Part shown: piece after piece, positions 1 to 47,369 of the stretch | Layout of the letters: each line of letters starts with the position of its first letter | Numbering within the stretch: the stretch's first letter is position 1 | Assembly: GCA_023137275.1 (NCBI GenBank) | Contig: JAGLPO010000006.1 | Coordinates: forward strand, 1 to 47,369 | Direction of reading: 5' to 3' | From: Candidatus Parcubacteria bacterium | GTDB lineage: Bacteria > Patescibacteriota > Patescibacteriia > Patescibacteriales > UBA12075 | Length of the DNA stretch: 47,369 nucleotides | Program-made: the position numbers and the translations under genes | Notes under the pieces: generated by a model | Told to the model about the DNA's origin: nothing | Seen by the model: the letters and a program-made list of their open reading frames with translations, nothing else | Database searches by the model: none

Positions 1-7857: not shown

Positions 7858-7968
7858 TAGACAACAGACAGCAGTCTATAATCCACATTCTGCTTGCTTT
7901 CTATATATCTGCCCTCTGCCGTCTGTTTTCTGCCGTCTGCGGTCTGTTGTCTGCCGTCTATCTACTAC
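7858..7968. repeat. Heptamer-stem hairpin element (CAGACRR)n - loop - (YYGTCTG)n
   Basis: tagacaacagacagcag | tctataatccacattctg | ...ctgccgtctgttttctgccgtctgcggtctgttgtctgccgtcta. It occupies the rseP-hpf spacer. The right arm is longer than the left. Confidence 0.85.
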
Positions 7969-9128
7969 CCCACTATTGCCTGCCATAGCGCTTTGAAAGA
8001 ATCGCTAAAACGGGACAGATCCTTGAATGTTACTGCCAGGACAAGAAGCATTAAGAGAGCAAAGCCGATATAATGGATCGCGCCTTCAAGCTCCCGCTTA
8101 ACCGGAGAGCCTTTGATTTTCTCAATTATAAGAAATAGCACCCGGCCGCCATCCAGAGCCGGAAACGGCAAAGCGTTAATTACTGCCAGATTAATTGAAA
8201 GCATGGCCGCGAATTGCAAGACATAAACAAAACCCATACGAACGACCTGGCCGGTAATAACCGCGATGCCGACCGGCCCGGCGATATCAGCGCTTAGCGT
8301 AGACGCGCCAAACATGCTTTTAAAAAGTTCAAAAAAAGCCAGAAAAATAGCCACTAAGATCAGGCCGGTACTTTTAACACCTTCCCAAATAGCGATATGG
8401 ATCGGATATTTAACCAGCCCGGTATCCACTATCCCGATGCCAATGCCGCCGGATCCGGTTTCTTCAATCGTTATCGGAGTAATTTGCTTCTCAAATACCA
8501 CGTCGGCTCTTTTAATTACATAGGTCAATTCATTGCCGGTATTAGCCGCTGTTAAGGCCTGCAAATGCCCGCTATTTCTTAAGTCTTCATTATTAATACT
8601 TATGATCGCGTCGCCGATCTTCAGCTCTGATAATGCGGCCGGGGTGTTGTCCAGCACGCTCACCACCTGGATCTTTTGATCGCTGATTCGCGCGCTTGGA
8701 TGAAGATCCTCGGTTACCTGCGGCAAGCCGATCATAAAGCCAAGGGTGATCAAGACCGCGGCCAGAACCATGTTCATGGTTACGCCGGCCAAAAGCATAA
8801 CCAGCCTCTGCCAAATCGGTTTATTATGAAAATGGTTCGCGTCCGGGCTGATATCGGCGTCATCCTCTCCCAGCTTGACAAACCCGCCCAGAGGCAGCCA
8901 ATTAACCGAATAGATCGTGTCTGCCGCGTCATCCACTTTTTTATTGCCTTTGGTTGTTTTCCACTTCCCGTTTTTGGCTTTGTAAACTCCCCAGGCGCGG
9001 GGCGGAAAGCCAAAGCCAAACTCCTCCGGGCGCAAACCGAATTTCCTGGCGCTTAAAAAATGCCCCAGCTCATGGACAAACACCAGGAGAGATAAAACAA
9101 GTATGAAAGTGATTATAGTTAAAAACAT
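7965..9128 (-). CDS. rseP: RIP metalloprotease RseP (site-2 protease, M50 family, with PDZ)
   Basis: HELGHF zinc motif near the N-terminus, a multi-TM protein with a central PDZ-like segment (VLDNTPAALSELKIGDAIISIN), and a C-terminal LPFPALDGG motif. Confidence 0.9.
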   Translation of the reverse strand: MFLTIITFILVLSLLVFVHELGHFLSARKFGLRPEEFGFGFPPRAWGVYKAKNGKWKTTKGNKKVDDAADTIYSVNWLPLGGFVKLGEDDADISPDANHFHNKPIWQRLVMLLAGVTMNMVLAAVLITLGFMIGLPQVTEDLHPSARISDQKIQVVSVLDNTPAALSELKIGDAIISINNEDLRNSGHLQALTAANTGNELTYVIKRADVVFEKQITPITIEETGSGGIGIGIVDTGLVKYPIHIAIWEGVKSTGLILVAIFLAFFELFKSMFGASTLSADIAGPVGIAVITGQVVRMGFVYVLQFAAMLSINLAVINALPFPALDGGRVLFLIIEKIKGSPVKRELEGAIHYIGFALLMLLVLAVTFKDLSRFSDSFKALWQAIVG

Positions 9129-9131
9129 AGA

Positions 9132-9686
9132 TTAAATAGTCATTATATCCTCTTCTTTTTTGTCTCGCAAATTTTTAAGCTCTTCGTTTTGTTTGACTGT
9201 TTCATCATCCAGCTCTTTGATAAAACGGAACTTATCGTCTTCGGTAATTTGCTTGTCTTTTTCCGCCTTTTCAATCGCGGCTTTAATGTCTTCTCTTATC
9301 TGCCTTATGGAAACCCGGACTGTTTCCAATTTTTCATTTAGCTTTTTTACCAGCTCTTTTCGGTTCTCTTCGGTCATTTTTGGCACGGTCAAACGGATCT
9401 TGTCGCCTTCGTTGACTACCCCTACTCCCAGATTCGCGTCCACGATCGCCTTCTCAATCTCTTTGCTGACATTCTTGTCCCAGGGCACGACCAGGATAGA
9501 CTGCCCGTCAGGGACATTGATGGCGGCCACTCCCTGGATCGGAGTCTTGGCGCCATAAGCATCCACCTGCACGCCCTCAAGCATGTTAGGATTGGCCCGT
9601 CCGGTGCGAATGCCAACAATCTCTTTGATAAAAAAGTCTATTGTTTTTTTAAACTCCGCTTCTTTGGCTTTTATGTATTCATTCAT
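9132..9686 (-). CDS. frr: Ribosome recycling factor
   Basis: 184 aa. ...IRTGRANPNMLEGVQVDAYG...LTVPKMTEENRKELVK... is the canonical Frr pattern. Confidence 0.95.
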   Translation of the reverse strand: MNEYIKAKEAEFKKTIDFFIKEIVGIRTGRANPNMLEGVQVDAYGAKTPIQGVAAINVPDGQSILVVPWDKNVSKEIEKAIVDANLGVGVVNEGDKIRLTVPKMTEENRKELVKKLNEKLETVRVSIRQIREDIKAAIEKAEKDKQITEDDKFRFIKELDDETVKQNEELKNLRDKKEEDIMTI

Positions 9687-9764
9687 ATGATTACGTGGTT
9701 AAAAACTTTATCTAATATTGATATTAAAAATATAATAAAACGCCATAATGTTTATCAAAATTTT

Positions 9765-9841
9765 TAGACAACAGACAGCAGACGACAGAAAATAGAGTGT
9801 GAATTGCAGGCTGCCGTCTGCCGTCTGTTGTCTATTTTCTG
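9765..9841. repeat. Heptamer-stem hairpin element with the loop in the opposite orientation to the other copies
   Basis: tagacaacagacagcagacgacag | aaaatagagtgtgaattgcagg | ctgccgtctgccgtctgttgtcta. The reverse complement of the loop (cctgcaattcacactct) matches the loop consensus of the other copies. Confidence 0.85.
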
Positions 9842-9849
9842 CTCTCTCC

Positions 9850-10908
9850 CTACTTCTTCGGCAATGCCCTTACTCCCATGTACATTATTTCCGGTTTTTT
9901 TGGATTGATCATTAGCTTTCGGCCGGCCCGGGAAGTGTTAAGCTTGATAGTCTGCCAATTAACTCCGTCGTCGCTGGAACGAAAAAAAGTATTATTGGTT
10001 ACATAAAAAATTTCTTTTGTATTTTTGGGATTTACAGCCATAGCGTTAAGCGCGGTTTTTTTCTCAGCCGGTATCAATTCAATCTGCTCCCATGTATCTC
10101 CCGCGTCATTAGACTTGATTATTCCCAAATTGGTAGCTATAAAGATCATTGTAGAATTATCTTTGAATAAAATCAAGTCTTTAACCGCTGTTCCCAGCTT
10201 ATGCTCTTTTAAGCCGTGATTAAACTGCTCCCAGCTTTCTCCCTGGTCGCTGCTTTTAAAAACGCCTTTTTTGCTTATAAAAGCATACATTATTTGTGAA
10301 TCATTAGGGTCAATTATCAGCCTGTCAATCTTAGCGTTAAACCGGTGGAGAGTCTGCCAGCTTTCGCCCGCGTCCAGGCTCTTGACCAGATCTCCCCGGG
10401 AAAGGCCCATATACACATGATTCTGGTTAAAGCTATCCAGTGCCAGCGCGTCAATGGTTATTTTGGCCTGATTATCAAAATACATTTGCTTCCAGGCGCG
10501 GGAACAATCAACAGATTTAAAAACCCGGTTGCCGATAGTGGCATAAATTACGCATTTATTAAAAGGATCAACAGCCACTGCCCGGACAGTGTTATTCCCG
10601 AGTCCGGCCGCCTTATGCCAGCTATTGGCTCCGTCATAAGTATAAAACAGCCCGGCCTTGATGCCGGCGTAATAAATCGCCTGGCTGTCCTCCGGGTCCA
10701 TAGCCCAGGTCATAATATTAGCCTTGGAAAAACTGCCGGGCCGGCCAACAGTGGGAATTACGGCCTTTTGCTGCCAGGTTGCTCCTTTGTCAATTGAACG
10801 AAATACTCCGCCGTCAACCGCGCCGATGTTAGTATCAGACTTAGTCTGGATACAGCCGCTAAGGATAAAAGTTAATACGAATATTAATATTAATTGCTTT
10901 TTAAACAT
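9850..10908 (-). CDS. BNR/Asp-box repeat beta-propeller lipoprotein
   Basis: Six SxDxGxxW-type motifs: SIDKGATWQ, TYDGANSWH, SLDAGESWQ, SSDQGESWE, SNDAGDTWE, SSDDGVNWQ. Lipobox in MFKKQLILIFVLTFILSGC. I prefer the start at 10908, because the ORF-track N-terminus (MNYRLSSVVCCL) reads through the repeat. Confidence 0.7.
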   Translation of the reverse strand: MFKKQLILIFVLTFILSGCIQTKSDTNIGAVDGGVFRSIDKGATWQQKAVIPTVGRPGSFSKANIMTWAMDPEDSQAIYYAGIKAGLFYTYDGANSWHKAAGLGNNTVRAVAVDPFNKCVIYATIGNRVFKSVDCSRAWKQMYFDNQAKITIDALALDSFNQNHVYMGLSRGDLVKSLDAGESWQTLHRFNAKIDRLIIDPNDSQIMYAFISKKGVFKSSDQGESWEQFNHGLKEHKLGTAVKDLILFKDNSTMIFIATNLGIIKSNDAGDTWEQIELIPAEKKTALNAMAVNPKNTKEIFYVTNNTFFRSSDDGVNWQTIKLNTSRAGRKLMINPKKPEIMYMGVRALPKK

Positions 10909-10929
10909 AAAATTATAATTTATAATTTT

Positions 10930-10999
10930 TAGACAGCAGACAACAGACGACAGTCTGTAATTCACATTCTGCCGTCTGTTGTCTGTCGTCTGTCGTCTA
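10930..10999. repeat. Heptamer-stem hairpin element overlapping the holB 3' end
   Basis: tagacagcagacaacagacgacag | tctgtaattcacattctg | ccgtctgttgtctgtcgtctgtcgtcta. Confidence 0.9.
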
Positions 11000-12059
11000 T
11001 ATTTATTACAATATTTTCCAAAACCAGGCGCGGGCTTACGTTGTTACGCAAATATTTCTTGGCTTGTTCAAGCAGCTCTTCCAAACGAATTAAATCCCGG
11101 CTGTTTCTTGACTCCAGAATTCTACCTATCTCACTGCTGACATATTCATGCTGTACGCGATTGTCCAGATTAAAATTTATAAGTATTGAGTCGCGAATTA
11201 CGCCTTCCCATATTTCTATTGTCCGTCTGGTCCTGGAGGCTGTTTCCTGGCTGGAATTCTTTTTATTAATCAAACTGCCAATGGCCTGCAAACGCTCGTT
11301 AATGTTTTGATTGAAAAAAGAAATAAACATTCTGGCCAATTCTTTAAACTGCTCATAAAATTCCGGGGTTTCCAAAAGCTTGATGGCCAGAGCCGGGCGC
11401 CCCAAAGAAAGACGGGACAGATCCTTGGCCCGGCTACGGCTGGCGTTATGGGAGTCAATCAAATAATTATAGATAATTCCGTTAGGCACCGGCCTGAACT
11501 GCAGCAGCTGGCTTCGGGAAACGATCGTTTTGGGCAAACTCTCAATATCGGTAACAATTAAAATAATAACTACGTTTGAATTCGGCTCTTCCATGGTCTT
11601 AAGAAGCGCGTTGGCTGCTTCCAGATTCAGCTTGTCGGCATGCTTGATAATGCCAACTTTATATTTGCTTAAAAAAGAGCTCATGCTTAAAATTTTAATA
11701 AACCCTCTGATCTCGTCCACGCTGATAAACTTTTTATCTTTAGCTTTTTTAAGCAAATGAAAATCACCATGCACCATTTGCTTTTCATCTTCGTCTTTGG
11801 CTTTTCTCTCTCTTTGGCCTTGAAACTGCTGGCACGACCGGCACTCAGAGCAAGGATAAGGGCTTATTTTGTCCTTGGTTTTTTCGCACAGCAAACACTG
11901 AGCGAAAAAACGCGCCAAAGTTGTTTTGCCCAGATTGTCCGGCCCGAGAAAAATATAGCTTCCGCCGACCTGCCCGTTACCAATGCTTTTCTTTAAAAAC
12001 CTGGTTAAATGGGAGTTTCCAATAAGAGGCCATTCTTTATTTTTAGCGCTATCTAACAT
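10962..12059 (-). CDS. holB: DNA polymerase III subunit delta-prime
   Basis: AAA+ P-loop GPDNLGKTTLARFFAQ, zinc module CLLCE...CSECRSCQ, and a TMEEP motif. The last ~11 codons (DDRRQTTDGRM) come from the repeat element. Confidence 0.85.
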   Translation of the reverse strand: MLDSAKNKEWPLIGNSHLTRFLKKSIGNGQVGGSYIFLGPDNLGKTTLARFFAQCLLCEKTKDKISPYPCSECRSCQQFQGQRERKAKDEDEKQMVHGDFHLLKKAKDKKFISVDEIRGFIKILSMSSFLSKYKVGIIKHADKLNLEAANALLKTMEEPNSNVVIILIVTDIESLPKTIVSRSQLLQFRPVPNGIIYNYLIDSHNASRSRAKDLSRLSLGRPALAIKLLETPEFYEQFKELARMFISFFNQNINERLQAIGSLINKKNSSQETASRTRRTIEIWEGVIRDSILINFNLDNRVQHEYVSSEIGRILESRNSRDLIRLEELLEQAKKYLRNNVSPRLVLENIVINIDDRRQTTDGRM

Positions 12060-12194
12060 GATTCTATTATAGCATTAGCGGATATTCAAGGCAAACAAAA
12101 TAAATCCAGCACCATCTTGATTTATTTATCCAACAACATTAATGTGGTGCTGAATAAAATACGCGAAAATAAGCCATAATAGGCAGCTAAAACC

Positions 12195-12223
12195 TTGATT
12201 AATTTGTTTATTTCTGTTATACT
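12195..12223 (+). promoter_or_regulatory. Putative sigma70-type promoter (TTGATT-17 nt-TATACT) only 6 nt upstream of the ATG
   Basis: TTGATT at 12195-12200, a 17-nt spacer, TATACT at 12218-12223, and the ATG at 12230. No SD fits in between. Confidence 0.4.
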
Positions 12224-12229
12224 GGCGAC

Positions 12230-13588
12230 ATGCGTAAAAAACTGAAAAAAATCATCTTACTTTGCGGAGATATTAGCGTTTTATATATTTCACTATATTT
12301 AACGCTTCTTGTCCGCTACCTGGAGCAGCCGTCAGCCAGTACCTGGGCTTTGCATATTGGCCCTTTCTCTCTGGCGTTTTTCTTTTGGCTGATTATCTTT
12401 TATATTTCCGACCTCTATAACCTGCATTACGCGGTTAATAATTCAAAATTTTTTAATATCACTTTCCGGGCCGTCGCGATCGCCGGCGGGCTGTCAGCCG
12501 TATTTTTTTATGTCAACCCAAATATAAACATTGCCCCTAAAACCAATTTGGTAATTTATTTAATAATATTTACCATCATTTTCATTCTTTGGCGCCGGCT
12601 ATTTAATCGGGCATTGCTTACCAAGATGACCAAGGAAAATATCGCTGTTATCGGCTATGACCCAAACGTTCAGGAAATAATTGATACTCTGCGCGACCAG
12701 CCCCATCTGGGATACAGTATTAAATTAATTGTTAGCAGCCGCGTTCCTCGCGGGGGAAACAACGAAATGATAGTAACCGAAAAAATTTTCGGATTAAAAG
12801 AAACGATAATAAAACAAAACATTTCCACGATTATTTTTGCCGCCAACCCGCGCCAGTCCCCGGAACTTAGAAAAATAATGTTTTCCTGTTTGCCGCTTAA
12901 AATTGATTTTGTCGGCTTGCCCGGCTTTTATGAGCATCTTACCGGTAAAATCCCGATTGAAGCGATCAGCCAGATGTGGTTTCTGGAAAACCTGAATGAA
13001 GGCAGCAAGAAATGGTTTAATATTGCCAAACGCGTTTATGACATTATTTTCGCGTTTAGTATTCTCCTTGTTACCGCTTTGCTCTGGCCTTTGATTGGAA
13101 TAATTATAAAACTGGAAAGCAAAGGCCCGATCTTCTTTTATTCGCTCCGCGCCGGCCTGAATGGCAACTTTAAGCTGGTTAAATTCCGCACTATGCGCGA
13201 AGAAAACAACCAGCGCACTTTAACCACCACTGATGACCCGCGCGTTACCGTGTTTGGTTCGTTTCTCAGAAAAACGCGTATTGACGAGATACCGCAGGTG
13301 TTGAATATCCTGGCCGGCCACATGAGCTTTGTCGGCCCCCGCCCGGAGCGCCCGGAATTCATATCTGAACTCAAAAAAGAAATTCCTTTTTACGAAGAAA
13401 GGCTTTTGGCAAAACCGGGCCTTACCGGCTGGGACCAGGTCTCGGGCGAATATCATTCCCCTACCCGCGAAGATACCTTAAAGAAGCTACAATACGACCT
13501 CTATTACGTTAAAAACCGCTCCATATATTTAGACTTGTCAATTATCTTAAAGACGATTGCAACGGTTTTAAGGAGAGGAGGAGTATAA
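12230..13588 (+). CDS. Polyprenyl glycosylphosphotransferase (bacterial sugar transferase, WbaP/EpsL-like priming enzyme)
   Basis: 452 aa. N-terminal TMs plus a C-terminal domain with KFRTM...DEIPQVLNILAGHMSFVGPRPERPEF...KPGLTGWDQV. Confidence 0.85.
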   Translation: MRKKLKKIILLCGDISVLYISLYLTLLVRYLEQPSASTWALHIGPFSLAFFFWLIIFYISDLYNLHYAVNNSKFFNITFRAVAIAGGLSAVFFYVNPNINIAPKTNLVIYLIIFTIIFILWRRLFNRALLTKMTKENIAVIGYDPNVQEIIDTLRDQPHLGYSIKLIVSSRVPRGGNNEMIVTEKIFGLKETIIKQNISTIIFAANPRQSPELRKIMFSCLPLKIDFVGLPGFYEHLTGKIPIEAISQMWFLENLNEGSKKWFNIAKRVYDIIFAFSILLVTALLWPLIGIIIKLESKGPIFFYSLRAGLNGNFKLVKFRTMREENNQRTLTTTDDPRVTVFGSFLRKTRIDEIPQVLNILAGHMSFVGPRPERPEFISELKKEIPFYEERLLAKPGLTGWDQVSGEYHSPTREDTLKKLQYDLYYVKNRSIYLDLSIILKTIATVLRRGGV

Positions 13589-13592
13589 TTGA

Positions 13593-14118
13593 TAGACGGC
13601 AGACAACAGACGGCAGACAGCAGGCAGACGGCAGGTAGATAGCAGACAGTAGATAGATAACAGGCAGTAGGTAGAAATTAATTAGAGAGGTGTTGACTTT
13701 ATTAAACCGCAAATAATTTTATAGCCTTCAAATACTTTTACTTTAAGCGCGTTAAACTCATCATCAGAAATATATCCCAAATCATTAGCTAAGATGATAT
13801 GATTTTGTAATTCCGTGTTTGAGCCTCTGGCATACAAATAAAATTTTATTCTATCTTTAGAATGATAGCGACCATAGCCTTCGGCTATATTAGCCGTAAT
13901 AGAAGCGGCCGCTCTTCTTATCTGGCTGGTTAGGCCAAATAATTCCTCCTTGGGAAATTGTCTGGTGAGAGAATAAATTTTTAGCACAACTTGATGATTT
14001 TTTTGCCACGCAATTAGATGAGTAAAATGATGTATATTGTTATTGGACATAGAACTTAGAGTCCTACTGCCCGCTATCTGCGTTCTGTTGTCTGCTGTCT
14101 GTCGTCTGTGGTCTGCTA
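13593..14118. mobile_element. Composite element: long heptamer-repeat inverted arms flanking a four-helix-bundle gene
   Basis: The left arm 13593-13675 (tagacggcagacaacagacggcagacagcaggcagacggcag...ggcagtaggtaga) and the right arm 14064-14118 (ctactgcccgctatctgcgttctgttgtctgctgtctgtcgtctgtggtctgcta) are mutually complementary. Same repeat family as the short hairpins. No transposase is visible, so mobility is inferred. Confidence 0.6.
13682..14050 (-). CDS. Four-helix-bundle protein (23S rRNA intervening-sequence protein family; the family that includes DGR Avd)
   Basis: FTHLIAWQKNHQVVLKIYSLTRQFPKEELFGLTSQIRRAAASITANIAEGYGRYHSKDRIKFYLYARGSNTELQNHIILANDLGYI is the characteristic pattern. I prefer the start at M25 (14050), because upstream codons read through the repeat arm. 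Confidence 0.8.
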   Translation of the reverse strand: MSNNNIHHFTHLIAWQKNHQVVLKIYSLTRQFPKEELFGLTSQIRRAAASITANIAEGYGRYHSKDRIKFYLYARGSNTELQNHIILANDLGYISDDEFNALKVKVFEGYKIICGLIKSTPL

Positions 14119-14196
14119 ACAACCAGCAGAGCTCCCAGCCGCTTGCGCAACCAGGAGCTCTTTATGCCGGACCTTTCCCGTAATAATTTAATAGAC

Positions 14197-16542
14197 TCAC
14201 TGCCAGATCGACTGTTGCAAACTTTTCAAATCAAAACTTAATATTTCATAAGCCTCGTCCGTGATCCAATTCTTATTATTATAAAATTTAATTTGTTTTT
14301 CTATCAGCCAAATATGCAGATTAATATATTTTTTTATCGCGGTTTTTAATTTTTCATTCGTGGAATTTTCCCATTGATCATATTTCTTTTCCAAATGGTC
14401 AATATTTTTGATCAGCCAATTTTTAATTAACAGTTTCTTAATATCACCGGAAACGAATAAACATTCAATATCATCCCTGACAGCGGAAAAATTTAATTCT
14501 CTTGTTCTTGTTAAATCAATTATTTCATTGCTATCATTAATCGTAAATTGATACTCGTGTACGTCGCCCAAACAGGTAACCCCGCTAATTAAATCATCGT
14601 TTGGCCCGCTAAAAGTGTCATCAGTTAATATATCAATCCCTAATTGATAAACGCCATCAGCTGTACCCTGGAGTATAACCCGGTACGGCCCGGGGGCTGG
14701 GTTTATAATTGTGCTAAACTCGTGCAAGCCATCAGGGCCGGTATAAAACGCGCCTTCTACTTCATTCACTTCTGCGCCAACTTCTGCGCCAGAAACAAAA
14801 TCTTTACCTACTCTCTTTTCCTCAGGCGTAATAACGACAAAATCAACCGGACACATAGCGCGGACAAGTAAGACGTCTTTAATGTCTTTCCAGGAAGCTT
14901 CATAATAATCGTCAGTGTTGCTGCCGGTTAATATTTTAATCACTTCTTTCTGCGATTTGGTAACAATATCCCTGTGTTTGGAATCACTGATTGTAGTAGT
15001 GCTTGCGCCGGGCAAGGCGATCAAACTGTTTGTCAACACGGTTGTGTCACCCTCACCCATTATTAAACAATCATCATCACCTAAAAAAATACAATCCGGA
15101 TAGCCGTATTTCCATTTATTGTCATAAATATAAGTGTCTGGCACGACGTGTAAATATCTAAGCGTGCTGTCTGTTATTGGGTCGCTGTAAATATTAGTAG
15201 CTTCGGCTCTGGTAGCGACCACTTCGATATTTTCATTCAAATCATCTATAAAGCTGTTTACCGGATAATTAGCCGGATAAACCCGCGTCTGCCAATCATT
15301 GCCATCTTTATCCATTAAATAATCATAGGTTGGTAATAACTCAGACACACTGGTAATATCGTCCCTAATATAATTAATTAAATTTTTCTCTTTCTTTTTA
15401 GCTTCTTTGTTTAAAATATATTTTAAAATATTGCCTTTTATGCCGGAAAAATACCCGCCTTCATTAATCAGGTATGAATCTGTTGATCCAATGTGCGGGG
15501 TATTGAGAAATATCAGCTGATCAACATCATTATCATATTCAGCTCCCTGCACATAACTCCGCGCCACAAGCCCGCCCATGCTGTGCGCCACAATGTCCAC
15601 CTGTTCCTGGCTGGTGGTGGCCTTAATATAATTTATATAATTTTTTAAATCAATGGCAGTCTCATTGTTGCTTTGACGCCAGTCATAAGGAAATAAAAAT
15701 AAATTCTCATTCAAGGCATAGCCGTTATTCGTAAGCGCCTCAGTTAAATATTTATAAGTATGCAGAATCGGATCCAACATCATCACCCCATCCTTTTCCC
15801 AACTCCCCCCAATCCCCGGGATAAGGATGAGTGGATCGGTTGTTTCTGGTTCGTCTGGGATAGTATAGGTTACTTCAAGATACGGCGCTTTATTAATGTC
15901 GTCTTCATAATAATTAATATCAAAACGAAATCCCATCCAGACACCCCCAGGAGTTTCTGGTCTTATATCATCTACATCATACCCTGTACGCATTCCAAAC
16001 GAACTCCAACCAGAGGTTGAAATGCCGCTAATCCCGGTCGTATTTAAGGCTATGGCATTGTACTCGCCAACACTATAATCGCCCCATTTGAAGCGACCTG
16101 ACCACTCTTCTGGATTATTAACAGTACCAAAATCATTAAAATCTTCACTCTCCAAGGTCTCTCCAACACCCTGCACAATAACAGCGGAGCTGAGAATGTC
16201 ATCGCTATAATCATCCTTTACTCCGATAATAAACAAATTAATGGACGCGTCTTGGATTATGGCATTATCCGGGATTGACGAAGTATCAAACGCCACGCCA
16301 CCTCTATAAATTATACAATAATCAGTTGTAAAACATTCGGCACGTACAAAATGCCCGACATTGGAATGAACAATTCCTGATACGGCGTCATGTCTTATAT
16401 TCCAGCTACCGCTCGTAGAATTTATTGTCCCATCAGAAGAAGACGTTGTATAAAATTTGTCAGTAACTACTGCGGCATTTACACTGCTAATAAAAAAAAG
16501 ACAAATAAATAAATTAATTACAACCAATAATAAATTTTTCAT
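14197..16542 (-). CDS. Secreted multidomain alpha/beta hydrolase, LCAT/lipase-like
   Basis: Signal peptide MKNLLLVVINLFICLFFISSVNA. Hydrolase core LILIPGIGGSW...FPYDWRQS...VDIVAHSMGGLVARSY (GxSxG nucleophile elbow and an LCAT-family-like YDWR). The ~230-aa N-terminal domain and the C-terminal beta-sandwich-like and helical parts are unassigned. Confidence 0.65.
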   Translation of the reverse strand: MKNLLLVVINLFICLFFISSVNAAVVTDKFYTTSSSDGTINSTSGSWNIRHDAVSGIVHSNVGHFVRAECFTTDYCIIYRGGVAFDTSSIPDNAIIQDASINLFIIGVKDDYSDDILSSAVIVQGVGETLESEDFNDFGTVNNPEEWSGRFKWGDYSVGEYNAIALNTTGISGISTSGWSSFGMRTGYDVDDIRPETPGGVWMGFRFDINYYEDDINKAPYLEVTYTIPDEPETTDPLILIPGIGGSWEKDGVMMLDPILHTYKYLTEALTNNGYALNENLFLFPYDWRQSNNETAIDLKNYINYIKATTSQEQVDIVAHSMGGLVARSYVQGAEYDNDVDQLIFLNTPHIGSTDSYLINEGGYFSGIKGNILKYILNKEAKKKEKNLINYIRDDITSVSELLPTYDYLMDKDGNDWQTRVYPANYPVNSFIDDLNENIEVVATRAEATNIYSDPITDSTLRYLHVVPDTYIYDNKWKYGYPDCIFLGDDDCLIMGEGDTTVLTNSLIALPGASTTTISDSKHRDIVTKSQKEVIKILTGSNTDDYYEASWKDIKDVLLVRAMCPVDFVVITPEEKRVGKDFVSGAEVGAEVNEVEGAFYTGPDGLHEFSTIINPAPGPYRVILQGTADGVYQLGIDILTDDTFSGPNDDLISGVTCLGDVHEYQFTINDSNEIIDLTRTRELNFSAVRDDIECLFVSGDIKKLLIKNWLIKNIDHLEKKYDQWENSTNEKLKTAIKKYINLHIWLIEKQIKFYNNKNWITDEAYEILSFDLKSLQQSIWQ

Positions 16543-16645
16543 AAAGTTTTCAACAATTAATTATTTCTATTTTATTGTAGCAAAAAGCAGGTGATGAGAA
16601 GCTAAAGAAAAGATAAAATTTTGATAAAAAAATAATAAAAGAATA

Positions 16646-16671
16646 ATAAAAAATTCGAGCTAAGCTCGAAT
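16646..16671 (-). terminator. Intrinsic terminator after sat/cysC
   Basis: Minus strand reads attcgagc-tta-gctcgaat followed by ttttttt, ~30 nt after the stop at 16702. Confidence 0.65.
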
Positions 16672-16701
16672 CTTTATTTAATCTTAGATATTTATTAATA
16701 A

Positions 16702-18300
16702 CTATATATAATTATTTTCTTCTAAATATTCTAAAACAATTTTACCGCACTGTTGCACGCTCATCTGGTCAGTCTTAATGTGAATATCCGGCTTTTTCGG
16801 ATTATCATAAGGGTCGTCAATGCCGGTAAATTGGGGAATTTCGCCGGCCCGGGCTTTTTTGTACAAGCCTTTAGGGTCGCGCTGTTCGCAAACAGACAGC
16901 GGAGCATCAACAAAAACTTCTATATAGTTATACACAGTCTCGCGCAATTCATCGCGCTGTTCTTTGTAAGGCGTAATAAAGGAAGCCATCACGCCCACGT
17001 TGTTTCGCGACAGCATATCAGCCACAAAGCCGATGCGGCGAATATTCTCGTTCCGGCCTTCCCGGTCAAAGCCCAAACCCTTGGTCAAACGCTCGCGAAC
17101 CACATCCCCGTCTAAACGCTCCAGTCTGGCGTTATTATTTTTTAGATCCGCGTAAACCTGGTCAGCCACCGTGGTTTTGCCGGAAGCGGACAAACCGGTA
17201 AACCAAAGCACAAAGCCTTTTCTATTATTATTTTGTTTATACATATTATCTACTAGCGGGTCACTGGCATTAATTAAAAAATTATACACATCCGGGCGTA
17301 TAAGATATTCAGGCGGCTCTTCTTTCATTTTAATATAACCGCGCAATTTGGTACCGCTAAATCTAATTGTATCATTTTCATCATATTCGTCAATAAATCC
17401 ATGGCTTTTGTTTTTCTTATTATAAACCACTTCATTAAAAGACAAAATTTTTATCCCTAATTCAGTTTCACTAAAATCATTAAATATTTTTTGCGCCGCC
17501 TCTGGGGCATAGAAATTACCAACCCCGGCATGGTCCCTACCAACAATAAAATGCGTGCAGCCAAAATTCCTGCGAATCAAAGCGTGCATAAGCGCCTCGC
17601 GCGGGCCTCCGTAGCGCATCTTGATCGGCAAAGCGGCCAAGACTGCCTTATCTTTAAAATTATTATCCAGTAGCAGCTTGTAACTGGCAATAATATACTC
17701 GTCCTTAAAGTCAGCGATCTTTTTATCCCCTACTACCGGATGAACCAAAAGGCCATCTATGTTTTCCAAGGCTTTGTTAAGTAAAAATTCATGCCCCCGG
17801 TGCGGCACATTCCTTGTCTGGAAAGCAACAATTTTTTCCCAGCCCCTGCCGGAAAACTCTCTTTTAGTTTCAGCCGGATTCAAATGATACTTATCATAAT
17901 GATCATCAGGAACTTCCACTATCTCTATGTCCCCGCCCAATAAATAATCCCCTGATCCCATAATTTCATCAACCATTGGATGGCCGGGATTTAAGGTGCC
18001 GTAAACTTTCCTAAGATGCTCTGCCTTGGGGTGGGGATAAAATTCAATATTAAAAATTCTAACAATCGCGTCATTATTAATTAATAATAATTCTTTCTCG
18101 TTTTTAACATTCTCATAATCCTCTGCGCCAATATCAACCGTTATCGGTATACTCCAAATTCTGCCATTTACAAGACGCATATTGTCTAAAACCGAATTAA
18201 AATCAGCTTGTTTAAGAAAGCCTGTCAAAGGCGCGTAGGTGTTATTACTGATATTAATCGCGTCCTGGATAATATTTGATTTTACATTTATATTTTTCAT
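16702..18300 (-). CDS. Bifunctional sulfate adenylyltransferase / adenylylsulfate kinase (PAPS synthase, Sat-CysC fusion)
   Basis: ATP sulfurylase motifs QTRNVPHRGHE and IVGRDHAGVG in the N-terminal ~350 aa. APS kinase P-loop WFTGLSASGKTT and LDGD in the C-terminal ~170 aa. Confidence 0.9.
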   Translation of the reverse strand: MKNINVKSNIIQDAINISNNTYAPLTGFLKQADFNSVLDNMRLVNGRIWSIPITVDIGAEDYENVKNEKELLLINNDAIVRIFNIEFYPHPKAEHLRKVYGTLNPGHPMVDEIMGSGDYLLGGDIEIVEVPDDHYDKYHLNPAETKREFSGRGWEKIVAFQTRNVPHRGHEFLLNKALENIDGLLVHPVVGDKKIADFKDEYIIASYKLLLDNNFKDKAVLAALPIKMRYGGPREALMHALIRRNFGCTHFIVGRDHAGVGNFYAPEAAQKIFNDFSETELGIKILSFNEVVYNKKNKSHGFIDEYDENDTIRFSGTKLRGYIKMKEEPPEYLIRPDVYNFLINASDPLVDNMYKQNNNRKGFVLWFTGLSASGKTTVADQVYADLKNNNARLERLDGDVVRERLTKGLGFDREGRNENIRRIGFVADMLSRNNVGVMASFITPYKEQRDELRETVYNYIEVFVDAPLSVCEQRDPKGLYKKARAGEIPQFTGIDDPYDNPKKPDIHIKTDQMSVQQCGKIVLEYLEENNYI

Positions 18301-18308
18301 TTAATATA

Positions 18309-18394
18309 ATGCGAATGCTACGAATTAATATGCACCCCACTTCGCTAAAGCTACGAGGGGTAAAAATATAGCGAATTGCGAATTATGCGAATTA
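18309..18394. repeat. GCGAATT heptamer repeats plus a small hairpin in the cysQ-sat spacer
   Basis: atgcgaatgctacgaatta ... cccc-acttcgctaaagctacga-gggg ... gcgaattgcgaattatgcgaatta. The motif is the complement of the ATTCGCAT loop motif of the hairpin family. Confidence 0.7.
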
Positions 18395-19204
18395 TTATAT
18401 GGAAAGTTTATAATTTTCTAAATAATTGATTATTTGATCATGTATAATGCCATTACTGGCAACATAGCCGTGGATATGCGGATCGTCTTGATTATACTTA
18501 TATCTTTTTCCCTTAAGGTCAGTAAGCCTGCCGCCGGCTTCATGGAGAATAATGTCAGCCGCGCAAATATCATATTCCTGCGGATGATTACTTGGGTTTA
18601 AATTTATATCCGCCCGGTCTGACGCAATCAGAACCGCCTTAAGCCCAATGCTTCCGCAAGGGATAATTCTGGTAATATTAAATTCCTTAGCTACTCTTGT
18701 TTCCATCTCTGATTTGTGAAAACGGCTACCAAGGAATCTGGCTTTACTAACATCACTCACCTTGCTTACATTGATCTTTTTCGCTCCCTGATCTTTGATT
18801 TGCCCATACGCGCCCTTTCCCTCAATGGCATAATACAAAATATCTTTAGCTGGCTGATATACTACTCCCAATATTGGCCTGCTCTTTTCCACCAGGGCGA
18901 TCATTATCGTAAAATCCCCGGTTTTATTTATAAAATCCTTAGTGCCATCTAAAGGATCAATGATCCAAACCCGCTCTTTTTTTAGCCGCGCCTTGTCATC
19001 TTCGGTTTCTTCAGACAATACGCCATAATCATGTTTGCTTAAACCCTTAAGAATAATCTTTTCCGAGGCTAGATCCGCTTCTGTCACCGGACTGTCATTA
19101 CCTTTATCTTTTATTTGATAATCTTTGTTATAAAAAGACATAACCTCTTCACCGGCTTGTTTTATCACGTTTAATACTTGGTTTAATATTTCTTTATCTT
19201 TCAT
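18395..19204 (-). CDS. cysQ: 3'(2'),5'-bisphosphate nucleotidase CysQ (inositol monophosphatase superfamily)
   Basis: LSEETEDD and WIIDPLDGTKDF metal-binding motifs, about 270 aa, directly upstream of sat/cysC. I prefer the ATG at 19204; the ORF-track start at 19231 is a TTG. Confidence 0.75.
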   Translation of the reverse strand: MKDKEILNQVLNVIKQAGEEVMSFYNKDYQIKDKGNDSPVTEADLASEKIILKGLSKHDYGVLSEETEDDKARLKKERVWIIDPLDGTKDFINKTGDFTIMIALVEKSRPILGVVYQPAKDILYYAIEGKGAYGQIKDQGAKKINVSKVSDVSKARFLGSRFHKSEMETRVAKEFNITRIIPCGSIGLKAVLIASDRADINLNPSNHPQEYDICAADIILHEAGGRLTDLKGKRYKYNQDDPHIHGYVASNGIIHDQIINYLENYKLSI

Positions 19205-19238
19205 TTCTATAGTATAATTAAATAAACTCAAATTGTTT

Positions 19239-19398
19239 ACTAATCCACCTTACGCACCAAACATTTTTACCTTAGAAAAAGTTATAATAAATGTAATTAA
19301 AACAAAAATGCTAAGATAAAACTTGTTCTTATCCTCGTTTTTGTTTTAATTACATTTATTATAACTTTATTTACGTGATAAACGCGTAACATGAGTTA
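19239..19398. repeat. Complete ~160-bp palindromic repeat with a perfect 31-bp inverted core
   Basis: aaagttataataaatgtaattaaaacaaaaa (19278-19308) is the exact reverse complement of 19338-19368. The outer flanks are also partly complementary (ttac.taa..cac.ttacgc / gcgtaacatgagtta). The left half matches 47320-47369 and the right half matches 1-70. Confidence 0.85.
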
Positions 19399-19412
19399 CT
19401 AAATTAACTATA

Positions 19413-20345
19413 ATGAATTTAGCTAAATTTAGCAACCAAAAATTTGTAAAATTTATTTTACCGCTGGGAATAACAGCGCTATTGCTGTCTTATTTGATTA
19501 ATAAAATAGATATAAAATATTTATTGTCGGTTCAAGCGGAAATTAATTGGCTGCTATTAATAACAGCCTCAATTATTCTTATCTTCTTTACCGCTCTGGT
19601 CTTTGCTCTTCGCTGGCAGCAAAGCCTTAAGATAATTGACTATAATATTACAATTATCAAAGCCTTTGTTTTAGCTTTTGCCAGTTTCCCTGTTTCCAAG
19701 CTTACCCCGCTAAACTCCGGCGATCTGGTACGGGCTTATTTCTTAAAAGATAAAATACCAATCACAAAAAATTCCGGCGCGATTGCTCTGGAGCGAATGA
19801 TTGACTTTTTAGTATTGGCCATATTGGCTATTATCGGAGGCATTATCACTCAAAAAATATACTCAATTGGCATTGGAGCCCTGGTAATAATCGTGATCAT
19901 TAGTATTATTATAATGAGCCAAAAAATTAAATTAAAAAAAGAAAGTAAAATAAAAGATAAAATAAATAACTTCCTCTTTGTTTTTAAAAACACTAAAAAT
20001 AAACGAAAAAATTTAATTGCTTTATTTCTTTTTACTATTTTGCTCTGGTTTGGTATAATTATTTATATAAAAATAGTATTTCTACTATTCGGTTATAAGG
20101 TGCCGATTTTTTTAATTTTAGCCTATCAGCCAATAGTGGTTTTTCTGGCCCTGGTGCCGATCACTCTTTCCGGCATAGGATCGCGGGAAACCGCAATGCT
20201 GTTTATTTATTCCGGCCTGGCGCCGGATACGGCTATTTTGTTTACCGGCTTTGCCTACTCCCTGGTTAGTGTAATTCTGCTTTCAATTCTTGGTTTGCCT
20301 TTTTTATATTTTGCTATAAAAAAAGGCCCGCTGTGTAATAAATAA
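19413..20345 (+). CDS. Flippase-like membrane protein (UPF0104 / lysylphosphatidylglycerol-synthase TM-region family)
   Basis: 310 aa, ~8 TMs, ALRWQQSLKII-type motif. This family is commonly paired with a GT2 gene. Confidence 0.6.
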   Translation: MNLAKFSNQKFVKFILPLGITALLLSYLINKIDIKYLLSVQAEINWLLLITASIILIFFTALVFALRWQQSLKIIDYNITIIKAFVLAFASFPVSKLTPLNSGDLVRAYFLKDKIPITKNSGAIALERMIDFLVLAILAIIGGIITQKIYSIGIGALVIIVIISIIIMSQKIKLKKESKIKDKINNFLFVFKNTKNKRKNLIALFLFTILLWFGIIIYIKIVFLLFGYKVPIFLILAYQPIVVFLALVPITLSGIGSRETAMLFIYSGLAPDTAILFTGFAYSLVSVILLSILGLPFLYFAIKKGPLCNK

Positions 20346-20346
20346 T

Positions 20347-21213
20347 ATGAAACCAATCCAACTTTCAATCATCATTCCGGTCTATAATGAAGAAAAAGCC
20401 GTTACTAAAGTAATTAATGATATTAAAGATACAGTAAGTAAAATCCCTGATATTGAATATGAGATCATTTTAATTAATGACGGATCAACTGATAATAGTT
20501 TGCAAATAATTAAACAAATCCAAGGAATAAACGTGCTGGAACATAGCCGCAACAAAGGCTATGGCGCCAGCCTGAAAACCGGCATCAGGCACAGCCAATA
20601 TGAATGGATCATAATAATTGACGCGGACGGAACCTATCCGGTAACGGCTATCCCGGAGCTTATTAAACACACGGATAATTATGACCAGGTAATCGGTTCT
20701 CGTGAAAAAAAAGGCAATGCTATACCGCTTGAGCGCCGACACGCGAAAAAATTCTTAAATCGCTTTGCCGGCTACATTGCCGGAAGAAAGGTCCCTGATC
20801 TGAATTCCGGTTTAAGGATATTTAAAAAAGATATTGTGCGCGCCTATTGGGGGCTTTTCCCAACTCGCTTTTCTTTTACTTCAACTCTTACCATGGTCTG
20901 CCTAAGCCATGGCCATGATACTAAATTTATCCCGATAGACTACTACGAGCGGACCGGTGAATCCAGCATCAGGGCCTTGGATTTTTTCAATTTTCTTAAG
21001 CTTATCTTTAAACTTTCGCTGTTTTTTAAGCCGATCAAAGTGTTTGCTCCGCTAAGCGGTTTAATTCTAATGATCCCGTTAATTTTAGCTATTGCTTATC
21101 TTTTTGGATTTTCAACTAAATTTTTTGATACAACCATTATTGTTCTCTCGGCCACGGCCTTGCAAACATTATTTTTCGGCCTTTTGGCTGAAATAGTTAT
21201 ACATAATAAATAA
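20347..21213 (+). CDS. Polyprenol-phosphate glycosyltransferase (GT2, GtrB/DPM1-like, with C-terminal TMs)
   Basis: LSIIIPVYNEEKAV...ILINDGSTDNS...IIIDADGTYP, plus two C-terminal TM helices. Confidence 0.8.
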   Translation: MKPIQLSIIIPVYNEEKAVTKVINDIKDTVSKIPDIEYEIILINDGSTDNSLQIIKQIQGINVLEHSRNKGYGASLKTGIRHSQYEWIIIIDADGTYPVTAIPELIKHTDNYDQVIGSREKKGNAIPLERRHAKKFLNRFAGYIAGRKVPDLNSGLRIFKKDIVRAYWGLFPTRFSFTSTLTMVCLSHGHDTKFIPIDYYERTGESSIRALDFFNFLKLIFKLSLFFKPIKVFAPLSGLILMIPLILAIAYLFGFSTKFFDTTIIVLSATALQTLFFGLLAEIVIHNK

Positions 21214-21228
21214 ATAACATTATATTTC

Positions 21229-22641
21229 ATGACTGACGTACTATTAATCAACCCGCCCTCGCCTAATAAATCCATTATTATCCGCGACCTAAACCGTTCC
21301 GGACGCACCAGCAAAGAGCAGATCATTTGGCCGCAAACCAACATGGCTTATCTGGCAGCCATGCTGCCTGATAATCTATCAGTTGAAATAATTGACTGCA
21401 TTGCCGAGCGCATGTCTTGGCCTGAATTTTTAAAACTCCTTAATAATAAAAAACCACGCTACGTTGTGTCGCATGTTATTACCTCAACCGCAACAAACGA
21501 TTTGCGCGTTTTTAAAGAAGCTAAAAAACTGGGAGCGATAACCATTACAATGGGCCCACATGTTACTGAACTGACTGAAAATACCTTAAAAGAAAACCCT
21601 GATCTTGATTTTATTATGACCCGGGAGTGCGACTATACTTTTAAAGAGCTAATAAACGCGCTGGAGAATAAACAAACCGATCTAAGCGATATTAAAGGCT
21701 TGGCGTGGAAACAGGGGGATAGAATTATTAAAAATGAAAACCGGCCATACATTGAGAATCTGGACGAACTGCCCTTGCCCAGGCACGATCTGCTGCCAAT
21801 TGAAAAATACGTTTTCCCGTTCATGGCATCCGAATTTACCTTTGTGGTTTCGGGCCGAGGCTGTCCTTATCCTTGCGCATTTTGCCGCCAGCCGATCATG
21901 TGGGAAAAAAAAGTCCGCCTTCGCTCGGCCCAAAGTATAATGAAAGAATTAAGAATGCTTAAAAAACTGGGAGTAAATAATTTTATTTTCCATTCTGATA
22001 CTTTTACAGTCAACATGAACATAGTCAAAGAGCTCTGTGAAATGATGGTTGATGAAAAGTTAAATCTAACCTGGGCCTGCAACAGCCGGGTGGATACAGT
22101 GGATAAAGAAACCTTAAAGCTGATGAAAAAAGCCGGCTGCTGGATGATCGCTTATGGCTTTGAATCCGGTTCGCAGGCAATACTGGATAAATGCGAAAAA
22201 AAAGCAACAGTTGAACAAGGCAAAAAAATCGCTCAAATAACCCATGATATCGGCATCAAAGTGTATGGATATTTTATTATCGGCCTGCTGGGTGAAACCA
22301 AAGAAACAATTGAAAAAACCATTAATTTCGCCAAGAGCAACCCAATCACTTTTGCCATCTTTCATGTCGCTTCACCCTTTCCCGGAACTAAATTCTATAA
22401 ACAGGTAAAGGAAAATAACTGGCTTACTAATGAGCAATGGGAGGCTACTGACCAGGGCGGCAATTCACCGGTTGATTACCCTGAGCTTAGCGGAGAAGAA
22501 ATAATGCAAGGCATTAAACGCGCTTATCGCTCATTTTATCTCCGCCCCAAAGCCGTAATAAATATTTTTGGAGCAGTTAGGAATTATAATGATATTAAAC
22601 ATTTAATCAGCGCCGGCGTAAGCCAGCTGCTATGGAAATAA
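21229..22641 (+). CDS. B12-binding-domain radical SAM enzyme
   Basis: CxxxCxxC cluster motif GRGCPYPCAFCRQ after an N-terminal Rossmann-like B12-type domain; 470 aa. Confidence 0.8.
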   Translation: MTDVLLINPPSPNKSIIIRDLNRSGRTSKEQIIWPQTNMAYLAAMLPDNLSVEIIDCIAERMSWPEFLKLLNNKKPRYVVSHVITSTATNDLRVFKEAKKLGAITITMGPHVTELTENTLKENPDLDFIMTRECDYTFKELINALENKQTDLSDIKGLAWKQGDRIIKNENRPYIENLDELPLPRHDLLPIEKYVFPFMASEFTFVVSGRGCPYPCAFCRQPIMWEKKVRLRSAQSIMKELRMLKKLGVNNFIFHSDTFTVNMNIVKELCEMMVDEKLNLTWACNSRVDTVDKETLKLMKKAGCWMIAYGFESGSQAILDKCEKKATVEQGKKIAQITHDIGIKVYGYFIIGLLGETKETIEKTINFAKSNPITFAIFHVASPFPGTKFYKQVKENNWLTNEQWEATDQGGNSPVDYPELSGEEIMQGIKRAYRSFYLRPKAVINIFGAVRNYNDIKHLISAGVSQLLWK

Positions 22642-22642
22642 T

Positions 22643-23335
22643 ATGGAAATAAATAAAAATTCAAACATTGAGGAAATGGCCAAATGGAATGATGAAATGG
22701 TCAGTAAATACCACAAGGATGGTATTCTTTTTGAAAGTAAAAATCCGATTTTAAAAAACCTGGAAATCATGCGGCTTAAAAAAATAATAAAATTGTCTGA
22801 TTTAAAAGCAGATAACAAGCTCCTTGACTTGGGCTGCGGCGAGGGGTTCTTCCTTTACTTACTGCCAAAAAATATACAGGCTAAGGGCGTTGATATCTCC
22901 AGGGTTGCCCTTGAGAGAGCCAAAGAATTACTAAAAGACCGCCCCAATACTTCTGTTGGCTTTGGCAATGCCTATAAAACCGACTTTAATGATAAATCAT
23001 TTGACAAGATCGCCTGCTCTGAAGTTCTGGAGCATGTACCCGAGCCAGAAAAAGTAATCAAAGAAATACATCGCTTGCTTAAAGACGATGGAATTGCCGT
23101 TATCAGCGTACCGGATGAAAAACGGATCAAATGTATTATGAGGATAATTAAATTAACCCGGCTGGATAAATTCCTTCATGCGGCCCGCAAGCAAGAGGAC
23201 TATGACTGGCACTTGCATGAAGCTGATAAAAATTTTATCAATAAAATTACCAAAGACTATTTTAGAATTAAAAAAATTACCCGGGCACCGTCCCTGCTTG
23301 GCTACCGCTTTGTGGTTAGTTTAACTAAAAAATAA
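22643..23335 (+). CDS. Class I SAM-dependent methyltransferase
   Basis: LLDLGCGEG motif I and a downstream FDKIACSEVLEHV. Confidence 0.8.
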   Translation: MEINKNSNIEEMAKWNDEMVSKYHKDGILFESKNPILKNLEIMRLKKIIKLSDLKADNKLLDLGCGEGFFLYLLPKNIQAKGVDISRVALERAKELLKDRPNTSVGFGNAYKTDFNDKSFDKIACSEVLEHVPEPEKVIKEIHRLLKDDGIAVISVPDEKRIKCIMRIIKLTRLDKFLHAARKQEDYDWHLHEADKNFINKITKDYFRIKKITRAPSLLGYRFVVSLTKK

Positions 23336-24501
23336 TGATAAAAAGAGCAAACAAAAAAATTTGGATTTATTCAAGTTTTTTTATTTTGTCAATTTTAATC
23401 GGAATTATTGTTCTTGATTTAAGACCGGATCTTATGATGCGTGACGGGACTCGTTATAACCAAATCGCTCAAGGCCTGGTTAATAATCATGAGTATATCG
23501 CGGTATATGGCCATATCACCTACCCGGGCTATCCTTTTTTTCTGGCAATTATTTATAAAATATTTGGATATAATATATTTGCGGTATTTTTCATTCAATC
23601 TATATTGCTCGGTTTGATCGCCTCTCTTGTTTTCTACATTGCCAGGCGTTTTTTACATTTAAACTATTTATTTTCGTATCTGGCCGGATTAATAATAATA
23701 TTGTGGCCTTACTTGATCCTTTACTCGGTACTCATAATGACTGAAATCTTGTTTATTGTTCTACTGCTCTTATTTATTATCCGCTACTTAATTTTTAAAG
23801 AATCACCCAATGTTAAAAACGCGGTTATAATGGCAATAATCTTAACAATTGCCGTCCTAATAAGGCCCATTCCCCTGTTACTGCTGCCCTGGATAATAAT
23901 ACTTTCGTTATTAATTAAGTGGAAATATAAAGATTTTCATTTTAATAAAAATATATTTAAAAAATATATCATTGCTCTTCTGCTTTTTATATTTTTACTT
24001 TCCCCCTGGATCGCTTTTAGCTCGTACAAAATTGATCGGTTTGTGCCGGTTGGCTCAAATATTTACGCAATTCTTAATAAGGTAAACAAATCATATCTTT
24101 ATGAACGCCAAGTATTTGACACTAAAGGCTACGAGGAAGACGCGGAAATAGTTCTCCATAAAATTCTATTAGTCAAACTAAAAAATACTTATCGCTTTTG
24201 GAAGTCCGGCATAGAGGGCTACCACGCTGAAGCAGTAATAGAAAAATATTCAGCAACTAAATATTTAATATTCATATACCGCGTATTTTATTTCCTGATC
24301 ATCGGCCTGGGCTTTCTCTCGCTCTTTTTCCTAAAAAAAAATAAACACATACTTAATCTTTGGATAATATTATTATACTTTTGGGCTTTTCACACTGCCA
24401 TGCATACCCACCCCCGCTTCACCCTGCCGATTATTCCGATAATTATAATGTTTGCCGTCTTTTCTTTGTCTGAAATAAAAAATTTAATTTTAAAAAAATA
24501 A
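23335..24501 (+). CDS. GT-C fold membrane glycosyltransferase (ArnT/PMT, GT39/GT83-like)
   Basis: 388 aa, polytopic. YPGYPFFLAIIYKIFGYNIF...LLGLIASLVFYIARRF is typical of ArnT-like enzymes. Confidence 0.65.
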   Translation: MIKRANKKIWIYSSFFILSILIGIIVLDLRPDLMMRDGTRYNQIAQGLVNNHEYIAVYGHITYPGYPFFLAIIYKIFGYNIFAVFFIQSILLGLIASLVFYIARRFLHLNYLFSYLAGLIIILWPYLILYSVLIMTEILFIVLLLLFIIRYLIFKESPNVKNAVIMAIILTIAVLIRPIPLLLLPWIIILSLLIKWKYKDFHFNKNIFKKYIIALLLFIFLLSPWIAFSSYKIDRFVPVGSNIYAILNKVNKSYLYERQVFDTKGYEEDAEIVLHKILLVKLKNTYRFWKSGIEGYHAEAVIEKYSATKYLIFIYRVFYFLIIGLGFLSLFFLKKNKHILNLWIILLYFWAFHTAMHTHPRFTLPIIPIIIMFAVFSLSEIKNLILKK

Positions 24502-24514
24502 TTTATTGTATAAT

Positions 24515-24550
24515 AAAAACAGTCCTTAGTTAATTTCAGGACTGTTTTTA
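24515..24550. terminator. Bidirectional intrinsic terminator between convergent genes
   Basis: aaaaacagtcct-tagttaatttc-aggactgttttta: an 8-bp stem with an A-run and a T-run on either side. Confidence 0.7.
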
Positions 24551-24569
24551 TATTGTCTAATTAATTATT

Positions 24570-24861
24570 TCATAAATCGCAATACTGAGTCCGGTCATTT
24601 TCATTCCTGGCAGCCTCAATACCGGCAGCAATAGTCGCGGTCTGCCCAAAATTTCTCGTAAAATTAATAATCTTTATATTCTTATTCTCGCTCGCTACCT
24701 TTTTTAATTCTTTTTTACTATCATCAATTGAGCCATCATTAACCGCGATTATTTCATATTCCACGCCCAAACCGCCAAGCACATTATTAATTTTTTTTTA
24801 ACAATGTCCTGATATTTTTTTCTTCGTTGTATATTGGAATAATGATAGATATTCTTATCAT
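24570..24861 (-). pseudogene. Decayed GT2 glycosyltransferase: frameshift in an A9 run plus loss of the C-terminal two-thirds
   Basis: The ATG at 24861 overlaps the upstream stop (ATGA) and gives MIRISIIIPIYNEEKNIRTLLKKN-stop. Removing one A from the A9 run (T9 at 24791-24799) joins it to ...INNVLGGLGVEYEIIAVNDGSIDDS...NFGQTATIAAGIEAAR. The ORF then ends without the DxD/catalytic part. Confidence 0.7.
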
Positions 24862-26249
24862 ATATTAAAAACTTTATAATCTTTGGTAGATATTTTATCC
24901 CACATAAATGAAACTCCTATTAACGCAAACACGAAATAAAAAGGATAAACAGGTTGAACATATCTAGGTATGGCATGTAATAAGCTATATACTATATTAA
25001 AATATATTATAAATATCAAAAACCAGCTAATCTTATCCCATTTTTTAATACTTTTTAATATTCCATACACGACAAAAAATAAAAAGGTATACCATATTAA
25101 TCTAATGAATAATAATATTAATATCTTCACATATTCCGGAATTTGCGGCCACCTACCTTCAGCAAACATAAAATGAATATAGTTATTTCCGCCAAAAAAT
25201 CTTTGTGGAATCATTGGATTATTTAAATTGATAAAATCTAAAATGCTCATTAATAAATACTTATGAGGATTTGCAATAATTTTATCGGCTGCCTCCTTTG
25301 TTAACATACTATCCATTTCATAGTATAATATACCTTTATTTTTTAACTCATCAATTTTATTTCTTATCGGTTGAAAATTTCTAAATGCCCTGATGTCAAA
25401 ATCATTATCAAATTTTTCAATAAAATAATACCCAAATATATGTCCAATTAAATATTTTGGATAATTATTATATACTTTTTCCATAAAATAGGTTCGAAAA
25501 GCAAGGATTCTTCCAGTTCTTGGGGCAATAGCCGGATTTAAGTTTATTTTATCATTTTTATAACTAGTATAAATTAACCAAGGACTTAAAATTAATATAA
25601 ATCCAAATATAGTAATAATTAAAATTTTGGTTAATTTTATGAATGTAATCTTTTTGTAAAAAATAAATATAAAATTTAAAATAATAAAAAAAATTACATA
25701 TTGGAGAGAGGCATTTACTAGTGTACCCAATCCCAAGAACAATCCAATAAAAAAATAATCATAATATTTTTTATTTTTTTTAAATAAAAAAAAGGCAGTT
25801 ATTATAATCAAAAATGTAAACAACATCTCTCTATGTAAACTACCGGCATAGTTTGCAAAACCGTAGTATATTGAGAATAAAAAAGCAGATAAAAAGCTAA
25901 ATAACTTAGTAAAATTAATCAATAAAATTTTATAGAGCAGTATAGAGCTAAGCGCATATAAAAAAACTTGTACAATTTTTACAAAAATTACACTATTATT
26001 TGAAATTTTAAAAAGAACAGCAATAAATAAAGGATACAATGGTTCGGTATAAGTATCTTCACCATCTATTGTAAGCGTGCCATTTTCCAAATAATCAATT
26101 GCCATGGGTACATACCTTGCCGAATCTCCTTGTATGCTTATATCAAAAAATCTAATATTGGTCCAAAAAAAAGTTGATATAAAAGTTACTACAGCTAATA
26201 CTAAAAATATTTTGTAGTTTTCCATTTCTTTTATTCTTTCTTTAAACAT
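24858..26249 (-). CDS. GT-C fold membrane glycosyltransferase (ArnT/PMT-like), second copy
   Basis: 463 aa, polytopic. EPLYPLFIAVLFKIS...VQVFLYALSSILLYKIL resembles the 388-aa protein and ArnT-like enzymes. Confidence 0.6.
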   Translation of the reverse strand: MFKERIKEMENYKIFLVLAVVTFISTFFWTNIRFFDISIQGDSARYVPMAIDYLENGTLTIDGEDTYTEPLYPLFIAVLFKISNNSVIFVKIVQVFLYALSSILLYKILLINFTKLFSFLSAFLFSIYYGFANYAGSLHREMLFTFLIIITAFFLFKKNKKYYDYFFIGLFLGLGTLVNASLQYVIFFIILNFIFIFYKKITFIKLTKILIITIFGFILILSPWLIYTSYKNDKINLNPAIAPRTGRILAFRTYFMEKVYNNYPKYLIGHIFGYYFIEKFDNDFDIRAFRNFQPIRNKIDELKNKGILYYEMDSMLTKEAADKIIANPHKYLLMSILDFINLNNPMIPQRFFGGNNYIHFMFAEGRWPQIPEYVKILILLFIRLIWYTFLFFVVYGILKSIKKWDKISWFLIFIIYFNIVYSLLHAIPRYVQPVYPFYFVFALIGVSFMWDKISTKDYKVFNI

Positions 26250-26342
26250 ATTGTTAATTTTATATTATGCCGGAATTATTATTGTACAAAAAAATTAAAT
26301 TATTTACTTTTTAGCTTATTCATTGAAATAAAAAAACTTTAA

Positions 26343-27056
26343 TTAGTTATATGCTAATAATCTTCTATATTTTTTACCTTCAAATATAACTTTGATATTA
26401 TTAAACCTTGCCTCAAGTTCTTTTTCACCTCCTACGTTTTTTCTTACATCAATAATTAATACTCCATTTTCATTCAACTTTTTACAACACTCATCCAGAT
26501 AAGTGGAAACCGGATAATGAAACCCCCAAGATATCAAAGAAATAATTATGTCAAAATTATTTTTAAAAATTATCTTATTATCATCAGTAGCCTCTTGAGT
26601 GTATATTTTTTCTCTGTCAACGCCGTTCTCAATTAATAAATTTTTTGCTACAGACAACGAATTATAAAAAGATCCTTTTTCCTCAAAATGGTAATAAACC
26701 TTTTTATCAATTGATGTTCTGTCAATTAAAAAAATATCAATATTATTTTTATAATAATCACTTATTAATAAATCGATTCCAGCGACACCACACCCTATAT
26801 CTAGGATTGATTTTGCCTTTTCGGGTAGATATTGTTTTATGGCATTATATTCTTTTAAGATATCATTATAATACTCTTTCTTAATTTGTTTTTTGAACAA
26901 AAGCGATTTTATATCGACTTCAAATTTATAAAAAAATGGATAACGTGCAGATATTCTGTTTAATATTTTGGATATCCAATTAGTTGATAAATATTGTGTT
27001 CTCTGAAATAAAATATATTTAATTATACTCCCCGGGATATAAATTTTTTTATACAT
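26343..27056 (-). CDS. Class I SAM-dependent methyltransferase
   Basis: ILDIGCGVAG motif I; 237 aa. Confidence 0.65.
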   Translation of the reverse strand: MYKKIYIPGSIIKYILFQRTQYLSTNWISKILNRISARYPFFYKFEVDIKSLLFKKQIKKEYYNDILKEYNAIKQYLPEKAKSILDIGCGVAGIDLLISDYYKNNIDIFLIDRTSIDKKVYYHFEEKGSFYNSLSVAKNLLIENGVDREKIYTQEATDDNKIIFKNNFDIIISLISWGFHYPVSTYLDECCKKLNENGVLIIDVRKNVGGEKELEARFNNIKVIFEGKKYRRLLAYN

Positions 27057-27101
27057 ATAGGTTTAACTAAAAATTATTATTAAAAAACCACATAATATTA
27101 T

Positions 27102-27917
27102 TTATCTCGTTAATGTCTTTTTAACTTCATAGGTTGTGCCATAACCAAAATTATTTACAATTTTAAAATTTTTAAATCTATCAATAATTTTTATCAATGG
27201 TAATAAAAATTCAAAATATGGTAAACACAGTGCGGATGCTTTTTGTTTATTAATTTTATAGCCGAGTTTCTTAACTTTTTTTGGAAGAATCCATGGGAAA
27301 CGAAATATATGATTCAAATCCTTTTGCCCGGCATAACCCTCATTAACTCCTTCATTTAAACTAACCAAGGCAAATATTGTTTTCAAAAAACCATAAGGAA
27401 GGGCAAGTAAAGATCTTTTTCCTTTTAACCAAAAACATCCGGTCCCTACTTGCACAAATGAACATAAATTTAATATTGTTGGGATAGCAATAACAGCTTT
27501 ATTTTTCGTCACTCGCATAATTTCTTTTAAACCTTTGTCAAAATCCGGTAAGTGTTCAAGCACATGAGAGCTGACAACTAAATCAAATTCCCCGTCTTTA
27601 AATGGCAAATTTTCTAAATCACTGACAATAAATTTTACATTACTACTAAACTTAAAAATATTATTTAGTGATTTGCATTTTTCTATATTTAACTTTGATA
27701 TATCACACCCAATTACAACCGCGCCTTTTTCCGCAATCATAAATGATAATACTCCCTCACCGCAACCGGCATCCAGTACTTTCATCCCTGGTTTAATATA
27801 TTCAACAAAATCATTATATTGCATTTCATGTGCGTAACGCCTTAGCTTATATTCTGATTTCAATCTTTTATCAATTATTCTATCATGATAATTTGTATAA
27901 AATTCTTTAATTTCCAT
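27102..27917 (-). CDS. Class I SAM-dependent methyltransferase
   Basis: VLDAGCGEG motif I and FDLVVSSHVLEHL; 271 aa. Confidence 0.8.
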   Translation of the reverse strand: MEIKEFYTNYHDRIIDKRLKSEYKLRRYAHEMQYNDFVEYIKPGMKVLDAGCGEGVLSFMIAEKGAVVIGCDISKLNIEKCKSLNNIFKFSSNVKFIVSDLENLPFKDGEFDLVVSSHVLEHLPDFDKGLKEIMRVTKNKAVIAIPTILNLCSFVQVGTGCFWLKGKRSLLALPYGFLKTIFALVSLNEGVNEGYAGQKDLNHIFRFPWILPKKVKKLGYKINKQKASALCLPYFEFLLPLIKIIDRFKNFKIVNNFGYGTTYEVKKTLTR

Positions 27918-27921
27918 ATTA

Positions 27922-29082
27922 TCACTTATTCTTAATTAACGTTTCATATACCTTACTTGTTTCTTCTACTATTGCCTTCCAGCTTAAATTTTCTCTTGCA
28001 TAATTTAGAGCGTTTTCTGGCTGATTTGATTCTTCATCAATTAAATACGCAACAATTATTTTAGCAAATTTCTTATAAACATCTTCGCTTAATTTTTTTG
28101 GCGCATCATAATTTGAATCTTCCCATTCAACTAATTTAACAAACCTACCTCGTTCCTCATTTTTTCCTAATAACTCTACCAAACCCCCAACTTTGCTGGC
28201 TACGATTTTTTTACCCATTGCCATTGCTTCGGCGCAAGCCAGACTTGATGATTCGGCTGTGGAAGGAAAAATTACCATATCTGTTAATTTTAAATATTGC
28301 GGAACAAATTCGTTGTCAACCATTCCCAACATTTCAACATGATTAGAAATATCCAAACTTTTAATTCTTTTTTCAATAAACGGTCTCATTCTACCGTCAC
28401 CAAGAATTAATAGCTTAATATTAGGTATTTCTTTAATAATGTACGGCATGGTTTCGACAAGAAAATGAACCCCATTCTTGGGAACCAGCCTTCTAACAGT
28501 CATAATAGTCTTTCTGTCTTTATATTTTTCTAAATATTCTCTGGGAACTGTTACATCTTCTTTAAACCTTTTATGGTCATAGCCATTACTAATAATTACT
28601 ACTTTTTTGGGGGAAATATATTTATAGGTAAAACCAGCCAAGTCATGTGAAGTTGAAATTACTTTTGAGGCTAGTTTAAGAGATAAATACCGATAAATAT
28701 TATGTGCTAGCTTATAAATATTATTTGAATAACCTCTATGATCAAGAATGCCCATGCCGTGTAAAACGACTACTACCGGCCTCCTTCTAATCTTGCCGAC
28801 AATAGCAGCTAACATCGCTAACCGATAGCTATAGTGACAATGAATCACGTCGCAAGTTTTTACATTGCGAAAAAGTAAACCGAAAATCTTCAAAATATTT
28901 TTTCTGTTCCACTGCACTCTAATTACATCCTGGTCATATATTTTATTGTCCGGGTCCAATTCGTTAGTAATCAATTTTACCTCATAATTTTCATTTCTCA
29001 AATTTTTTATAATATTCTCAACATGTATTTCCGCCCCGCCAATACTCGGCAAATAGGTTTCACTTGTCATTAATACTCTCAT
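27922..29082 (-). CDS. Glycosyltransferase family 4
   Basis: GGAEIHV N-terminal motif and the C-terminal FPSTAESSSLACAEAMAMGKKIVASKVGG (EX7E-type region). Confidence 0.85.
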   Translation of the reverse strand: MRVLMTSETYLPSIGGAEIHVENIIKNLRNENYEVKLITNELDPDNKIYDQDVIRVQWNRKNILKIFGLLFRNVKTCDVIHCHYSYRLAMLAAIVGKIRRRPVVVVLHGMGILDHRGYSNNIYKLAHNIYRYLSLKLASKVISTSHDLAGFTYKYISPKKVVIISNGYDHKRFKEDVTVPREYLEKYKDRKTIMTVRRLVPKNGVHFLVETMPYIIKEIPNIKLLILGDGRMRPFIEKRIKSLDISNHVEMLGMVDNEFVPQYLKLTDMVIFPSTAESSSLACAEAMAMGKKIVASKVGGLVELLGKNEERGRFVKLVEWEDSNYDAPKKLSEDVYKKFAKIIVAYLIDEESNQPENALNYARENLSWKAIVEETSKVYETLIKNK

Positions 29083-30158
29083 AGTTTATTTATGATACTT
29101 AATATTTTTTCAGCGCTCTTTCCGTTACCAAAAGGATTTTCCCAACTTTTTTTATTACTCATCATCTTTTGTGAATATAAACGTATTTTTTCCGGATCAA
29201 CCCCAGCTAATACATTGGCGCCGCACCTAATTGTTTCCGGCCTCTCGGTGTTATCTCTAATCGTTACACATGGCACTCCCATAGTACACGCCTCCTCTTG
29301 TACGCCCCCGGAATCAGTAATTATTAATTTCGAATTTTCAATAAGATTTAAAAAATCCAAATATCCCACCGGATCAATAAATCTTACCTTTTTAGGCCTT
29401 TCTATTTCAAATTTTTTTAAATTAATCAATGACCTGGGGTGTATAGGATATATTAAATCATGGTTATCTAATTTTGAGACAGCATCAAATCCTTCCAGAA
29501 TCTTTGAAAATCTATTTATATTATCTACATTCTCTGGTCGATGAGCAGTAATTAGTATATAATCATTTTTTTCTAAATTAAATTCTTTTAAAATATTTGA
29601 AGTTTTTTGGGCTAATTTAATATTTTGGTAAACGGCATCCACTATTGTATTACCAGTCAAATATATTTTTTCTTTATCAACATTCTCATCAACTAAATTA
29701 TCATAAGCATCTTGGGTGGGGACAAAAAATATATCAGAGATATGATCAGTTAATATCCGATTTCTTTCCTCGGGCATAGTTAAATCATGGCTCCTTAGTC
29801 CGGCCTCAAGATGAATGAGGCAGATGCCAAATTTATTTGCCGCCAAAGCGCCGGCTAATACGCTATTAGTATCTCCCTCAACTATTACATGGGTCACCCT
29901 TTCTTTTGCATAAATCTCTTGAATATTCTTTACCATTTTACCAATTTGCTTCCTATACTCAAGATTTCCGGCTTCAATATTATATTTCGGCCTTGTCAAT
30001 TCCAACTCTTCAAAAAATTTTTTATCCATCTCATAATTGTAATGCTGCCCGGTATGCAGAACGAAGTAGTTTATATCATTTTTTTCAAATACTCTAATTA
30101 AAGGCGCCATTTTTATAATTTCAGGCCTGGTTCCGACAACTAAACAAATTTTTTTCAT
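29079..30158 (-). CDS. wecB: UDP-N-acetylglucosamine 2-epimerase (non-hydrolysing)
   Basis: MKKICLVVGTRPEIIKMAPL..., HLEAGLRS, TDSGGVQEEA; 359 aa. Confidence 0.9.
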   Translation of the reverse strand: MKKICLVVGTRPEIIKMAPLIRVFEKNDINYFVLHTGQHYNYEMDKKFFEELELTRPKYNIEAGNLEYRKQIGKMVKNIQEIYAKERVTHVIVEGDTNSVLAGALAANKFGICLIHLEAGLRSHDLTMPEERNRILTDHISDIFFVPTQDAYDNLVDENVDKEKIYLTGNTIVDAVYQNIKLAQKTSNILKEFNLEKNDYILITAHRPENVDNINRFSKILEGFDAVSKLDNHDLIYPIHPRSLINLKKFEIERPKKVRFIDPVGYLDFLNLIENSKLIITDSGGVQEEACTMGVPCVTIRDNTERPETIRCGANVLAGVDPEKIRLYSQKMMSNKKSWENPFGNGKSAEKILSIINKL

Positions 30159-30163
30159 AACTA

Positions 30164-31318
30164 TTATACTTTTAATTCATTTATAATTTTTTTCGCTCTC
30201 TCTTCCCAGCTAAAATGCAAAGCTTTACTATACGCATTAATTATCAAATTCTCAATATTTATTTTATTGCTTATTACCTTTTCAATTTTATCTTCTAGGT
30301 CTTCTACGTCATCCGGTCTTACTAATACACAATTCTTATTATTCATAATCTCAAGAAGACTGGGCAAGGAAGAGGCGATAATCGGGCGCTTACTTGCCAT
30401 ATATTCAAACATTTTTAATGGCGACATATAATACCTATAATGTTTTATATCAGGAAACGGCATTAATAGTATATCACAACTCTTTTGAAAAACCGAAAGC
30501 TTATCAAGTGAAACACGATTAACAAATTTGCAATATTCAGAAACATTTAAACCATGTGCCATTTTAACATAATAATTTATATCACTATCAGAACCGCCTA
30601 CGGACACAAATAAAACATCTTTTCTTTTAATAACCAACTTTTTAAGTGACTCTAAAATAATTTTAACCCCCTTATCTTGGCCCATTGTTTTTAAACTGCC
30701 GGTATACCCTAATATATATTTATAACGAGGTAAATTAAATTCCTTTTTTGCCTCTTCTTTAGTAACATTAATATCAAATTTTTTTATGTCTACTCCATCA
30801 TGGGCAACTATTATTTCATTATCTTTAAAACCTTTATTTATAAACAACTTTTTTAAATGATTGTTAACTACTACTATCTTATCCGCCCTTTTAAGTATTT
30901 TTATATACAGCCATTCCTTTGAAGCAGGCCAGCTATGAGCCTCAAAAATAGTTTTATAGCCCCTAACAGAGTAAAACATAGCAACCAAAATATCACGAGT
31001 GTAAACAACAGTGTTGCGTTCAATTTTTTTAAAAATTAAACTTAATAAAAAAAACAACATCTGAAAATAAAAAGACCGAATAAATAATATTTTGTTGAAC
31101 CTAACAAAATCAAAACATCTAATATATTTAATTTTAAAGTTCGTTTTTAGAGCATAGTAATCAAATACATTTTTTTTAATACTGTTTCTTCTCGTTGGCA
31201 CCCATAATTCAACCTCTAGCCCCGCGCTTGAAAATTCCTCGCACATCTTGCATATCTGGTAGCCATGGGCTTTTTCAGTCGGTATACGAGCGTTAGTTAT
31301 ATAAATTAATTTCTGCAT
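30164..31318 (-). CDS. Glycosyltransferase family 4
   Basis: Two-Rossmann GT-B layout; C-terminal LMPFPD...SPLKMFEYMASKRPIIAS. Confidence 0.75.
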   Translation of the reverse strand: MQKLIYITNARIPTEKAHGYQICKMCEEFSSAGLEVELWVPTRRNSIKKNVFDYYALKTNFKIKYIRCFDFVRFNKILFIRSFYFQMLFFLLSLIFKKIERNTVVYTRDILVAMFYSVRGYKTIFEAHSWPASKEWLYIKILKRADKIVVVNNHLKKLFINKGFKDNEIIVAHDGVDIKKFDINVTKEEAKKEFNLPRYKYILGYTGSLKTMGQDKGVKIILESLKKLVIKRKDVLFVSVGGSDSDINYYVKMAHGLNVSEYCKFVNRVSLDKLSVFQKSCDILLMPFPDIKHYRYYMSPLKMFEYMASKRPIIASSLPSLLEIMNNKNCVLVRPDDVEDLEDKIEKVISNKINIENLIINAYSKALHFSWEERAKKIINELKV

Positions 31319-31319
31319 A

Positions 31320-32180
31320 TTATTCTACTTTCCAATGAGATAAATCTTTATTTAATAACTTTTCCAGCCTGTTAATATCATTCTGGAAAAAAATAAATAA
31401 TTTTTTTCTGTCCTCTATATTTATTTCCCCCTCTTTTTTTCTTGCCAAAATATTATTTAAATTTTTATAATTAACCCCCAATTTTTTTAATGGCTTAATT
31501 AATAAATAACTTGCCCATTCACGGTTATATAATTTAAAATATATTTTATTAATAAACTTAAATATTTTAGACTTTTGGATCGCGGCAGTATTAAGTTTTG
31601 TAATAACAATACTTGGTTGAAAAATATTATCTACATTTAAAAATTGATAAAGTTGTTTAACGGTTTTGTGAGGTTTAACCAAAATATCTTCATAAAATAC
31701 TATCTTAATATTTTTCCTTGGAAAAAGATCAAAATAATTCTTTAAATATTTTGCGTACAAACCAAATTCAATTAATTCCGGATTACGCCTGGTAGCATCT
31801 AAAATTGACAGATAATTTAACTTCTTATTTTTACCCTGAATATGCCTATATCTGGAAATAAACCTATCAACCGGATTGCGAAGCGAAACAATAATTTTTA
31901 CATTAGGAAAATGATTGTAAATCCTGGCTGGCGCGTTTTTATCAGTTAAATAACTTGTGCTAAACTCACCAATTATCTTATTTGATTCACATTGCGAAAA
32001 TAAACTTTGATAATAACGAATTTTTTTATTATAATTTCTATCTTTGCTAAAAAAATGGCTTTCCTTTCCGGAATATCCATCAATTTCAGGATGTTCAAGC
32101 AAACACTTGTATATCCAGGTAGTGGCTGCCTTCTGAGCTCCTATACCAATAAAATCAACATTAAAACTTTTCATAACCAA
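31320..32180 (-). CDS. PAPS-dependent sulfotransferase
   Basis: 5'-phosphosulfate-binding loop FIGIGAQKAATTW and 3'-phosphate-binding motif SLRNPVDRFISRYRH; 286 aa. Confidence 0.8.
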   Translation of the reverse strand: MVMKSFNVDFIGIGAQKAATTWIYKCLLEHPEIDGYSGKESHFFSKDRNYNKKIRYYQSLFSQCESNKIIGEFSTSYLTDKNAPARIYNHFPNVKIIVSLRNPVDRFISRYRHIQGKNKKLNYLSILDATRRNPELIEFGLYAKYLKNYFDLFPRKNIKIVFYEDILVKPHKTVKQLYQFLNVDNIFQPSIVITKLNTAAIQKSKIFKFINKIYFKLYNREWASYLLIKPLKKLGVNYKNLNNILARKKEGEINIEDRKKLFIFFQNDINRLEKLLNKDLSHWKVE

Positions 32181-32212
32181 TAGCTGGAATTAATTTGTTA
32201 TTTGAATTATAA

Positions 32213-32374
32213 TAGACTTGAGTGCACAATTAGTATTGTAGCGAAATTTTCAGATTTTGAGGAAATTTTTCAGAAAAAATTTTTGCTTATGTGCTAATAT
32301 AGGCCAAAATTTTTTATGCAAAATTTACCAAAATATGGAAATTGCAGCAAATACTAATTGTGCACTCAAGTCTA
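32213..32374. repeat. Perfect 25-bp inverted repeats flanking a 112-bp segment between divergent operons
   Basis: tagacttgagtgcacaattagtatt (32213-32237) is the exact reverse complement of aatactaattgtgcactcaagtcta (32350-32374). Confidence 0.9.
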
Positions 32375-32409
32375 ATAACATATATTTTGCTTATTATATA
32401 GATACAAAT

Positions 32410-33660
32410 ATGTATAAAAAAATAAAAATTTATCTTTATGGTATTCTACGCAAGTCTGAAAAATGGACGCATACTGATATGGTGTATTTAGCCAAAGGCG
32501 CCTACTGGCTGACAATCGCCAATATCATCTCCAGCGTTTCGGCTTTCTTGTTGTCAATTGCTTTTGCCAACCTTTTGCTTAAAGAAACTTATGGCCTCTA
32601 TACTTTTATTTTATCAATAGTAGGAATTTTAACTATCCCGACAATGGCAGGAATTAACACGGCTTTAACCAGCTCAGTAGCGCGCGGTTTTGAGGGGTCT
32701 GTTATCCCAGCACTTAAAACCAGAATTAAATGGGGATTATTAGGCGGCTTGGCCAGTATTGCTGTTGCCGGATATTATTTTATTAATGACAATATCACTC
32801 TAACAATTTGTTTTCTTATTGGCGGTATCTTTATCCCTTTAATGAACCCTTTAACTGTTTATGGCTCTTTTTTGGCAGGAAAAAAACTTTTTAAAGAATC
32901 TTCCTTTTTTAGCAGTATCACAAAAATAGTTGCCGCCGCACTGATGATCGCTACGCTTTTTATTACCAGTAATATTTTCATTATCATTCTGGTGTATTTT
33001 TCTTCCTATACATTTATGCGTTTGTTAATTTTATTTATAATACTAAAACGGCATAAAACCAATGATAAAAAAGAAGCAGACACAATCTCTTATGGCAAAC
33101 ACTTAACTGTAATGAACGTATTTGGGACAATCGTAAACCAGCTTGATAAATTATTAATGTGGCACTTCCTTGGCGCGACCCAGCTAGCTATTTACGTACT
33201 CGCCTTAGCGCCAACCGCCCAAATAAGATCCTTCCTTGATGTTGCCAAGCCTTTGGCTTTCCCAAAACTGTCAACCCAAGACGGTAAGGTGCTAAAGAAA
33301 ACGCTACCGATTAAGATGATCAAATTACTGCTAATAATTATCTTAATAGTTGTTGCTTTCTGTTTTGTTGCTCCGTACTTATATCATTTGTTTTTCCCCA
33401 AATACCTTGAGTCAATAGGTTTCGCCCAATTCTATATTCTTATCCTTCTTTTTTACCCGCAAAAATTCATGGGGCAGGCCTTAACCGCGCATAAAAAAAA
33501 GCGCGCTCTCTATATGATTGCTACAATTAATCCGATTGTTAAACTTGCTCTATTAATAACATTAATTCCGCTTTATGGAATAAACGGCGCTATTGCGGCC
33601 CAAATTCTGCCTTTATCAGTGAATACTGTTCTTGCATCCTACTACTTTAAAAAAATCTAA
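32410..33660 (+). CDS. Polysaccharide flippase (Wzx / MOP superfamily)
   Basis: About 416 aa and polytopic throughout. I prefer the start at MYKKIKIY (32410), because the ORF-track N-terminus runs through the inverted-repeat segment. Confidence 0.6.
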   Translation: MYKKIKIYLYGILRKSEKWTHTDMVYLAKGAYWLTIANIISSVSAFLLSIAFANLLLKETYGLYTFILSIVGILTIPTMAGINTALTSSVARGFEGSVIPALKTRIKWGLLGGLASIAVAGYYFINDNITLTICFLIGGIFIPLMNPLTVYGSFLAGKKLFKESSFFSSITKIVAAALMIATLFITSNIFIIILVYFSSYTFMRLLILFIILKRHKTNDKKEADTISYGKHLTVMNVFGTIVNQLDKLLMWHFLGATQLAIYVLALAPTAQIRSFLDVAKPLAFPKLSTQDGKVLKKTLPIKMIKLLLIIILIVVAFCFVAPYLYHLFFPKYLESIGFAQFYILILLFYPQKFMGQALTAHKKKRALYMIATINPIVKLALLITLIPLYGINGAIAAQILPLSVNTVLASYYFKKI

Positions 33661-34361
33661 ATTTTCTTAAAAACAAATTGTACACCCGACCATGGGTAAT
33701 TGAACTCATTATTAATTATCAGTTCAAAACCATGATTTTTTATTTTTTCAATAATAATTTTATTATCATCCCAAGCTATCGCTTCAAAGTTTCTTTTTAA
33801 CCCACTAGGATTACTGTCGCCTTTGCAAAGTTCAAGAATAAATAAACCTTTATCTTTTAATACCCTTTTTGTCTCTCTTATCAATTTGTCAACCTCCAAG
33901 GAATGATCAAGGGAATTATTAAAAACTACATCAACACAACTATTGGGATATTGAATATTATGAAAATCACCATGTACTACGTATTTATTACTTTTTCCAG
34001 GATTAAGGTCTATACCTACGGCAAAGCAACCTAAATCTATAAAAGATTTTACCTCTGTACCGATTCTGGCTGCCAGACATAGTACATTCATGCTGGATGT
34101 AATTAAACCGATACCCTTAAGCCTTTCTCTCAACACCTTCCTATATTTTATATCATATTCATTCAAAGTATTACTATTAATCCGGCTTAATTTTGAAGCT
34201 TGATGTTTTACGTATTGGCTATAATTTTTATATTTTTTTCTCAATAACCCAACATCTTCAATTTTTTCAACATCAAACCTCCATTTTTTCCTATTTTTAA
34301 TAATTCCAATAATTGATACTGGGTTTTTTATTATACTGATTATTTTTTTTATTTTTATCAT
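33657..34361 (-). CDS. SAM-dependent methyltransferase-like protein
   Basis: VLCLAARIGTEVKSFIDLGCFAVGIDLNP, plus VDVVFNNSLDH and VLKDKGLFILE. A Rossmann MT pattern with a weaker motif I. Confidence 0.55.
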   Translation of the reverse strand: MIKIKKIISIIKNPVSIIGIIKNRKKWRFDVEKIEDVGLLRKKYKNYSQYVKHQASKLSRINSNTLNEYDIKYRKVLRERLKGIGLITSSMNVLCLAARIGTEVKSFIDLGCFAVGIDLNPGKSNKYVVHGDFHNIQYPNSCVDVVFNNSLDHSLEVDKLIRETKRVLKDKGLFILELCKGDSNPSGLKRNFEAIAWDDNKIIIEKIKNHGFELIINNEFNYPWSGVQFVFKKI

Positions 34362-34523
34362 AATTGATAAGTAATTATTTTATAGCATAAACTATAAATC
34401 CAGAAGGGACAGTTGTTTTCTTATTTATATATATTTTCTGCCCAATCTGGCAATCAGAGGATTAGGCAGTCTTGCAAATACTTTTGCTTTGCCTTTTGAT
34501 AATCTGCCGGATGTTAATATTCC

Positions 34524-35024
34524 TCAAATTGCTTGAAATTTATTTCCATGATGAAATATTTCTACATGTTCAAAATCTTTAAATAAATGATTCAAAGAGT
34601 CCCATGTAAACCTATAATAATCTTTTGAATCTGGATGATACTGATATATAAACACAGTTGACAAAATACATACACCGCCTTTCTTTAATATCCGATATAT
34701 TTCGGAAACAGCCCTTTGCGGATCGTATACATGTTCAAGAACTTCAGTTGAAATCACAGTATCAAAATAATTAGATTCCCACTGTACATTATGTAAATCG
34801 CAACATATATCAGGCTGGCTATCTGGGTTTAGATCCAATCTCATATATTTAGTGTGCGGCACATATCTTTTTAAAGGAGAGCTTCCGGATCCAAAATCTA
34901 ACACAACTCCTGGCTTCAATCTTTTAAACTGAATACGTAATAAATGTATGGTATTTATCCAGTGAACTGTGCCAAAACGCACATGCGGCAATATATATTT
35001 TCGAATTAATTTCCTAATAATCAT
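34524..35024 (-). CDS. Class I SAM-dependent methyltransferase (short)
   Basis: VLDFGSGSSP, FDTVISTEVLEHV, ILKKGGVCIL; 166 aa. Confidence 0.7.
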   Translation of the reverse strand: MIIRKLIRKYILPHVRFGTVHWINTIHLLRIQFKRLKPGVVLDFGSGSSPLKRYVPHTKYMRLDLNPDSQPDICCDLHNVQWESNYFDTVISTEVLEHVYDPQRAVSEIYRILKKGGVCILSTVFIYQYHPDSKDYYRFTWDSLNHLFKDFEHVEIFHHGNKFQAI

Positions 35025-35068
35025 TTTATTTGTTTATTTTAAATTCACATTAATTTTTTAGTATTTAT

Positions 35069-35998
35069 TTACTCCGGTTTCTTTGTTTTTATTACTTTTG
35101 TAAATAATTTTGGAAAAAATAAAAATAAAAATTTTAAAAATGAATTTCGGGCCTTTTTACCGGTTATCTTGCAATTCTTAAAAGTTTTAAAATAATATCT
35201 CCTTGAATTTTTATAATCCTCTTTAAAACGATAGCATTCTGCCAAGGCATAATACTGCTCAGCTAACGCTCTGGGTCTTTTTTCTAAAATCTTTTTATGT
35301 TTATTTATAAAATACATCTTGCCCCGAATCCTTCTGTCCATATCAGTCCCCATTCTTTCTCCATGAGCTCCTTTCATTCTAACTAAAATATCTTCCATTG
35401 AATAGCCCCATTCCTTACCACCCATCCGATATAACAGATCCATTTCCTGGTTAGCCGGAGTATTATTGTCAAAGCCGCCCACTCTATCAAGAACATCTTT
35501 TTTCACCATCAAAGTGGAAGTAATAGGCTTAATTTGAAAAGTAATAATATGCTCATAATAATTAGCTAGGCCGAAAAGCTTAGCTTTTCTTTGATATATT
35601 TCTTTGGTTTTCGTGTTATAAAATTCTACTCCGCAAAATACATAAGAAATTTTATCACCGTATTTATCAATTATTTCCTTTTTCTTTTCCAGATATTCTG
35701 AAAACCACTCATCATCATCATCTAAAAATGCTACCCATTCACCCTTTGCCACCTTTAGGGCGGTATTTTTGGCCACCGGACTGCCGTAGTTCTTATCATG
35801 CTGGATATAAGTTATTCTTTGATCATTAAATTCGCTAACTACTTTATTAGCTCGTTTTTTATCCCCGTCATCAACAATAATCACTTCAAAATTTTTATAA
35901 GTTTGTTTAAGAACGCTCTTAATGGTTTCACGCAGTAAATCAGGACGATTCCAAGTGGGAAGTAAAATACTAAAAAATAGTTTTTTTTCTTCAGTCAT
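35069..35998 (-). CDS. Glycosyltransferase family 2
   Basis: FSILLPTWNRPDLLRETIKSVLKQTYKNFEVIIVDDG and a DDDDE acidic motif. Confidence 0.85.
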   Translation of the reverse strand: MTEEKKLFFSILLPTWNRPDLLRETIKSVLKQTYKNFEVIIVDDGDKKRANKVVSEFNDQRITYIQHDKNYGSPVAKNTALKVAKGEWVAFLDDDDEWFSEYLEKKKEIIDKYGDKISYVFCGVEFYNTKTKEIYQRKAKLFGLANYYEHIITFQIKPITSTLMVKKDVLDRVGGFDNNTPANQEMDLLYRMGGKEWGYSMEDILVRMKGAHGERMGTDMDRRIRGKMYFINKHKKILEKRPRALAEQYYALAECYRFKEDYKNSRRYYFKTFKNCKITGKKARNSFLKFLFLFFPKLFTKVIKTKKPE

Positions 35999-37306
35999 TT
36001 ATTTTAAATGCAAGTGATGCTTAAAAAATTCATTATTCCTGGAGTCTCCCGGGATATAGACAAATTTAAAATTATTTTTCCAGGCAACGTAATTAAAACT
36101 TAATTGATCCCGCCGGCTCCACTGTTCAATTTCCTTCCACCAATCCTCCATGGTTTTTACTACATCAGCTTCATTGTGCTTACGCACTAAAATCATGCCG
36201 GATATTAATCCATTACGCTCCGGGTAGCCCTGCTTACGATAATAATCTACTTGTTTTTGCATTAATTCTGGTTCGTCTTTATAACTGCCTTTTTTAGTTA
36301 AACGGATACATTGTTTGGCTTCTTCATAAATACAATCCCAGGAATCATATAAATTCTTATGGTCAAAAGTTGCCATATTTTTTTTATCCAAATATTGATC
36401 AATCAATTTATTCAGGTCTCCTTGCACTTTCAGATTACCATCGGCAAATATGCTATATTCGTATTCACTTAAATATTTATGCGGCAGTATTTTATAGATC
36501 TTCGCCGCCCGAGCCGGGTCTTTATGGCTTGGCGCGACTTTTTTTATCTGCCAAACCTTTGATTTAAAATCCTGGTCAGTAAAACAAATATAATCAAAAT
36601 TGTCTGAGACATGCTTCGGTTCCATTAACTTATCCTTGTTGCCAAAAATAGTAGTATACATCACGCGGTTCTTTCTCTTTACTTTGACTATCATTTGGTA
36701 AGCAAAGAGCTGGGGCCGCAACCCGGCAATCAGGCAAGGTATCTTTGGATGATAAATATGATTTTCCTCTGTAACATAAAATCCATTAGCTGATAATTCT
36801 TTTTTAAGCGAATTGTAAGTATAAAAATGAACATGTCCCTCGTCCCAAAAACCTGTTTTATGATATTCAAATTGCCCAAAAAGCATTCGCAACCGCAATG
36901 TCCACATGAGAAAATTCGGGGTAGTAATTATCAGTTCGCCATCGCTTGTTAAATATTTCTTGATTTTATCAAGAAAAACTGCTGGCTGAAATAAATGCTC
37001 TATCAACTCGCTTACAATTATTAAGTCATAATCGTTGTCAATTTCAGCCCAATCAGTAGATTCCACATCCAAATAAACTGCCTTATCAAGAACTTTTTTT
37101 GCTTTTTCCAAAGCCGACTCAGAGATATCACAGCCATGGACAATGGCGCCAAATTTTTTTAGCTCCTCGCCCAAACGGCCGTTGCCACAACCAATATCCA
37201 ACACTTTTTTATTCTTTAATTCACCTGCCAACTCAATAACTTTCAATATTCTCGCATTACTGACGCCATAGCCACTTTTTTTATTATAATATTCTTTTAC
37301 ATTCAT
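35999..37306 (-). CDS. Fusion protein: N-terminal class I methyltransferase plus a C-terminal DUF616-type putative glycosyltransferase domain
   Basis: VLDIGCGNGRLG and LIIVSELIEHL in the first ~200 aa. After that, the YTTIFGNKDKL...FTD... region resembles DUF616. Confidence 0.6.
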   Translation of the reverse strand: MNVKEYYNKKSGYGVSNARILKVIELAGELKNKKVLDIGCGNGRLGEELKKFGAIVHGCDISESALEKAKKVLDKAVYLDVESTDWAEIDNDYDLIIVSELIEHLFQPAVFLDKIKKYLTSDGELIITTPNFLMWTLRLRMLFGQFEYHKTGFWDEGHVHFYTYNSLKKELSANGFYVTEENHIYHPKIPCLIAGLRPQLFAYQMIVKVKRKNRVMYTTIFGNKDKLMEPKHVSDNFDYICFTDQDFKSKVWQIKKVAPSHKDPARAAKIYKILPHKYLSEYEYSIFADGNLKVQGDLNKLIDQYLDKKNMATFDHKNLYDSWDCIYEEAKQCIRLTKKGSYKDEPELMQKQVDYYRKQGYPERNGLISGMILVRKHNEADVVKTMEDWWKEIEQWSRRDQLSFNYVAWKNNFKFVYIPGDSRNNEFFKHHLHLK

Positions 37307-37310
37307 TTGT

Positions 37311-38306
37311 TTAGCGCCATGCCTTTGGTAAATTTTTATTTATCTCAATATTATCAAAATACTGGCTTTGCTTAACCCCTTCCTTTTTAGCCCACTCTGC
37401 CATACTTCTTGTTCCATCCTCAAGGCTTGTCTTTATTTCAAGACCAAGAATTTCTTGCGCCAGAGAATGGTCAGAATATGCCTCAACTACTTCATTCCTT
37501 GCCTCTACATTGACTACATTATGCTCTACCCCCATTGCCTTAGCCACATATTTTGTTAGCTGATTAACAGTATAAGGTTTATCAGCGCCAATGTTAAATA
37601 TTTTTTCATACGCATGCAAATTAAACGCGGCCTTAGCCATAACCGGAGCAATGTCATTGATATGAGTAAAGGCGCGTTTTTGCTCACCATCGCCGAATAT
37701 TGTCATTGGCTTGTTCTGCATAATTTGATTCATAAATATGCCGATCACATTACGATATTTGTCGCCAACGTTTTGCCGCTCGCCATATACGTTGTGAGGG
37801 CGAAAAATAATATAATCCAGGCCGAATAATTCCTTAGTAATTTTTAATTCCTGCTCAACGGCATATTTGGCTATACCATAAGAATCTTCAGGTATTGGGG
37901 TCATATCTTCCTTCATTGGCAATTGGTTTGAGCCATACACGGCAATAGAAGAAGTAAAAAGAAAGCACTTTACGCCATAGTTGACCGAAGCATTTATCAA
38001 ATTAACGCTTCCTATTAAATTATTTTCATAATTAAATCGTTTAATGAAATGACTAAGCCCTTCAGCCGCGTAAGCCGCTAAATGGTACACATAATTGAAT
38101 TTATTCTTCTCAAATAATTCATTTATTAGCTTATAATCGCCAATACTGCCTTTGATAAATTCGGCTTTAGGGTTAACATTATTGGCAAACCCGCCGCTCA
38201 AATCATCAAGCACGGTTACTATGTGGCCCATTTTAATTAATTCGTCGGCAATGTGGGAGCCCATAAACCCTGCGCCCCCTGTTACCAAAATTCTTGCTTT
38301 TTCCAT
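37311..38306 (-). CDS. NAD-dependent nucleotide-sugar epimerase/dehydratase (SDR family)
   Basis: ILVTGGAGFMGSH glycine-rich loop and the YGIAK (YxxxK) catalytic motif. Confidence 0.85.
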   Translation of the reverse strand: MEKARILVTGGAGFMGSHIADELIKMGHIVTVLDDLSGGFANNVNPKAEFIKGSIGDYKLINELFEKNKFNYVYHLAAYAAEGLSHFIKRFNYENNLIGSVNLINASVNYGVKCFLFTSSIAVYGSNQLPMKEDMTPIPEDSYGIAKYAVEQELKITKELFGLDYIIFRPHNVYGERQNVGDKYRNVIGIFMNQIMQNKPMTIFGDGEQKRAFTHINDIAPVMAKAAFNLHAYEKIFNIGADKPYTVNQLTKYVAKAMGVEHNVVNVEARNEVVEAYSDHSLAQEILGLEIKTSLEDGTRSMAEWAKKEGVKQSQYFDNIEINKNLPKAWR

Positions 38307-38310
38307 ACAA

Positions 38311-39378
38311 TTATTTTTCTATAATATTAATTATTAATTCTTTTAACTGCTTACCCAAAACAGCGGGGGTGGCATTGTTATTAAACTTATTAAATCCATT
38401 AGCAGAAATTTTTTCTTGAAGCGGCTTGTTGTTTGCTAATTGTCTGATTCCTTTCGCTAAACCAGTCTCATCACTAATATTAACAAGCATCATATCATCG
38501 TCAGTAAATAATTCACGTATTGCCACTGTGTCAGCGGTAACTACCGGTCTTTTCATGGCTAAACATTCATAGACTTTATTAGGTATTACTCGTTTTGTTT
38601 TATTGGTATTGCCAAATATACCTAAACATATATCAGCCCTAGCTGTTTCATCACGTATTACCTCCGGCGGTGACTTAGATATAAATGTAATATTATTAAC
38701 CAATAAATCACGGGCTAATTTTTCCATCTCTGTATATTTTTGGCCTCCGCCAATTAAAATTATATCAACAGGATCATTAACCAACAATTTCGCGGCTTTT
38801 ATAATGTACTGAATTCCTTGCAACGGAATATATGTACCGAAAAATAAAACCCGGGTTCTTTGTGAATTATTTGTTGGCCGCGGTAATGGATAATAAATAT
38901 CAGGAGAAGCGCCGATATAAAAACGCGCGAACTTTTCTTTTTTTATTTTATATTCATTAACAAAATATTTAATATGCTCGTTTGTATCAAGTAGTACCTT
39001 ATCAGCCATAAAACAGCTTAACCAATCAAAAAAGTGTAATATCCTTGCCTTTAAGCTGTTTTTTCGTACTGTTTGCCGGTCAAAAACATTAGAGTCATAC
39101 ATTGAGGTAAAAGCGTCAAAAATTATTTTCTTCCTGCAAAGCAACTTAGCTAAAGGAACCAGATAATGCCCGGGAAACGCAACCAGCATAATATCATATT
39201 TATCTCTTACTGCTCTATGTTTTTTTATTAAATCAAATATTTTTTTAAAGCCAGTCACTTTACTCCTACATTCTATCACTTTCACCCCATTCTCTTCCAG
39301 GCCGCGCATCAATACCCTATTTCGGGAATATTCCGGATCATAGACACCAAAAAAACAAACTGTTATTCTTTTTTGCAT
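38311..39378 (-). CDS. Glycosyltransferase (GT-B fold, GT4/GT1-like)
   Basis: 355 aa with a two-domain Rossmann pattern. C-terminal NKVYECLAMKRPVVTADT is analogous to the GT4 E-x7-E region. Confidence 0.6.
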   Translation of the reverse strand: MQKRITVCFFGVYDPEYSRNRVLMRGLEENGVKVIECRSKVTGFKKIFDLIKKHRAVRDKYDIMLVAFPGHYLVPLAKLLCRKKIIFDAFTSMYDSNVFDRQTVRKNSLKARILHFFDWLSCFMADKVLLDTNEHIKYFVNEYKIKKEKFARFYIGASPDIYYPLPRPTNNSQRTRVLFFGTYIPLQGIQYIIKAAKLLVNDPVDIILIGGGQKYTEMEKLARDLLVNNITFISKSPPEVIRDETARADICLGIFGNTNKTKRVIPNKVYECLAMKRPVVTADTVAIRELFTDDDMMLVNISDETGLAKGIRQLANNKPLQEKISANGFNKFNNNATPAVLGKQLKELIINIIEK

Positions 39379-40073
39379 TTACAAAAATTAAATTTTATTA
39401 TACACCAAATCGCTGATACCCCGTCTTTCCAATTTACTTTCTTGCCTTCCTCGTAAGTTCGGCCGGAGTAGGAAATTCCCACTTCATAAATCCGTAATTT
39501 ATTTTTAGCCAGCAGCGCGGTAATTTCCGGTTCAATGCCAAAACGGTTAGAGCTTAACTTGGGTAATATTATATCCAAAGCCTTGCGGTTCATGGCCTTG
39601 TAGCAGGTTTCCATATCAGTTAAATTCAAGTTGGTGCACATATTTGAAAAAAGCGTTAACATCCGGTTGCCCAGATAATGCCAAAAATATAAAACCCGGT
39701 GAGGCTTGCTGGAGATAAAGCGCGAGCCATAGACAGCGTCAGCCTTGCCTGCCAGTATCGGGGCGATCATCTCTTTATATTCCTTTGGATCATATTCAAG
39801 ATCCGCGTCCTGAACTATAACAATATCACCGGTCGCGATAGCAAAGCCAGCCCTGATTGCCGCGCCCTTGCCCTGGTTTTTCTCTTTGAATATAACTTTA
39901 TAACGGTCTTGATATTTTTTTAATATTTCCCTGCTGCCGTCAATGGAACCGTCATCAATAAGCACCAGCTCTTTGGCAATATTATCTAAATTAACCGCTT
40001 CCACTCTTTTGATCAACTCTTCAACAGTATCTGCTTCATTATATATTGGAATAATTATAGATAACTTTTGCAT
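39363..40073 (-). CDS. Glycosyltransferase family 2 (DPM1/DPG-synthase-like, soluble)
   Basis: LSIIIPIYNEADTV...LIDDGSIDGS...VIVQDADLEYDP. Confidence 0.85.
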   Translation of the reverse strand: MQKLSIIIPIYNEADTVEELIKRVEAVNLDNIAKELVLIDDGSIDGSREILKKYQDRYKVIFKEKNQGKGAAIRAGFAIATGDIVIVQDADLEYDPKEYKEMIAPILAGKADAVYGSRFISSKPHRVLYFWHYLGNRMLTLFSNMCTNLNLTDMETCYKAMNRKALDIILPKLSSNRFGIEPEITALLAKNKLRIYEVGISYSGRTYEEGKKVNWKDGVSAIWCIIKFNFCKCKKE

Positions 40074-41149
40074 ATTATTTTAATCAACTTCTCCAAACTA
40101 TGATCATTTTTCACAATCTCTCTTAATTCTTTGCCTAATTCCAATCGCTTCTCCGGCAAAGTATTAATTATTTTTTCAATCCTCTTTGCCAACGCCTGAT
40201 AGTCCCCTTTATCATAAATCAAACCAGGATATTTACATAGCAAATCATTCTTAATTGCGTCATTGCATGAAATTACTAACAAACCACAAGCCATTGCCTC
40301 TAAAACAACCTTATCCAAACTGCCGGTCTGGCTGGCATGAATAAACAGATCAGCATCCTGATAATATTTAATAATATCTTTATTCGGTATTGGACCGACA
40401 AAATTAACTCTCTCCTCAAGCCCCTTTTCACCAACCAACTGCTTTAACTCCTTAAAATATTTCTCATCTTTCTCATCTAATGGCCCGCCGATAACGTCAA
40501 ATTTAACATTCTTAATCCTTTCCACTGCCTTAATCAAGGTTTTAATATCTTTAGATGGAGAAATCCTCCCAACGGTTATTAGCGTAAATTTTGAATTTTG
40601 AATTTTGAATTTTGAATCAATTTTTAATTCTGAATTTTTAATTTTTAATTTTTGATAATCAATCCCATGCCCGACAACTTTAACCTTTTTACTTGATAAT
40701 CTAAAACTCTCTTTAGAAGCCGTAAAAATAATATCAGTAAATTTTTCCGCGATTCGCAAATGCCAGGGAGCAGCCTTATGAGTCCACCATAAGGCAATTT
40801 TTTTTCTCATTAATTTCCAAAATATTCCCCCCAAAACCACATACTCCGAATTCATATGAACAAAAACCTTATCATAATTACATCTTTCAGAAATTATATA
40901 TTTATAAAATCTAATTATATATGAACATCTCAATAATAACCTGCCGTCTGTTGTCTGTTGTCTGTTGTCTAAGTTCTCTTTCCCTAAACTTAATACTTTC
41001 ACATTATCCGGTAAATCATATTCTCCTTTATATAAACATATTACAGTTAATTTTTCACAACGCGTGGCAAAAACACGCAACCAATCGTGAAAAAAACCCA
41101 AAATAGAGTCGTTTTTATCAACTTTTTGGGTAATAATTAATAATTTCAT
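40055..41149 (-). CDS. Glycosyltransferase family 4 carrying two in-frame short-repeat insertions
   Basis: C-terminal FIHASQTGSLDKVVLEAMACGLLVIS and VGRISPSKD motifs. The likely start, MKLLIITQKV at 41149, overlaps the upstream stop as TAATG. Confidence 0.8.
   Translation of the reverse strand: MKLLIITQKVDKNDSILGFFHDWLRVFATRCEKLTVICLYKGEYDLPDNVKVLSLGKENLDNRQQTTDGRLLLRCSYIIRFYKYIISERCNYDKVFVHMNSEYVVLGGIFWKLMRKKIALWWTHKAAPWHLRIAEKFTDIIFTASKESFRLSSKKVKVVGHGIDYQKLKIKNSELKIDSKFKIQNSKFTLITVGRISPSKDIKTLIKAVERIKNVKFDVIGGPLDEKDEKYFKELKQLVGEKGLEERVNFVGPIPNKDIIKYYQDADLFIHASQTGSLDKVVLEAMACGLLVISCNDAIKNDLLCKYPGLIYDKGDYQALAKRIEKIINTLPEKRLELGKELREIVKNDHSLEKLIKIICKSYL
40587..40654. repeat. Heptamer tandem repeats (AATTTTG)x4 and (AATTTTT)x3 inside the GT4 gene
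   Basis: aattttgaattttgaattttgaattttg at 40587-40614 and aatttttaatttttaattttt at 40633-40653. They encode KIKNSELKIDSKFKIQNSKF. Confidence 0.9.
40941..40972. repeat. Heptamer repeat (YYGTCTG)n inside the GT4 gene
   Basis: ctgccgtctgttgtctgttgtctgttgtcta encodes DNRQQTTDGR. Confidence 0.9.
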
Positions 41150-41334
41150 TACTTCTTCCAATCCTTGATAATCAATTGTTTATTTTTCCTATCAATCTCT
41201 ACCTCTACCTTTTGTTTCTTTTGCCAATTAAATTCTCTGATTGCTTCAATCGGAAGGGTTAAGCTATAAGTTTTGCCATTGCCAACACGGTATAACTTGC
41301 GTATATTCCTGTTTTCTAATTTTTTCCTGGCCAT
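41149..41334 (-). CDS. AbrB/MazE/SpoVT-type small DNA-binding protein
   Basis: 61 aa. YRVGNGKTYSLTLPIEAIREFNWQKKQKVEVEIDRKNKQLIIKD fits the swapped-hairpin barrel pattern. It is the first gene of the minus-strand glycan operon. Confidence 0.6.
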   Translation of the reverse strand: MARKKLENRNIRKLYRVGNGKTYSLTLPIEAIREFNWQKKQKVEVEIDRKNKQLIIKDWKK

Positions 41335-41542
41335 AATTTTATGTATAGAGTTAACTCTAAACCTACAAGTTATACCCTAAAAGGGGCATTCTACGCCCAA
41401 AGGGCCTAACAGTAAACGAGAATATTCAAATTCCTTGACTGAAAAATAAATAAAAAATTACGCATAAAAACGTAATTTAATTAAACTTTAACCTATACAC
41501 ATTATACAATATTTGTCTTAAACAAAGCAATAGTCAGCGCCC

Positions 41543-41571
41543 TTGACATAAAATAAGTATTTGTGTACACT
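41543..41571 (+). promoter_or_regulatory. Putative promoter (TTGACA-17 nt-TACACT) with an overlapping palindrome, upstream of the TA pair
   Basis: TTGACA at 41543-41548, TACACT at 41566-41571. The palindrome tgtgta-cacttaaga-tacaca spans the -10 region. Confidence 0.45.
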
Positions 41572-41600
41572 TAAGATACACATAAATAATAAAAAAATAT

Positions 41601-41849
41601 ATGACTACCAAACTTATAGGCGTTAGAGAATTTCGCCAAAACATTGCAACGCTTTATGCTAAAGCAAAAAAAAATAATTGGCGCTACATAATTTTGAACC
41701 GCAACCAGCCAATTTTTAAAGTTGAACCGCTAAGCAAAAAAGATGCTATTATTGAAAAATTAACCCAGGAAATTGAAGAGGCCAGAGAAGACGTGAAAAA
41801 AGGAAGATTATATACAATGGAACAAATCCGCCGTGATTTAAAGCTTTAA
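41601..41849 (+). CDS. Type II antitoxin, Phd/YefM-like
   Basis: 82 aa. The N-terminus IGVREFRQNIATLYAKAKKN...ILNRNQPIFKVEPL is typical. It ends 3 nt before the toxin gene. Confidence 0.7.
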   Translation: MTTKLIGVREFRQNIATLYAKAKKNNWRYIILNRNQPIFKVEPLSKKDAIIEKLTQEIEEAREDVKKGRLYTMEQIRRDLKL

Positions 41850-41852
41850 CTT

Positions 41853-42128
41853 GTGAAATACAAACTATTCTATACATTAAAAGCAAAAAAAGATTTAGCT
41901 CATCTTGATAAAAAAATAGCAAATAGAATTTTAGACAAATTAGACTCCTTTATTGAATTCGACAATCCATTAAATCGCGCGAAAAAACTAGTAGATAACA
42001 AACAGGGGGCTTACAGGTTTAGAATTGGAGATTACAGAGCTATTTTTGATATTGATAATAGCGGGAAAATTATTATACTTTTAATTTTACGAGTTAAACA
42101 CCGGAAAGAAGTCTATAGAAATTTTTAG
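41853..42128 (+). CDS. Type II toxin, RelE/ParE family
   Basis: 91 aa, GTG start. YRFRIGDYRAIFDIDNSGKIIILLILRVKHRKEVYR is the classic RelE/ParE C-terminal pattern. Confidence 0.8.
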   Translation: MKYKLFYTLKAKKDLAHLDKKIANRILDKLDSFIEFDNPLNRAKKLVDNKQGAYRFRIGDYRAIFDIDNSGKIIILLILRVKHRKEVYRNF

Positions 42129-42155
42129 GCCATTTTCACTTACTCACTCTCTCAA

Positions 42156-42192
42156 CCAAAAAAATAACCCCAAATTTATTGGGGTATTTTTA
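42156..42192. terminator. Bidirectional terminator-like hairpin between relE and tRNA-Ser
   Basis: aaaaaaataacccc-aaatttatt-ggggtattttta. The stem is short (4-5 bp) and is flanked by an A-run and a T-run. Confidence 0.45.
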
Positions 42193-42222
42193 TTGGCGGA
42201 CTTTGTCACGCCGTAGCTGAGA

Positions 42223-42255
42223 CGAAGCTTTGCCGTGCTTGCACGCAAAGCTTCG
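42223..42255. repeat. GC-rich 11-bp perfect-stem hairpin immediately 3' of tRNA-Ser
   Basis: cgaagctttgc-cgtgcttgcac-gcaaagcttcg. The flanks (gccgtagc..., ...gcgtagcgaagg) share ccgtag/cgaag words with the secA palindromic insert. Confidence 0.7.
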
Positions 42256-42267
42256 GCGTAGCGAAGG

Positions 42268-42352
42268 CGGAGAGTGAGGGATTCGAACCCTCGTGGGCTA
42301 TTAACCCGCCTGCTTTCCAAGCAAGTGCCATAGGCCTCTAGGCGAACTCTCC
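42268..42352 (-). tRNA. tRNA-Ser (anticodon GGA), type II with a long variable arm
   Basis: Minus strand: GGAGAGT-TC-GCC..GGC-A-CTTGC-TTGGAAA-GCAGG-(long variable arm)-GAGGG-TTCGAAT-CCCTC-ACTCTCC-G. Perfect 7-bp acceptor stem, canonical T-loop, 85 nt. CCA is not encoded. Confidence 0.9.
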
Positions 42353-42398
42353 ATAATTTTTCCCAACATCCTTTCAATTTAAGAAACCCTGGTTAACT

Positions 42399-43169
42399 TT
42401 ATATGCTATTTAAATGCCTCTCAATTATACTCTTCATGCCCTCTCTCTCCCTGTCCTGGCTGTCAGTAAAGTCCTCAAACGGGACAGCGCCGGCGTGGGG
42501 TTCGGTGTTTACAAAAATGCCCGGTGTGCCGGTAACGCCGCAGCTTTTCCCCTGTTCTATTTGAGTTTGAATTTTATCTTTATACTTTTCTTCGTCCAGA
42601 CAGTCATTAAACCGCGTTGTATCCAGCTCCAGCTCAATGGCGAAATTCTCAAATACCTCTGTGCTAAAGCCATTGTCCTGGCTAGAAAACAGCTTATCAT
42701 GCATTTCCCAAAATTTATCCTGCTCAGCCGCGCATTCAGCGGCCAGCGCCGCCTGATAGGCGCGCGAATTGGAGCGCAAAGGAAAATGCCGAACCGCGAT
42801 TACAACCTGCTCATTAAATTCATCCTTAACCTGCTCTAACACACTGGTAAATTGAGCCGAGTAGCCGCATTGAAAATCGTTATATGCTATTAATTGAACA
42901 GGCGCTTCCAAATTACCCTGATAATGGTCAGATCCGCTAATTGCCTGAACTGATTGGAGGCTGGTTGATTTGGCCTTTTCCAAAACTTCATTATCTATTT
43001 CCGCATTACTTGCCAACGGCTCGTTCTCTGCTTGCTCAATATTGTTATCTGAACTACTGGGAAGTTTAATACCTCCAAAGTCGCCTTTAAGCCAAAAATA
43101 GCTGCCCGCGGCGAAAAGGGCGATAATTATTAAAATTATGACTAGTTTAATTCCTATGTGATGGCTCAT
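42399..43169 (-). CDS. Membrane-anchored DsbA-family thioredoxin-fold protein with a CxxS active-site variant
   Basis: N-terminal TM, LIAYNDFQCGYSAQF where CxxC is expected, and a cis-Pro loop region CGVTGTPGIFVN. Confidence 0.7.
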   Translation of the reverse strand: MSHHIGIKLVIILIIIALFAAGSYFWLKGDFGGIKLPSSSDNNIEQAENEPLASNAEIDNEVLEKAKSTSLQSVQAISGSDHYQGNLEAPVQLIAYNDFQCGYSAQFTSVLEQVKDEFNEQVVIAVRHFPLRSNSRAYQAALAAECAAEQDKFWEMHDKLFSSQDNGFSTEVFENFAIELELDTTRFNDCLDEEKYKDKIQTQIEQGKSCGVTGTPGIFVNTEPHAGAVPFEDFTDSQDREREGMKSIIERHLNSI

Positions 43170-43241
43170 ATGATCTTGTAGTTAAATATTTATGATTTTA
43201 AAACTATATAAGTAATTGAAAATTTATTTGAAATGCCATGT

Positions 43242-43298
43242 CTTAGACCGCAGACAACAGACGGCAGACAGCAGCCAATCATTCGCATGCTGTCGTCT
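43242..43298. repeat. Heptamer-stem hairpin element with a truncated right arm
   Basis: tagaccgcagacaacagacggcagacagcag | ccaatcattcgcatg | ctgtcgtcttg. Confidence 0.8.
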
Positions 43299-43319
43299 TG
43301 ATAAAACTTGCTAAAAATC

Positions 43320-44780
43320 TTACTTACACAAATTGGGTTTGTTAGCACGCCAATTTGTGGCATTTTCATATACATTCGCGATGTTAAAAATCGTCTGCTC
43401 CCCAAAGCGCGGACCGATCAGCTGAAGGCCAACCGGCATGTTGTCGACAAAGCCGGCCGGAATTGATATCGCCGGCAAACCGGCCAGAGACGCGCCGGTA
43501 ACAAAAATATCTTCCAAATACATTGCCAATGGATCATCAACCTGCTCGCCGATCTTAAAAGCGATATGAGGCGAGGTCGGAGTTAAGAGGCAGTCAACTT
43601 TATTAAGGACCGCGTCCATTTCTTCTTTTATTATTGTCCGCACTTTTTGCGCCTGAAGATAATAAGCGTCAAAATAGCCGGCAGACAGGGCGTAAGTGCC
43701 CAGCATAATTCGCCGCTTAGCCTCTGGTCCAAAGCCTTCTCCCCTGGTCTTTTTATAAGCCGTTATTAGATCTTTGCCGTTAACGGCGCTATGACCATAA
43801 CGGATACCGTCAAAACGGGCCAAATTTGAACTAATTTCCGAAGGAGTAATAATATAATAAACAGCGACTCCGTATTTCGTATGCGGCAATGATACATCAA
43901 CTATTTCCGCGCCTAATTCCTGGTACTTTTTTATCGCTTCCTTTATTATTTTTTTAATATTTTCCTTTGTACCTTTGTTAAGATATTCCTTAGGCAAACC
44001 GATTTTAGTTCCTTTTAAAGCCTTCTTAAGATCAGCTGAATAATCCGGGACTGTTTTTAACGGGGTAGTGGTATCATTCTTGTCCTGCCCGGCAATAGCT
44101 TTTAATACAATAGCAGTATCCTCAACTGTTTTTGTGATCGGGCCCGGAACATCAGTTGAACTGGTCATTGCTATTAAGCCGAAGCGGGAAGATCGGCCGT
44201 ATGTCGGCTTTAAACCAACCACGCCGCAAAAGCTGGCCGGACAGCGGATAGAGCCTCCGGTATCGGTGCCAAGCGCGAATACGCACATATCAGAGACAAC
44301 CGCGGCCGCTGATCCGCCGGAAGAACCACCCGGCACCCGATCCAAATCCCATGGATTATGGCTAGGCCCGTAAGCTGAGTTTTCAGTACTGGCCCCGTGG
44401 GCAAATTCATCTAAATTGGCTTTACCTAATAGAACCGCGCCAGCCTTTTTAAGCTTTTTTATTATGGTCGCGTCATAAGGCGCGATGTAATTATCCAGTA
44501 TCCTGGAAGCGGCCGTGGTTCTTACCCCTTTGGTCATAATATTGTCTTTCGCAATATAGGGAATGCCCAGAAGTTCATTTTTTTCTCCTTTTTTTCTCCG
44601 ACCGTCCGCGGCTTCTGCTTGTTTTAATGCTTTTTCTTCGCATACCGTGAGCATGGCCTTCACCTTGCCGTCAATTTCTTTGATCCGTCTCAAACAAGCC
44701 TTAGTTAATTCAACTGAAGTTATTTCACCTTTAGCTAATTTCTTATTAGCCTCTTTGATTGTTAGTTGGTTTAATTTCAT
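43320..44780 (-). CDS. gatA: Glu/Asp-tRNA amidotransferase subunit A
   Basis: Amidase signature GGSSGGSAAAV, GTDTGGSIRCPASFCGVVGLKPTYG; 486 aa, next to gatC. Confidence 0.95.
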   Translation of the reverse strand: MKLNQLTIKEANKKLAKGEITSVELTKACLRRIKEIDGKVKAMLTVCEEKALKQAEAADGRRKKGEKNELLGIPYIAKDNIMTKGVRTTAASRILDNYIAPYDATIIKKLKKAGAVLLGKANLDEFAHGASTENSAYGPSHNPWDLDRVPGGSSGGSAAAVVSDMCVFALGTDTGGSIRCPASFCGVVGLKPTYGRSSRFGLIAMTSSTDVPGPITKTVEDTAIVLKAIAGQDKNDTTTPLKTVPDYSADLKKALKGTKIGLPKEYLNKGTKENIKKIIKEAIKKYQELGAEIVDVSLPHTKYGVAVYYIITPSEISSNLARFDGIRYGHSAVNGKDLITAYKKTRGEGFGPEAKRRIMLGTYALSAGYFDAYYLQAQKVRTIIKEEMDAVLNKVDCLLTPTSPHIAFKIGEQVDDPLAMYLEDIFVTGASLAGLPAISIPAGFVDNMPVGLQLIGPRFGEQTIFNIANVYENATNWRANKPNLCK

Positions 44781-44785
44781 ATTAT

Positions 44786-44850
44786 TTAGACCGCAGACCG
44801 CAGTCTGTTATTCGCATTCTGTTGTCTGCTGTCTGTGGTCTGCTGTCTCG
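44786..44850. repeat. Heptamer-stem hairpin element filling the gatC-gatA spacer
   Basis: tagaccgcagaccgcag | tctgttattcgcattctg | ttgtctgctgtctgtggtctgctgtctcg. Confidence 0.9.
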
Positions 44851-45144
44851 TTAATCTAAAACCCGCTTCACCTTCACTTGTCCGCCCTCAAACTCCGGCG
44901 CTTGCTTAAGCGCGGCTTTAACCTCGTCTTTATCCCAAACACACACCTTATCTTCCTGAAAAACATTAGTCAGGCCGGTTACCTGAGCCGTCGGCTCTAC
45001 GTTTGCGGTATCAACTTCTTGTAATTGGTCAATATATTTTAATATATTGGAGATCTGAGAACCATATTTAGCCAGTTCTTTCTCGGTTAATTCCAATCTG
45101 GCTAAATTGGCTATATGTTGTATATCCTTTTTATTTAATTTCAT
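44851..45144 (-). CDS. gatC: Glu/Asp-tRNA amidotransferase subunit C
   Basis: 97 aa. IQHIANLARLELTEKELAKYGSQISNILKYIDQLQEVDT is the canonical GatC pattern. Confidence 0.9.
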   Translation of the reverse strand: MKLNKKDIQHIANLARLELTEKELAKYGSQISNILKYIDQLQEVDTANVEPTAQVTGLTNVFQEDKVCVWDKDEVKAALKQAPEFEGGQVKVKRVLD

Positions 45145-45212
45145 AGAAACAGACAGCAGATAGCAGATAGCAGTATAATATTCGCATACTGTGGCCTGTT
45201 GTCTGTTGTCTA
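45145..45212. repeat. Heptamer-stem hairpin element filling the ligA-gatC spacer
   Basis: agaaacagacagcagatagcagatagcag | tataatattcgcatactg | tggcctgttgtctgttgtcta. Confidence 0.9.
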
Positions 45213-45217
45213 ATTAA

Positions 45218-47311
45218 TTATTTAATCATCTTTAAAAATTCTTCTTCGCTAATTATCTTCACTCCCAGTTCTTTAGCTTTTTCAAATTTACTCCCCGGGT
45301 CTTTGCCAGCCACAATCAGATCGGTTTTTGGGCTAACCGCGGAACTGATCTTACCGCCTAATTCTCTTATTTTAGCCTTTGCCCGCTCCCTTGTCAAACT
45401 CTTTAAACTTCCGGTTAAAACAACGGCTTTTCCGCTTAATTCAGAGGGTCTTTTTCTTGTCTTTAAATGGGCAATATCAATAACAACACCGGCTTTTTCC
45501 AGTTTATTTAACAGCTCAATATTTAACTTATTATGAAACCAATCATACACGCTCCTGGCCACAATCGGCCCAATATCCGGCAAATTTTCTAATTCTTCAA
45601 TAGTATAATCACTAAATATTCTTTTAATTTGAGAAATTTTATTCTCTTGTCTGCCGTCTGCCGTCTGCCGTCTGCTTTCTGCTGCTAAAAACAGCGCGCT
45701 CTCTTCCCCGATATGCCTGATCCCAAGACCGATTAAAAATCGCTCCAGCAAAATATTTTTCTTCACCTGTATTGAATCAACTAAATTCTCGGCTGATTTG
45801 TCAGCAAATCTTTCCAAAGGTTTTAAATCTCCCGCGGCTAGAGAATAAAAATCAGCCACATCGCTTATTAGGCCTTCTTTCATAAGCTGTTCAATGATCT
45901 TCGGTCCCAAACCTTCAATATCAACCGCGCCCTTGCTGGTCCAATGGGACAGCCTGCGCAAATTAACCGCGTAGCAATCATTATTAATACAGCGATGCGC
46001 CACTTCGCCTTTTATTTTTTTAATATCTGAAGCACAGATCAAACACTTCTTAGGCGCGATAATCGTTTTTTCCTTGCCGGTCCGAAGTTTTGGAAGCGCT
46101 TTTATTACCTTGGGAATAACATCGCCGGCGCGCTCAAGAATCACGGTATCTCCGATTTTCAGCTTAAGACGTTTGATCTCATCCATATTATGGAGCGTAG
46201 CGTGCGTTACCGTAACTCCGCCCACATTGGCCGGTTCCAGCACTGCTATGGGTGTTAATACGCCGGTTCGTCCGACTTGCCAGACCACTTCCTTGATCCT
46301 GGTCGTTACCTGAATGCCGGCAAATTTGTAAGCCATCATATATCTGGGGCCCTTGCCGACCGTACCAAGTATATTCCATAGGGCCAAATCATTAACTTTT
46401 ACTACCATGCCGTCAACCTCAAAGGGCAGATTGTCCCGGTTCTTTTCCCAATGCGCGTGCATCTTGTTAACCGCTTCCAAATTAGCGCAATATTTATTCT
46501 CACGCAAAGTCTTAAAACCAAGCCGGGCAAGCAGTTCCCGCTTTTCTTCATTTTTCTTAAGGCCCATATCGGCCACAATCTCATAAGCGATAAAATCAAG
46601 CTTTCTCTCGGCCGCCAATTTCGGATCCAGCTGGCGAACCGAGCCGGCAGCCGCGTTGCGCGGATTCTTCAGCTCGGGCTTGTTGGCTTTTTTATATTTT
46701 TGGTTTAACTCTTTAAAAACCGCCTTGGTCATGATTATTTCGCCGCGCACTTCAATATTCTTTATTTTATCTGCCAGATTAAGAGGAACAGAATCAATGG
46801 TTTTGATATTCCCGGTCACATCTTCCCCTATTCGCCCATCGCCCCGGGTAATCGCCTGAACCAGGCTATTATTCTCATAACGAAGCGCGATTGCTATTCC
46901 GTCAAGTTTTAACTCACAAAAGTAACCTCCCAAATCAACACCTCCCCCCCTCCGCTGCGCTCCTCCCCCTCTCCTAATTAGGAGAGGGGGGCGGGGGAAG
47001 AGGATTTTAATATTTCTGGCTTCCCAATCAGCCATGTCCTGCTTATTAAAAGCGTCAAAAAGGGACAGCATGCGCGAGGAATGAGCGGCTTTTTTAAATT
47101 TATCCAAAGGCCGGCCGCCAACGCGCTGGGTCGGCGAATCCGAAGTCACCAAATCCGGAAATTCCTGCTCCAGCTTAAAAAGCTCGTTTTTTAGGCTGTC
47201 CAAAGCCTCCTGGCTCATACTCTCCAAATCCCGCACATGGTACTGATAGCGATGAAACGCTATTTCCTTTTTTAATTTTTCTATCCTGTTTTTAACAAAA
47301 TTTTTATCCAT
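45218..47311 (-). CDS. ligA: NAD-dependent DNA ligase LigA with two repeat-derived in-frame insertions
   Basis: KLDG adenylation motif (CELKLDGIAI), a Zn-finger with four Cys (CLICAS...CINNDC), HhH region (GIRHIGE, DIGPIVA), and a C-terminal BRCT (GKAVVLTGSL...). Confidence 0.95.
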   Translation of the reverse strand: MDKNFVKNRIEKLKKEIAFHRYQYHVRDLESMSQEALDSLKNELFKLEQEFPDLVTSDSPTQRVGGRPLDKFKKAAHSSRMLSLFDAFNKQDMADWEARNIKILFPRPPLLIRRGGGAQRRGGGVDLGGYFCELKLDGIAIALRYENNSLVQAITRGDGRIGEDVTGNIKTIDSVPLNLADKIKNIEVRGEIIMTKAVFKELNQKYKKANKPELKNPRNAAAGSVRQLDPKLAAERKLDFIAYEIVADMGLKKNEEKRELLARLGFKTLRENKYCANLEAVNKMHAHWEKNRDNLPFEVDGMVVKVNDLALWNILGTVGKGPRYMMAYKFAGIQVTTRIKEVVWQVGRTGVLTPIAVLEPANVGGVTVTHATLHNMDEIKRLKLKIGDTVILERAGDVIPKVIKALPKLRTGKEKTIIAPKKCLICASDIKKIKGEVAHRCINNDCYAVNLRRLSHWTSKGAVDIEGLGPKIIEQLMKEGLISDVADFYSLAAGDLKPLERFADKSAENLVDSIQVKKNILLERFLIGLGIRHIGEESALFLAAESRRQTADGRQENKISQIKRIFSDYTIEELENLPDIGPIVARSVYDWFHNKLNIELLNKLEKAGVVIDIAHLKTRKRPSELSGKAVVLTGSLKSLTRERAKAKIRELGGKISSAVSPKTDLIVAGKDPGSKFEKAKELGVKIISEEEFLKMIK
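45646..45686. repeat. Heptamer repeat (YYGTCTG)n in frame in the ligA HhH region
   Basis: cttgtctgccgtctgccgtctgccgtctgctttctgctgc encodes AAESRRQTADGRQE. Confidence 0.9.
46941..47002. repeat. G/C-homopolymer-rich palindrome in frame in ligA, just before the KxDG motif
   Basis: cctccccccctccgctgcgctcctccccctctcc-taatta-ggagaggggggcgggggaagagg encodes FPRPPLLIRRGGGAQRRGGG. Confidence 0.85.
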
Positions 47312-47319
47312 TTGACCAT

Positions 47320-47369
47320 TAATAACTCACCTTACGCGCTAAATATTTTTACCTTAGAAAAAGTTATAA
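47320..47369. repeat. Partial copy (left half) of the ~160-bp palindromic repeat, cut by the window end
   Basis: taataactcaccttacgcgctaaatatttttaccttagaaaaagttataa matches 19239-19287 (tactaatccaccttacgcaccaaacatttttaccttagaaaaagttataa). Confidence 0.8.

What the first reader, a model, noticed from the sequence alone, without database searches (positions are those of the whole stretch)
7858..7968. A family of hairpin elements with stems made of tandem heptamers (CAGACRR)n and a conserved ATTCRCAT loop
At least seven intergenic copies share one design. The left arm is TAGAC + (CAGACRR)2-5. The loop matches ...TAAT(T/C)CRCAT(T/A/G)CTG. The right arm is (YYGTCTG)n + TA.

Copies:
- 7858-7968
- 9765-9841, with the loop inverted
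- 10930-10999
- 13593-14118, an expanded copy
- 43242-43298
- 44786-44850
- 45145-45212

Single-arm runs also occur inside secA, a GT4 gene and ligA. Arm lengths differ between and within copies, as expected if units are gained and lost by slippage.

One strand of the arm contains no T and the other contains no A. No stop codon is therefore possible in any of the six frames. A 7-nt period returns to frame every 21 nt, so every frame encodes the same 7-aa repeat: QTTD(N/G)RQ on one strand and LSVVCCL on the other.

The elements are preceded, not followed, by a T-run on the plus strand. They are not canonical intrinsic terminators for the minus-strand genes they separate. They resemble the heptameric STRR repeats of cyanobacteria and REP/BIME-type elements in concept. 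This particular design, with a conserved loop and cargo-carrying and coding-invading variants, is not one I can match to a described family.
Basis: seen in the sequence. Interest (0 to 1): 0.75.

Follow-up and report, generated by a model that had tools for sequence, protein, structure and literature searches.

The report
Heptamer-stem hairpins around a four-helix-bundle gene
The hairpins are real: one copy carries a gene for a small Avd/S23p-like four-helix-bundle protein, six copies are gene-less, and relatives of this gene across bacterial phyla are also bracketed by inverted 7-base repeats, linking two unexplained features.

Summary
The window comes from a Patescibacteria (CPR) genome assembled from a metagenome, GCA_030634025.1. 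It holds seven hairpins with arms made of (CAGACRR)n / (YYGTCTG)n, plus three single-arm runs inside secA, a GT4 gene and ligA.

The "expanded" copy carries a 122-aa gene on the minus strand (13682-14050). It belongs to PF05635/TIGR02436: the four-helix-bundle (4HB) "23S rRNA intervening-sequence protein", also called S23p, and related to Avd.

The design is not local:
- 67 of 80 homologous 4HB genes, mostly Patescibacteria, have a period-7 tandem array within 250 nt. Periods 6 and 8 give 6 and 3.
- The two arrays are reverse complements of each other.
- The unit sequence differs between genomes.
- I saw the same bracket in Xanthomonas, where the published GGGAATC repeats flank XCC0516, in cyanobacterial plasmids and in Riemerella. 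The Coxiella 23S intervening sequence is described with it.
- At one orthologous site, three genomes carry CAGACRR, CAGATAR and CAGTAAA arms, each with a matching partner arm.

Best reading: these are cassettes like the rRNA intervening sequence (IVS), together with gene-less derivatives, transcribed as part of host operons. The stems are probably cut by RNase III and/or bound by the pentameric protein; that step is inferred, not shown. How the elements move is unknown.

I found no paper that links this protein family to heptamer repeats in general.

The parts
7858..7960 (.). Hairpin H1. Left arm 7858-7874 (2.4 units), loop region 7875-7908 containing ATCCACAT, right arm 7909-7960 (7.4 units). 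It lies between the rseP stop and the start of hpf (hibernation-promoting factor gene).
9765..9834 (.). Hairpin H2. Arms 9765-9792 and 9811-9834; the loop carries the motif inverted (GTGTGAAT). It lies between the BNR-repeat gene and frr (ribosome recycling factor gene).
   Evidence: (I8: 24 nt arms, 92% complementary)
10930..10999 (.). Hairpin H3. Arms 10930-10952 and 10972-10999; loop TAATTCACATT. The holB ORF reads through the right arm and stops at TGA in the loop (10962-10964).
   Evidence: (I7)
13593..14118 (-). Full-length cassette H4. In the sense of the gene, the upstream arm is 14063-14118, (CAGACRR)n degenerating inward to CAGATAG. The leader is 14051-14069. The downstream arm is 13593-13675.
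   Evidence: (I2, I5, I11)
13682..14050 (-). Cargo gene: a 122-aa four-helix-bundle protein (PF05635 23S_rRNA_IVP, TIGR02436; Avd/S23p-like).
   Evidence: Pfam E = 8e-37. TIGR02436 E = 3.8e-36. PDB 2GSC (XCC0516) E = 5e-18. PHROG Avd E = 8.6e-9. Gene call in L007. Start codon check.
43244..43298 (.). Hairpin H5. Left arm 43244-43274; loop with ATTCGCAT; right arm truncated (43291-43298). It lies between the DsbA-like gene and gatA.
44787..44848 (.). Hairpin H6. It fills the whole gatC-gatA spacer. Loop TTATTCGCATTC.
45145..45212 (.). Hairpin H7. It fills the ligA-gatC spacer. Loop ATATTCGCATAC. The left arm is CAGATAG here but CAGACAG in strain L011.
3286..3322 (-). Single arm (5.3 units) inside secA. 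It encodes TTDNRQQTTDN within a 20-aa insertion relative to the SecA of L001.
40944..40971 (-). Single arm (4 units) inside the GT4 glycosyltransferase gene. It encodes DNRQQTTDG.
45647..45681 (-). Single arm (about 5 units) inside ligA. It encodes RRQTADGRQ. Two units differ as whole units (CC to TT) in strain L011.

Best explanation
**What it is.** The seven hairpins are one full-length copy and six gene-less copies of a cassette resembling the intervening sequences (IVS) of 23S rRNA genes. The full cassette is a gene for a small four-helix-bundle protein (PF05635, the S23p/Avd family, a pentameric ring). It is bracketed closely by two inverted arrays of tandem 7-nt units.

**How it probably works.**
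- The cassettes sit inside strings of co-directional housekeeping genes and are transcribed with them.
- In the transcript the two arrays pair into a stem of about 17-35 bp.
- Inferred from the homologous rRNA intervening sequences: RNase III cuts this stem, so the insert is cut out of, or insulated from, the host RNA.
- Inferred from Avd, which grips an RNA stem-loop with all five protomers: the encoded pentamer binds such stems.

**How it evolves.**
- The arrays change by slippage and unit-to-unit conversion.
- Both arms change together, so complementarity and the 7-nt period persist while the unit sequence drifts from genome to genome.
- In this lineage the stop-free unit CAGACRR has let gene-less copies multiply in intergenic spacers and enter coding regions.

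**Shown:** the anatomy, the identity of the cargo, the generality of the bracket, and the concerted change of the arms.

**Inferred:** RNase III cutting, protein binding, and derivation of the short copies by loss of the ORF.

**Unknown:** the mechanism of spread.
For: **Cargo.** It belongs to PF05635/TIGR02436 and resembles XCC0516, PDB 2GSC.

**The bracket is general.**
- 67 of 80 homologous genes have a period-7 array within 250 nt, and 36 have one on both sides.
- Array density is 2.78 per kb in the flanks against 0.21 per kb elsewhere.
- Period 6 gives 6 loci and period 8 gives 3.
- The upstream unit matches the reverse complement of the downstream unit within 0-2 mismatches in 35 of 36 loci.
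- The inverted-repeat alignment score of the flanks averages 17.5 against 7.7-8.5 in controls. 59 of 84 loci exceed the 99th percentile of the controls.
- Arrays abut or overlap the start codon in 27 of 50 cases and the stop codon in 28 of 55.

**Same bracket in other phyla.**
- Xanthomonas: accB-(GGGAATC)n-4HB-(CCCATTC)n-accC.
- Nostoc edaphicum, Trichormus, Picosynechococcus and Riemerella.

**Concerted change of the arms.** At the orthologous site downstream of the lipase gene, the window, L228 and L002 have CAGACRR, CAGATAR and CAGTAAA upstream. They have YYGTCTG, YTATCTG and TTTACTG downstream, in register.

**Operon-internal position.** 11 of 13 annotated loci have both neighbours co-directional with the 4HB gene. 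All six short hairpins lie between minus-strand genes.

**Short copies share units with the local cassette.** This holds in the window and also in L014, L042 and L053. The loop of H3, CAG|AATGTGAATTA, resembles the cassette leader of L092, CAG|AATGTCTAAATT.

**Precedents.** Avd binds an 11-bp RNA stem-loop with all five protomers. IVS stems are RNase III substrates.
Against: - There are no RNA data for this organism, so neither cleavage nor binding has been observed.
- Wobble asymmetry gives no sign that the sense transcript is the selected strand. In 59 cassettes there are 32 G.U against 47 A.C mismatches (p = 0.11).
- Among the six short hairpins, the more stable strand varies.
- Complementarity at the variable RR/YY positions is only partial.
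- Gene conversion within a DNA palindrome could keep the arms complementary without any selection on RNA.
- 13 of 80 homologous genes show no period-7 array by my detector.
- One cassette, in Pseudanabaena, has direct rather than inverted arrays.
- The similarity between loop and leader is short and could be chance.
- No enzyme that could move the element was found.
Confidence: 0.55

Rival explanations
1. The hairpins are a DNA-level mobile element. The inverted heptamer arrays would be terminal inverted repeats, or a hairpin/cruciform substrate, used by a transposase or recombinase encoded elsewhere in the genome. The short copies would be derivatives of the miniature inverted-repeat (MITE) kind. 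Any RNA stem would be a by-product.
For: - 4HB genes that are 75-80% identical lie in unrelated contexts in different genomes: secD/secF, glyS/M16 peptidase, fba/TPR, pilin genes, dinB/lexA.
- There are six gene-less copies in 47 kb here. Comparable stretches of four other genomes with the same unit family have none, which looks like a lineage-specific burst.
- Copies occur inside genes.
- The outermost unit starts with T (TAGAC...GTCTA) at most ends. That could be a TA target.
- There is no strand bias in wobble pairs.
Against: - No transposase, RAYT, integrase or reverse transcriptase lies in the window.
- The cargo is not a known recombinase.
- No clear target-site duplication is visible.
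- The cassette downstream of the lipase gene is kept at the same site in three genomes while its arms are rewritten. That fits long residence better than frequent movement.
- Arms made of tandem heptamers are not known as transposon ends.
Confidence: 0.25
2. The hairpins are binding sites of the four-helix-bundle pentamer, forming a regulon. The protein would recognise heptamer-repeat stems, or their conserved loop, in mRNA or DNA, and so control translation or decay of its own and of neighbouring genes. This overlaps with the best explanation but makes protein binding the primary function.
For: - Avd, a homologue, is contacted by an RNA stem-loop through all five protomers. XCC0516 is a homopentameric ring.
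- Gene-less hairpins use the same unit as the local cassette.
- The loop motif YGAAT recurs as the repeat unit of many other cassettes, for example CACGAAT, TATGAAT and GGGAATC.
- It also appears as five direct GCGAAT copies at 18305-18397.
- Hairpins H6 and H7 touch the start codons of gatA and gatC.
- Authors working on Nostoc heptamer repeats postulate an unidentified binding partner.
Against: - No binding data exist.
- Unit sequences differ widely while the proteins stay 45-60% identical in this sample. Sequence-specific recognition would therefore need matching changes in the protein, which I did not test.
- Shared units can equally be explained by common descent from the cassette.
Confidence: 0.3
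3. The hairpins are host-owned intercistronic stem-loops of the REP kind, acting as mRNA stabilisers or attenuators. They would grow in place by replication slippage. The four-helix-bundle gene would simply happen to sit in one of them.
For: - All short copies lie in spacers between co-directional genes.
- The related genome L002 has hairpins of other sequence in some of the same spacers, holB-BNR and frr-rseP.
- Heptamer repeats are reported as over-represented in many bacteria, and slippage is the published explanation.
Against: - The link with the 4HB gene is far too regular to be incidental: 67 of 80 loci, specific to period 7, and seen in several phyla.
- The hairpins are not terminators.
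- Copies inside genes and a truncated copy (H5) are not expected of a tuned regulatory element.
Confidence: 0.1

Closest known systems
23S rRNA intervening sequences that carry an S23p ORF (Leptospira, Coxiella burnetii; PMC4990558)
   Same: - The ORF belongs to the same protein family.
- The ORF is enclosed by complementary ends that form a long stem.
- In Coxiella, tandem heptamers (GACAGAT, that is CAGATGA) lie just upstream of the ORF. They are close in sequence to CAGACGA/CAGATAG here.
- The element is transcribed as part of a host RNA.
- Gene-less versions exist.
   Different: - The copies here lie between and inside protein-coding genes, not in rRNA helices 9, 25 or 45.
- Both arms here are whole heptamer arrays.
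- One genome carries many gene-less copies with a shared loop.
- RNase III cutting is shown for the rRNA elements and only inferred here.
Convergent GGGAATC heptamer repeat pairs of Xanthomonas (Rehm et al. 2015, PMC4692102)
   Same: - Tandem 7-nt units form paired arrays on opposite strands that can fold as stem-loops.
- The arrays are mostly intergenic and are transcribed.
- Length and sequence vary between close species while position and type are kept.
- I found that one such pair brackets XCC0516, the closest solved homologue of the window's cargo.
   Different: - The unit is G-rich and was studied as a G-quadruplex former.
- That paper makes no link to the four-helix-bundle gene.
- No conserved loop was described.
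Cyanobacterial STRR and other heptamer repeats (Calothrix/Nostoc), and the TAACTGA repeats of Beggiatoaceae (PMC4679880; 10.1101/2022.06.06.494920)
   Same: - They are tandem heptamers concentrated in intergenic DNA next to start codons.
- Their function is unknown, and an unidentified binding partner has been postulated.
- In cyanobacterial plasmids I found heptamer arrays bracketing 4HB genes.
   Different: - They are described mainly as direct arrays, not as hairpins.
- The units differ.
- No published association with PF05635 turned up in my searches.
REP/BIME elements with RAYT transposases
   Same: They are short, abundant, intergenic palindromic elements inside operons.
   Different: - REPs are single imperfect palindromes with a conserved GTAG/CTAC head. 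They are not tandem heptamers.
- They are tied to a RAYT gene, and none was seen here.
- REPs carry no ORF.
Avd of diversity-generating retroelements and its RNA stem-loop ligand (10.1101/2023.10.23.563531)
   Same: The protein is a homologous pentameric four-helix-bundle ring. It binds a structured RNA stem-loop next to its own locus.
   Different: - The window has no reverse transcriptase and no template or variable repeats.
- The match to the Avd models lies below their curated cut-offs.
- The Avd ligand is an 11-bp stem with a tetraloop, not a heptamer array.

Membership tests
rRNA intervening sequence (IVS) with S23p ORF | Inserted in a helix of a 16S or 23S rRNA gene | tested here: not met
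   The window has no rRNA; Rfam finds only a tRNA. All copies lie between or inside protein-coding genes.
rRNA intervening sequence (IVS) with S23p ORF | Complementary ends that form a long stem enclosing the insert | tested here: met
rRNA intervening sequence (IVS) with S23p ORF | ORF of the S23p / PF05635 family (present in the Leptospira and Coxiella type) | tested here: met
   Met for H4 only: Pfam E = 8e-37, TIGR02436 E = 3.8e-36. The other six copies have no ORF.
rRNA intervening sequence (IVS) with S23p ORF | Cut out of the transcript by RNase III | not testable with these tools
   Needs RNA end-mapping. The stems (17-35 bp) are long enough to be substrates.
Heptamer tandem-repeat families (STRR; Xanthomonas GGGAATC pairs) | Head-to-tail arrays of 7-nt units, mostly intergenic | tested here: met
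Heptamer tandem-repeat families (STRR; Xanthomonas GGGAATC pairs) | Convergent paired arrays able to form a stem-loop (Xanthomonas type) | tested here: met
   Description of the Xanthomonas pairs.
Heptamer tandem-repeat families (STRR; Xanthomonas GGGAATC pairs) | The family's own unit sequence (CCCCAGT, TTGGTCA, CAACAGT or GGGAATC) | tested here: not met
   The unit here is CAGACRR. The STRR unit sequences are quoted from my own knowledge.
REP/BIME | Single imperfect palindrome of 20-40 nt with a conserved GTAG/CTAC head | tested here: not met
   The arms are tandem heptamers that start with TAGAC.
REP/BIME | Cognate RAYT (TnpA_REP) gene in the genome | tested here: inconclusive
   None lies in the 47-kb window. 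The rest of the genome could not be read.
MITE | Terminal inverted repeats plus a target-site duplication | tested here: inconclusive
   The arms are inverted. The ends read TAGAC...GTCTA, which might hide a TA duplication. No empty site was available for comparison.
MITE | Derived from an autonomous element that encodes a transposase | tested here: not met
   The full-length copy encodes a four-helix-bundle protein, not a transposase.
Intrinsic terminator | GC-rich stem followed by a U-run on the transcribed strand | tested here: not met
   None of the hairpins is flagged as a whole. On the minus, sense strand the hairpins are followed by A-runs.
Diversity-generating retroelement | Reverse transcriptase with template and variable repeats next to Avd | tested here: not met
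   No reverse transcriptase lies in the window. The bAvd and DivGenRetAVD matches are below their curated cut-offs.

The most novel reading that the evidence does not exclude
PF05635 four-helix-bundle pentamers and tandem heptamer arrays form one widespread two-part system. The protein would bind stems, or single strands, built of 7-nt units. The heptamer repeats long known as unexplained in many bacteria would then be its cis elements, or the debris of its cassettes. These include the STRR repeats of cyanobacteria, GGGAATC of Xanthomonas and perhaps TAACTGA of Beggiatoaceae, together with the general excess of heptamer repeats. The rRNA intervening sequences that carry an S23p ORF would be the same cassette landed in rRNA.
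Probability: 0.3. Interest if true: 0.9.

Novelty: new variant of a known kind. Interest (0 to 1): 0.75.

Why it matters
Two old puzzles would be joined.

- The S23p/four-helix-bundle family is abundant, has had a solved structure since 2006, and has no known function outside diversity-generating retroelements.
- Tandem heptamer repeats are reported as the most over-represented long simple repeats in many bacterial genomes. They are explained only by a guess about polymerase slippage.

The regular bracket, array then ORF then inverted array, is seen here in Patescibacteria, Xanthomonas, cyanobacteria and Bacteroidota. It gives both puzzles a concrete test in a cultivable organism: does XCC0516 bind (GGGAAUC)n stems, and does RNase III cut them?

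It also shows that elements of the intervening-sequence kind are not confined to rRNA. They live inside ordinary operons such as accBC, secDF, gatCAB and CRISPR-Cas operons.

For annotation, the stop-free arms of this family lengthen called ORFs (holB, the BNR gene) and break short-read assemblies.

Tried and rejected
- **Metagenome scan for the loop.** The pattern CAGACRRCAGN{1,6}ATGYGRATN{3,12}CTG was too degenerate. None had heptamer arms.
- **RNA.duplexfold energies of the cassette flanks.** Real flanks average -56 kcal/mol. Mismatched flanks give -42 and displaced flanks -48. The measure does not discriminate. I replaced it with a local inverted-repeat alignment score.
- **Wobble-pair asymmetry, to decide between RNA-level and DNA-level selection.** Not significant: 32 against 47, p = 0.11.
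- **Exact look-up of the cargo protein.** It failed because my query carried four extra N-terminal residues. The true start codon is at 14050.
- **Rfam.** No family matches the hairpins.
- **PADLOC.** The cargo matches no defence-system model.
- **Search for a recombinase in the window.** None found.
- **Empty-site comparison.** The 98.55% strain L011 has all the hairpins. L002 is too distant, and its spacers hold other hairpins. Insertion boundaries could therefore not be defined.
- **Derivation of the loop from the cassette leader.** Only a short resemblance (CAGAATGT...), which I leave as a suggestion.
- **Frame-independent stop/start adaptor.** I considered whether the 7-nt period serves as such an adaptor, since units like TATGAAT carry ATG and TGA in all frames. 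The CAGACRR unit has neither codon, so I rejected this as a general explanation.
Full report
**1. The observation**

The repeat is real and far beyond chance. CAGACRRCAGACRR with up to one mismatch occurs 43 times in the window, against 0.06 in shuffles.

Reading the sequence gives seven hairpins:
- H1 7858-7960
- H2 9765-9834
- H3 10930-10999
- H4 13593-14118
- H5 43244-43298
- H6 44787-44848
- H7 45145-45212

There are also three single arms: 3286-3322, 40944-40971 and 45647-45681.

The six short copies fold as hairpins on either strand. Five have z-scores from -3.5 to -9.2; the truncated H5 has only -1.4 and -2.1. The arms of H4 close a 541-nt fold, z = -5.2.

Aligned arm against arm, 121 of 150 positions are Watson-Crick. 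Most of this comes from the invariant CAGAC/GTCTG core. The two variable positions of each unit match only in part. Arm lengths differ by multiples of 7.

Four loops carry ATTCRCAT, one carries ATCCACAT, and one carries the motif inverted.

The hairpins are present in two other independent assemblies of the same or a sister population. One is 100% identical and one 98.55% identical. They are therefore not an assembly artefact.

None of them is a canonical terminator.

**2. The organism and the setting**

The window is contig DAOWBO010000007.1 of GCA_030634025.1. It has 37.5% G+C. The closest relatives of its genes are Patescibacteria, such as Magasanikbacteria and Falkowbacteria.

The genes are ordinary housekeeping and glycan-synthesis genes:
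- secD and secA
- hpf (hibernation-promoting factor)
- rseP (M50 protease)
- frr (ribosome recycling factor)
- a BNR-repeat gene
- holB (DNA polymerase III delta')
- gatC, gatA and ligA
- a large glycosyltransferase and methyltransferase cluster

No transposase, integrase, REP-associated transposase (RAYT) or reverse transcriptase is present.

All six short hairpins lie between genes on the minus strand. H6 and H7 fill the gatC-gatA and ligA-gatC spacers completely and touch the start codons. holB reads through the right arm of H3 and ends at a TGA in the loop.

**3. The cargo**

The "expanded" copy H4 holds a 122-aa ORF on the minus strand, 13682-14050.
- PF05635, 23S rRNA-intervening sequence protein: E = 8e-37.
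- TIGR02436, four helix bundle protein: E = 3.8e-36.
- The DGR Avd models match only below their curated cut-offs. A PHROG Avd family matches at 8.6e-9.
- The nearest solved structure is XCC0516 of Xanthomonas campestris, PDB 2GSC, E = 5e-18. It is a homopentameric ring (citing Lin et al. 2006).

This is the family first found as the ORF inside the 23S rRNA intervening sequences of Leptospira and Coxiella. Its function is unknown (PMC4990558).

**4. The bracket is a general property of the gene family**

The Coxiella paper notes tandem GACAGAT heptamers just upstream of the S23p ORF. The 5' RNase III processing site lies at the first repeat. That prompted a wider check.

A scan of one genome per species with a 28-sequence alignment gave 80 loci. 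Most are Patescibacteria of many classes. Melainabacteria, Elusimicrobia, Omnitrophota, Ignavibacteria and a Bacillota assembly are also represented.

- 67 of the 80 genes have a period-7 tandem array within 250 nt, and 36 have one on both sides.
- With the same detector, period 6 gives 6 loci and period 8 gives 3.
- Array density is 2.78 per kb in the flanks against 0.21 per kb in the rest of the loci.
- The upstream unit equals the reverse complement of the downstream unit within 0-2 mismatches in 35 of 36 loci.
- A local inverted-repeat alignment of the 130-nt flanks scores 17.5 on average, against 7.7-8.5 for mismatched or displaced controls. 59 of 84 loci exceed the 99th percentile of the controls.
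- The unit sequence differs from locus to locus: GAATTAT, CAGTAAT, AGTAACT, CACGAAT, GGAATWT, CAGAGAT, TTAGCCS and others. Only the period and the inverted symmetry are kept.
- The arrays hug the ORF. They abut or overlap the start codon in 27 of 50 cases and the stop codon in 28 of 55.

**5. Other phyla**

In Xanthomonas the XCC0516 orthologue sits between accB and accC. It is preceded by GGGAATC-type units and followed by CCCATTC-type units that run up to the accC start codon. These are the GGGAATC repeats described by Rehm et al. as G-quadruplex formers. About 70 convergent pairs per genome were reported, with no link to this gene.

On cyanobacterial and Bacteroidota plasmids:
- Inverted heptamer arrays bracket the gene in Nostoc edaphicum (GGGAACA/TGTTCCC), Trichormus variabilis, Picosynechococcus (between cmr2 and cmr3) and Riemerella.
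- Pseudanabaena has long direct arrays instead (between cas6 and cas4).
- Nostoc PCC 7120 has an array on one side only.
- Calothrix PCC 7716 has none.

**6. Evolution of the arms**

Homologues 75-80% identical to the window's protein lie in unrelated gene contexts. Two of them, L092 and L093, have CAGACRR/CAGATAA arms like the window.

The cassette downstream of the lipase gene is orthologous in three genomes. All three share the same GC-rich hairpin just upstream of the cassette; L002 also shares the gene order. The arms are nevertheless rewritten:
- Upstream: CAGACRR in the window, CAGATAR in L228 (88% protein identity), CAGTAAA in L002 (72%).
- Downstream: YYGTCTG, YTATCTG and TTTACTG respectively.
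- The units are in register, and only CAG/CTG is invariant.

Both arms have thus changed together.

Between the window and the 98.55% strain L011, 7 of 52 differences fall in heptamer arrays. They look like whole-unit replacements.

**7. The gene-less copies**

Short hairpins built from the same unit as the local cassette also occur in L014, L042 and L053. So the window is not unique in kind.

It is unusual in number. Four other genomes with CAGAYRR cassettes show no short hairpin within about 10 kb of the cassette.

The 15-nt loops of the short copies read, in gene sense, CAG|AATGYGAATWA...|CTG. They resemble the start of the cassette leader in L092, CAG|AATGTCTAAATTCT|ATG. That would fit loss of the ORF, but the match is short.

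The single arms inside genes are in-frame insertions in variable regions. The secA run lies in a 20-aa insertion relative to the SecA of L001.

**8. How it most likely works**

Established:
- the anatomy of the hairpins;
- the identity of the cargo;
- the generality and period-specificity of the bracket;
- the position inside co-directional gene strings (11 of 13 annotated loci);
- the concerted change of the arms.

Inferred by homology:
- The stems of rRNA intervening sequences, including those with this ORF, are cut by RNase III.
- The Avd pentamer holds an 11-bp RNA stem-loop with all five protomers.

I therefore favour an RNA-level role. The cassette is transcribed with the host operon, the arrays pair, and the stem is processed and/or bound by the pentamer. 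This lets the insert sit in essential operons and in rRNA.

I could not show this. Wobble asymmetry does not favour the sense strand (32 G.U against 47 A.C, p = 0.11). Conversion within a DNA palindrome could maintain complementarity without selection on RNA. How copies spread is unknown. A DNA-level mobile element served by an enzyme encoded elsewhere remains a serious rival.

**9. Comparison with what is known, and novelty**

The closest known things are:
- the S23p-bearing rRNA intervening sequences;
- the convergent heptamer pairs of Xanthomonas;
- the cyanobacterial STRR-type repeats.

The window's family fails the defining location of an rRNA intervening sequence. It also fails the defining features of REP/BIME elements, MITEs, terminators and DGRs.

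In the searchable literature, 25 papers name the protein family. Among them only the Coxiella paper turned up in my heptamer searches, and only for that one element. I opened only a few of the 25. The papers on heptamer repeats do not mention the protein. Older subscription papers could not be searched, so prior notice cannot be excluded.

I rate the finding as a new variant of a known kind, with high interest because of the general link it exposes.

Noticed in passing
window 40587-40652: A second, unrelated heptamer array, (AATTTTG)n with about 10 units, lies inside the GT4 glycosyltransferase ORF, in the linker before the C-terminal GT1 domain. It reads in frame as (CAAAATT)n on the coding strand.
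   Followed up: partly
window 18305-18397: Five direct copies of GCGAAT (ATGCGAAT, CTACGAAT, TAGCGAAT, TTGCGAAT, ATGCGAAT) flank a small GC hairpin. They lie in the spacer between the sat/cysC fusion gene and the inositol monophosphatase gene. GCGAAT is the loop motif of the hairpin family and is part of the heptamer unit of other genomes' cassettes (CACGAAT, TGCGAAT).
   Followed up: partly
window 14128-14161; L228 446-480; L002 9868-9905: A GC-rich hairpin (AGAGCTCC...GGGAGCTCT) lies between the lipase gene and the cassette. It is conserved at the orthologous site in three genomes even though the adjacent heptamer arms differ.
   Followed up: partly
window 14051-14069 (minus strand); L092 9984-10000; L093 8054-8070; L005 5575-5591: A mini-hairpin leader lies directly before the 4HB start codon. 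Its 5-bp stem contains an AGGA-like Shine-Dalgarno sequence. Paired changes occur between loci (AGAAT/ATTCT, AGGAT/ATCCT, AGGAC/GTTCT). The loop reads NTCTAA.
   Followed up: partly
L225 (Pseudanabaena plasmid) and L227 (Picosynechococcus plasmid): Four-helix-bundle cassettes sit inside CRISPR-Cas operons: cas6-4HB-cas4, and cmr2(cas10)-4HB-cmr3. In Pseudanabaena the flanking arrays are direct, (AAAAGCT)15 and (AAAAGCC)10, not inverted.
   Followed up: no
window 10962-11000 and 10930-10965: The called holB ORF gains a tail (...IDDRRQTTDGRM*) from the hairpin arm and loop. The called BNR ORF starts at a GTG in the loop. The L002 orthologues are 25 and 19 aa shorter. The stop-free arms therefore distort gene calls.
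   Followed up: partly
window 19264-19382; L009 656-826: A 45-nt AT-rich inverted repeat, 87% complementary with 29 nt between the arms, lies in the divergent spacer before the LPG-synthase-like gene. A 171-nt stretch overlapping it (19237-19407) recurs at 89% identity elsewhere on the same contig, outside the window.
   Followed up: no
window 32210-32237 and 32350-32377: A 28-nt inverted repeat, 96% complementary with 112 nt between the arms, straddles the start of the polysaccharide-biosynthesis (flippase-like) gene at 32257.
   Followed up: no
window 41601-42128: A small ORF (41601-41849, no Pfam match) is followed by a ParE-toxin-family ORF (41853-42128; PF05016 in the gene call of L009). 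This is probably a toxin-antitoxin pair, next to tRNA-Ser(GGA) at 42266-42352.
   Followed up: no
window 2323-2373: Three tandem copies of a 17-mer (AAAGTCCGGTGGAAAAC) lie in the secA-secD spacer.
   Followed up: no
L002 13150-13320 and 15240-15400: The related genome has long AT-rich hairpins in the orthologous holB-BNR and frr-rseP spacers. Their arms contain CAATAATCC/CAGTAATCC-like units. One centre, GTTATTCGAATAG, is nearly the same as the H6 loop of the window, GTTATTCGCAT.
   Followed up: partly
window 44826-44848 and 45151-45173: The right arm of H6 and the left arm of H7 are complementary to each other (23 nt, 83%) across gatC. An alternative pairing that loops out the whole gatC ORF is therefore possible.
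   Followed up: no

What the first reader, a model, noticed from the sequence alone, without database searches (positions are those of the whole stretch)
13593..14118. One heptamer hairpin is expanded into a 526-bp element whose loop is a four-helix-bundle (23S-IVS/Avd family) gene
Between convergent genes, an 83-bp left arm and a 55-bp right arm of the same (CAGACRR)n/(YYGTCTG)n family are mutually complementary, including the innermost ggcagtag/ctactgcc. They bracket a 369-bp ORF of the four-helix-bundle family.

That family was first described as the ORF inside 23S rRNA intervening sequences. Those are long inverted-repeat stems excised by RNase III with the ORF in the loop. The family also includes the Avd accessory protein of diversity-generating retroelements.

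The same stem-plus-ORF architecture occurs here outside any rRNA. It is made from the same repeat that forms about six empty hairpins and several in-frame gene insertions in this window. This suggests an autonomous/non-autonomous relationship as in IS/MITE pairs: the 4HB-carrying copy could be the parent or helper, and the short hairpins its derivatives. Alternatively the 4HB protein binds these stems. Either reading would give a function to a very widespread protein family of unknown role.
Basis: partly seen in the sequence, partly recalled or inferred. Interest (0 to 1): 0.8.

Follow-up and report, generated by a model that had tools for sequence, protein, structure and literature searches.

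The report
Mobile four-helix-bundle gene with heptamer arms
A small gene of unknown function sits between two inverted arrays of a 7-base repeat, the whole 532-bp unit is a mobile insertion, and the same pairing recurs across bacteria, which ties this protein family to the unexplained excess of 7-base repeats in bacterial genomes.

Summary
Window 13682-14050 (-) encodes a 122-aa PF05635/TIGR02436 four-helix-bundle (4HB) protein. It is bracketed by inverted (CAGACRR)n arrays that pair when folded.

A related contig (L100) has the same convergent genes with nothing between them. The 532-bp unit 13589-14120 (arms plus ORF) is therefore one insertion, not a gene dropped into an existing hairpin. 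The 70-bp empty hairpin at 10930-10999 is also absent there.

The pattern generalises:
- Period 7 is the best period in 61/77 upstream and 54/77 downstream flanks of 4HB homologues. The arms are inverted in 69%, against 5% of control genes.
- The heptamer sequence differs between lineages and co-varies with the protein.
- Heptamer arms also occur in cyanobacteria, Bacteroidota, viral-collection contigs, at Xanthomonas XCC0516 (PDB 2gsc), and in a true 23S rRNA IVS of Azospirillum.

The ORF is under strong purifying selection and is promoterless. It is co-oriented with its neighbours 59:2.

Best reading: an IVS-type selfish cassette that rides host transcripts, with its stem probably cut by RNase III. 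The ORF-less hairpins are probably derivatives. Whether the protein binds or mobilises the heptamers is not shown.

Prior art is partial: heptamers were noted in the Coxiella IVS only.

The parts
13589..14120 (.). Whole inserted unit (arms + 4HB ORF), 532 bp
   Evidence: L100 aligns to window 12153-13588 and directly on to 14121-15943. Its stop codon TAA is followed at once by ACCAGCAGAGCTCC, with at most 1 bp ambiguous at the junction.
14063..14118 (-). 5' arm on the 4HB sense strand: (CAGACRR)n array, purine-rich
   Evidence: Sequence read directly. Pairs with the other arm. Identical in strain variants L001/L002.
14051..14062 (-). 5' junction between arm and ATG (sense ACTCTAAGTTCT), AGGAyrTyTAARTyCT-ATG type
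   Evidence: Conserved in the close homologues L093, L094 and L097, which sit in unrelated contexts.
13682..14050 (-). 4HB gene, 122 aa, PF05635/TIGR02436, basic (pI 9.4)
   Evidence: AF2 model pLDDT 95.5 with four helices. Foldseek top hits are 2gsc, 2rld and Avd 4dwl/8ub7. dN/dS 0.04-0.11.
13593..13675 (-). 3' arm on the sense strand (YYGTCTG units; CAGACRR on the + strand, begins TAGAC)
   Evidence: Length and unit order differ in L001/L002 although the protein is identical.
14128..14161 (-). Terminator-like hairpin of the lipase-like gene; the unit is inserted at its foot
   Evidence: 15-pair stem found by the scan. Present in L100, L001 and L002 with paired changes. Four G-U pairs occur on the minus strand only (read).
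10930..10999 (.). ORF-less heptamer hairpin; supplies the last 11 codons of the DNA pol III delta' ORF
   Evidence: Absent in L100 and L002, which have other sequence at that site. Folds with z = -7.1.
7858..7960 (.). ORF-less heptamer hairpin
   Evidence: z -3.1.
9765..9834 (.). ORF-less heptamer hairpin, loop in the opposite orientation
   Evidence: z -5.9.
43244..43300 (.). Lopsided heptamer element (long left arm, short right arm)
   Evidence: The fold is not significant (z -1.5).
44787..44849 (.). ORF-less heptamer hairpin
   Evidence: z -4.4.
45150..45212 (.). ORF-less heptamer hairpin
   Evidence: z -3.1.
3286..3322 (-). Solo heptamer array read in frame inside SecA, next to a GTCATCCTG..CGAAGGATC-type repeat
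   Evidence: It lies between the SecA P-loop and wing/scaffold Pfam hits.
40937..40971 (-). Solo heptamer array read in frame (..NLDNRQQTTDGR..) in a GT1 glycosyltransferase
45647..45681 (-). Solo heptamer array read in frame inside NAD-dependent DNA ligase
   Evidence: It lies between the HHH_5 and HHH_2 hits.

Best explanation
The 532-bp unit is an IVS-type selfish gene cassette: a promoterless 4HB gene whose whole ORF is the loop between two inverted arrays of a lineage-specific heptamer.

Shown:
- Arms and ORF insert as one piece.
- The same architecture surrounds 4HB genes across many phyla and in 23S rRNA.
- The ORF is kept by purifying selection.
- It lies in the orientation of the flanking host genes, with only about 40 nt to each neighbour.

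Inferred: it is transcribed by read-through as part of host transcripts. The arms then pair into a long stem, and RNase III cuts that stem, as shown experimentally for rRNA IVSs. This would detach the cassette RNA and make the insertion tolerable in operons and rRNA.

Inferred with less support: the basic, Avd-like (probably pentameric) protein recognises the heptamer arrays and helps maintain or spread them. The short ORF-less hairpins and solo arrays of the same unit would then be deletion derivatives, or copies dependent on a protein supplied in trans.
For: 1. One unit, inserted.
- L100 (Bac_transf 92% aa identical) has TAA followed directly by the shared terminator hairpin. There are no arms and no ORF.
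- Homologues 75-80% identical sit in unrelated contexts: FBP aldolase|4HB|TPR, GlyRS|4HB|M16 peptidase, pilins|4HB, and x|4HB|LexA. All have CAGAYRR arms.

2. Generality.
- Period 7 is the best period in 61/77 upstream and 54/77 downstream flanks.
- The arms are inverted (alignment score >=24) in 69%, against 5% of 205 control ORFs in the same loci.
- Heptamer arms occur in 9 of 10 plasmid loci from cyanobacteria, Bacteroidota and Azospirillum and in 15/23 viral-collection loci.
- XCC0516 (PDB 2gsc) has a GGGAATC array over its start codon, in published supplementary data.
- A 23S IVS has heptamer stems.

3. The protein is functional.
- dN/dS is 0.04-0.11 with dS saturated, and pI is 9.2-9.8.
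- The arms nevertheless keep the CAGAY core.

4. Hitch-hiking on host transcription.
- Where both neighbours share an orientation, the 4HB gene agrees with them 59 times against 2.
- The median gap to each neighbour is about 40 nt.
- No promoter-like site lies upstream.

5. Link to the dispersed arrays.
- Distant arrays match the local 4HB unit in 23% of cases, against 5% for units from other loci.
- There are 176 arrays per 381 kb in 4HB loci, against 11 per 277 kb and no inverted pairs in loci selected by another gene.
- The empty hairpin 10930-10999 is itself an insertion polymorphism.
- L081 has internally deleted copies that retain their arms.

6. Protein and heptamer unit co-vary. Mantel r = 0.33, p <= 5e-4. 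Of pairs below 30% protein distance, 62% have units within 1 mismatch.

7. RNase III cleavage inside an IVS stem that holds heptamers was shown experimentally for Coxiella (PMC4990558).
Against: - Mismatches between the arms show no RNA-wobble bias: 53 G-U-compatible against 73 A-C on the sense strand. Selection for RNA pairing is therefore not demonstrated, and the arms could act as DNA.
- In this window a terminator-like hairpin lies between the upstream gene and the 4HB gene, which would limit read-through.
- No transposase-like motif, no partner enzyme in 47 kb and no target duplication. The means of movement is unknown.
- In Coxiella the ORF appears unexpressed and decaying, so the protein is dispensable at least after fixation.
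- Most distant arrays (77%) carry units different from the local 4HB arms.
- One locus (L087) has direct rather than inverted arms, and one (L086) has none next to the gene.
- The covariation and density tests are not corrected for phylogeny.
Confidence: 0.6

Rival explanations
1. The heptamer hairpin is the real mobile entity, moved by an unidentified host or trans-acting enzyme. The 4HB ORF is only a cargo or addiction-type passenger, and its function has nothing to do with the repeats.
For: - ORF-less hairpins outnumber the 4HB copy in the window (6 or more against 1) and are themselves polymorphic insertions.
- The protein has no recognisable catalytic motif, and its only characterised relative, Avd, is an accessory protein.
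- The Coxiella ORF decays while the IVS persists.
Against: - Across phyla and many different heptamer units, the gene found inside long-loop inverted arrays in these loci is 4HB. Of the inverted same-unit pairs, 29 of 53 are spaced 300-500 nt, the size of a 4HB gene.
- The ORF is under strong purifying selection.
- Unit and protein co-vary.
- Array density falls about tenfold in loci without 4HB.
Confidence: 0.2
2. The arms are only cis-regulatory RNA or DNA structure for 4HB expression (processing, stability or insulation). They evolve by slippage. The other heptamer arrays in the genome arise independently from a general polymerase-slippage bias toward period 7, with no descent or mobilisation link.
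For: - Heptamer SSRs are reported as over-represented in many prokaryotes, and this has been attributed to polymerase slippage (PMC4692102; PMC6344855).
- Arm length and unit order change between strains that have identical proteins.
- Many distant arrays carry other units.
Against: - The empty hairpins share the unit, the TAGAC...GTCTA ends and the 5'-purine/3'-pyrimidine polarity with the 4HB arms.
- They appear as clean 70-bp insertions relative to L100.
- Arrays are about 10 times rarer in loci without 4HB.
- The CAGAY core is kept at saturated dS in five unrelated contexts.
- Truncated 4HB copies keep their arms.
Confidence: 0.12
3. Coincidence: a free-standing 4HB gene happened to land in the loop of one of the many pre-existing heptamer hairpins of this genome.
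For: Hairpins of this family are frequent in intergenic DNA of the window.
Against: - The empty site in L100 has no hairpin.
- 4HB genes in more than 100 other loci from many phyla have arms of other units.
- Control genes have inverted flanks in 5% of cases against 69%.
Confidence: 0.02

Closest known systems
23S rRNA intervening sequences with an S23p/4HB ORF (Leptospira, Coxiella, Brucella; here Azospirillum L090)
   Same: - Same protein family.
- The ORF is the loop of a long terminal inverted-repeat stem.
- Heptamer repeats adjoin the ORF. In Coxiella the unit is GACAGAT, of the same CAGAYRR type, and its copy number varies between strains.
- Sporadic distribution, as expected of a horizontally moving element.
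   Different: - The window element is not in rRNA. It lies between convergent protein genes.
- It has ORF-less relatives and in-frame solo arrays scattered over the same 47 kb.
- Its ORF is intact and under purifying selection, whereas the Coxiella ORF is reported as decaying and untranslated.
Heptanucleotide tandem repeats of bacteria (cyanobacterial STRR; Xanthomonas GGGAATC; Beggiatoaceae TAACTGA)
   Same: - Intergenic tandem 7-nt units.
- Species-specific sequence.
- Often paired in convergent orientation so that they can form hairpins (70-75 such pairs in Xanthomonas).
- Copy number varies between close relatives.
   Different: The published descriptions give no associated gene. Here the arrays bracket 4HB genes. 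In Xanthomonas one published array overlaps the start codon of XCC0516, the 4HB protein of PDB 2gsc.
REP elements and REPtrons (RAYT gene flanked by inverted REPs)
   Same: - A gene bracketed by inverted copies of the repeat that is also dispersed as short intergenic hairpins in the same genome.
- The repeat sequence is lineage-specific.
   Different: - RAYT is an HUH Y1 transposase. 4HB has no such domain.
- The arms here are tandem heptamer arrays, not single palindromes.
IS/MITE pairs
   Same: - An ORF-carrying copy and short ORF-less copies share their ends.
- Presence/absence polymorphism between strains.
- Internally deleted intermediates (L081).
   Different: - No transposase.
- No target-site duplication detected.
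- The ends are expandable tandem arrays.
Avd of diversity-generating retroelements
   Same: Same fold and probably the same pentameric assembly. Basic protein. Avd binds structured RNA and its reverse transcriptase.
   Different: - No RT, TR or VR in the window.
- The Avd equivalog model scores 20.7 bits against a cut-off of 80.
- Only about 8-10% identity in the structural alignment.
Rickettsia palindromic elements
   Same: Short palindromic repeats that also insert in frame into essential protein genes (here SecA, LigA and a glycosyltransferase).
   Different: Unrelated sequence, no heptamer periodicity, and no known associated ORF.

Membership tests
PF05635 / TIGR02436 four-helix-bundle (23S rRNA IVS protein) family | Sequence match above the curated cut-offs | tested here: met
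   PF05635 126.3 bits (cut-off 33.8). TIGR02436 123.8 bits (cut-off 24).
PF05635 / TIGR02436 four-helix-bundle (23S rRNA IVS protein) family | Four-helix-bundle fold like XCC0516 and BT_0352 | tested here: met
   AF2 pLDDT 95.5 with helices at 13-29, 34-60, 64-90 and 96-119. Foldseek match to 2gsc: TM 0.90, rmsd 0.9. Match to 2rld: TM 0.81.
PF05635 / TIGR02436 four-helix-bundle (23S rRNA IVS protein) family | Homopentameric ring | not testable with these tools
   Only monomer prediction is available. 2gsc, 2rld and 4dwl each list chains A-E.
23S rRNA intervening sequence (IVS) element | Located in an rRNA gene (helix 9, 25 or 45 of 23S) | tested here: not met
   Rfam finds only one tRNA in the window. 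The element lies between two protein genes.
23S rRNA intervening sequence (IVS) element | Terminal inverted repeats forming a stem with the S23p/4HB ORF in the loop | tested here: met
   The same layout is seen in the true IVS of L090.
23S rRNA intervening sequence (IVS) element | Excision from the precursor transcript by RNase III | not testable with these tools
   Needs RNA data. Shown for Coxiella in PMC4990558.
DGR accessory protein Avd | Match to the Avd equivalog model | tested here: not met
   NF033474 20.7 bits (cut-off 80). PF22296 bAvd 31 bits (cut-off 40).
DGR accessory protein Avd | Adjacent reverse transcriptase with template and variable repeats | tested here: not met
   No RT domain in any of the 38 window proteins scanned.
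IS / MITE pair | Transposase encoded by the autonomous copy | tested here: not met
   The only ORF is the 4HB protein, and it has no transposase family hit.
IS / MITE pair | Target-site duplication | tested here: not met
   The junctions compared with L100 leave at most 1 ambiguous base.
IS / MITE pair | Presence/absence polymorphism of long and short copies that share ends | tested here: met
   Both 13589-14120 and 10930-10999 are absent in L100. Shared TAGAC...GTCTA ends.
REPtron (REP + RAYT) | HUH Y1 (RAYT) transposase | tested here: not met
   No such domain.
REPtron (REP + RAYT) | Gene flanked by inverted copies of the genome's dispersed intergenic repeat | tested here: met
Heptanucleotide tandem repeats (STRR-type SSRs) | Three or more tandem 7-nt units, mostly intergenic, with a species-specific unit | tested here: met
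   TRF and pattern search. Units differ between genomes.

The most novel reading that the evidence does not exclude
The PF05635 four-helix-bundle protein, as an Avd-like pentamer, is the sequence-specific partner of heptamer arrays. Each 4HB lineage would recognise, maintain and spread its own 7-nt unit. The long-noted, unexplained excess of period-7 tandem repeats and heptamer hairpins in prokaryotic intergenic DNA (STRR, GGGAATC, TAACTGA and others) would then be the footprint of this one family of selfish cassettes and their ORF-less derivatives.
Probability: 0.3. Interest if true: 0.9.

Novelty: new variant of a known kind. Interest (0 to 1): 0.8.

Why it matters
Two old puzzles meet here.

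PF05635/TIGR02436 is a very large family. It has 20,516 clusters at 50% identity with E <= 1e-3. It has no known role outside DGR Avd.

[quoted passage not shown] A Nostoc study explicitly calls for the unidentified protein that binds them.

4HB genes are bracketed by the local heptamer almost everywhere. Arms and ORF move as one unit. Arrays are scarce where 4HB genes are absent. Together these findings turn both puzzles into one testable hypothesis. Ready experimental systems exist: Xanthomonas XCC0516 with GGGAATC, Nostoc, and Coxiella.

The result also revives the 1993 idea that rRNA IVSs are mobile elements, now with non-rRNA copies and an exact empty site.

There is a practical side as well. 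These arrays break MAG assemblies, fuse ORFs, and add in-frame peptides to essential proteins such as SecA and LigA.

Tried and rejected
1. RNA-wobble test. Across 58 loci the arm mismatches were 53 G-U-type against 73 A-C-type on the sense strand. This gives no evidence for RNA-level rather than DNA-level pairing.

2. Target-site duplication. None was found at the L100 junction. A possible TA duplication around GAC...GTC fits the short hairpins, but cannot be told apart from AT-rich flanks and does not fit the right end of the 4HB unit.

3. Own promoter. There is no sigma-70-like site between the lipase stop and the 4HB ATG, only a terminator-like hairpin.

4. Descent of hairpin loops from ORF ends. 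The conserved loop (minus strand CAGAATGTGAATTACAGACTG) shares CAGAATGT with the 5' junction of L093. The match is too short to be conclusive.

5. Universal heptamer core. Optimal rotation gives a weak W-R-G-W-A-W-Y consensus, 3.83 bits against a null of 3.11 +/- 0.17. The units are not phylogenetically independent, so this is only a hint.

6. Phage collection. tblastn found nothing.

7. Rfam. No family matches the hairpins.

8. Literature searches for a described 4HB-heptamer link found none. The exception is the single-species note for Coxiella. The MacGregor supplement has no S23/4HB mention.

9. The 'gene landed in an existing hairpin' reading is rejected.

10. Membership in the DGR Avd family is rejected.

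Full report
**Observation.**
Window 13682-14050 (minus strand) is a 369-nt ORF of 122 aa. It matches PF05635 (23S_rRNA_IVP) at E=7e-37 and TIGR02436 'four helix bundle protein' at 124 bits. Both scores are far above the curated cut-offs. The DGR Avd equivalog model and Pfam bAvd fall below theirs.

The ORF is tightly bracketed. On the plus strand, an 83-bp array of CAGACRR units lies at 13593-13675. An array of YYGTCTG units lies at 14063-14118. Folded as RNA, the two arrays pair around the ORF (z = -5.1, no shuffle as good). The flanking genes are convergent: a sugar transferase and an LCAT/lipase-like protein.

The heptamer is grossly over-represented in the window, with 51 hits against 0.13 expected. 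It forms six short hairpins, five of which fold significantly. It also forms solo arrays read in frame inside SecA, a glycosyltransferase and LigA, and it supplies the last 11 codons of the DNA pol III delta' ORF.

**The unit is an insertion, arms included.**
A scan of metagenome contigs with the neighbouring sugar transferase returned L100, whose protein is 92% identical. L100 aligns to window 12153-13588 and then directly to 14121-15943. Its stop codon TAA is followed at once by the terminator-like hairpin that both genomes share.

The 532 bp at 13589-14120 are therefore a single insertion, with at most one ambiguous base at the junction. The empty site holds no heptamer hairpin. This rules out the idea that a 4HB gene fell into a pre-existing hairpin.

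L100 also lacks the 70-bp hairpin at 10930-10999. Strain variant L002, 96-98% identical to the window, carries a different repeat at that spot. The ORF-less hairpins are thus polymorphic insertions too. L100 has no heptamer array anywhere in its 4.6 kb.

**The architecture is a property of the protein family.**
Eighty loci from species-representative genomes, mostly Patescibacteria, encode homologues 45-75% identical.
- Period 7 is the best self-match period in 61/77 upstream and 54/77 downstream 120-nt flanks.
- The upstream flank aligns to the reverse complement of the downstream flank (score >=24) in 69% of loci, against 5% for 205 other ORFs in the same loci.
- The unit differs between genomes (ATAACAG, AGTGAAC, GAATAAA, AGTAACT, CCGTTAG, CGAATCA and others), but the two arms of a locus agree.

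The same holds well outside this group:
- Plasmid-borne genes of Nostoc, Aulosira, Anabaena, Picosynechococcus and Stanieria, and of Riemerella (Bacteroidota), also have heptamer arms.
- So do 15 of 23 loci in a viral-contig collection, with GC-rich units.
- L090 is a true 23S rRNA gene (Rfam LSU, 2464 bits). It is interrupted at the helix-45 site by a 4HB ORF whose stems are CAGAGGA/CGGATGA heptamers.
- In the published table of Xanthomonas GGGAATC arrays, array #15 overlaps the start codon of XCC0516, the 4HB protein crystallised as 2gsc. The authors list that gene only as 'conserved'.

Exceptions exist. L087 has direct rather than inverted arrays, and L086 has none next to the gene.

**Evidence on how it lives.**
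Homologues 75-80% identical to the window protein lie in unrelated contexts: after FBP aldolase, GlyRS, or pilins, and before LexA. All have CAGAYRR arms and a conserved AGGAyrTyTAARTyCT-ATG junction. Their synonymous sites are saturated while dN/dS is 0.04-0.11. The proteins are basic, with pI 9.2-9.8. The protein is therefore functional. The CAGAY core of the arms persists far beyond neutral expectation.

Where both neighbours share an orientation, the 4HB gene agrees with them 59 times and opposes them twice. The median gap to each neighbour is about 40 nt, and this space is filled by the arms. In many loci the start and stop codons are themselves part of the arrays. No promoter-like site precedes the window gene. 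In cyanobacteria the gene sits inside cas operons, between cas10 and cmr3 or between cas6 and cas4.

These facts fit a promoterless cassette that depends on host transcription. For rRNA IVSs, RNase III cleavage inside the stem is established. In Coxiella it maps to the start of tandem GACAGAT heptamers, whose number varies among strains (PMC4990558). By homology I infer the same processing here, but it is not shown. The arm mismatches give no RNA-wobble signal.

**Link to the dispersed arrays.**
- Arrays more than 200 nt from the 4HB gene match the local arm unit (at most 1 mismatch) in 23% of cases, against 5% for units from other loci. No permutation out of 1000 reaches the per-locus value.
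- 4HB loci hold 176 arrays in 381 kb with 53 inverted same-unit pairs. Loci chosen by an unrelated gene, without any 4HB hit, hold 11 arrays in 277 kb and no such pair.
- Protein distance and unit distance are correlated (Mantel r = 0.33, p <= 5e-4).
- L081 shows an intact copy, a copy with an internal deletion of the ORF, and a copy reduced to an arm plus about 27 nt of ORF.

This supports descent of ORF-less elements from ORF-bearing ones. None of these tests is phylogenetically corrected. All are equally compatible with simple co-inheritance of protein and arms.

**The protein.**
The AF2 model is a confident four-helix bundle (pLDDT 95.5). Its nearest structures are 2gsc, 2rld and DGR Avd (4dwl, 8ub7), each listed with five chains. 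Avd, the only characterised relative, binds structured RNA and a reverse transcriptase (established knowledge). The window has no RT, transposase or integrase. The invariant polar residues E36, Q43, R46, S50, N54, E57, R61, S77, E80 and N83 line one face of helices 2 and 3. Their role is unknown.

**Comparison with what is known.**
The element works like a 23S rRNA IVS and shares its protein, its stem and even its heptamer type. It fails the defining location test, since it is not in rRNA. It resembles a REPtron or an IS/MITE pair in layout and polymorphism, but it has no transposase and no target duplication. It is not a DGR Avd.

Literature searches found heptamer repeats described as abundant and unexplained (PMC6344855, PMC4692102, PMC4679880, and a Nostoc preprint). 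They found the 4HB family described as functionless. No paper connects the two beyond the Coxiella note.

**Verdict.**
The finding is a new variant of a known kind (an IVS-type cassette outside rRNA, with ORF-less relatives). Its family-wide generalisation makes two open questions jointly testable.

Noticed in passing
window 3250-3290; L002 3560-3660: A second repeat family of the GTCATCCTG(A/G)G..GCGAAG..CGAAGGATC hairpin type. One copy abuts the heptamer array inside SecA. Another occupies, in strain L002, the intergenic site where the window has the heptamer hairpin 10930-10999.
   Followed up: partly
window 40587-40652: A different heptamer array, (AATTTTG)n with about 10 copies. It is read in frame (..KLKIKNSELKIDSKFKIQNSKF..) inside the GT1 glycosyltransferase, just before its C-terminal domain. 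The window therefore holds at least two heptamer families.
   Followed up: partly
window 14128-14161: Terminator-like hairpin shared by the convergent genes. It has four G-U pairs on the minus strand only, and L002 and L100 carry paired changes. This suggests it acts as RNA on the lipase/4HB strand. The 4HB unit is inserted exactly at its foot.
   Followed up: partly
L001 1110-2645 vs window 14197-16542: A strain variant with the identical 4HB protein has a different middle part in the neighbouring gene (He_PIG/PKD domains instead of the LCAT-like lipase). It keeps the same N-terminal region and the last 90 nt, so this looks like domain replacement next to the element.
   Followed up: no
L084, L087, L092 (cyanobacterial plasmids): 4HB genes with heptamer arms are inserted inside CRISPR-cas operons: cas10|4HB|cmr3 and cas6|4HB|cas4. 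An earlier report counted 18 such genes in cas loci and read them as functionally associated. Insertion of a selfish cassette is an alternative reading.
   Followed up: partly
L003/L098, L040, L043: Runs of N and contig breaks fall directly on long heptamer arrays. These repeats evidently fragment MAG assemblies.
   Followed up: no
representative hits P0137, P0150, P0152, P0161, P0181 and others: Many family members are called as 260-890-aa proteins with a single 4HB domain. These are probably read-through fusions with neighbouring genes across stop-free heptamer arms.
   Followed up: no
L025 2050-2943 and downstream; L094 1289-1849: L025 has a 297-aa ORF containing a 4HB domain, followed by what looks like the start of another 4HB gene. 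L094 has a second 4HB gene (186 aa) without evident arms, 2 kb from the armed copy.
   Followed up: no
window 42268-42352: A single tRNA gene on the minus strand. It is the only Rfam match in the window.
   Followed up: no

What the first reader, a model, noticed from the sequence alone, without database searches (positions are those of the whole stretch)
16702..19204. Complete PAPS supply-and-recycling module (Sat-CysC fusion plus CysQ) with no assimilatory reduction genes nearby
A single 532-aa protein combines ATP sulfurylase (QTRNVPHRGHE, GRDHAG) with an APS kinase that keeps an intact P-loop (GLSASGKTT). The upstream gene in the same operon is a CysQ-type PAP phosphatase (WIIDPLDGT). No cysH or sulfite reductase is present in the window, but a PAPS-type sulfotransferase lies 12 kb away in the same glycan island (31320-32180). 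Making PAPS, using it and removing the inhibitory PAP by-product is the logic of a sulfuryl-donor pathway, not of sulfur assimilation. The predicted product is a sulfated surface glycan or glycolipid. Sulfated glycoconjugates are known from rhizobial Nod factors, mycobacterial sulfolipids and some cyanobacterial or marine polysaccharides. As far as I know they are not an established trait of reduced-genome CPR-type bacteria, where an ATP-costly pathway like this stands out.
Basis: partly seen in the sequence, partly recalled or inferred. Interest (0 to 1): 0.75.

Follow-up and report, generated by a model that had tools for sequence, protein, structure and literature searches.

The report
PAPS-making genes beside a glycan island
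A tiny-genome (Parcubacteria/CPR) bacterium carries a fused enzyme that makes the sulfate donor PAPS, next to a clean-up phosphatase and inside a sugar-coat gene island that holds a carbohydrate-type sulfotransferase, so it most likely sulfates a surface glycan. The design is known from other bacteria and turns out to be common in CPR genomes.

Summary
ORF 16702-18300(-) is a 532-aa PUA-like + ATP sulfurylase + APS kinase fusion. It matches the Aquifex aeolicus bifunctional SAT/APS kinase (2GKS) over its full length (E 6e-111, 37% identity), and all catalytic motifs are intact. ORF 18395-19231(-) is an IMPase-family protein that scores best as CysQ. ORF 31320-32180(-) is a soluble sulfotransferase of the heparan-sulfate 3-O-sulfotransferase type with its PAPS-binding residues present. 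About 67 kb of contig holds no PAPS/APS reductase, sulfite reductase or sulfate transporter.

The sulfuryl-donor reading is supported, mainly by comparison. Around 21 other fused Sat-CysC loci, the neighbours are glycosyltransferases, methyltransferases, CysQ-like genes (adjacent in 8 of 13 assessable loci, counting the window) and sulfotransferases (5 loci). None carries a PAPS-reductase-like ORF.

- CysQ does not discriminate, because PAPS reductase also releases PAP.
- The module is not "complete", because no sulfate importer is present.
- The fusion is not rare in CPR: the 120 best homologs share the architecture, and every taxon-specific name among them is a CPR lineage.

Assimilation through a distant cysH could not be excluded, because the rest of the genome was out of reach. 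Verdict: a new member of a known kind, of moderate interest.

The parts
16702..18300 (-). Fused PAPS synthase (Sat-CysC), 532 aa. PUA-like domain aa 2-129 (nt 17914-18297), ATP sulfurylase aa 137-343 (nt 17272-17892), APS kinase aa 361-509 (nt 16774-17220).
   Evidence: Pfam domains. Full-length match to 2GKS, E 6e-111, 37% identity. In 42 fused homologs the catalytic columns Q161 T162 R163 N164, H167, H170, G254 R255 D256, G374 K375, D397 G398 D399, R402, R416, N419 and R422 are invariant, and the window protein carries all of them.
18395..19231 (-). CysQ-like 3'(2'),5'-bisphosphate nucleotidase (IMPase family), 278 aa from TTG. An alternative ATG start lies at 19204.
   Evidence: Pfam Inositol_P 9.8e-50. 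Best NCBIfam hit is CysQ TIGR01331 at 203 bits, below the 228.8 cutoff, with HisN at 141 bits. Best PDB hit is 3B8B, a Bacteroides CysQ, E 2.6e-30. Orthologs at 41-52% identity lie next to Sat-CysC in 7 other fused loci.
16649..16675 (-). Terminator-like hairpin plus T-run directly after the Sat-CysC stop codon. It marks the likely 3' end of the cysQ-sat/cysC transcription unit.
   Evidence: 12-pair stem, 4 G-C pairs, tail TATTATTCTT. This is a consensus match only.
18394..18422 (-). Promoter-like site at the 3' end of cysQ that could drive Sat-CysC separately.
   Evidence: TTTAGA-17-TATAAT, 10 of 12 matches. Weak evidence: 34 such sites were found in the region against 22.6 expected.
31320..32180 (-). 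Soluble PAPS-type carbohydrate sulfotransferase, 286 aa, the predicted PAPS consumer.
   Evidence: Pfam Sulfotransfer_1 2.7e-18 and Sulfotransfer_3 6.7e-15. PDB hits 3RNL at 2e-27 and heparan-sulfate 3-OSTs at 2e-16. K17 (K or R across the family), R101 and S109 (invariant) and E72 (36 of 37) align to the 5'-PSB, 3'-PB and catalytic Glu positions. No transmembrane segment.
24858..31318 (-). Genes co-oriented with and downstream of the sulfotransferase, with very small gaps: GT4, WecB (UDP-GlcNAc 2-epimerase), GT4, two methyltransferases and a PMT_2-type GT-C glycosyltransferase.
   Evidence: ORF map, Pfam. WecB TIGR00236 scores 397 bits, above the 210 cutoff.
32257..33660 (+). Wzx-type flippase (Polysacc_synt), divergent from the sulfotransferase.
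   Evidence: Pfam 3.9e-18. A sulfotransferase lies directly next to a Polysacc_synt gene in CPR loci L089 and L092, and 5 kb from one in L090.
12230..13588 (+). Initiating polyprenyl glycosylphosphotransferase at the left edge of the glycan island.
   Evidence: Pfam Bac_transf 1.5e-58. TIGR03025 scores 356 bits, above the 296 cutoff.
12230..41161 (.). Glycan-biosynthesis island of about 29 kb: 9 GT2/GT4 and 2 GT-C (PMT_2) glycosyltransferases, 7 methyltransferase-domain proteins (one with a TOD1/MUCI70 glycosyltransferase-like domain), 2 epimerases, a flippase and a B12-radical SAM enzyme. The PAPS genes sit in it.
   Evidence: Gene G+C is 0.24-0.42 against 0.42-0.49 in the flanks. The closest relative has Sat-CysC in the same chromosomal slot but different island content.
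42266..42352 (-). tRNA-Ser(GGA) at the right boundary of the island, preceded by a ParE-type toxin-antitoxin pair (41601-42128).

Best explanation
The bicistronic unit cysQ-like / sat-cysC supplies and recycles the sulfuryl donor for the glycan island in which it sits.

**Proposed mechanism**
1. The ATP sulfurylase domain converts sulfate and ATP to APS.
2. The fused, catalytically intact APS kinase domain immediately phosphorylates APS to PAPS. This pulls the unfavourable first step forward.
3. The soluble sulfotransferase (31320-32180) transfers the sulfate from PAPS to a sugar hydroxyl. The acceptor is a polyprenyl-phosphate-linked oligosaccharide built at the cytoplasmic face by the initiating transferase and the GT2/GT4 enzymes. 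One sugar probably derives from UDP-ManNAc via WecB.
4. The Wzx flippase exports the sulfated unit. The GT-C (PMT_2) enzymes may attach or extend it outside the membrane.
5. The CysQ-like phosphatase hydrolyses the by-product PAP to AMP and phosphate.

**What is shown:** domain architecture, intact catalytic motifs, gene arrangement, and the recurrence of this arrangement in other CPR loci.

**What is inferred:** the enzyme activities, the acceptor, where sulfation takes place, and that the sulfotransferase 13 kb away is the consumer.
For: - **Architecture and motifs:**
- **The APS kinase is not the degenerate regulatory type.** It keeps GLSASGKTT and LDGD, where the Penicillium regulatory domain has GYMNSGKD and LLGD (alignment).
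- **The sulfotransferase** has PAPS-binding and catalytic residues and its closest solved relatives are carbohydrate sulfotransferases. It is embedded in a GT4-WecB-GT4-MT-MT-GT-C operon beside Wzx.
- **Pfam census of 142 ORFs within 8 kb of 21 other fused Sat-CysC genes:** Glycos_transf_1 13, methyltransferases 12, Inositol_P 10, GT2 10, epimerases 6, sulfotransferases 5, Polysacc_synt 3, Bac_transf 3.
- **Sulfotransferase-like ORFs near Sat-CysC** in L006, L008, L013, L016 and L024.
- **CysQ-like gene within 100 bp of Sat-CysC** in 8 of 13 assessable fused loci, either upstream or downstream. These copies are 41-52% identical to the window copy. Every one tested scores best on the CysQ model, whereas a non-adjacent paralog scores best on HisN.
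- **No PAPS-reductase signature (ECG[ILV]H)** in any fused locus. The same search found one in the split sat/cysC locus L054, which serves as a positive control.
- **No cysH, sulfite reductase or cysteine synthase** in about 67 kb around the genes.
- **A proven precedent for the design:** the Cobetia marina CPS cluster carries cysNC-cysD-cysQ-sulfate permease plus a sulfotransferase, and its product contains Rha-2-sulfate by NMR (PMC11766843).
Against: - The sulfotransferase is 13 kb away, in a different transcription unit and at a very different G+C (0.27 against 0.41). The link between the two is circumstantial.
- The closest relative (88% identity) has Sat-CysC in the same slot, with no CysQ-like or sulfotransferase gene within 10 kb.
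- Four sulfotransferase-centred CPR loci have no Sat-CysC within 10 kb.
- The CysQ-like protein and all its Sat-adjacent orthologs score below NCBIfam's trusted cutoff for CysQ.
- No sulfate importer was found.
- The rest of the genome could not be searched for cysH, sir or cysK.
- There is no biochemical or expression evidence of any kind.
Confidence: 0.68

Rival explanations
1. Plain sulfur assimilation. Sat-CysC makes PAPS for a PAPS reductase encoded elsewhere in the genome. CysQ removes the PAP released by that reductase, as in E. coli. The position next to glycan genes is incidental.
For: Sat + CysC + CysQ is also the upstream half of PAPS-dependent assimilation (established knowledge). 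The Methanothermococcus pathway uses ATPS, APSK, PAPS reductase and a PAP phosphatase (abstract of PMC10322725), and its ATP sulfurylase is the second-best PDB hit (8A8D, E 7e-90). In a CPR metabolic survey, APS and PAPS appear in the Parcubacteria pathway map, and incomplete sulfur pathways are scored as "partial" in the gene table (PMC7495880). The rest of the genome was not searchable.
Against: No reductase, sulfite reductase or cysteine synthase lies in about 67 kb around the genes. None lies within 8 kb of any of 21 other fused loci, by the Pfam top families and by the ECG[ILV]H search with its positive control. The neighbours are consistently glycan genes and sulfotransferases. CPR bacteria generally lack amino-acid biosynthesis (general knowledge, not tested here).
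Confidence: 0.12
2. PAPS is a sulfuryl donor, but the acceptor is not the island's Wzx-dependent glycan. It could be a membrane lipid, a small metabolite, a protein tyrosine, or a glycan encoded elsewhere.
For: Sat-CysC is conserved at the island edge in a relative whose island content differs and shows no sulfotransferase within 10 kb. An LPG_synthase_TM flippase-like gene and a secreted LCAT-like hydrolase flank the PAPS genes. The Sat-CysC genes and the sulfotransferase operon differ strongly in G+C.
Against: The only sulfotransferase found in the window is of the carbohydrate type and lies inside a glycosyltransferase operon. Its CPR homologs are always embedded in glycan clusters.
Confidence: 0.12
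3. The IMPase-family gene is not a PAP phosphatase. It is a sugar-phosphate or inositol-phosphate phosphatase that serves glycan precursor synthesis. PAP removal is done by another enzyme or not at all.
For: It scores below the CysQ trusted cutoff (203 against 228.8 bits). In L006 the Sat-adjacent copy is fused to an RfaE-domain-I (heptose-7-phosphate kinase-like) domain. That fusion would suit a sugar-bisphosphate phosphatase. IMPase-family enzymes are often promiscuous (general knowledge).
Against: CysQ is the best model for the window protein and for every Sat-adjacent ortholog tested, 36-67 bits ahead of HisN, while a non-adjacent paralog scores best on HisN. The best solved relative is a CysQ. 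Adjacency to Sat-CysC is kept even though the gene order flips.
Confidence: 0.15

Closest known systems
Aquifex aeolicus bifunctional SAT/APS kinase (PDB 2GKS; NCBIfam NF004040)
   Same: Same single-chain order: PUA-like domain, ATP sulfurylase, then APS kinase. The alignment covers aa 2-532 against 8-544, E 6e-111, 37% identity. Both active-site motif sets are intact.
   Different: The window protein scores 484 bits against the 669-bit equivalog cutoff. It uses the QTRNVPHxGHE variant rather than QTRNPMHRVH. It lies in a glycan island beside a CysQ-like gene, in a CPR genome.
PAPS module inside a sulfated capsular polysaccharide cluster (Cobetia marina KMM 1449: cysNC, cysD, cysQ, sulfate permease and a sulfotransferase; PMC11766843)
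   Same: Same logic: PAPS synthesis, PAP removal and a sulfotransferase are co-located with glycosyltransferases and export genes. In Cobetia the product is proven to be sulfated.
   Different: Cobetia uses the heterodimeric, GTPase-coupled CysDN sulfurylase fused to CysC, an ABC/Kps export route, and has a sulfate permease in the cluster. The window uses a homo-oligomeric-type Sat fused to CysC, a Wzx route, and shows no transporter.
Rhizobial NodPQ/NodH and mycobacterial CysDNC/Stf0/CysQ sulfation systems (established knowledge, not examined here)
   Same: Dedicated or shared PAPS synthesis feeds a sulfotransferase that acts on a glycolipid or lipo-oligosaccharide. CysQ controls PAP and PAPS levels.
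   Different: These systems use CysDN-type sulfurylases, and their sulfotransferases belong to other subfamilies. Those organisms also assimilate sulfate.
Fungal ATP sulfurylase with a C-terminal APS-kinase-like regulatory domain (Penicillium chrysogenum, PDB 1I2D/1M8P)
   Same: Same domain order, with an alignment at E 2e-89.
   Different: The fungal C-domain has lost the P-loop and Walker B motifs (GYMNSGKD, LLGD) and is allosteric. The window protein keeps GLSASGKTT and LDGD, so it is predicted to be catalytic (alignment).
Heparan-sulfate 3-O-sulfotransferases and bacterial sulfotransferase 3RNL (Pfam Sulfotransfer_1)
   Same: The window sulfotransferase aligns to them at E 2e-27 (3RNL) and 2e-16 (3-OST-3). 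The 5'-PSB Lys, 3'-PB Arg/Ser and catalytic Glu positions are conserved.
   Different: The window protein matches no NCBIfam model. Its nearest database homologs other than its own copy are at most 45% identical. The acceptor is unknown.

Membership tests
Bifunctional sulfate adenylyltransferase / adenylylsulfate kinase (Sat-CysC, Aquifex type) | ATP sulfurylase catalytic domain with the QTRNxxHxxH and GRDHAG motifs and the GPRE helix | tested here: met
   QTRNVPHRGHE, MRYGGPREA and VGRDHAG are present. These columns are invariant in 42 homologs. TIGR00339 scores 342 bits, above the 323 cutoff.
Bifunctional sulfate adenylyltransferase / adenylylsulfate kinase (Sat-CysC, Aquifex type) | C-terminal APS kinase domain with a functional P-loop (GxxGxGK[ST]), Walker B DGD, APS-binding Arg/Asn residues and the lid motif | tested here: met
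   GLSASGKTT, LDGDVVR, R416/N419/R422, FITPY and KGLYKKAR..FTGID are present. TIGR00455 scores 230 bits, above the 139 cutoff. T443 replaces the usual Ser, as in 7 of 42 homologs.
Bifunctional sulfate adenylyltransferase / adenylylsulfate kinase (Sat-CysC, Aquifex type) | Both domains in one polypeptide in the order Sat then APS kinase, alignable end to end with the solved enzyme | tested here: met
   2GKS alignment, aa 2-532 against 8-544.
Bifunctional sulfate adenylyltransferase / adenylylsulfate kinase (Sat-CysC, Aquifex type) | Score above the NCBIfam NF004040 equivalog cutoff (669 bits) | tested here: not met
   483.6 bits. The protein belongs to a divergent CPR clade. The domain-level models are passed.
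Bifunctional sulfate adenylyltransferase / adenylylsulfate kinase (Sat-CysC, Aquifex type) | PAPS formation from sulfate and ATP | not testable with these tools
   Needs an enzyme assay.
CysQ 3'(2'),5'-bisphosphate nucleotidase | IMPase-fold metal-binding motifs (the Glu of SEE, DPxDGT, and the WD/YD Asp) | tested here: met
   LSEETE, IIDPLDGT and EYDICAAD are present.
CysQ 3'(2'),5'-bisphosphate nucleotidase | Score above the TIGR01331 trusted cutoff (228.8 bits) | tested here: not met
   203.3 bits. It is the best-scoring model, 62 bits ahead of HisN. The Sat-adjacent orthologs score 165-210 bits.
CysQ 3'(2'),5'-bisphosphate nucleotidase | Genomic association with PAPS synthesis | tested here: met
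   Adjacent to Sat-CysC in 8 of 13 assessable fused loci, with variable gene order.
CysQ 3'(2'),5'-bisphosphate nucleotidase | Substrate preference for PAP | not testable with these tools
   Needs kinetics.
PAPS-dependent carbohydrate sulfotransferase (Pfam Sulfotransfer_1, HS 3-OST-like) | 5'-phosphosulfate-binding loop with a Lys, 3'-phosphate-binding Arg/Ser, and a catalytic base | tested here: met
   GAQK17AATTW, R101-x7-S109 and E72 align with the 3-OST-3 motifs. Conservation across 37 homologs is shown. Pfam scores 66.7 bits, above the 22 cutoff.
PAPS-dependent carbohydrate sulfotransferase (Pfam Sulfotransfer_1, HS 3-OST-like) | A carbohydrate acceptor | not testable with these tools
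   Only context supports it: the gene lies in a glycosyltransferase operon beside Wzx.
Assimilatory sulfate reduction pathway | PAPS/APS reductase and sulfite reductase encoded with or near sat/cysC | tested here: not met
   None in the window or its 10-kb extensions. None near 21 other fused loci.
Assimilatory sulfate reduction pathway | PAPS/APS reductase, sulfite reductase and cysteine synthase anywhere in the genome | not testable with these tools
   The other contigs of GCA_030634025.1 could not be fetched.
PAPS module within a sulfated-polysaccharide gene cluster (Cobetia/Vibrio CPS type) | PAPS synthesis genes, cysQ, a sulfotransferase and glycan assembly and export genes in one cluster | tested here: met
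   All lie within 12230-41161.
PAPS module within a sulfated-polysaccharide gene cluster (Cobetia/Vibrio CPS type) | A sulfate permease in the cluster | tested here: not met
   No transporter of a sulfate-uptake family appeared in the Pfam scans.
PAPS module within a sulfated-polysaccharide gene cluster (Cobetia/Vibrio CPS type) | A chemically demonstrated sulfated product | not testable with these tools
   The organism is uncultivated, so glycan chemistry is needed.

The most novel reading that the evidence does not exclude
Sulfated surface glycans may be a widespread and so far unrecognised trait of CPR/Patescibacteria. They would be supplied by a CPR-wide clade of fused Sat-CysC enzymes with a dedicated CysQ-like partner and written by sulfotransferases in hypervariable, horizontally exchanged glycan islands. 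What metabolic surveys score as "partial assimilatory sulfate reduction" in these genomes would then be a cell-surface decoration pathway, possibly involved in attachment to host cells or in evading phages.
Probability: 0.45. Interest if true: 0.6.

Novelty: new member of a known kind. Interest (0 to 1): 0.4.

Why it matters
If CPR bacteria sulfate their surface glycans, sat/cysC hits in these genomes should be read as envelope decoration. At present they are read as a broken sulfur-assimilation pathway. It would also add a strongly anionic modification to the few known surface features of organisms that live attached to host cells. The enzymes themselves and the cluster logic are already known from Aquifex, Cobetia/Vibrio, rhizobia and mycobacteria, so the gain is in distribution and ecology. 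It is not a new mechanism.

Tried and rejected
- **Genome-contig scan.** I ran it with the single protein instead of an alignment. No survey of named species, and no search of the other contigs of this genome, was then possible.
- **Narrow sulfotransferase HMM.** My first local model missed the L008 sulfotransferase that Pfam reports. I replaced it with a Pfam census of 142 pooled neighbour ORFs and a jackhmmer pass.
- **Search for PAPS reductase.** No reference sequence was available offline, so I searched for the C-terminal ECG[ILV]H signature and the PP-loop. The only hit was in split locus L054. This is a weak negative for the fused loci. The Pfam census shows only the 25 most frequent families, so one or two PAPS_reduct hits could be hidden.
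- **Literature searches.** Searches combining CPR, Patescibacteria or Saccharibacteria with sulfotransferase, PAPS or cysC found no paper that discusses CPR sulfation. Subscription journals are not covered.
- **N-terminal truncation, rejected.** The protein lacks about 28 profile positions of PUA_2, but it aligns from residue 2 to residue 8 of the Aquifex enzyme. Its closest relatives share the short N-terminus.
- **Regulatory rather than catalytic kinase domain, rejected** on the P-loop and Walker B motifs.
- **Recent acquisition of Sat-CysC from outside CPR, not supported.** Its G+C (0.41) is near the flanks. All eight taxon-specific names among the top 120 hits are CPR lineages, and the 88%-identical relative keeps the gene in the same slot. 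No phylogeny was built.

Full report
**1. What is in the sequence**

The window comes from NCBI assembly GCA_030634025.1, contig DAOWBO010000007.1 (59.5 kb). The sulfotransferase's exact sequence (P0121) and the closest Sat-CysC homolog (P0002, from a different assembly) are named "Candidatus Parcubacteria bacterium" by their sources.

Both ORFs of the finding exist as described.

- **16702-18300(-)** encodes 532 aa. Pfam finds PUA_2 (1.7e-32), ATP-sulfurylase (2.3e-74) and APS_kinase (2.8e-59).
- **18395-19231(-)** encodes a 278-aa Inositol_P family protein (9.8e-50). NCBI's gene call uses the upstream TTG.
- **31320-32180(-)** is a Sulfotransfer_1 protein (2.7e-18).

Pfam scans of the main ORFs of at least 110 aa in the window (37 of the 45 listed; the rest overlap them on the other strand or frame) give the following map.

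- The flanks are housekeeping genes: secDF, secA, an M50 protease, RRF and holB on one side; DsbA, gatA and ligA on the other.
- Between them lies a glycan island of about 29 kb (12230-41161).
- The island holds an initiating polyprenyl glycosylphosphotransferase (TIGR03025 above cutoff), nine GT2/GT4 glycosyltransferases and two PMT_2-type GT-C enzymes.
- It also holds WecB (TIGR00236, 397 bits), a GalE-like epimerase, seven methyltransferase-domain proteins (one also carrying a TOD1/MUCI70 glycosyltransferase-like domain), a B12-radical SAM enzyme and a Wzx flippase.
- No PAPS/APS reductase, sulfite reductase, cysteine synthase or sulfate transporter appears in the window.
- None appears in the further 10 kb on either side, fetched through secDF and ligA.

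**2. Are the enzymes intact?**

*Sat-CysC.* The protein aligns end to end with the Aquifex aeolicus bifunctional SAT/APS kinase, PDB 2GKS (E 6e-111; 37% identity).

I aligned 42 fused homologs (A1). The catalytic columns are invariant, and the window protein carries each of them:
- Q161 T162 R163 N164, H167 and H170, the HxxH nucleotidyl-transferase motif
- the GPRE helix
- G254 R255 D256 with A258 G259
- G374 K375 of the P-loop
- D397 G398 D399 of Walker B
- R402, R416, N419 and R422, the APS-binding positions
- the FTG lid

The kinase domain is therefore not the degenerate allosteric domain of fungal ATP sulfurylases. In the same alignment, that domain shows GYMNSGKD and LLGD.

The only departure is T443 in "FITPY". 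Most homologs have Ser there, and 7 of 42 have Thr.

The short N-terminus, where the PUA_2 match starts at profile position 29, is shared with the Aquifex enzyme and with the closest relatives. It is not a truncation.

NCBIfam's whole-protein equivalog cutoff is missed (484 bits against 669). Both domain-level models are passed.

*CysQ-like protein.* It has the IMPase metal-binding motifs.
- Its best NCBIfam model is CysQ TIGR01331 at 203 bits, below the 228.8 cutoff. HisN scores 141 bits.
- Its best solved relative is Bacteroides CysQ, 3B8B (E 2.6e-30). Next comes a histidinol phosphatase at 3e-25.

*Sulfotransferase.* It has no transmembrane segment.
- Its best PDB hits are the bacterial sulfotransferase 3RNL (2e-27) and heparan-sulfate 3-O-sulfotransferases (2e-16).
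- It carries K17 (5'-PSB), R101 and S109 (3'-PB) and E72, aligned to the catalytic Glu of 3-OST-3.
- Across 37 homologs, R101 and S109 are invariant, E72 is present in 36, and position 17 is always K or R.

**3. Transcription units**

The cysQ-like gene and sat-cysC lie on the same strand, 94 bp apart.

A 12-pair hairpin followed by a T-run lies directly after the sat-cysC stop codon (16675-16649). The downstream LCAT-like hydrolase is therefore probably a separate unit.

A promoter-like hexamer pair lies at the end of cysQ (18422-18394). Co-transcription is thus likely but not certain.

The sulfotransferase heads a tightly packed run on the minus strand: ST, GT4, WecB, GT4, MT, MT, GT-C (32180 down to 24858). 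This run is divergent from wzx.

**4. Comparative evidence**

*The fusion is common in CPR.* The 120 best database homologs (51-95% identity) all have the same three-domain architecture. Every taxon-specific source name among them is a CPR lineage: Parcubacteria, "Patescibacteria group", Nealsonbacteria, Dojkabacteria and Pacebacteria.

*Individual neighbourhoods.*

| Homolog | Identity | Source | Neighbourhood |
|---|---|---|---|
| P0039 | 54% | Patescibacteria group | CysQ-like domain directly upstream, then GT4, MT, GT4, sulfotransferase, GT4, GT4, MT, MT |
| P0092 | 52% | Dojkabacteria | CysQ-like gene 25 bp upstream |
| P0004 | 63% | JGI metagenome | Sulfotransferase 2 kb upstream, with LPG_synthase_TM, PMT_2 and GT2, the same families as at window 19.4-26.2 kb |
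| P0002 | 88% | Parcubacteria | Sat-CysC in the same slot (holB / glycosylphosphotransferase side) beside a different glycan island; no CysQ-like or sulfotransferase gene within 10 kb |

*Metagenome scan.* A scan with the alignment A1 returned 80 more loci.
- I pooled 142 ORFs lying within 8 kb of 21 fused genes and scanned them against Pfam.
- The commonest families were Glycos_transf_1 (13), methyltransferases (12), Inositol_P (10), GT2 (10), epimerases (6) and sulfotransferases (5).
- Polysacc_synt, Bac_transf and EamA each had 3.
- No reductase family was among the 25 families listed.

*Sulfotransferases.* Sulfotransferase-like ORFs lie near the fusion in L006, L008, L013, L016 and L024.

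*CysQ-like genes.*
- A CysQ-like gene lies within 100 bp of the fusion in 8 of 13 loci with enough flank to judge, counting the window. It can be upstream or downstream.
- These copies are 41-52% identical to the window's.
- All those tested score best on the CysQ model, whereas a non-adjacent paralog in L007 scores best on HisN.

*PAPS reductase.* A signature search for ECG[ILV]H hit one ORF next to a split sat/cysC pair (L054). It hit none in the fused loci.

*The reverse view.* Sulfotransferase homologs from four named CPR genomes all sit in GT/Wzx/PMT_2/methyltransferase clusters: Patescibacteria, WWE3, Pacebacteria and Peregrinibacteria. Two of these loci carry a second sulfotransferase. 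None has Sat-CysC within 10 kb.

**5. Most likely mechanism**

Sulfate is activated to APS and immediately phosphorylated to PAPS by the fused enzyme. The cytoplasmic sulfotransferase then sulfates a polyprenyl-linked oligosaccharide before Wzx flips it across the membrane. The CysQ-like phosphatase removes PAP.

The architecture, the motifs and the recurrent gene context are shown. The activities, the acceptor and the pairing of the 13-kb-distant sulfotransferase with this PAPS source are inferred. I put this at about 0.68.

**6.

1. Removing PAP does not separate donor use from assimilation. PAPS reductase also releases PAP. cysQ was named for a cysteine requirement in E. coli (established knowledge). 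Methanothermococcus assimilates sulfate through ATPS, APSK, a PAPS reductase and a PAP phosphatase (abstract of PMC10322725). The discriminating evidence is the gene context and the missing reductases.
2. The module is not complete, because no sulfate importer was found.
3. The ATP-cost argument carries little weight next to a large glycan island.
4. The genes are not unusual for CPR genomes.
   - APS and PAPS already appear in a published Parcubacteria metabolic map.
   - The same paper's gene table scores incomplete sulfur pathways as "partial" (PMC7495880).
   - I found no paper that links CPR with sulfotransferases or sulfated glycans. The library does not cover subscription journals.

**7. 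Comparison with known systems**

The enzyme is a divergent member of the Aquifex-type bifunctional SAT/APS kinase family.

The cluster logic matches proven sulfated-capsule clusters. The Cobetia marina KMM 1449 CPS cluster carries cysNC, cysD, cysQ, a sulfate permease and a sulfotransferase, and its polysaccharide contains Rha-2-sulfate (PMC11766843).

The differences here are a Sat-type rather than CysDN-type sulfurylase, a Wzx rather than Kps export route, no transporter in the cluster, and the CPR host. The finding is therefore a new member of a known kind.

**8. Limits**

Assimilation through a distant cysH therefore remains possible; I put it at about 0.12.
- The CysQ assignment is below the trusted cutoff.
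- In one locus (L006) the Sat-adjacent copy is fused to a heptose-7-phosphate-kinase-like domain. This keeps a sugar-phosphatase role in play, at about 0.15.

**9. Verdict**

Interest is moderate, at 0.4. The most novel reading still open is that sulfated surface glycans are a general, overlooked CPR trait. I give that a probability of about 0.45 and an interest of about 0.6 if true.

Noticed in passing
window 19264-19382: A 45-nt inverted repeat (87% complementary, 29-nt spacer) fills most of the divergent intergenic region between the cysQ-like gene and the LPG_synthase_TM flippase-like gene. It could be an operator or a structured leader.
   Followed up: no
window 41149-42352: The right edge of the glycan island carries tRNA-Ser(GGA) at 42266-42352(-). 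Before it lie an antitoxin-like ORF (41601-41849), a ParE-family toxin (41853-42128) and a 61-aa AbrB/MazE-like ORF (41149-41334). This layout is typical of a genomic-island boundary.
   Followed up: partly
window 24858-32180: G+C of the sulfotransferase operon genes is 0.24-0.33 (sulfotransferase 0.27). The housekeeping flanks are at 0.42-0.49 and Sat-CysC is at 0.41. The 88%-identical relative has different island content behind the same Sat-CysC slot. The island core therefore looks hypervariable or horizontally exchanged.
   Followed up: partly
window 19413-24501: A plus-strand operon encodes an LPG_synthase_TM flippase-like protein, a polyprenyl-phosphate hexose transferase-like GT2, a B12-binding radical SAM enzyme, a methyltransferase and a PMT_2 GT-C enzyme. 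The radical SAM enzyme's best model is the hopanoid enzyme HpnJ, at 307 bits against a 578 cutoff. Similar radical SAM/PMT_2/Wzx/sulfotransferase sets recur in WWE3 (L090, B12-binding) and Patescibacteria (L089) loci.
   Followed up: no
L006 5570-7087: In a Patescibacteria genome, the gene directly upstream of Sat-CysC fuses an RfaE-domain-I (heptose-7-phosphate kinase-like, PfkB) domain to a CysQ-like phosphatase. A second, stand-alone CysQ-like gene lies 4.6 kb upstream.
   Followed up: partly
window 14197-16542: A 781-aa protein with an N-terminal signal-like segment and an LCAT/PGAP1-type alpha/beta-hydrolase domain lies just downstream of Sat-CysC, after the terminator-like hairpin. It is absent from the closest relative's locus.
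   Followed up: no
window 71-2149: The SecD-like protein carries two PpiC-type rotamase (PPIase) domains between its N-terminal P1 segment and the P1 head. This is an unusual fusion.
   Followed up: no
L004 12316-13422; A2 set: EamA (DMT superfamily) transporters occur in 3 of the 142 neighbour ORFs pooled from 21 fused Sat-CysC loci. One lies about 0.7 kb from the gene in the closest relative. Whether they move sulfate, PAPS or an unrelated metabolite is unknown.
   Followed up: no
window 13682-14122: A 23S rRNA intervening-sequence protein / bAvd-like four-helix-bundle ORF sits between the initiating glycosyltransferase and the hydrolase. No reverse transcriptase was seen in the window.
   Followed up: no
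L045, L047, L050, L053 and other split loci: In many non-fused metagenome loci, sat and cysC are separated by a gap of constant size, about 1.4 kb, which implies a conserved intervening gene. It was not identified.
   Followed up: no
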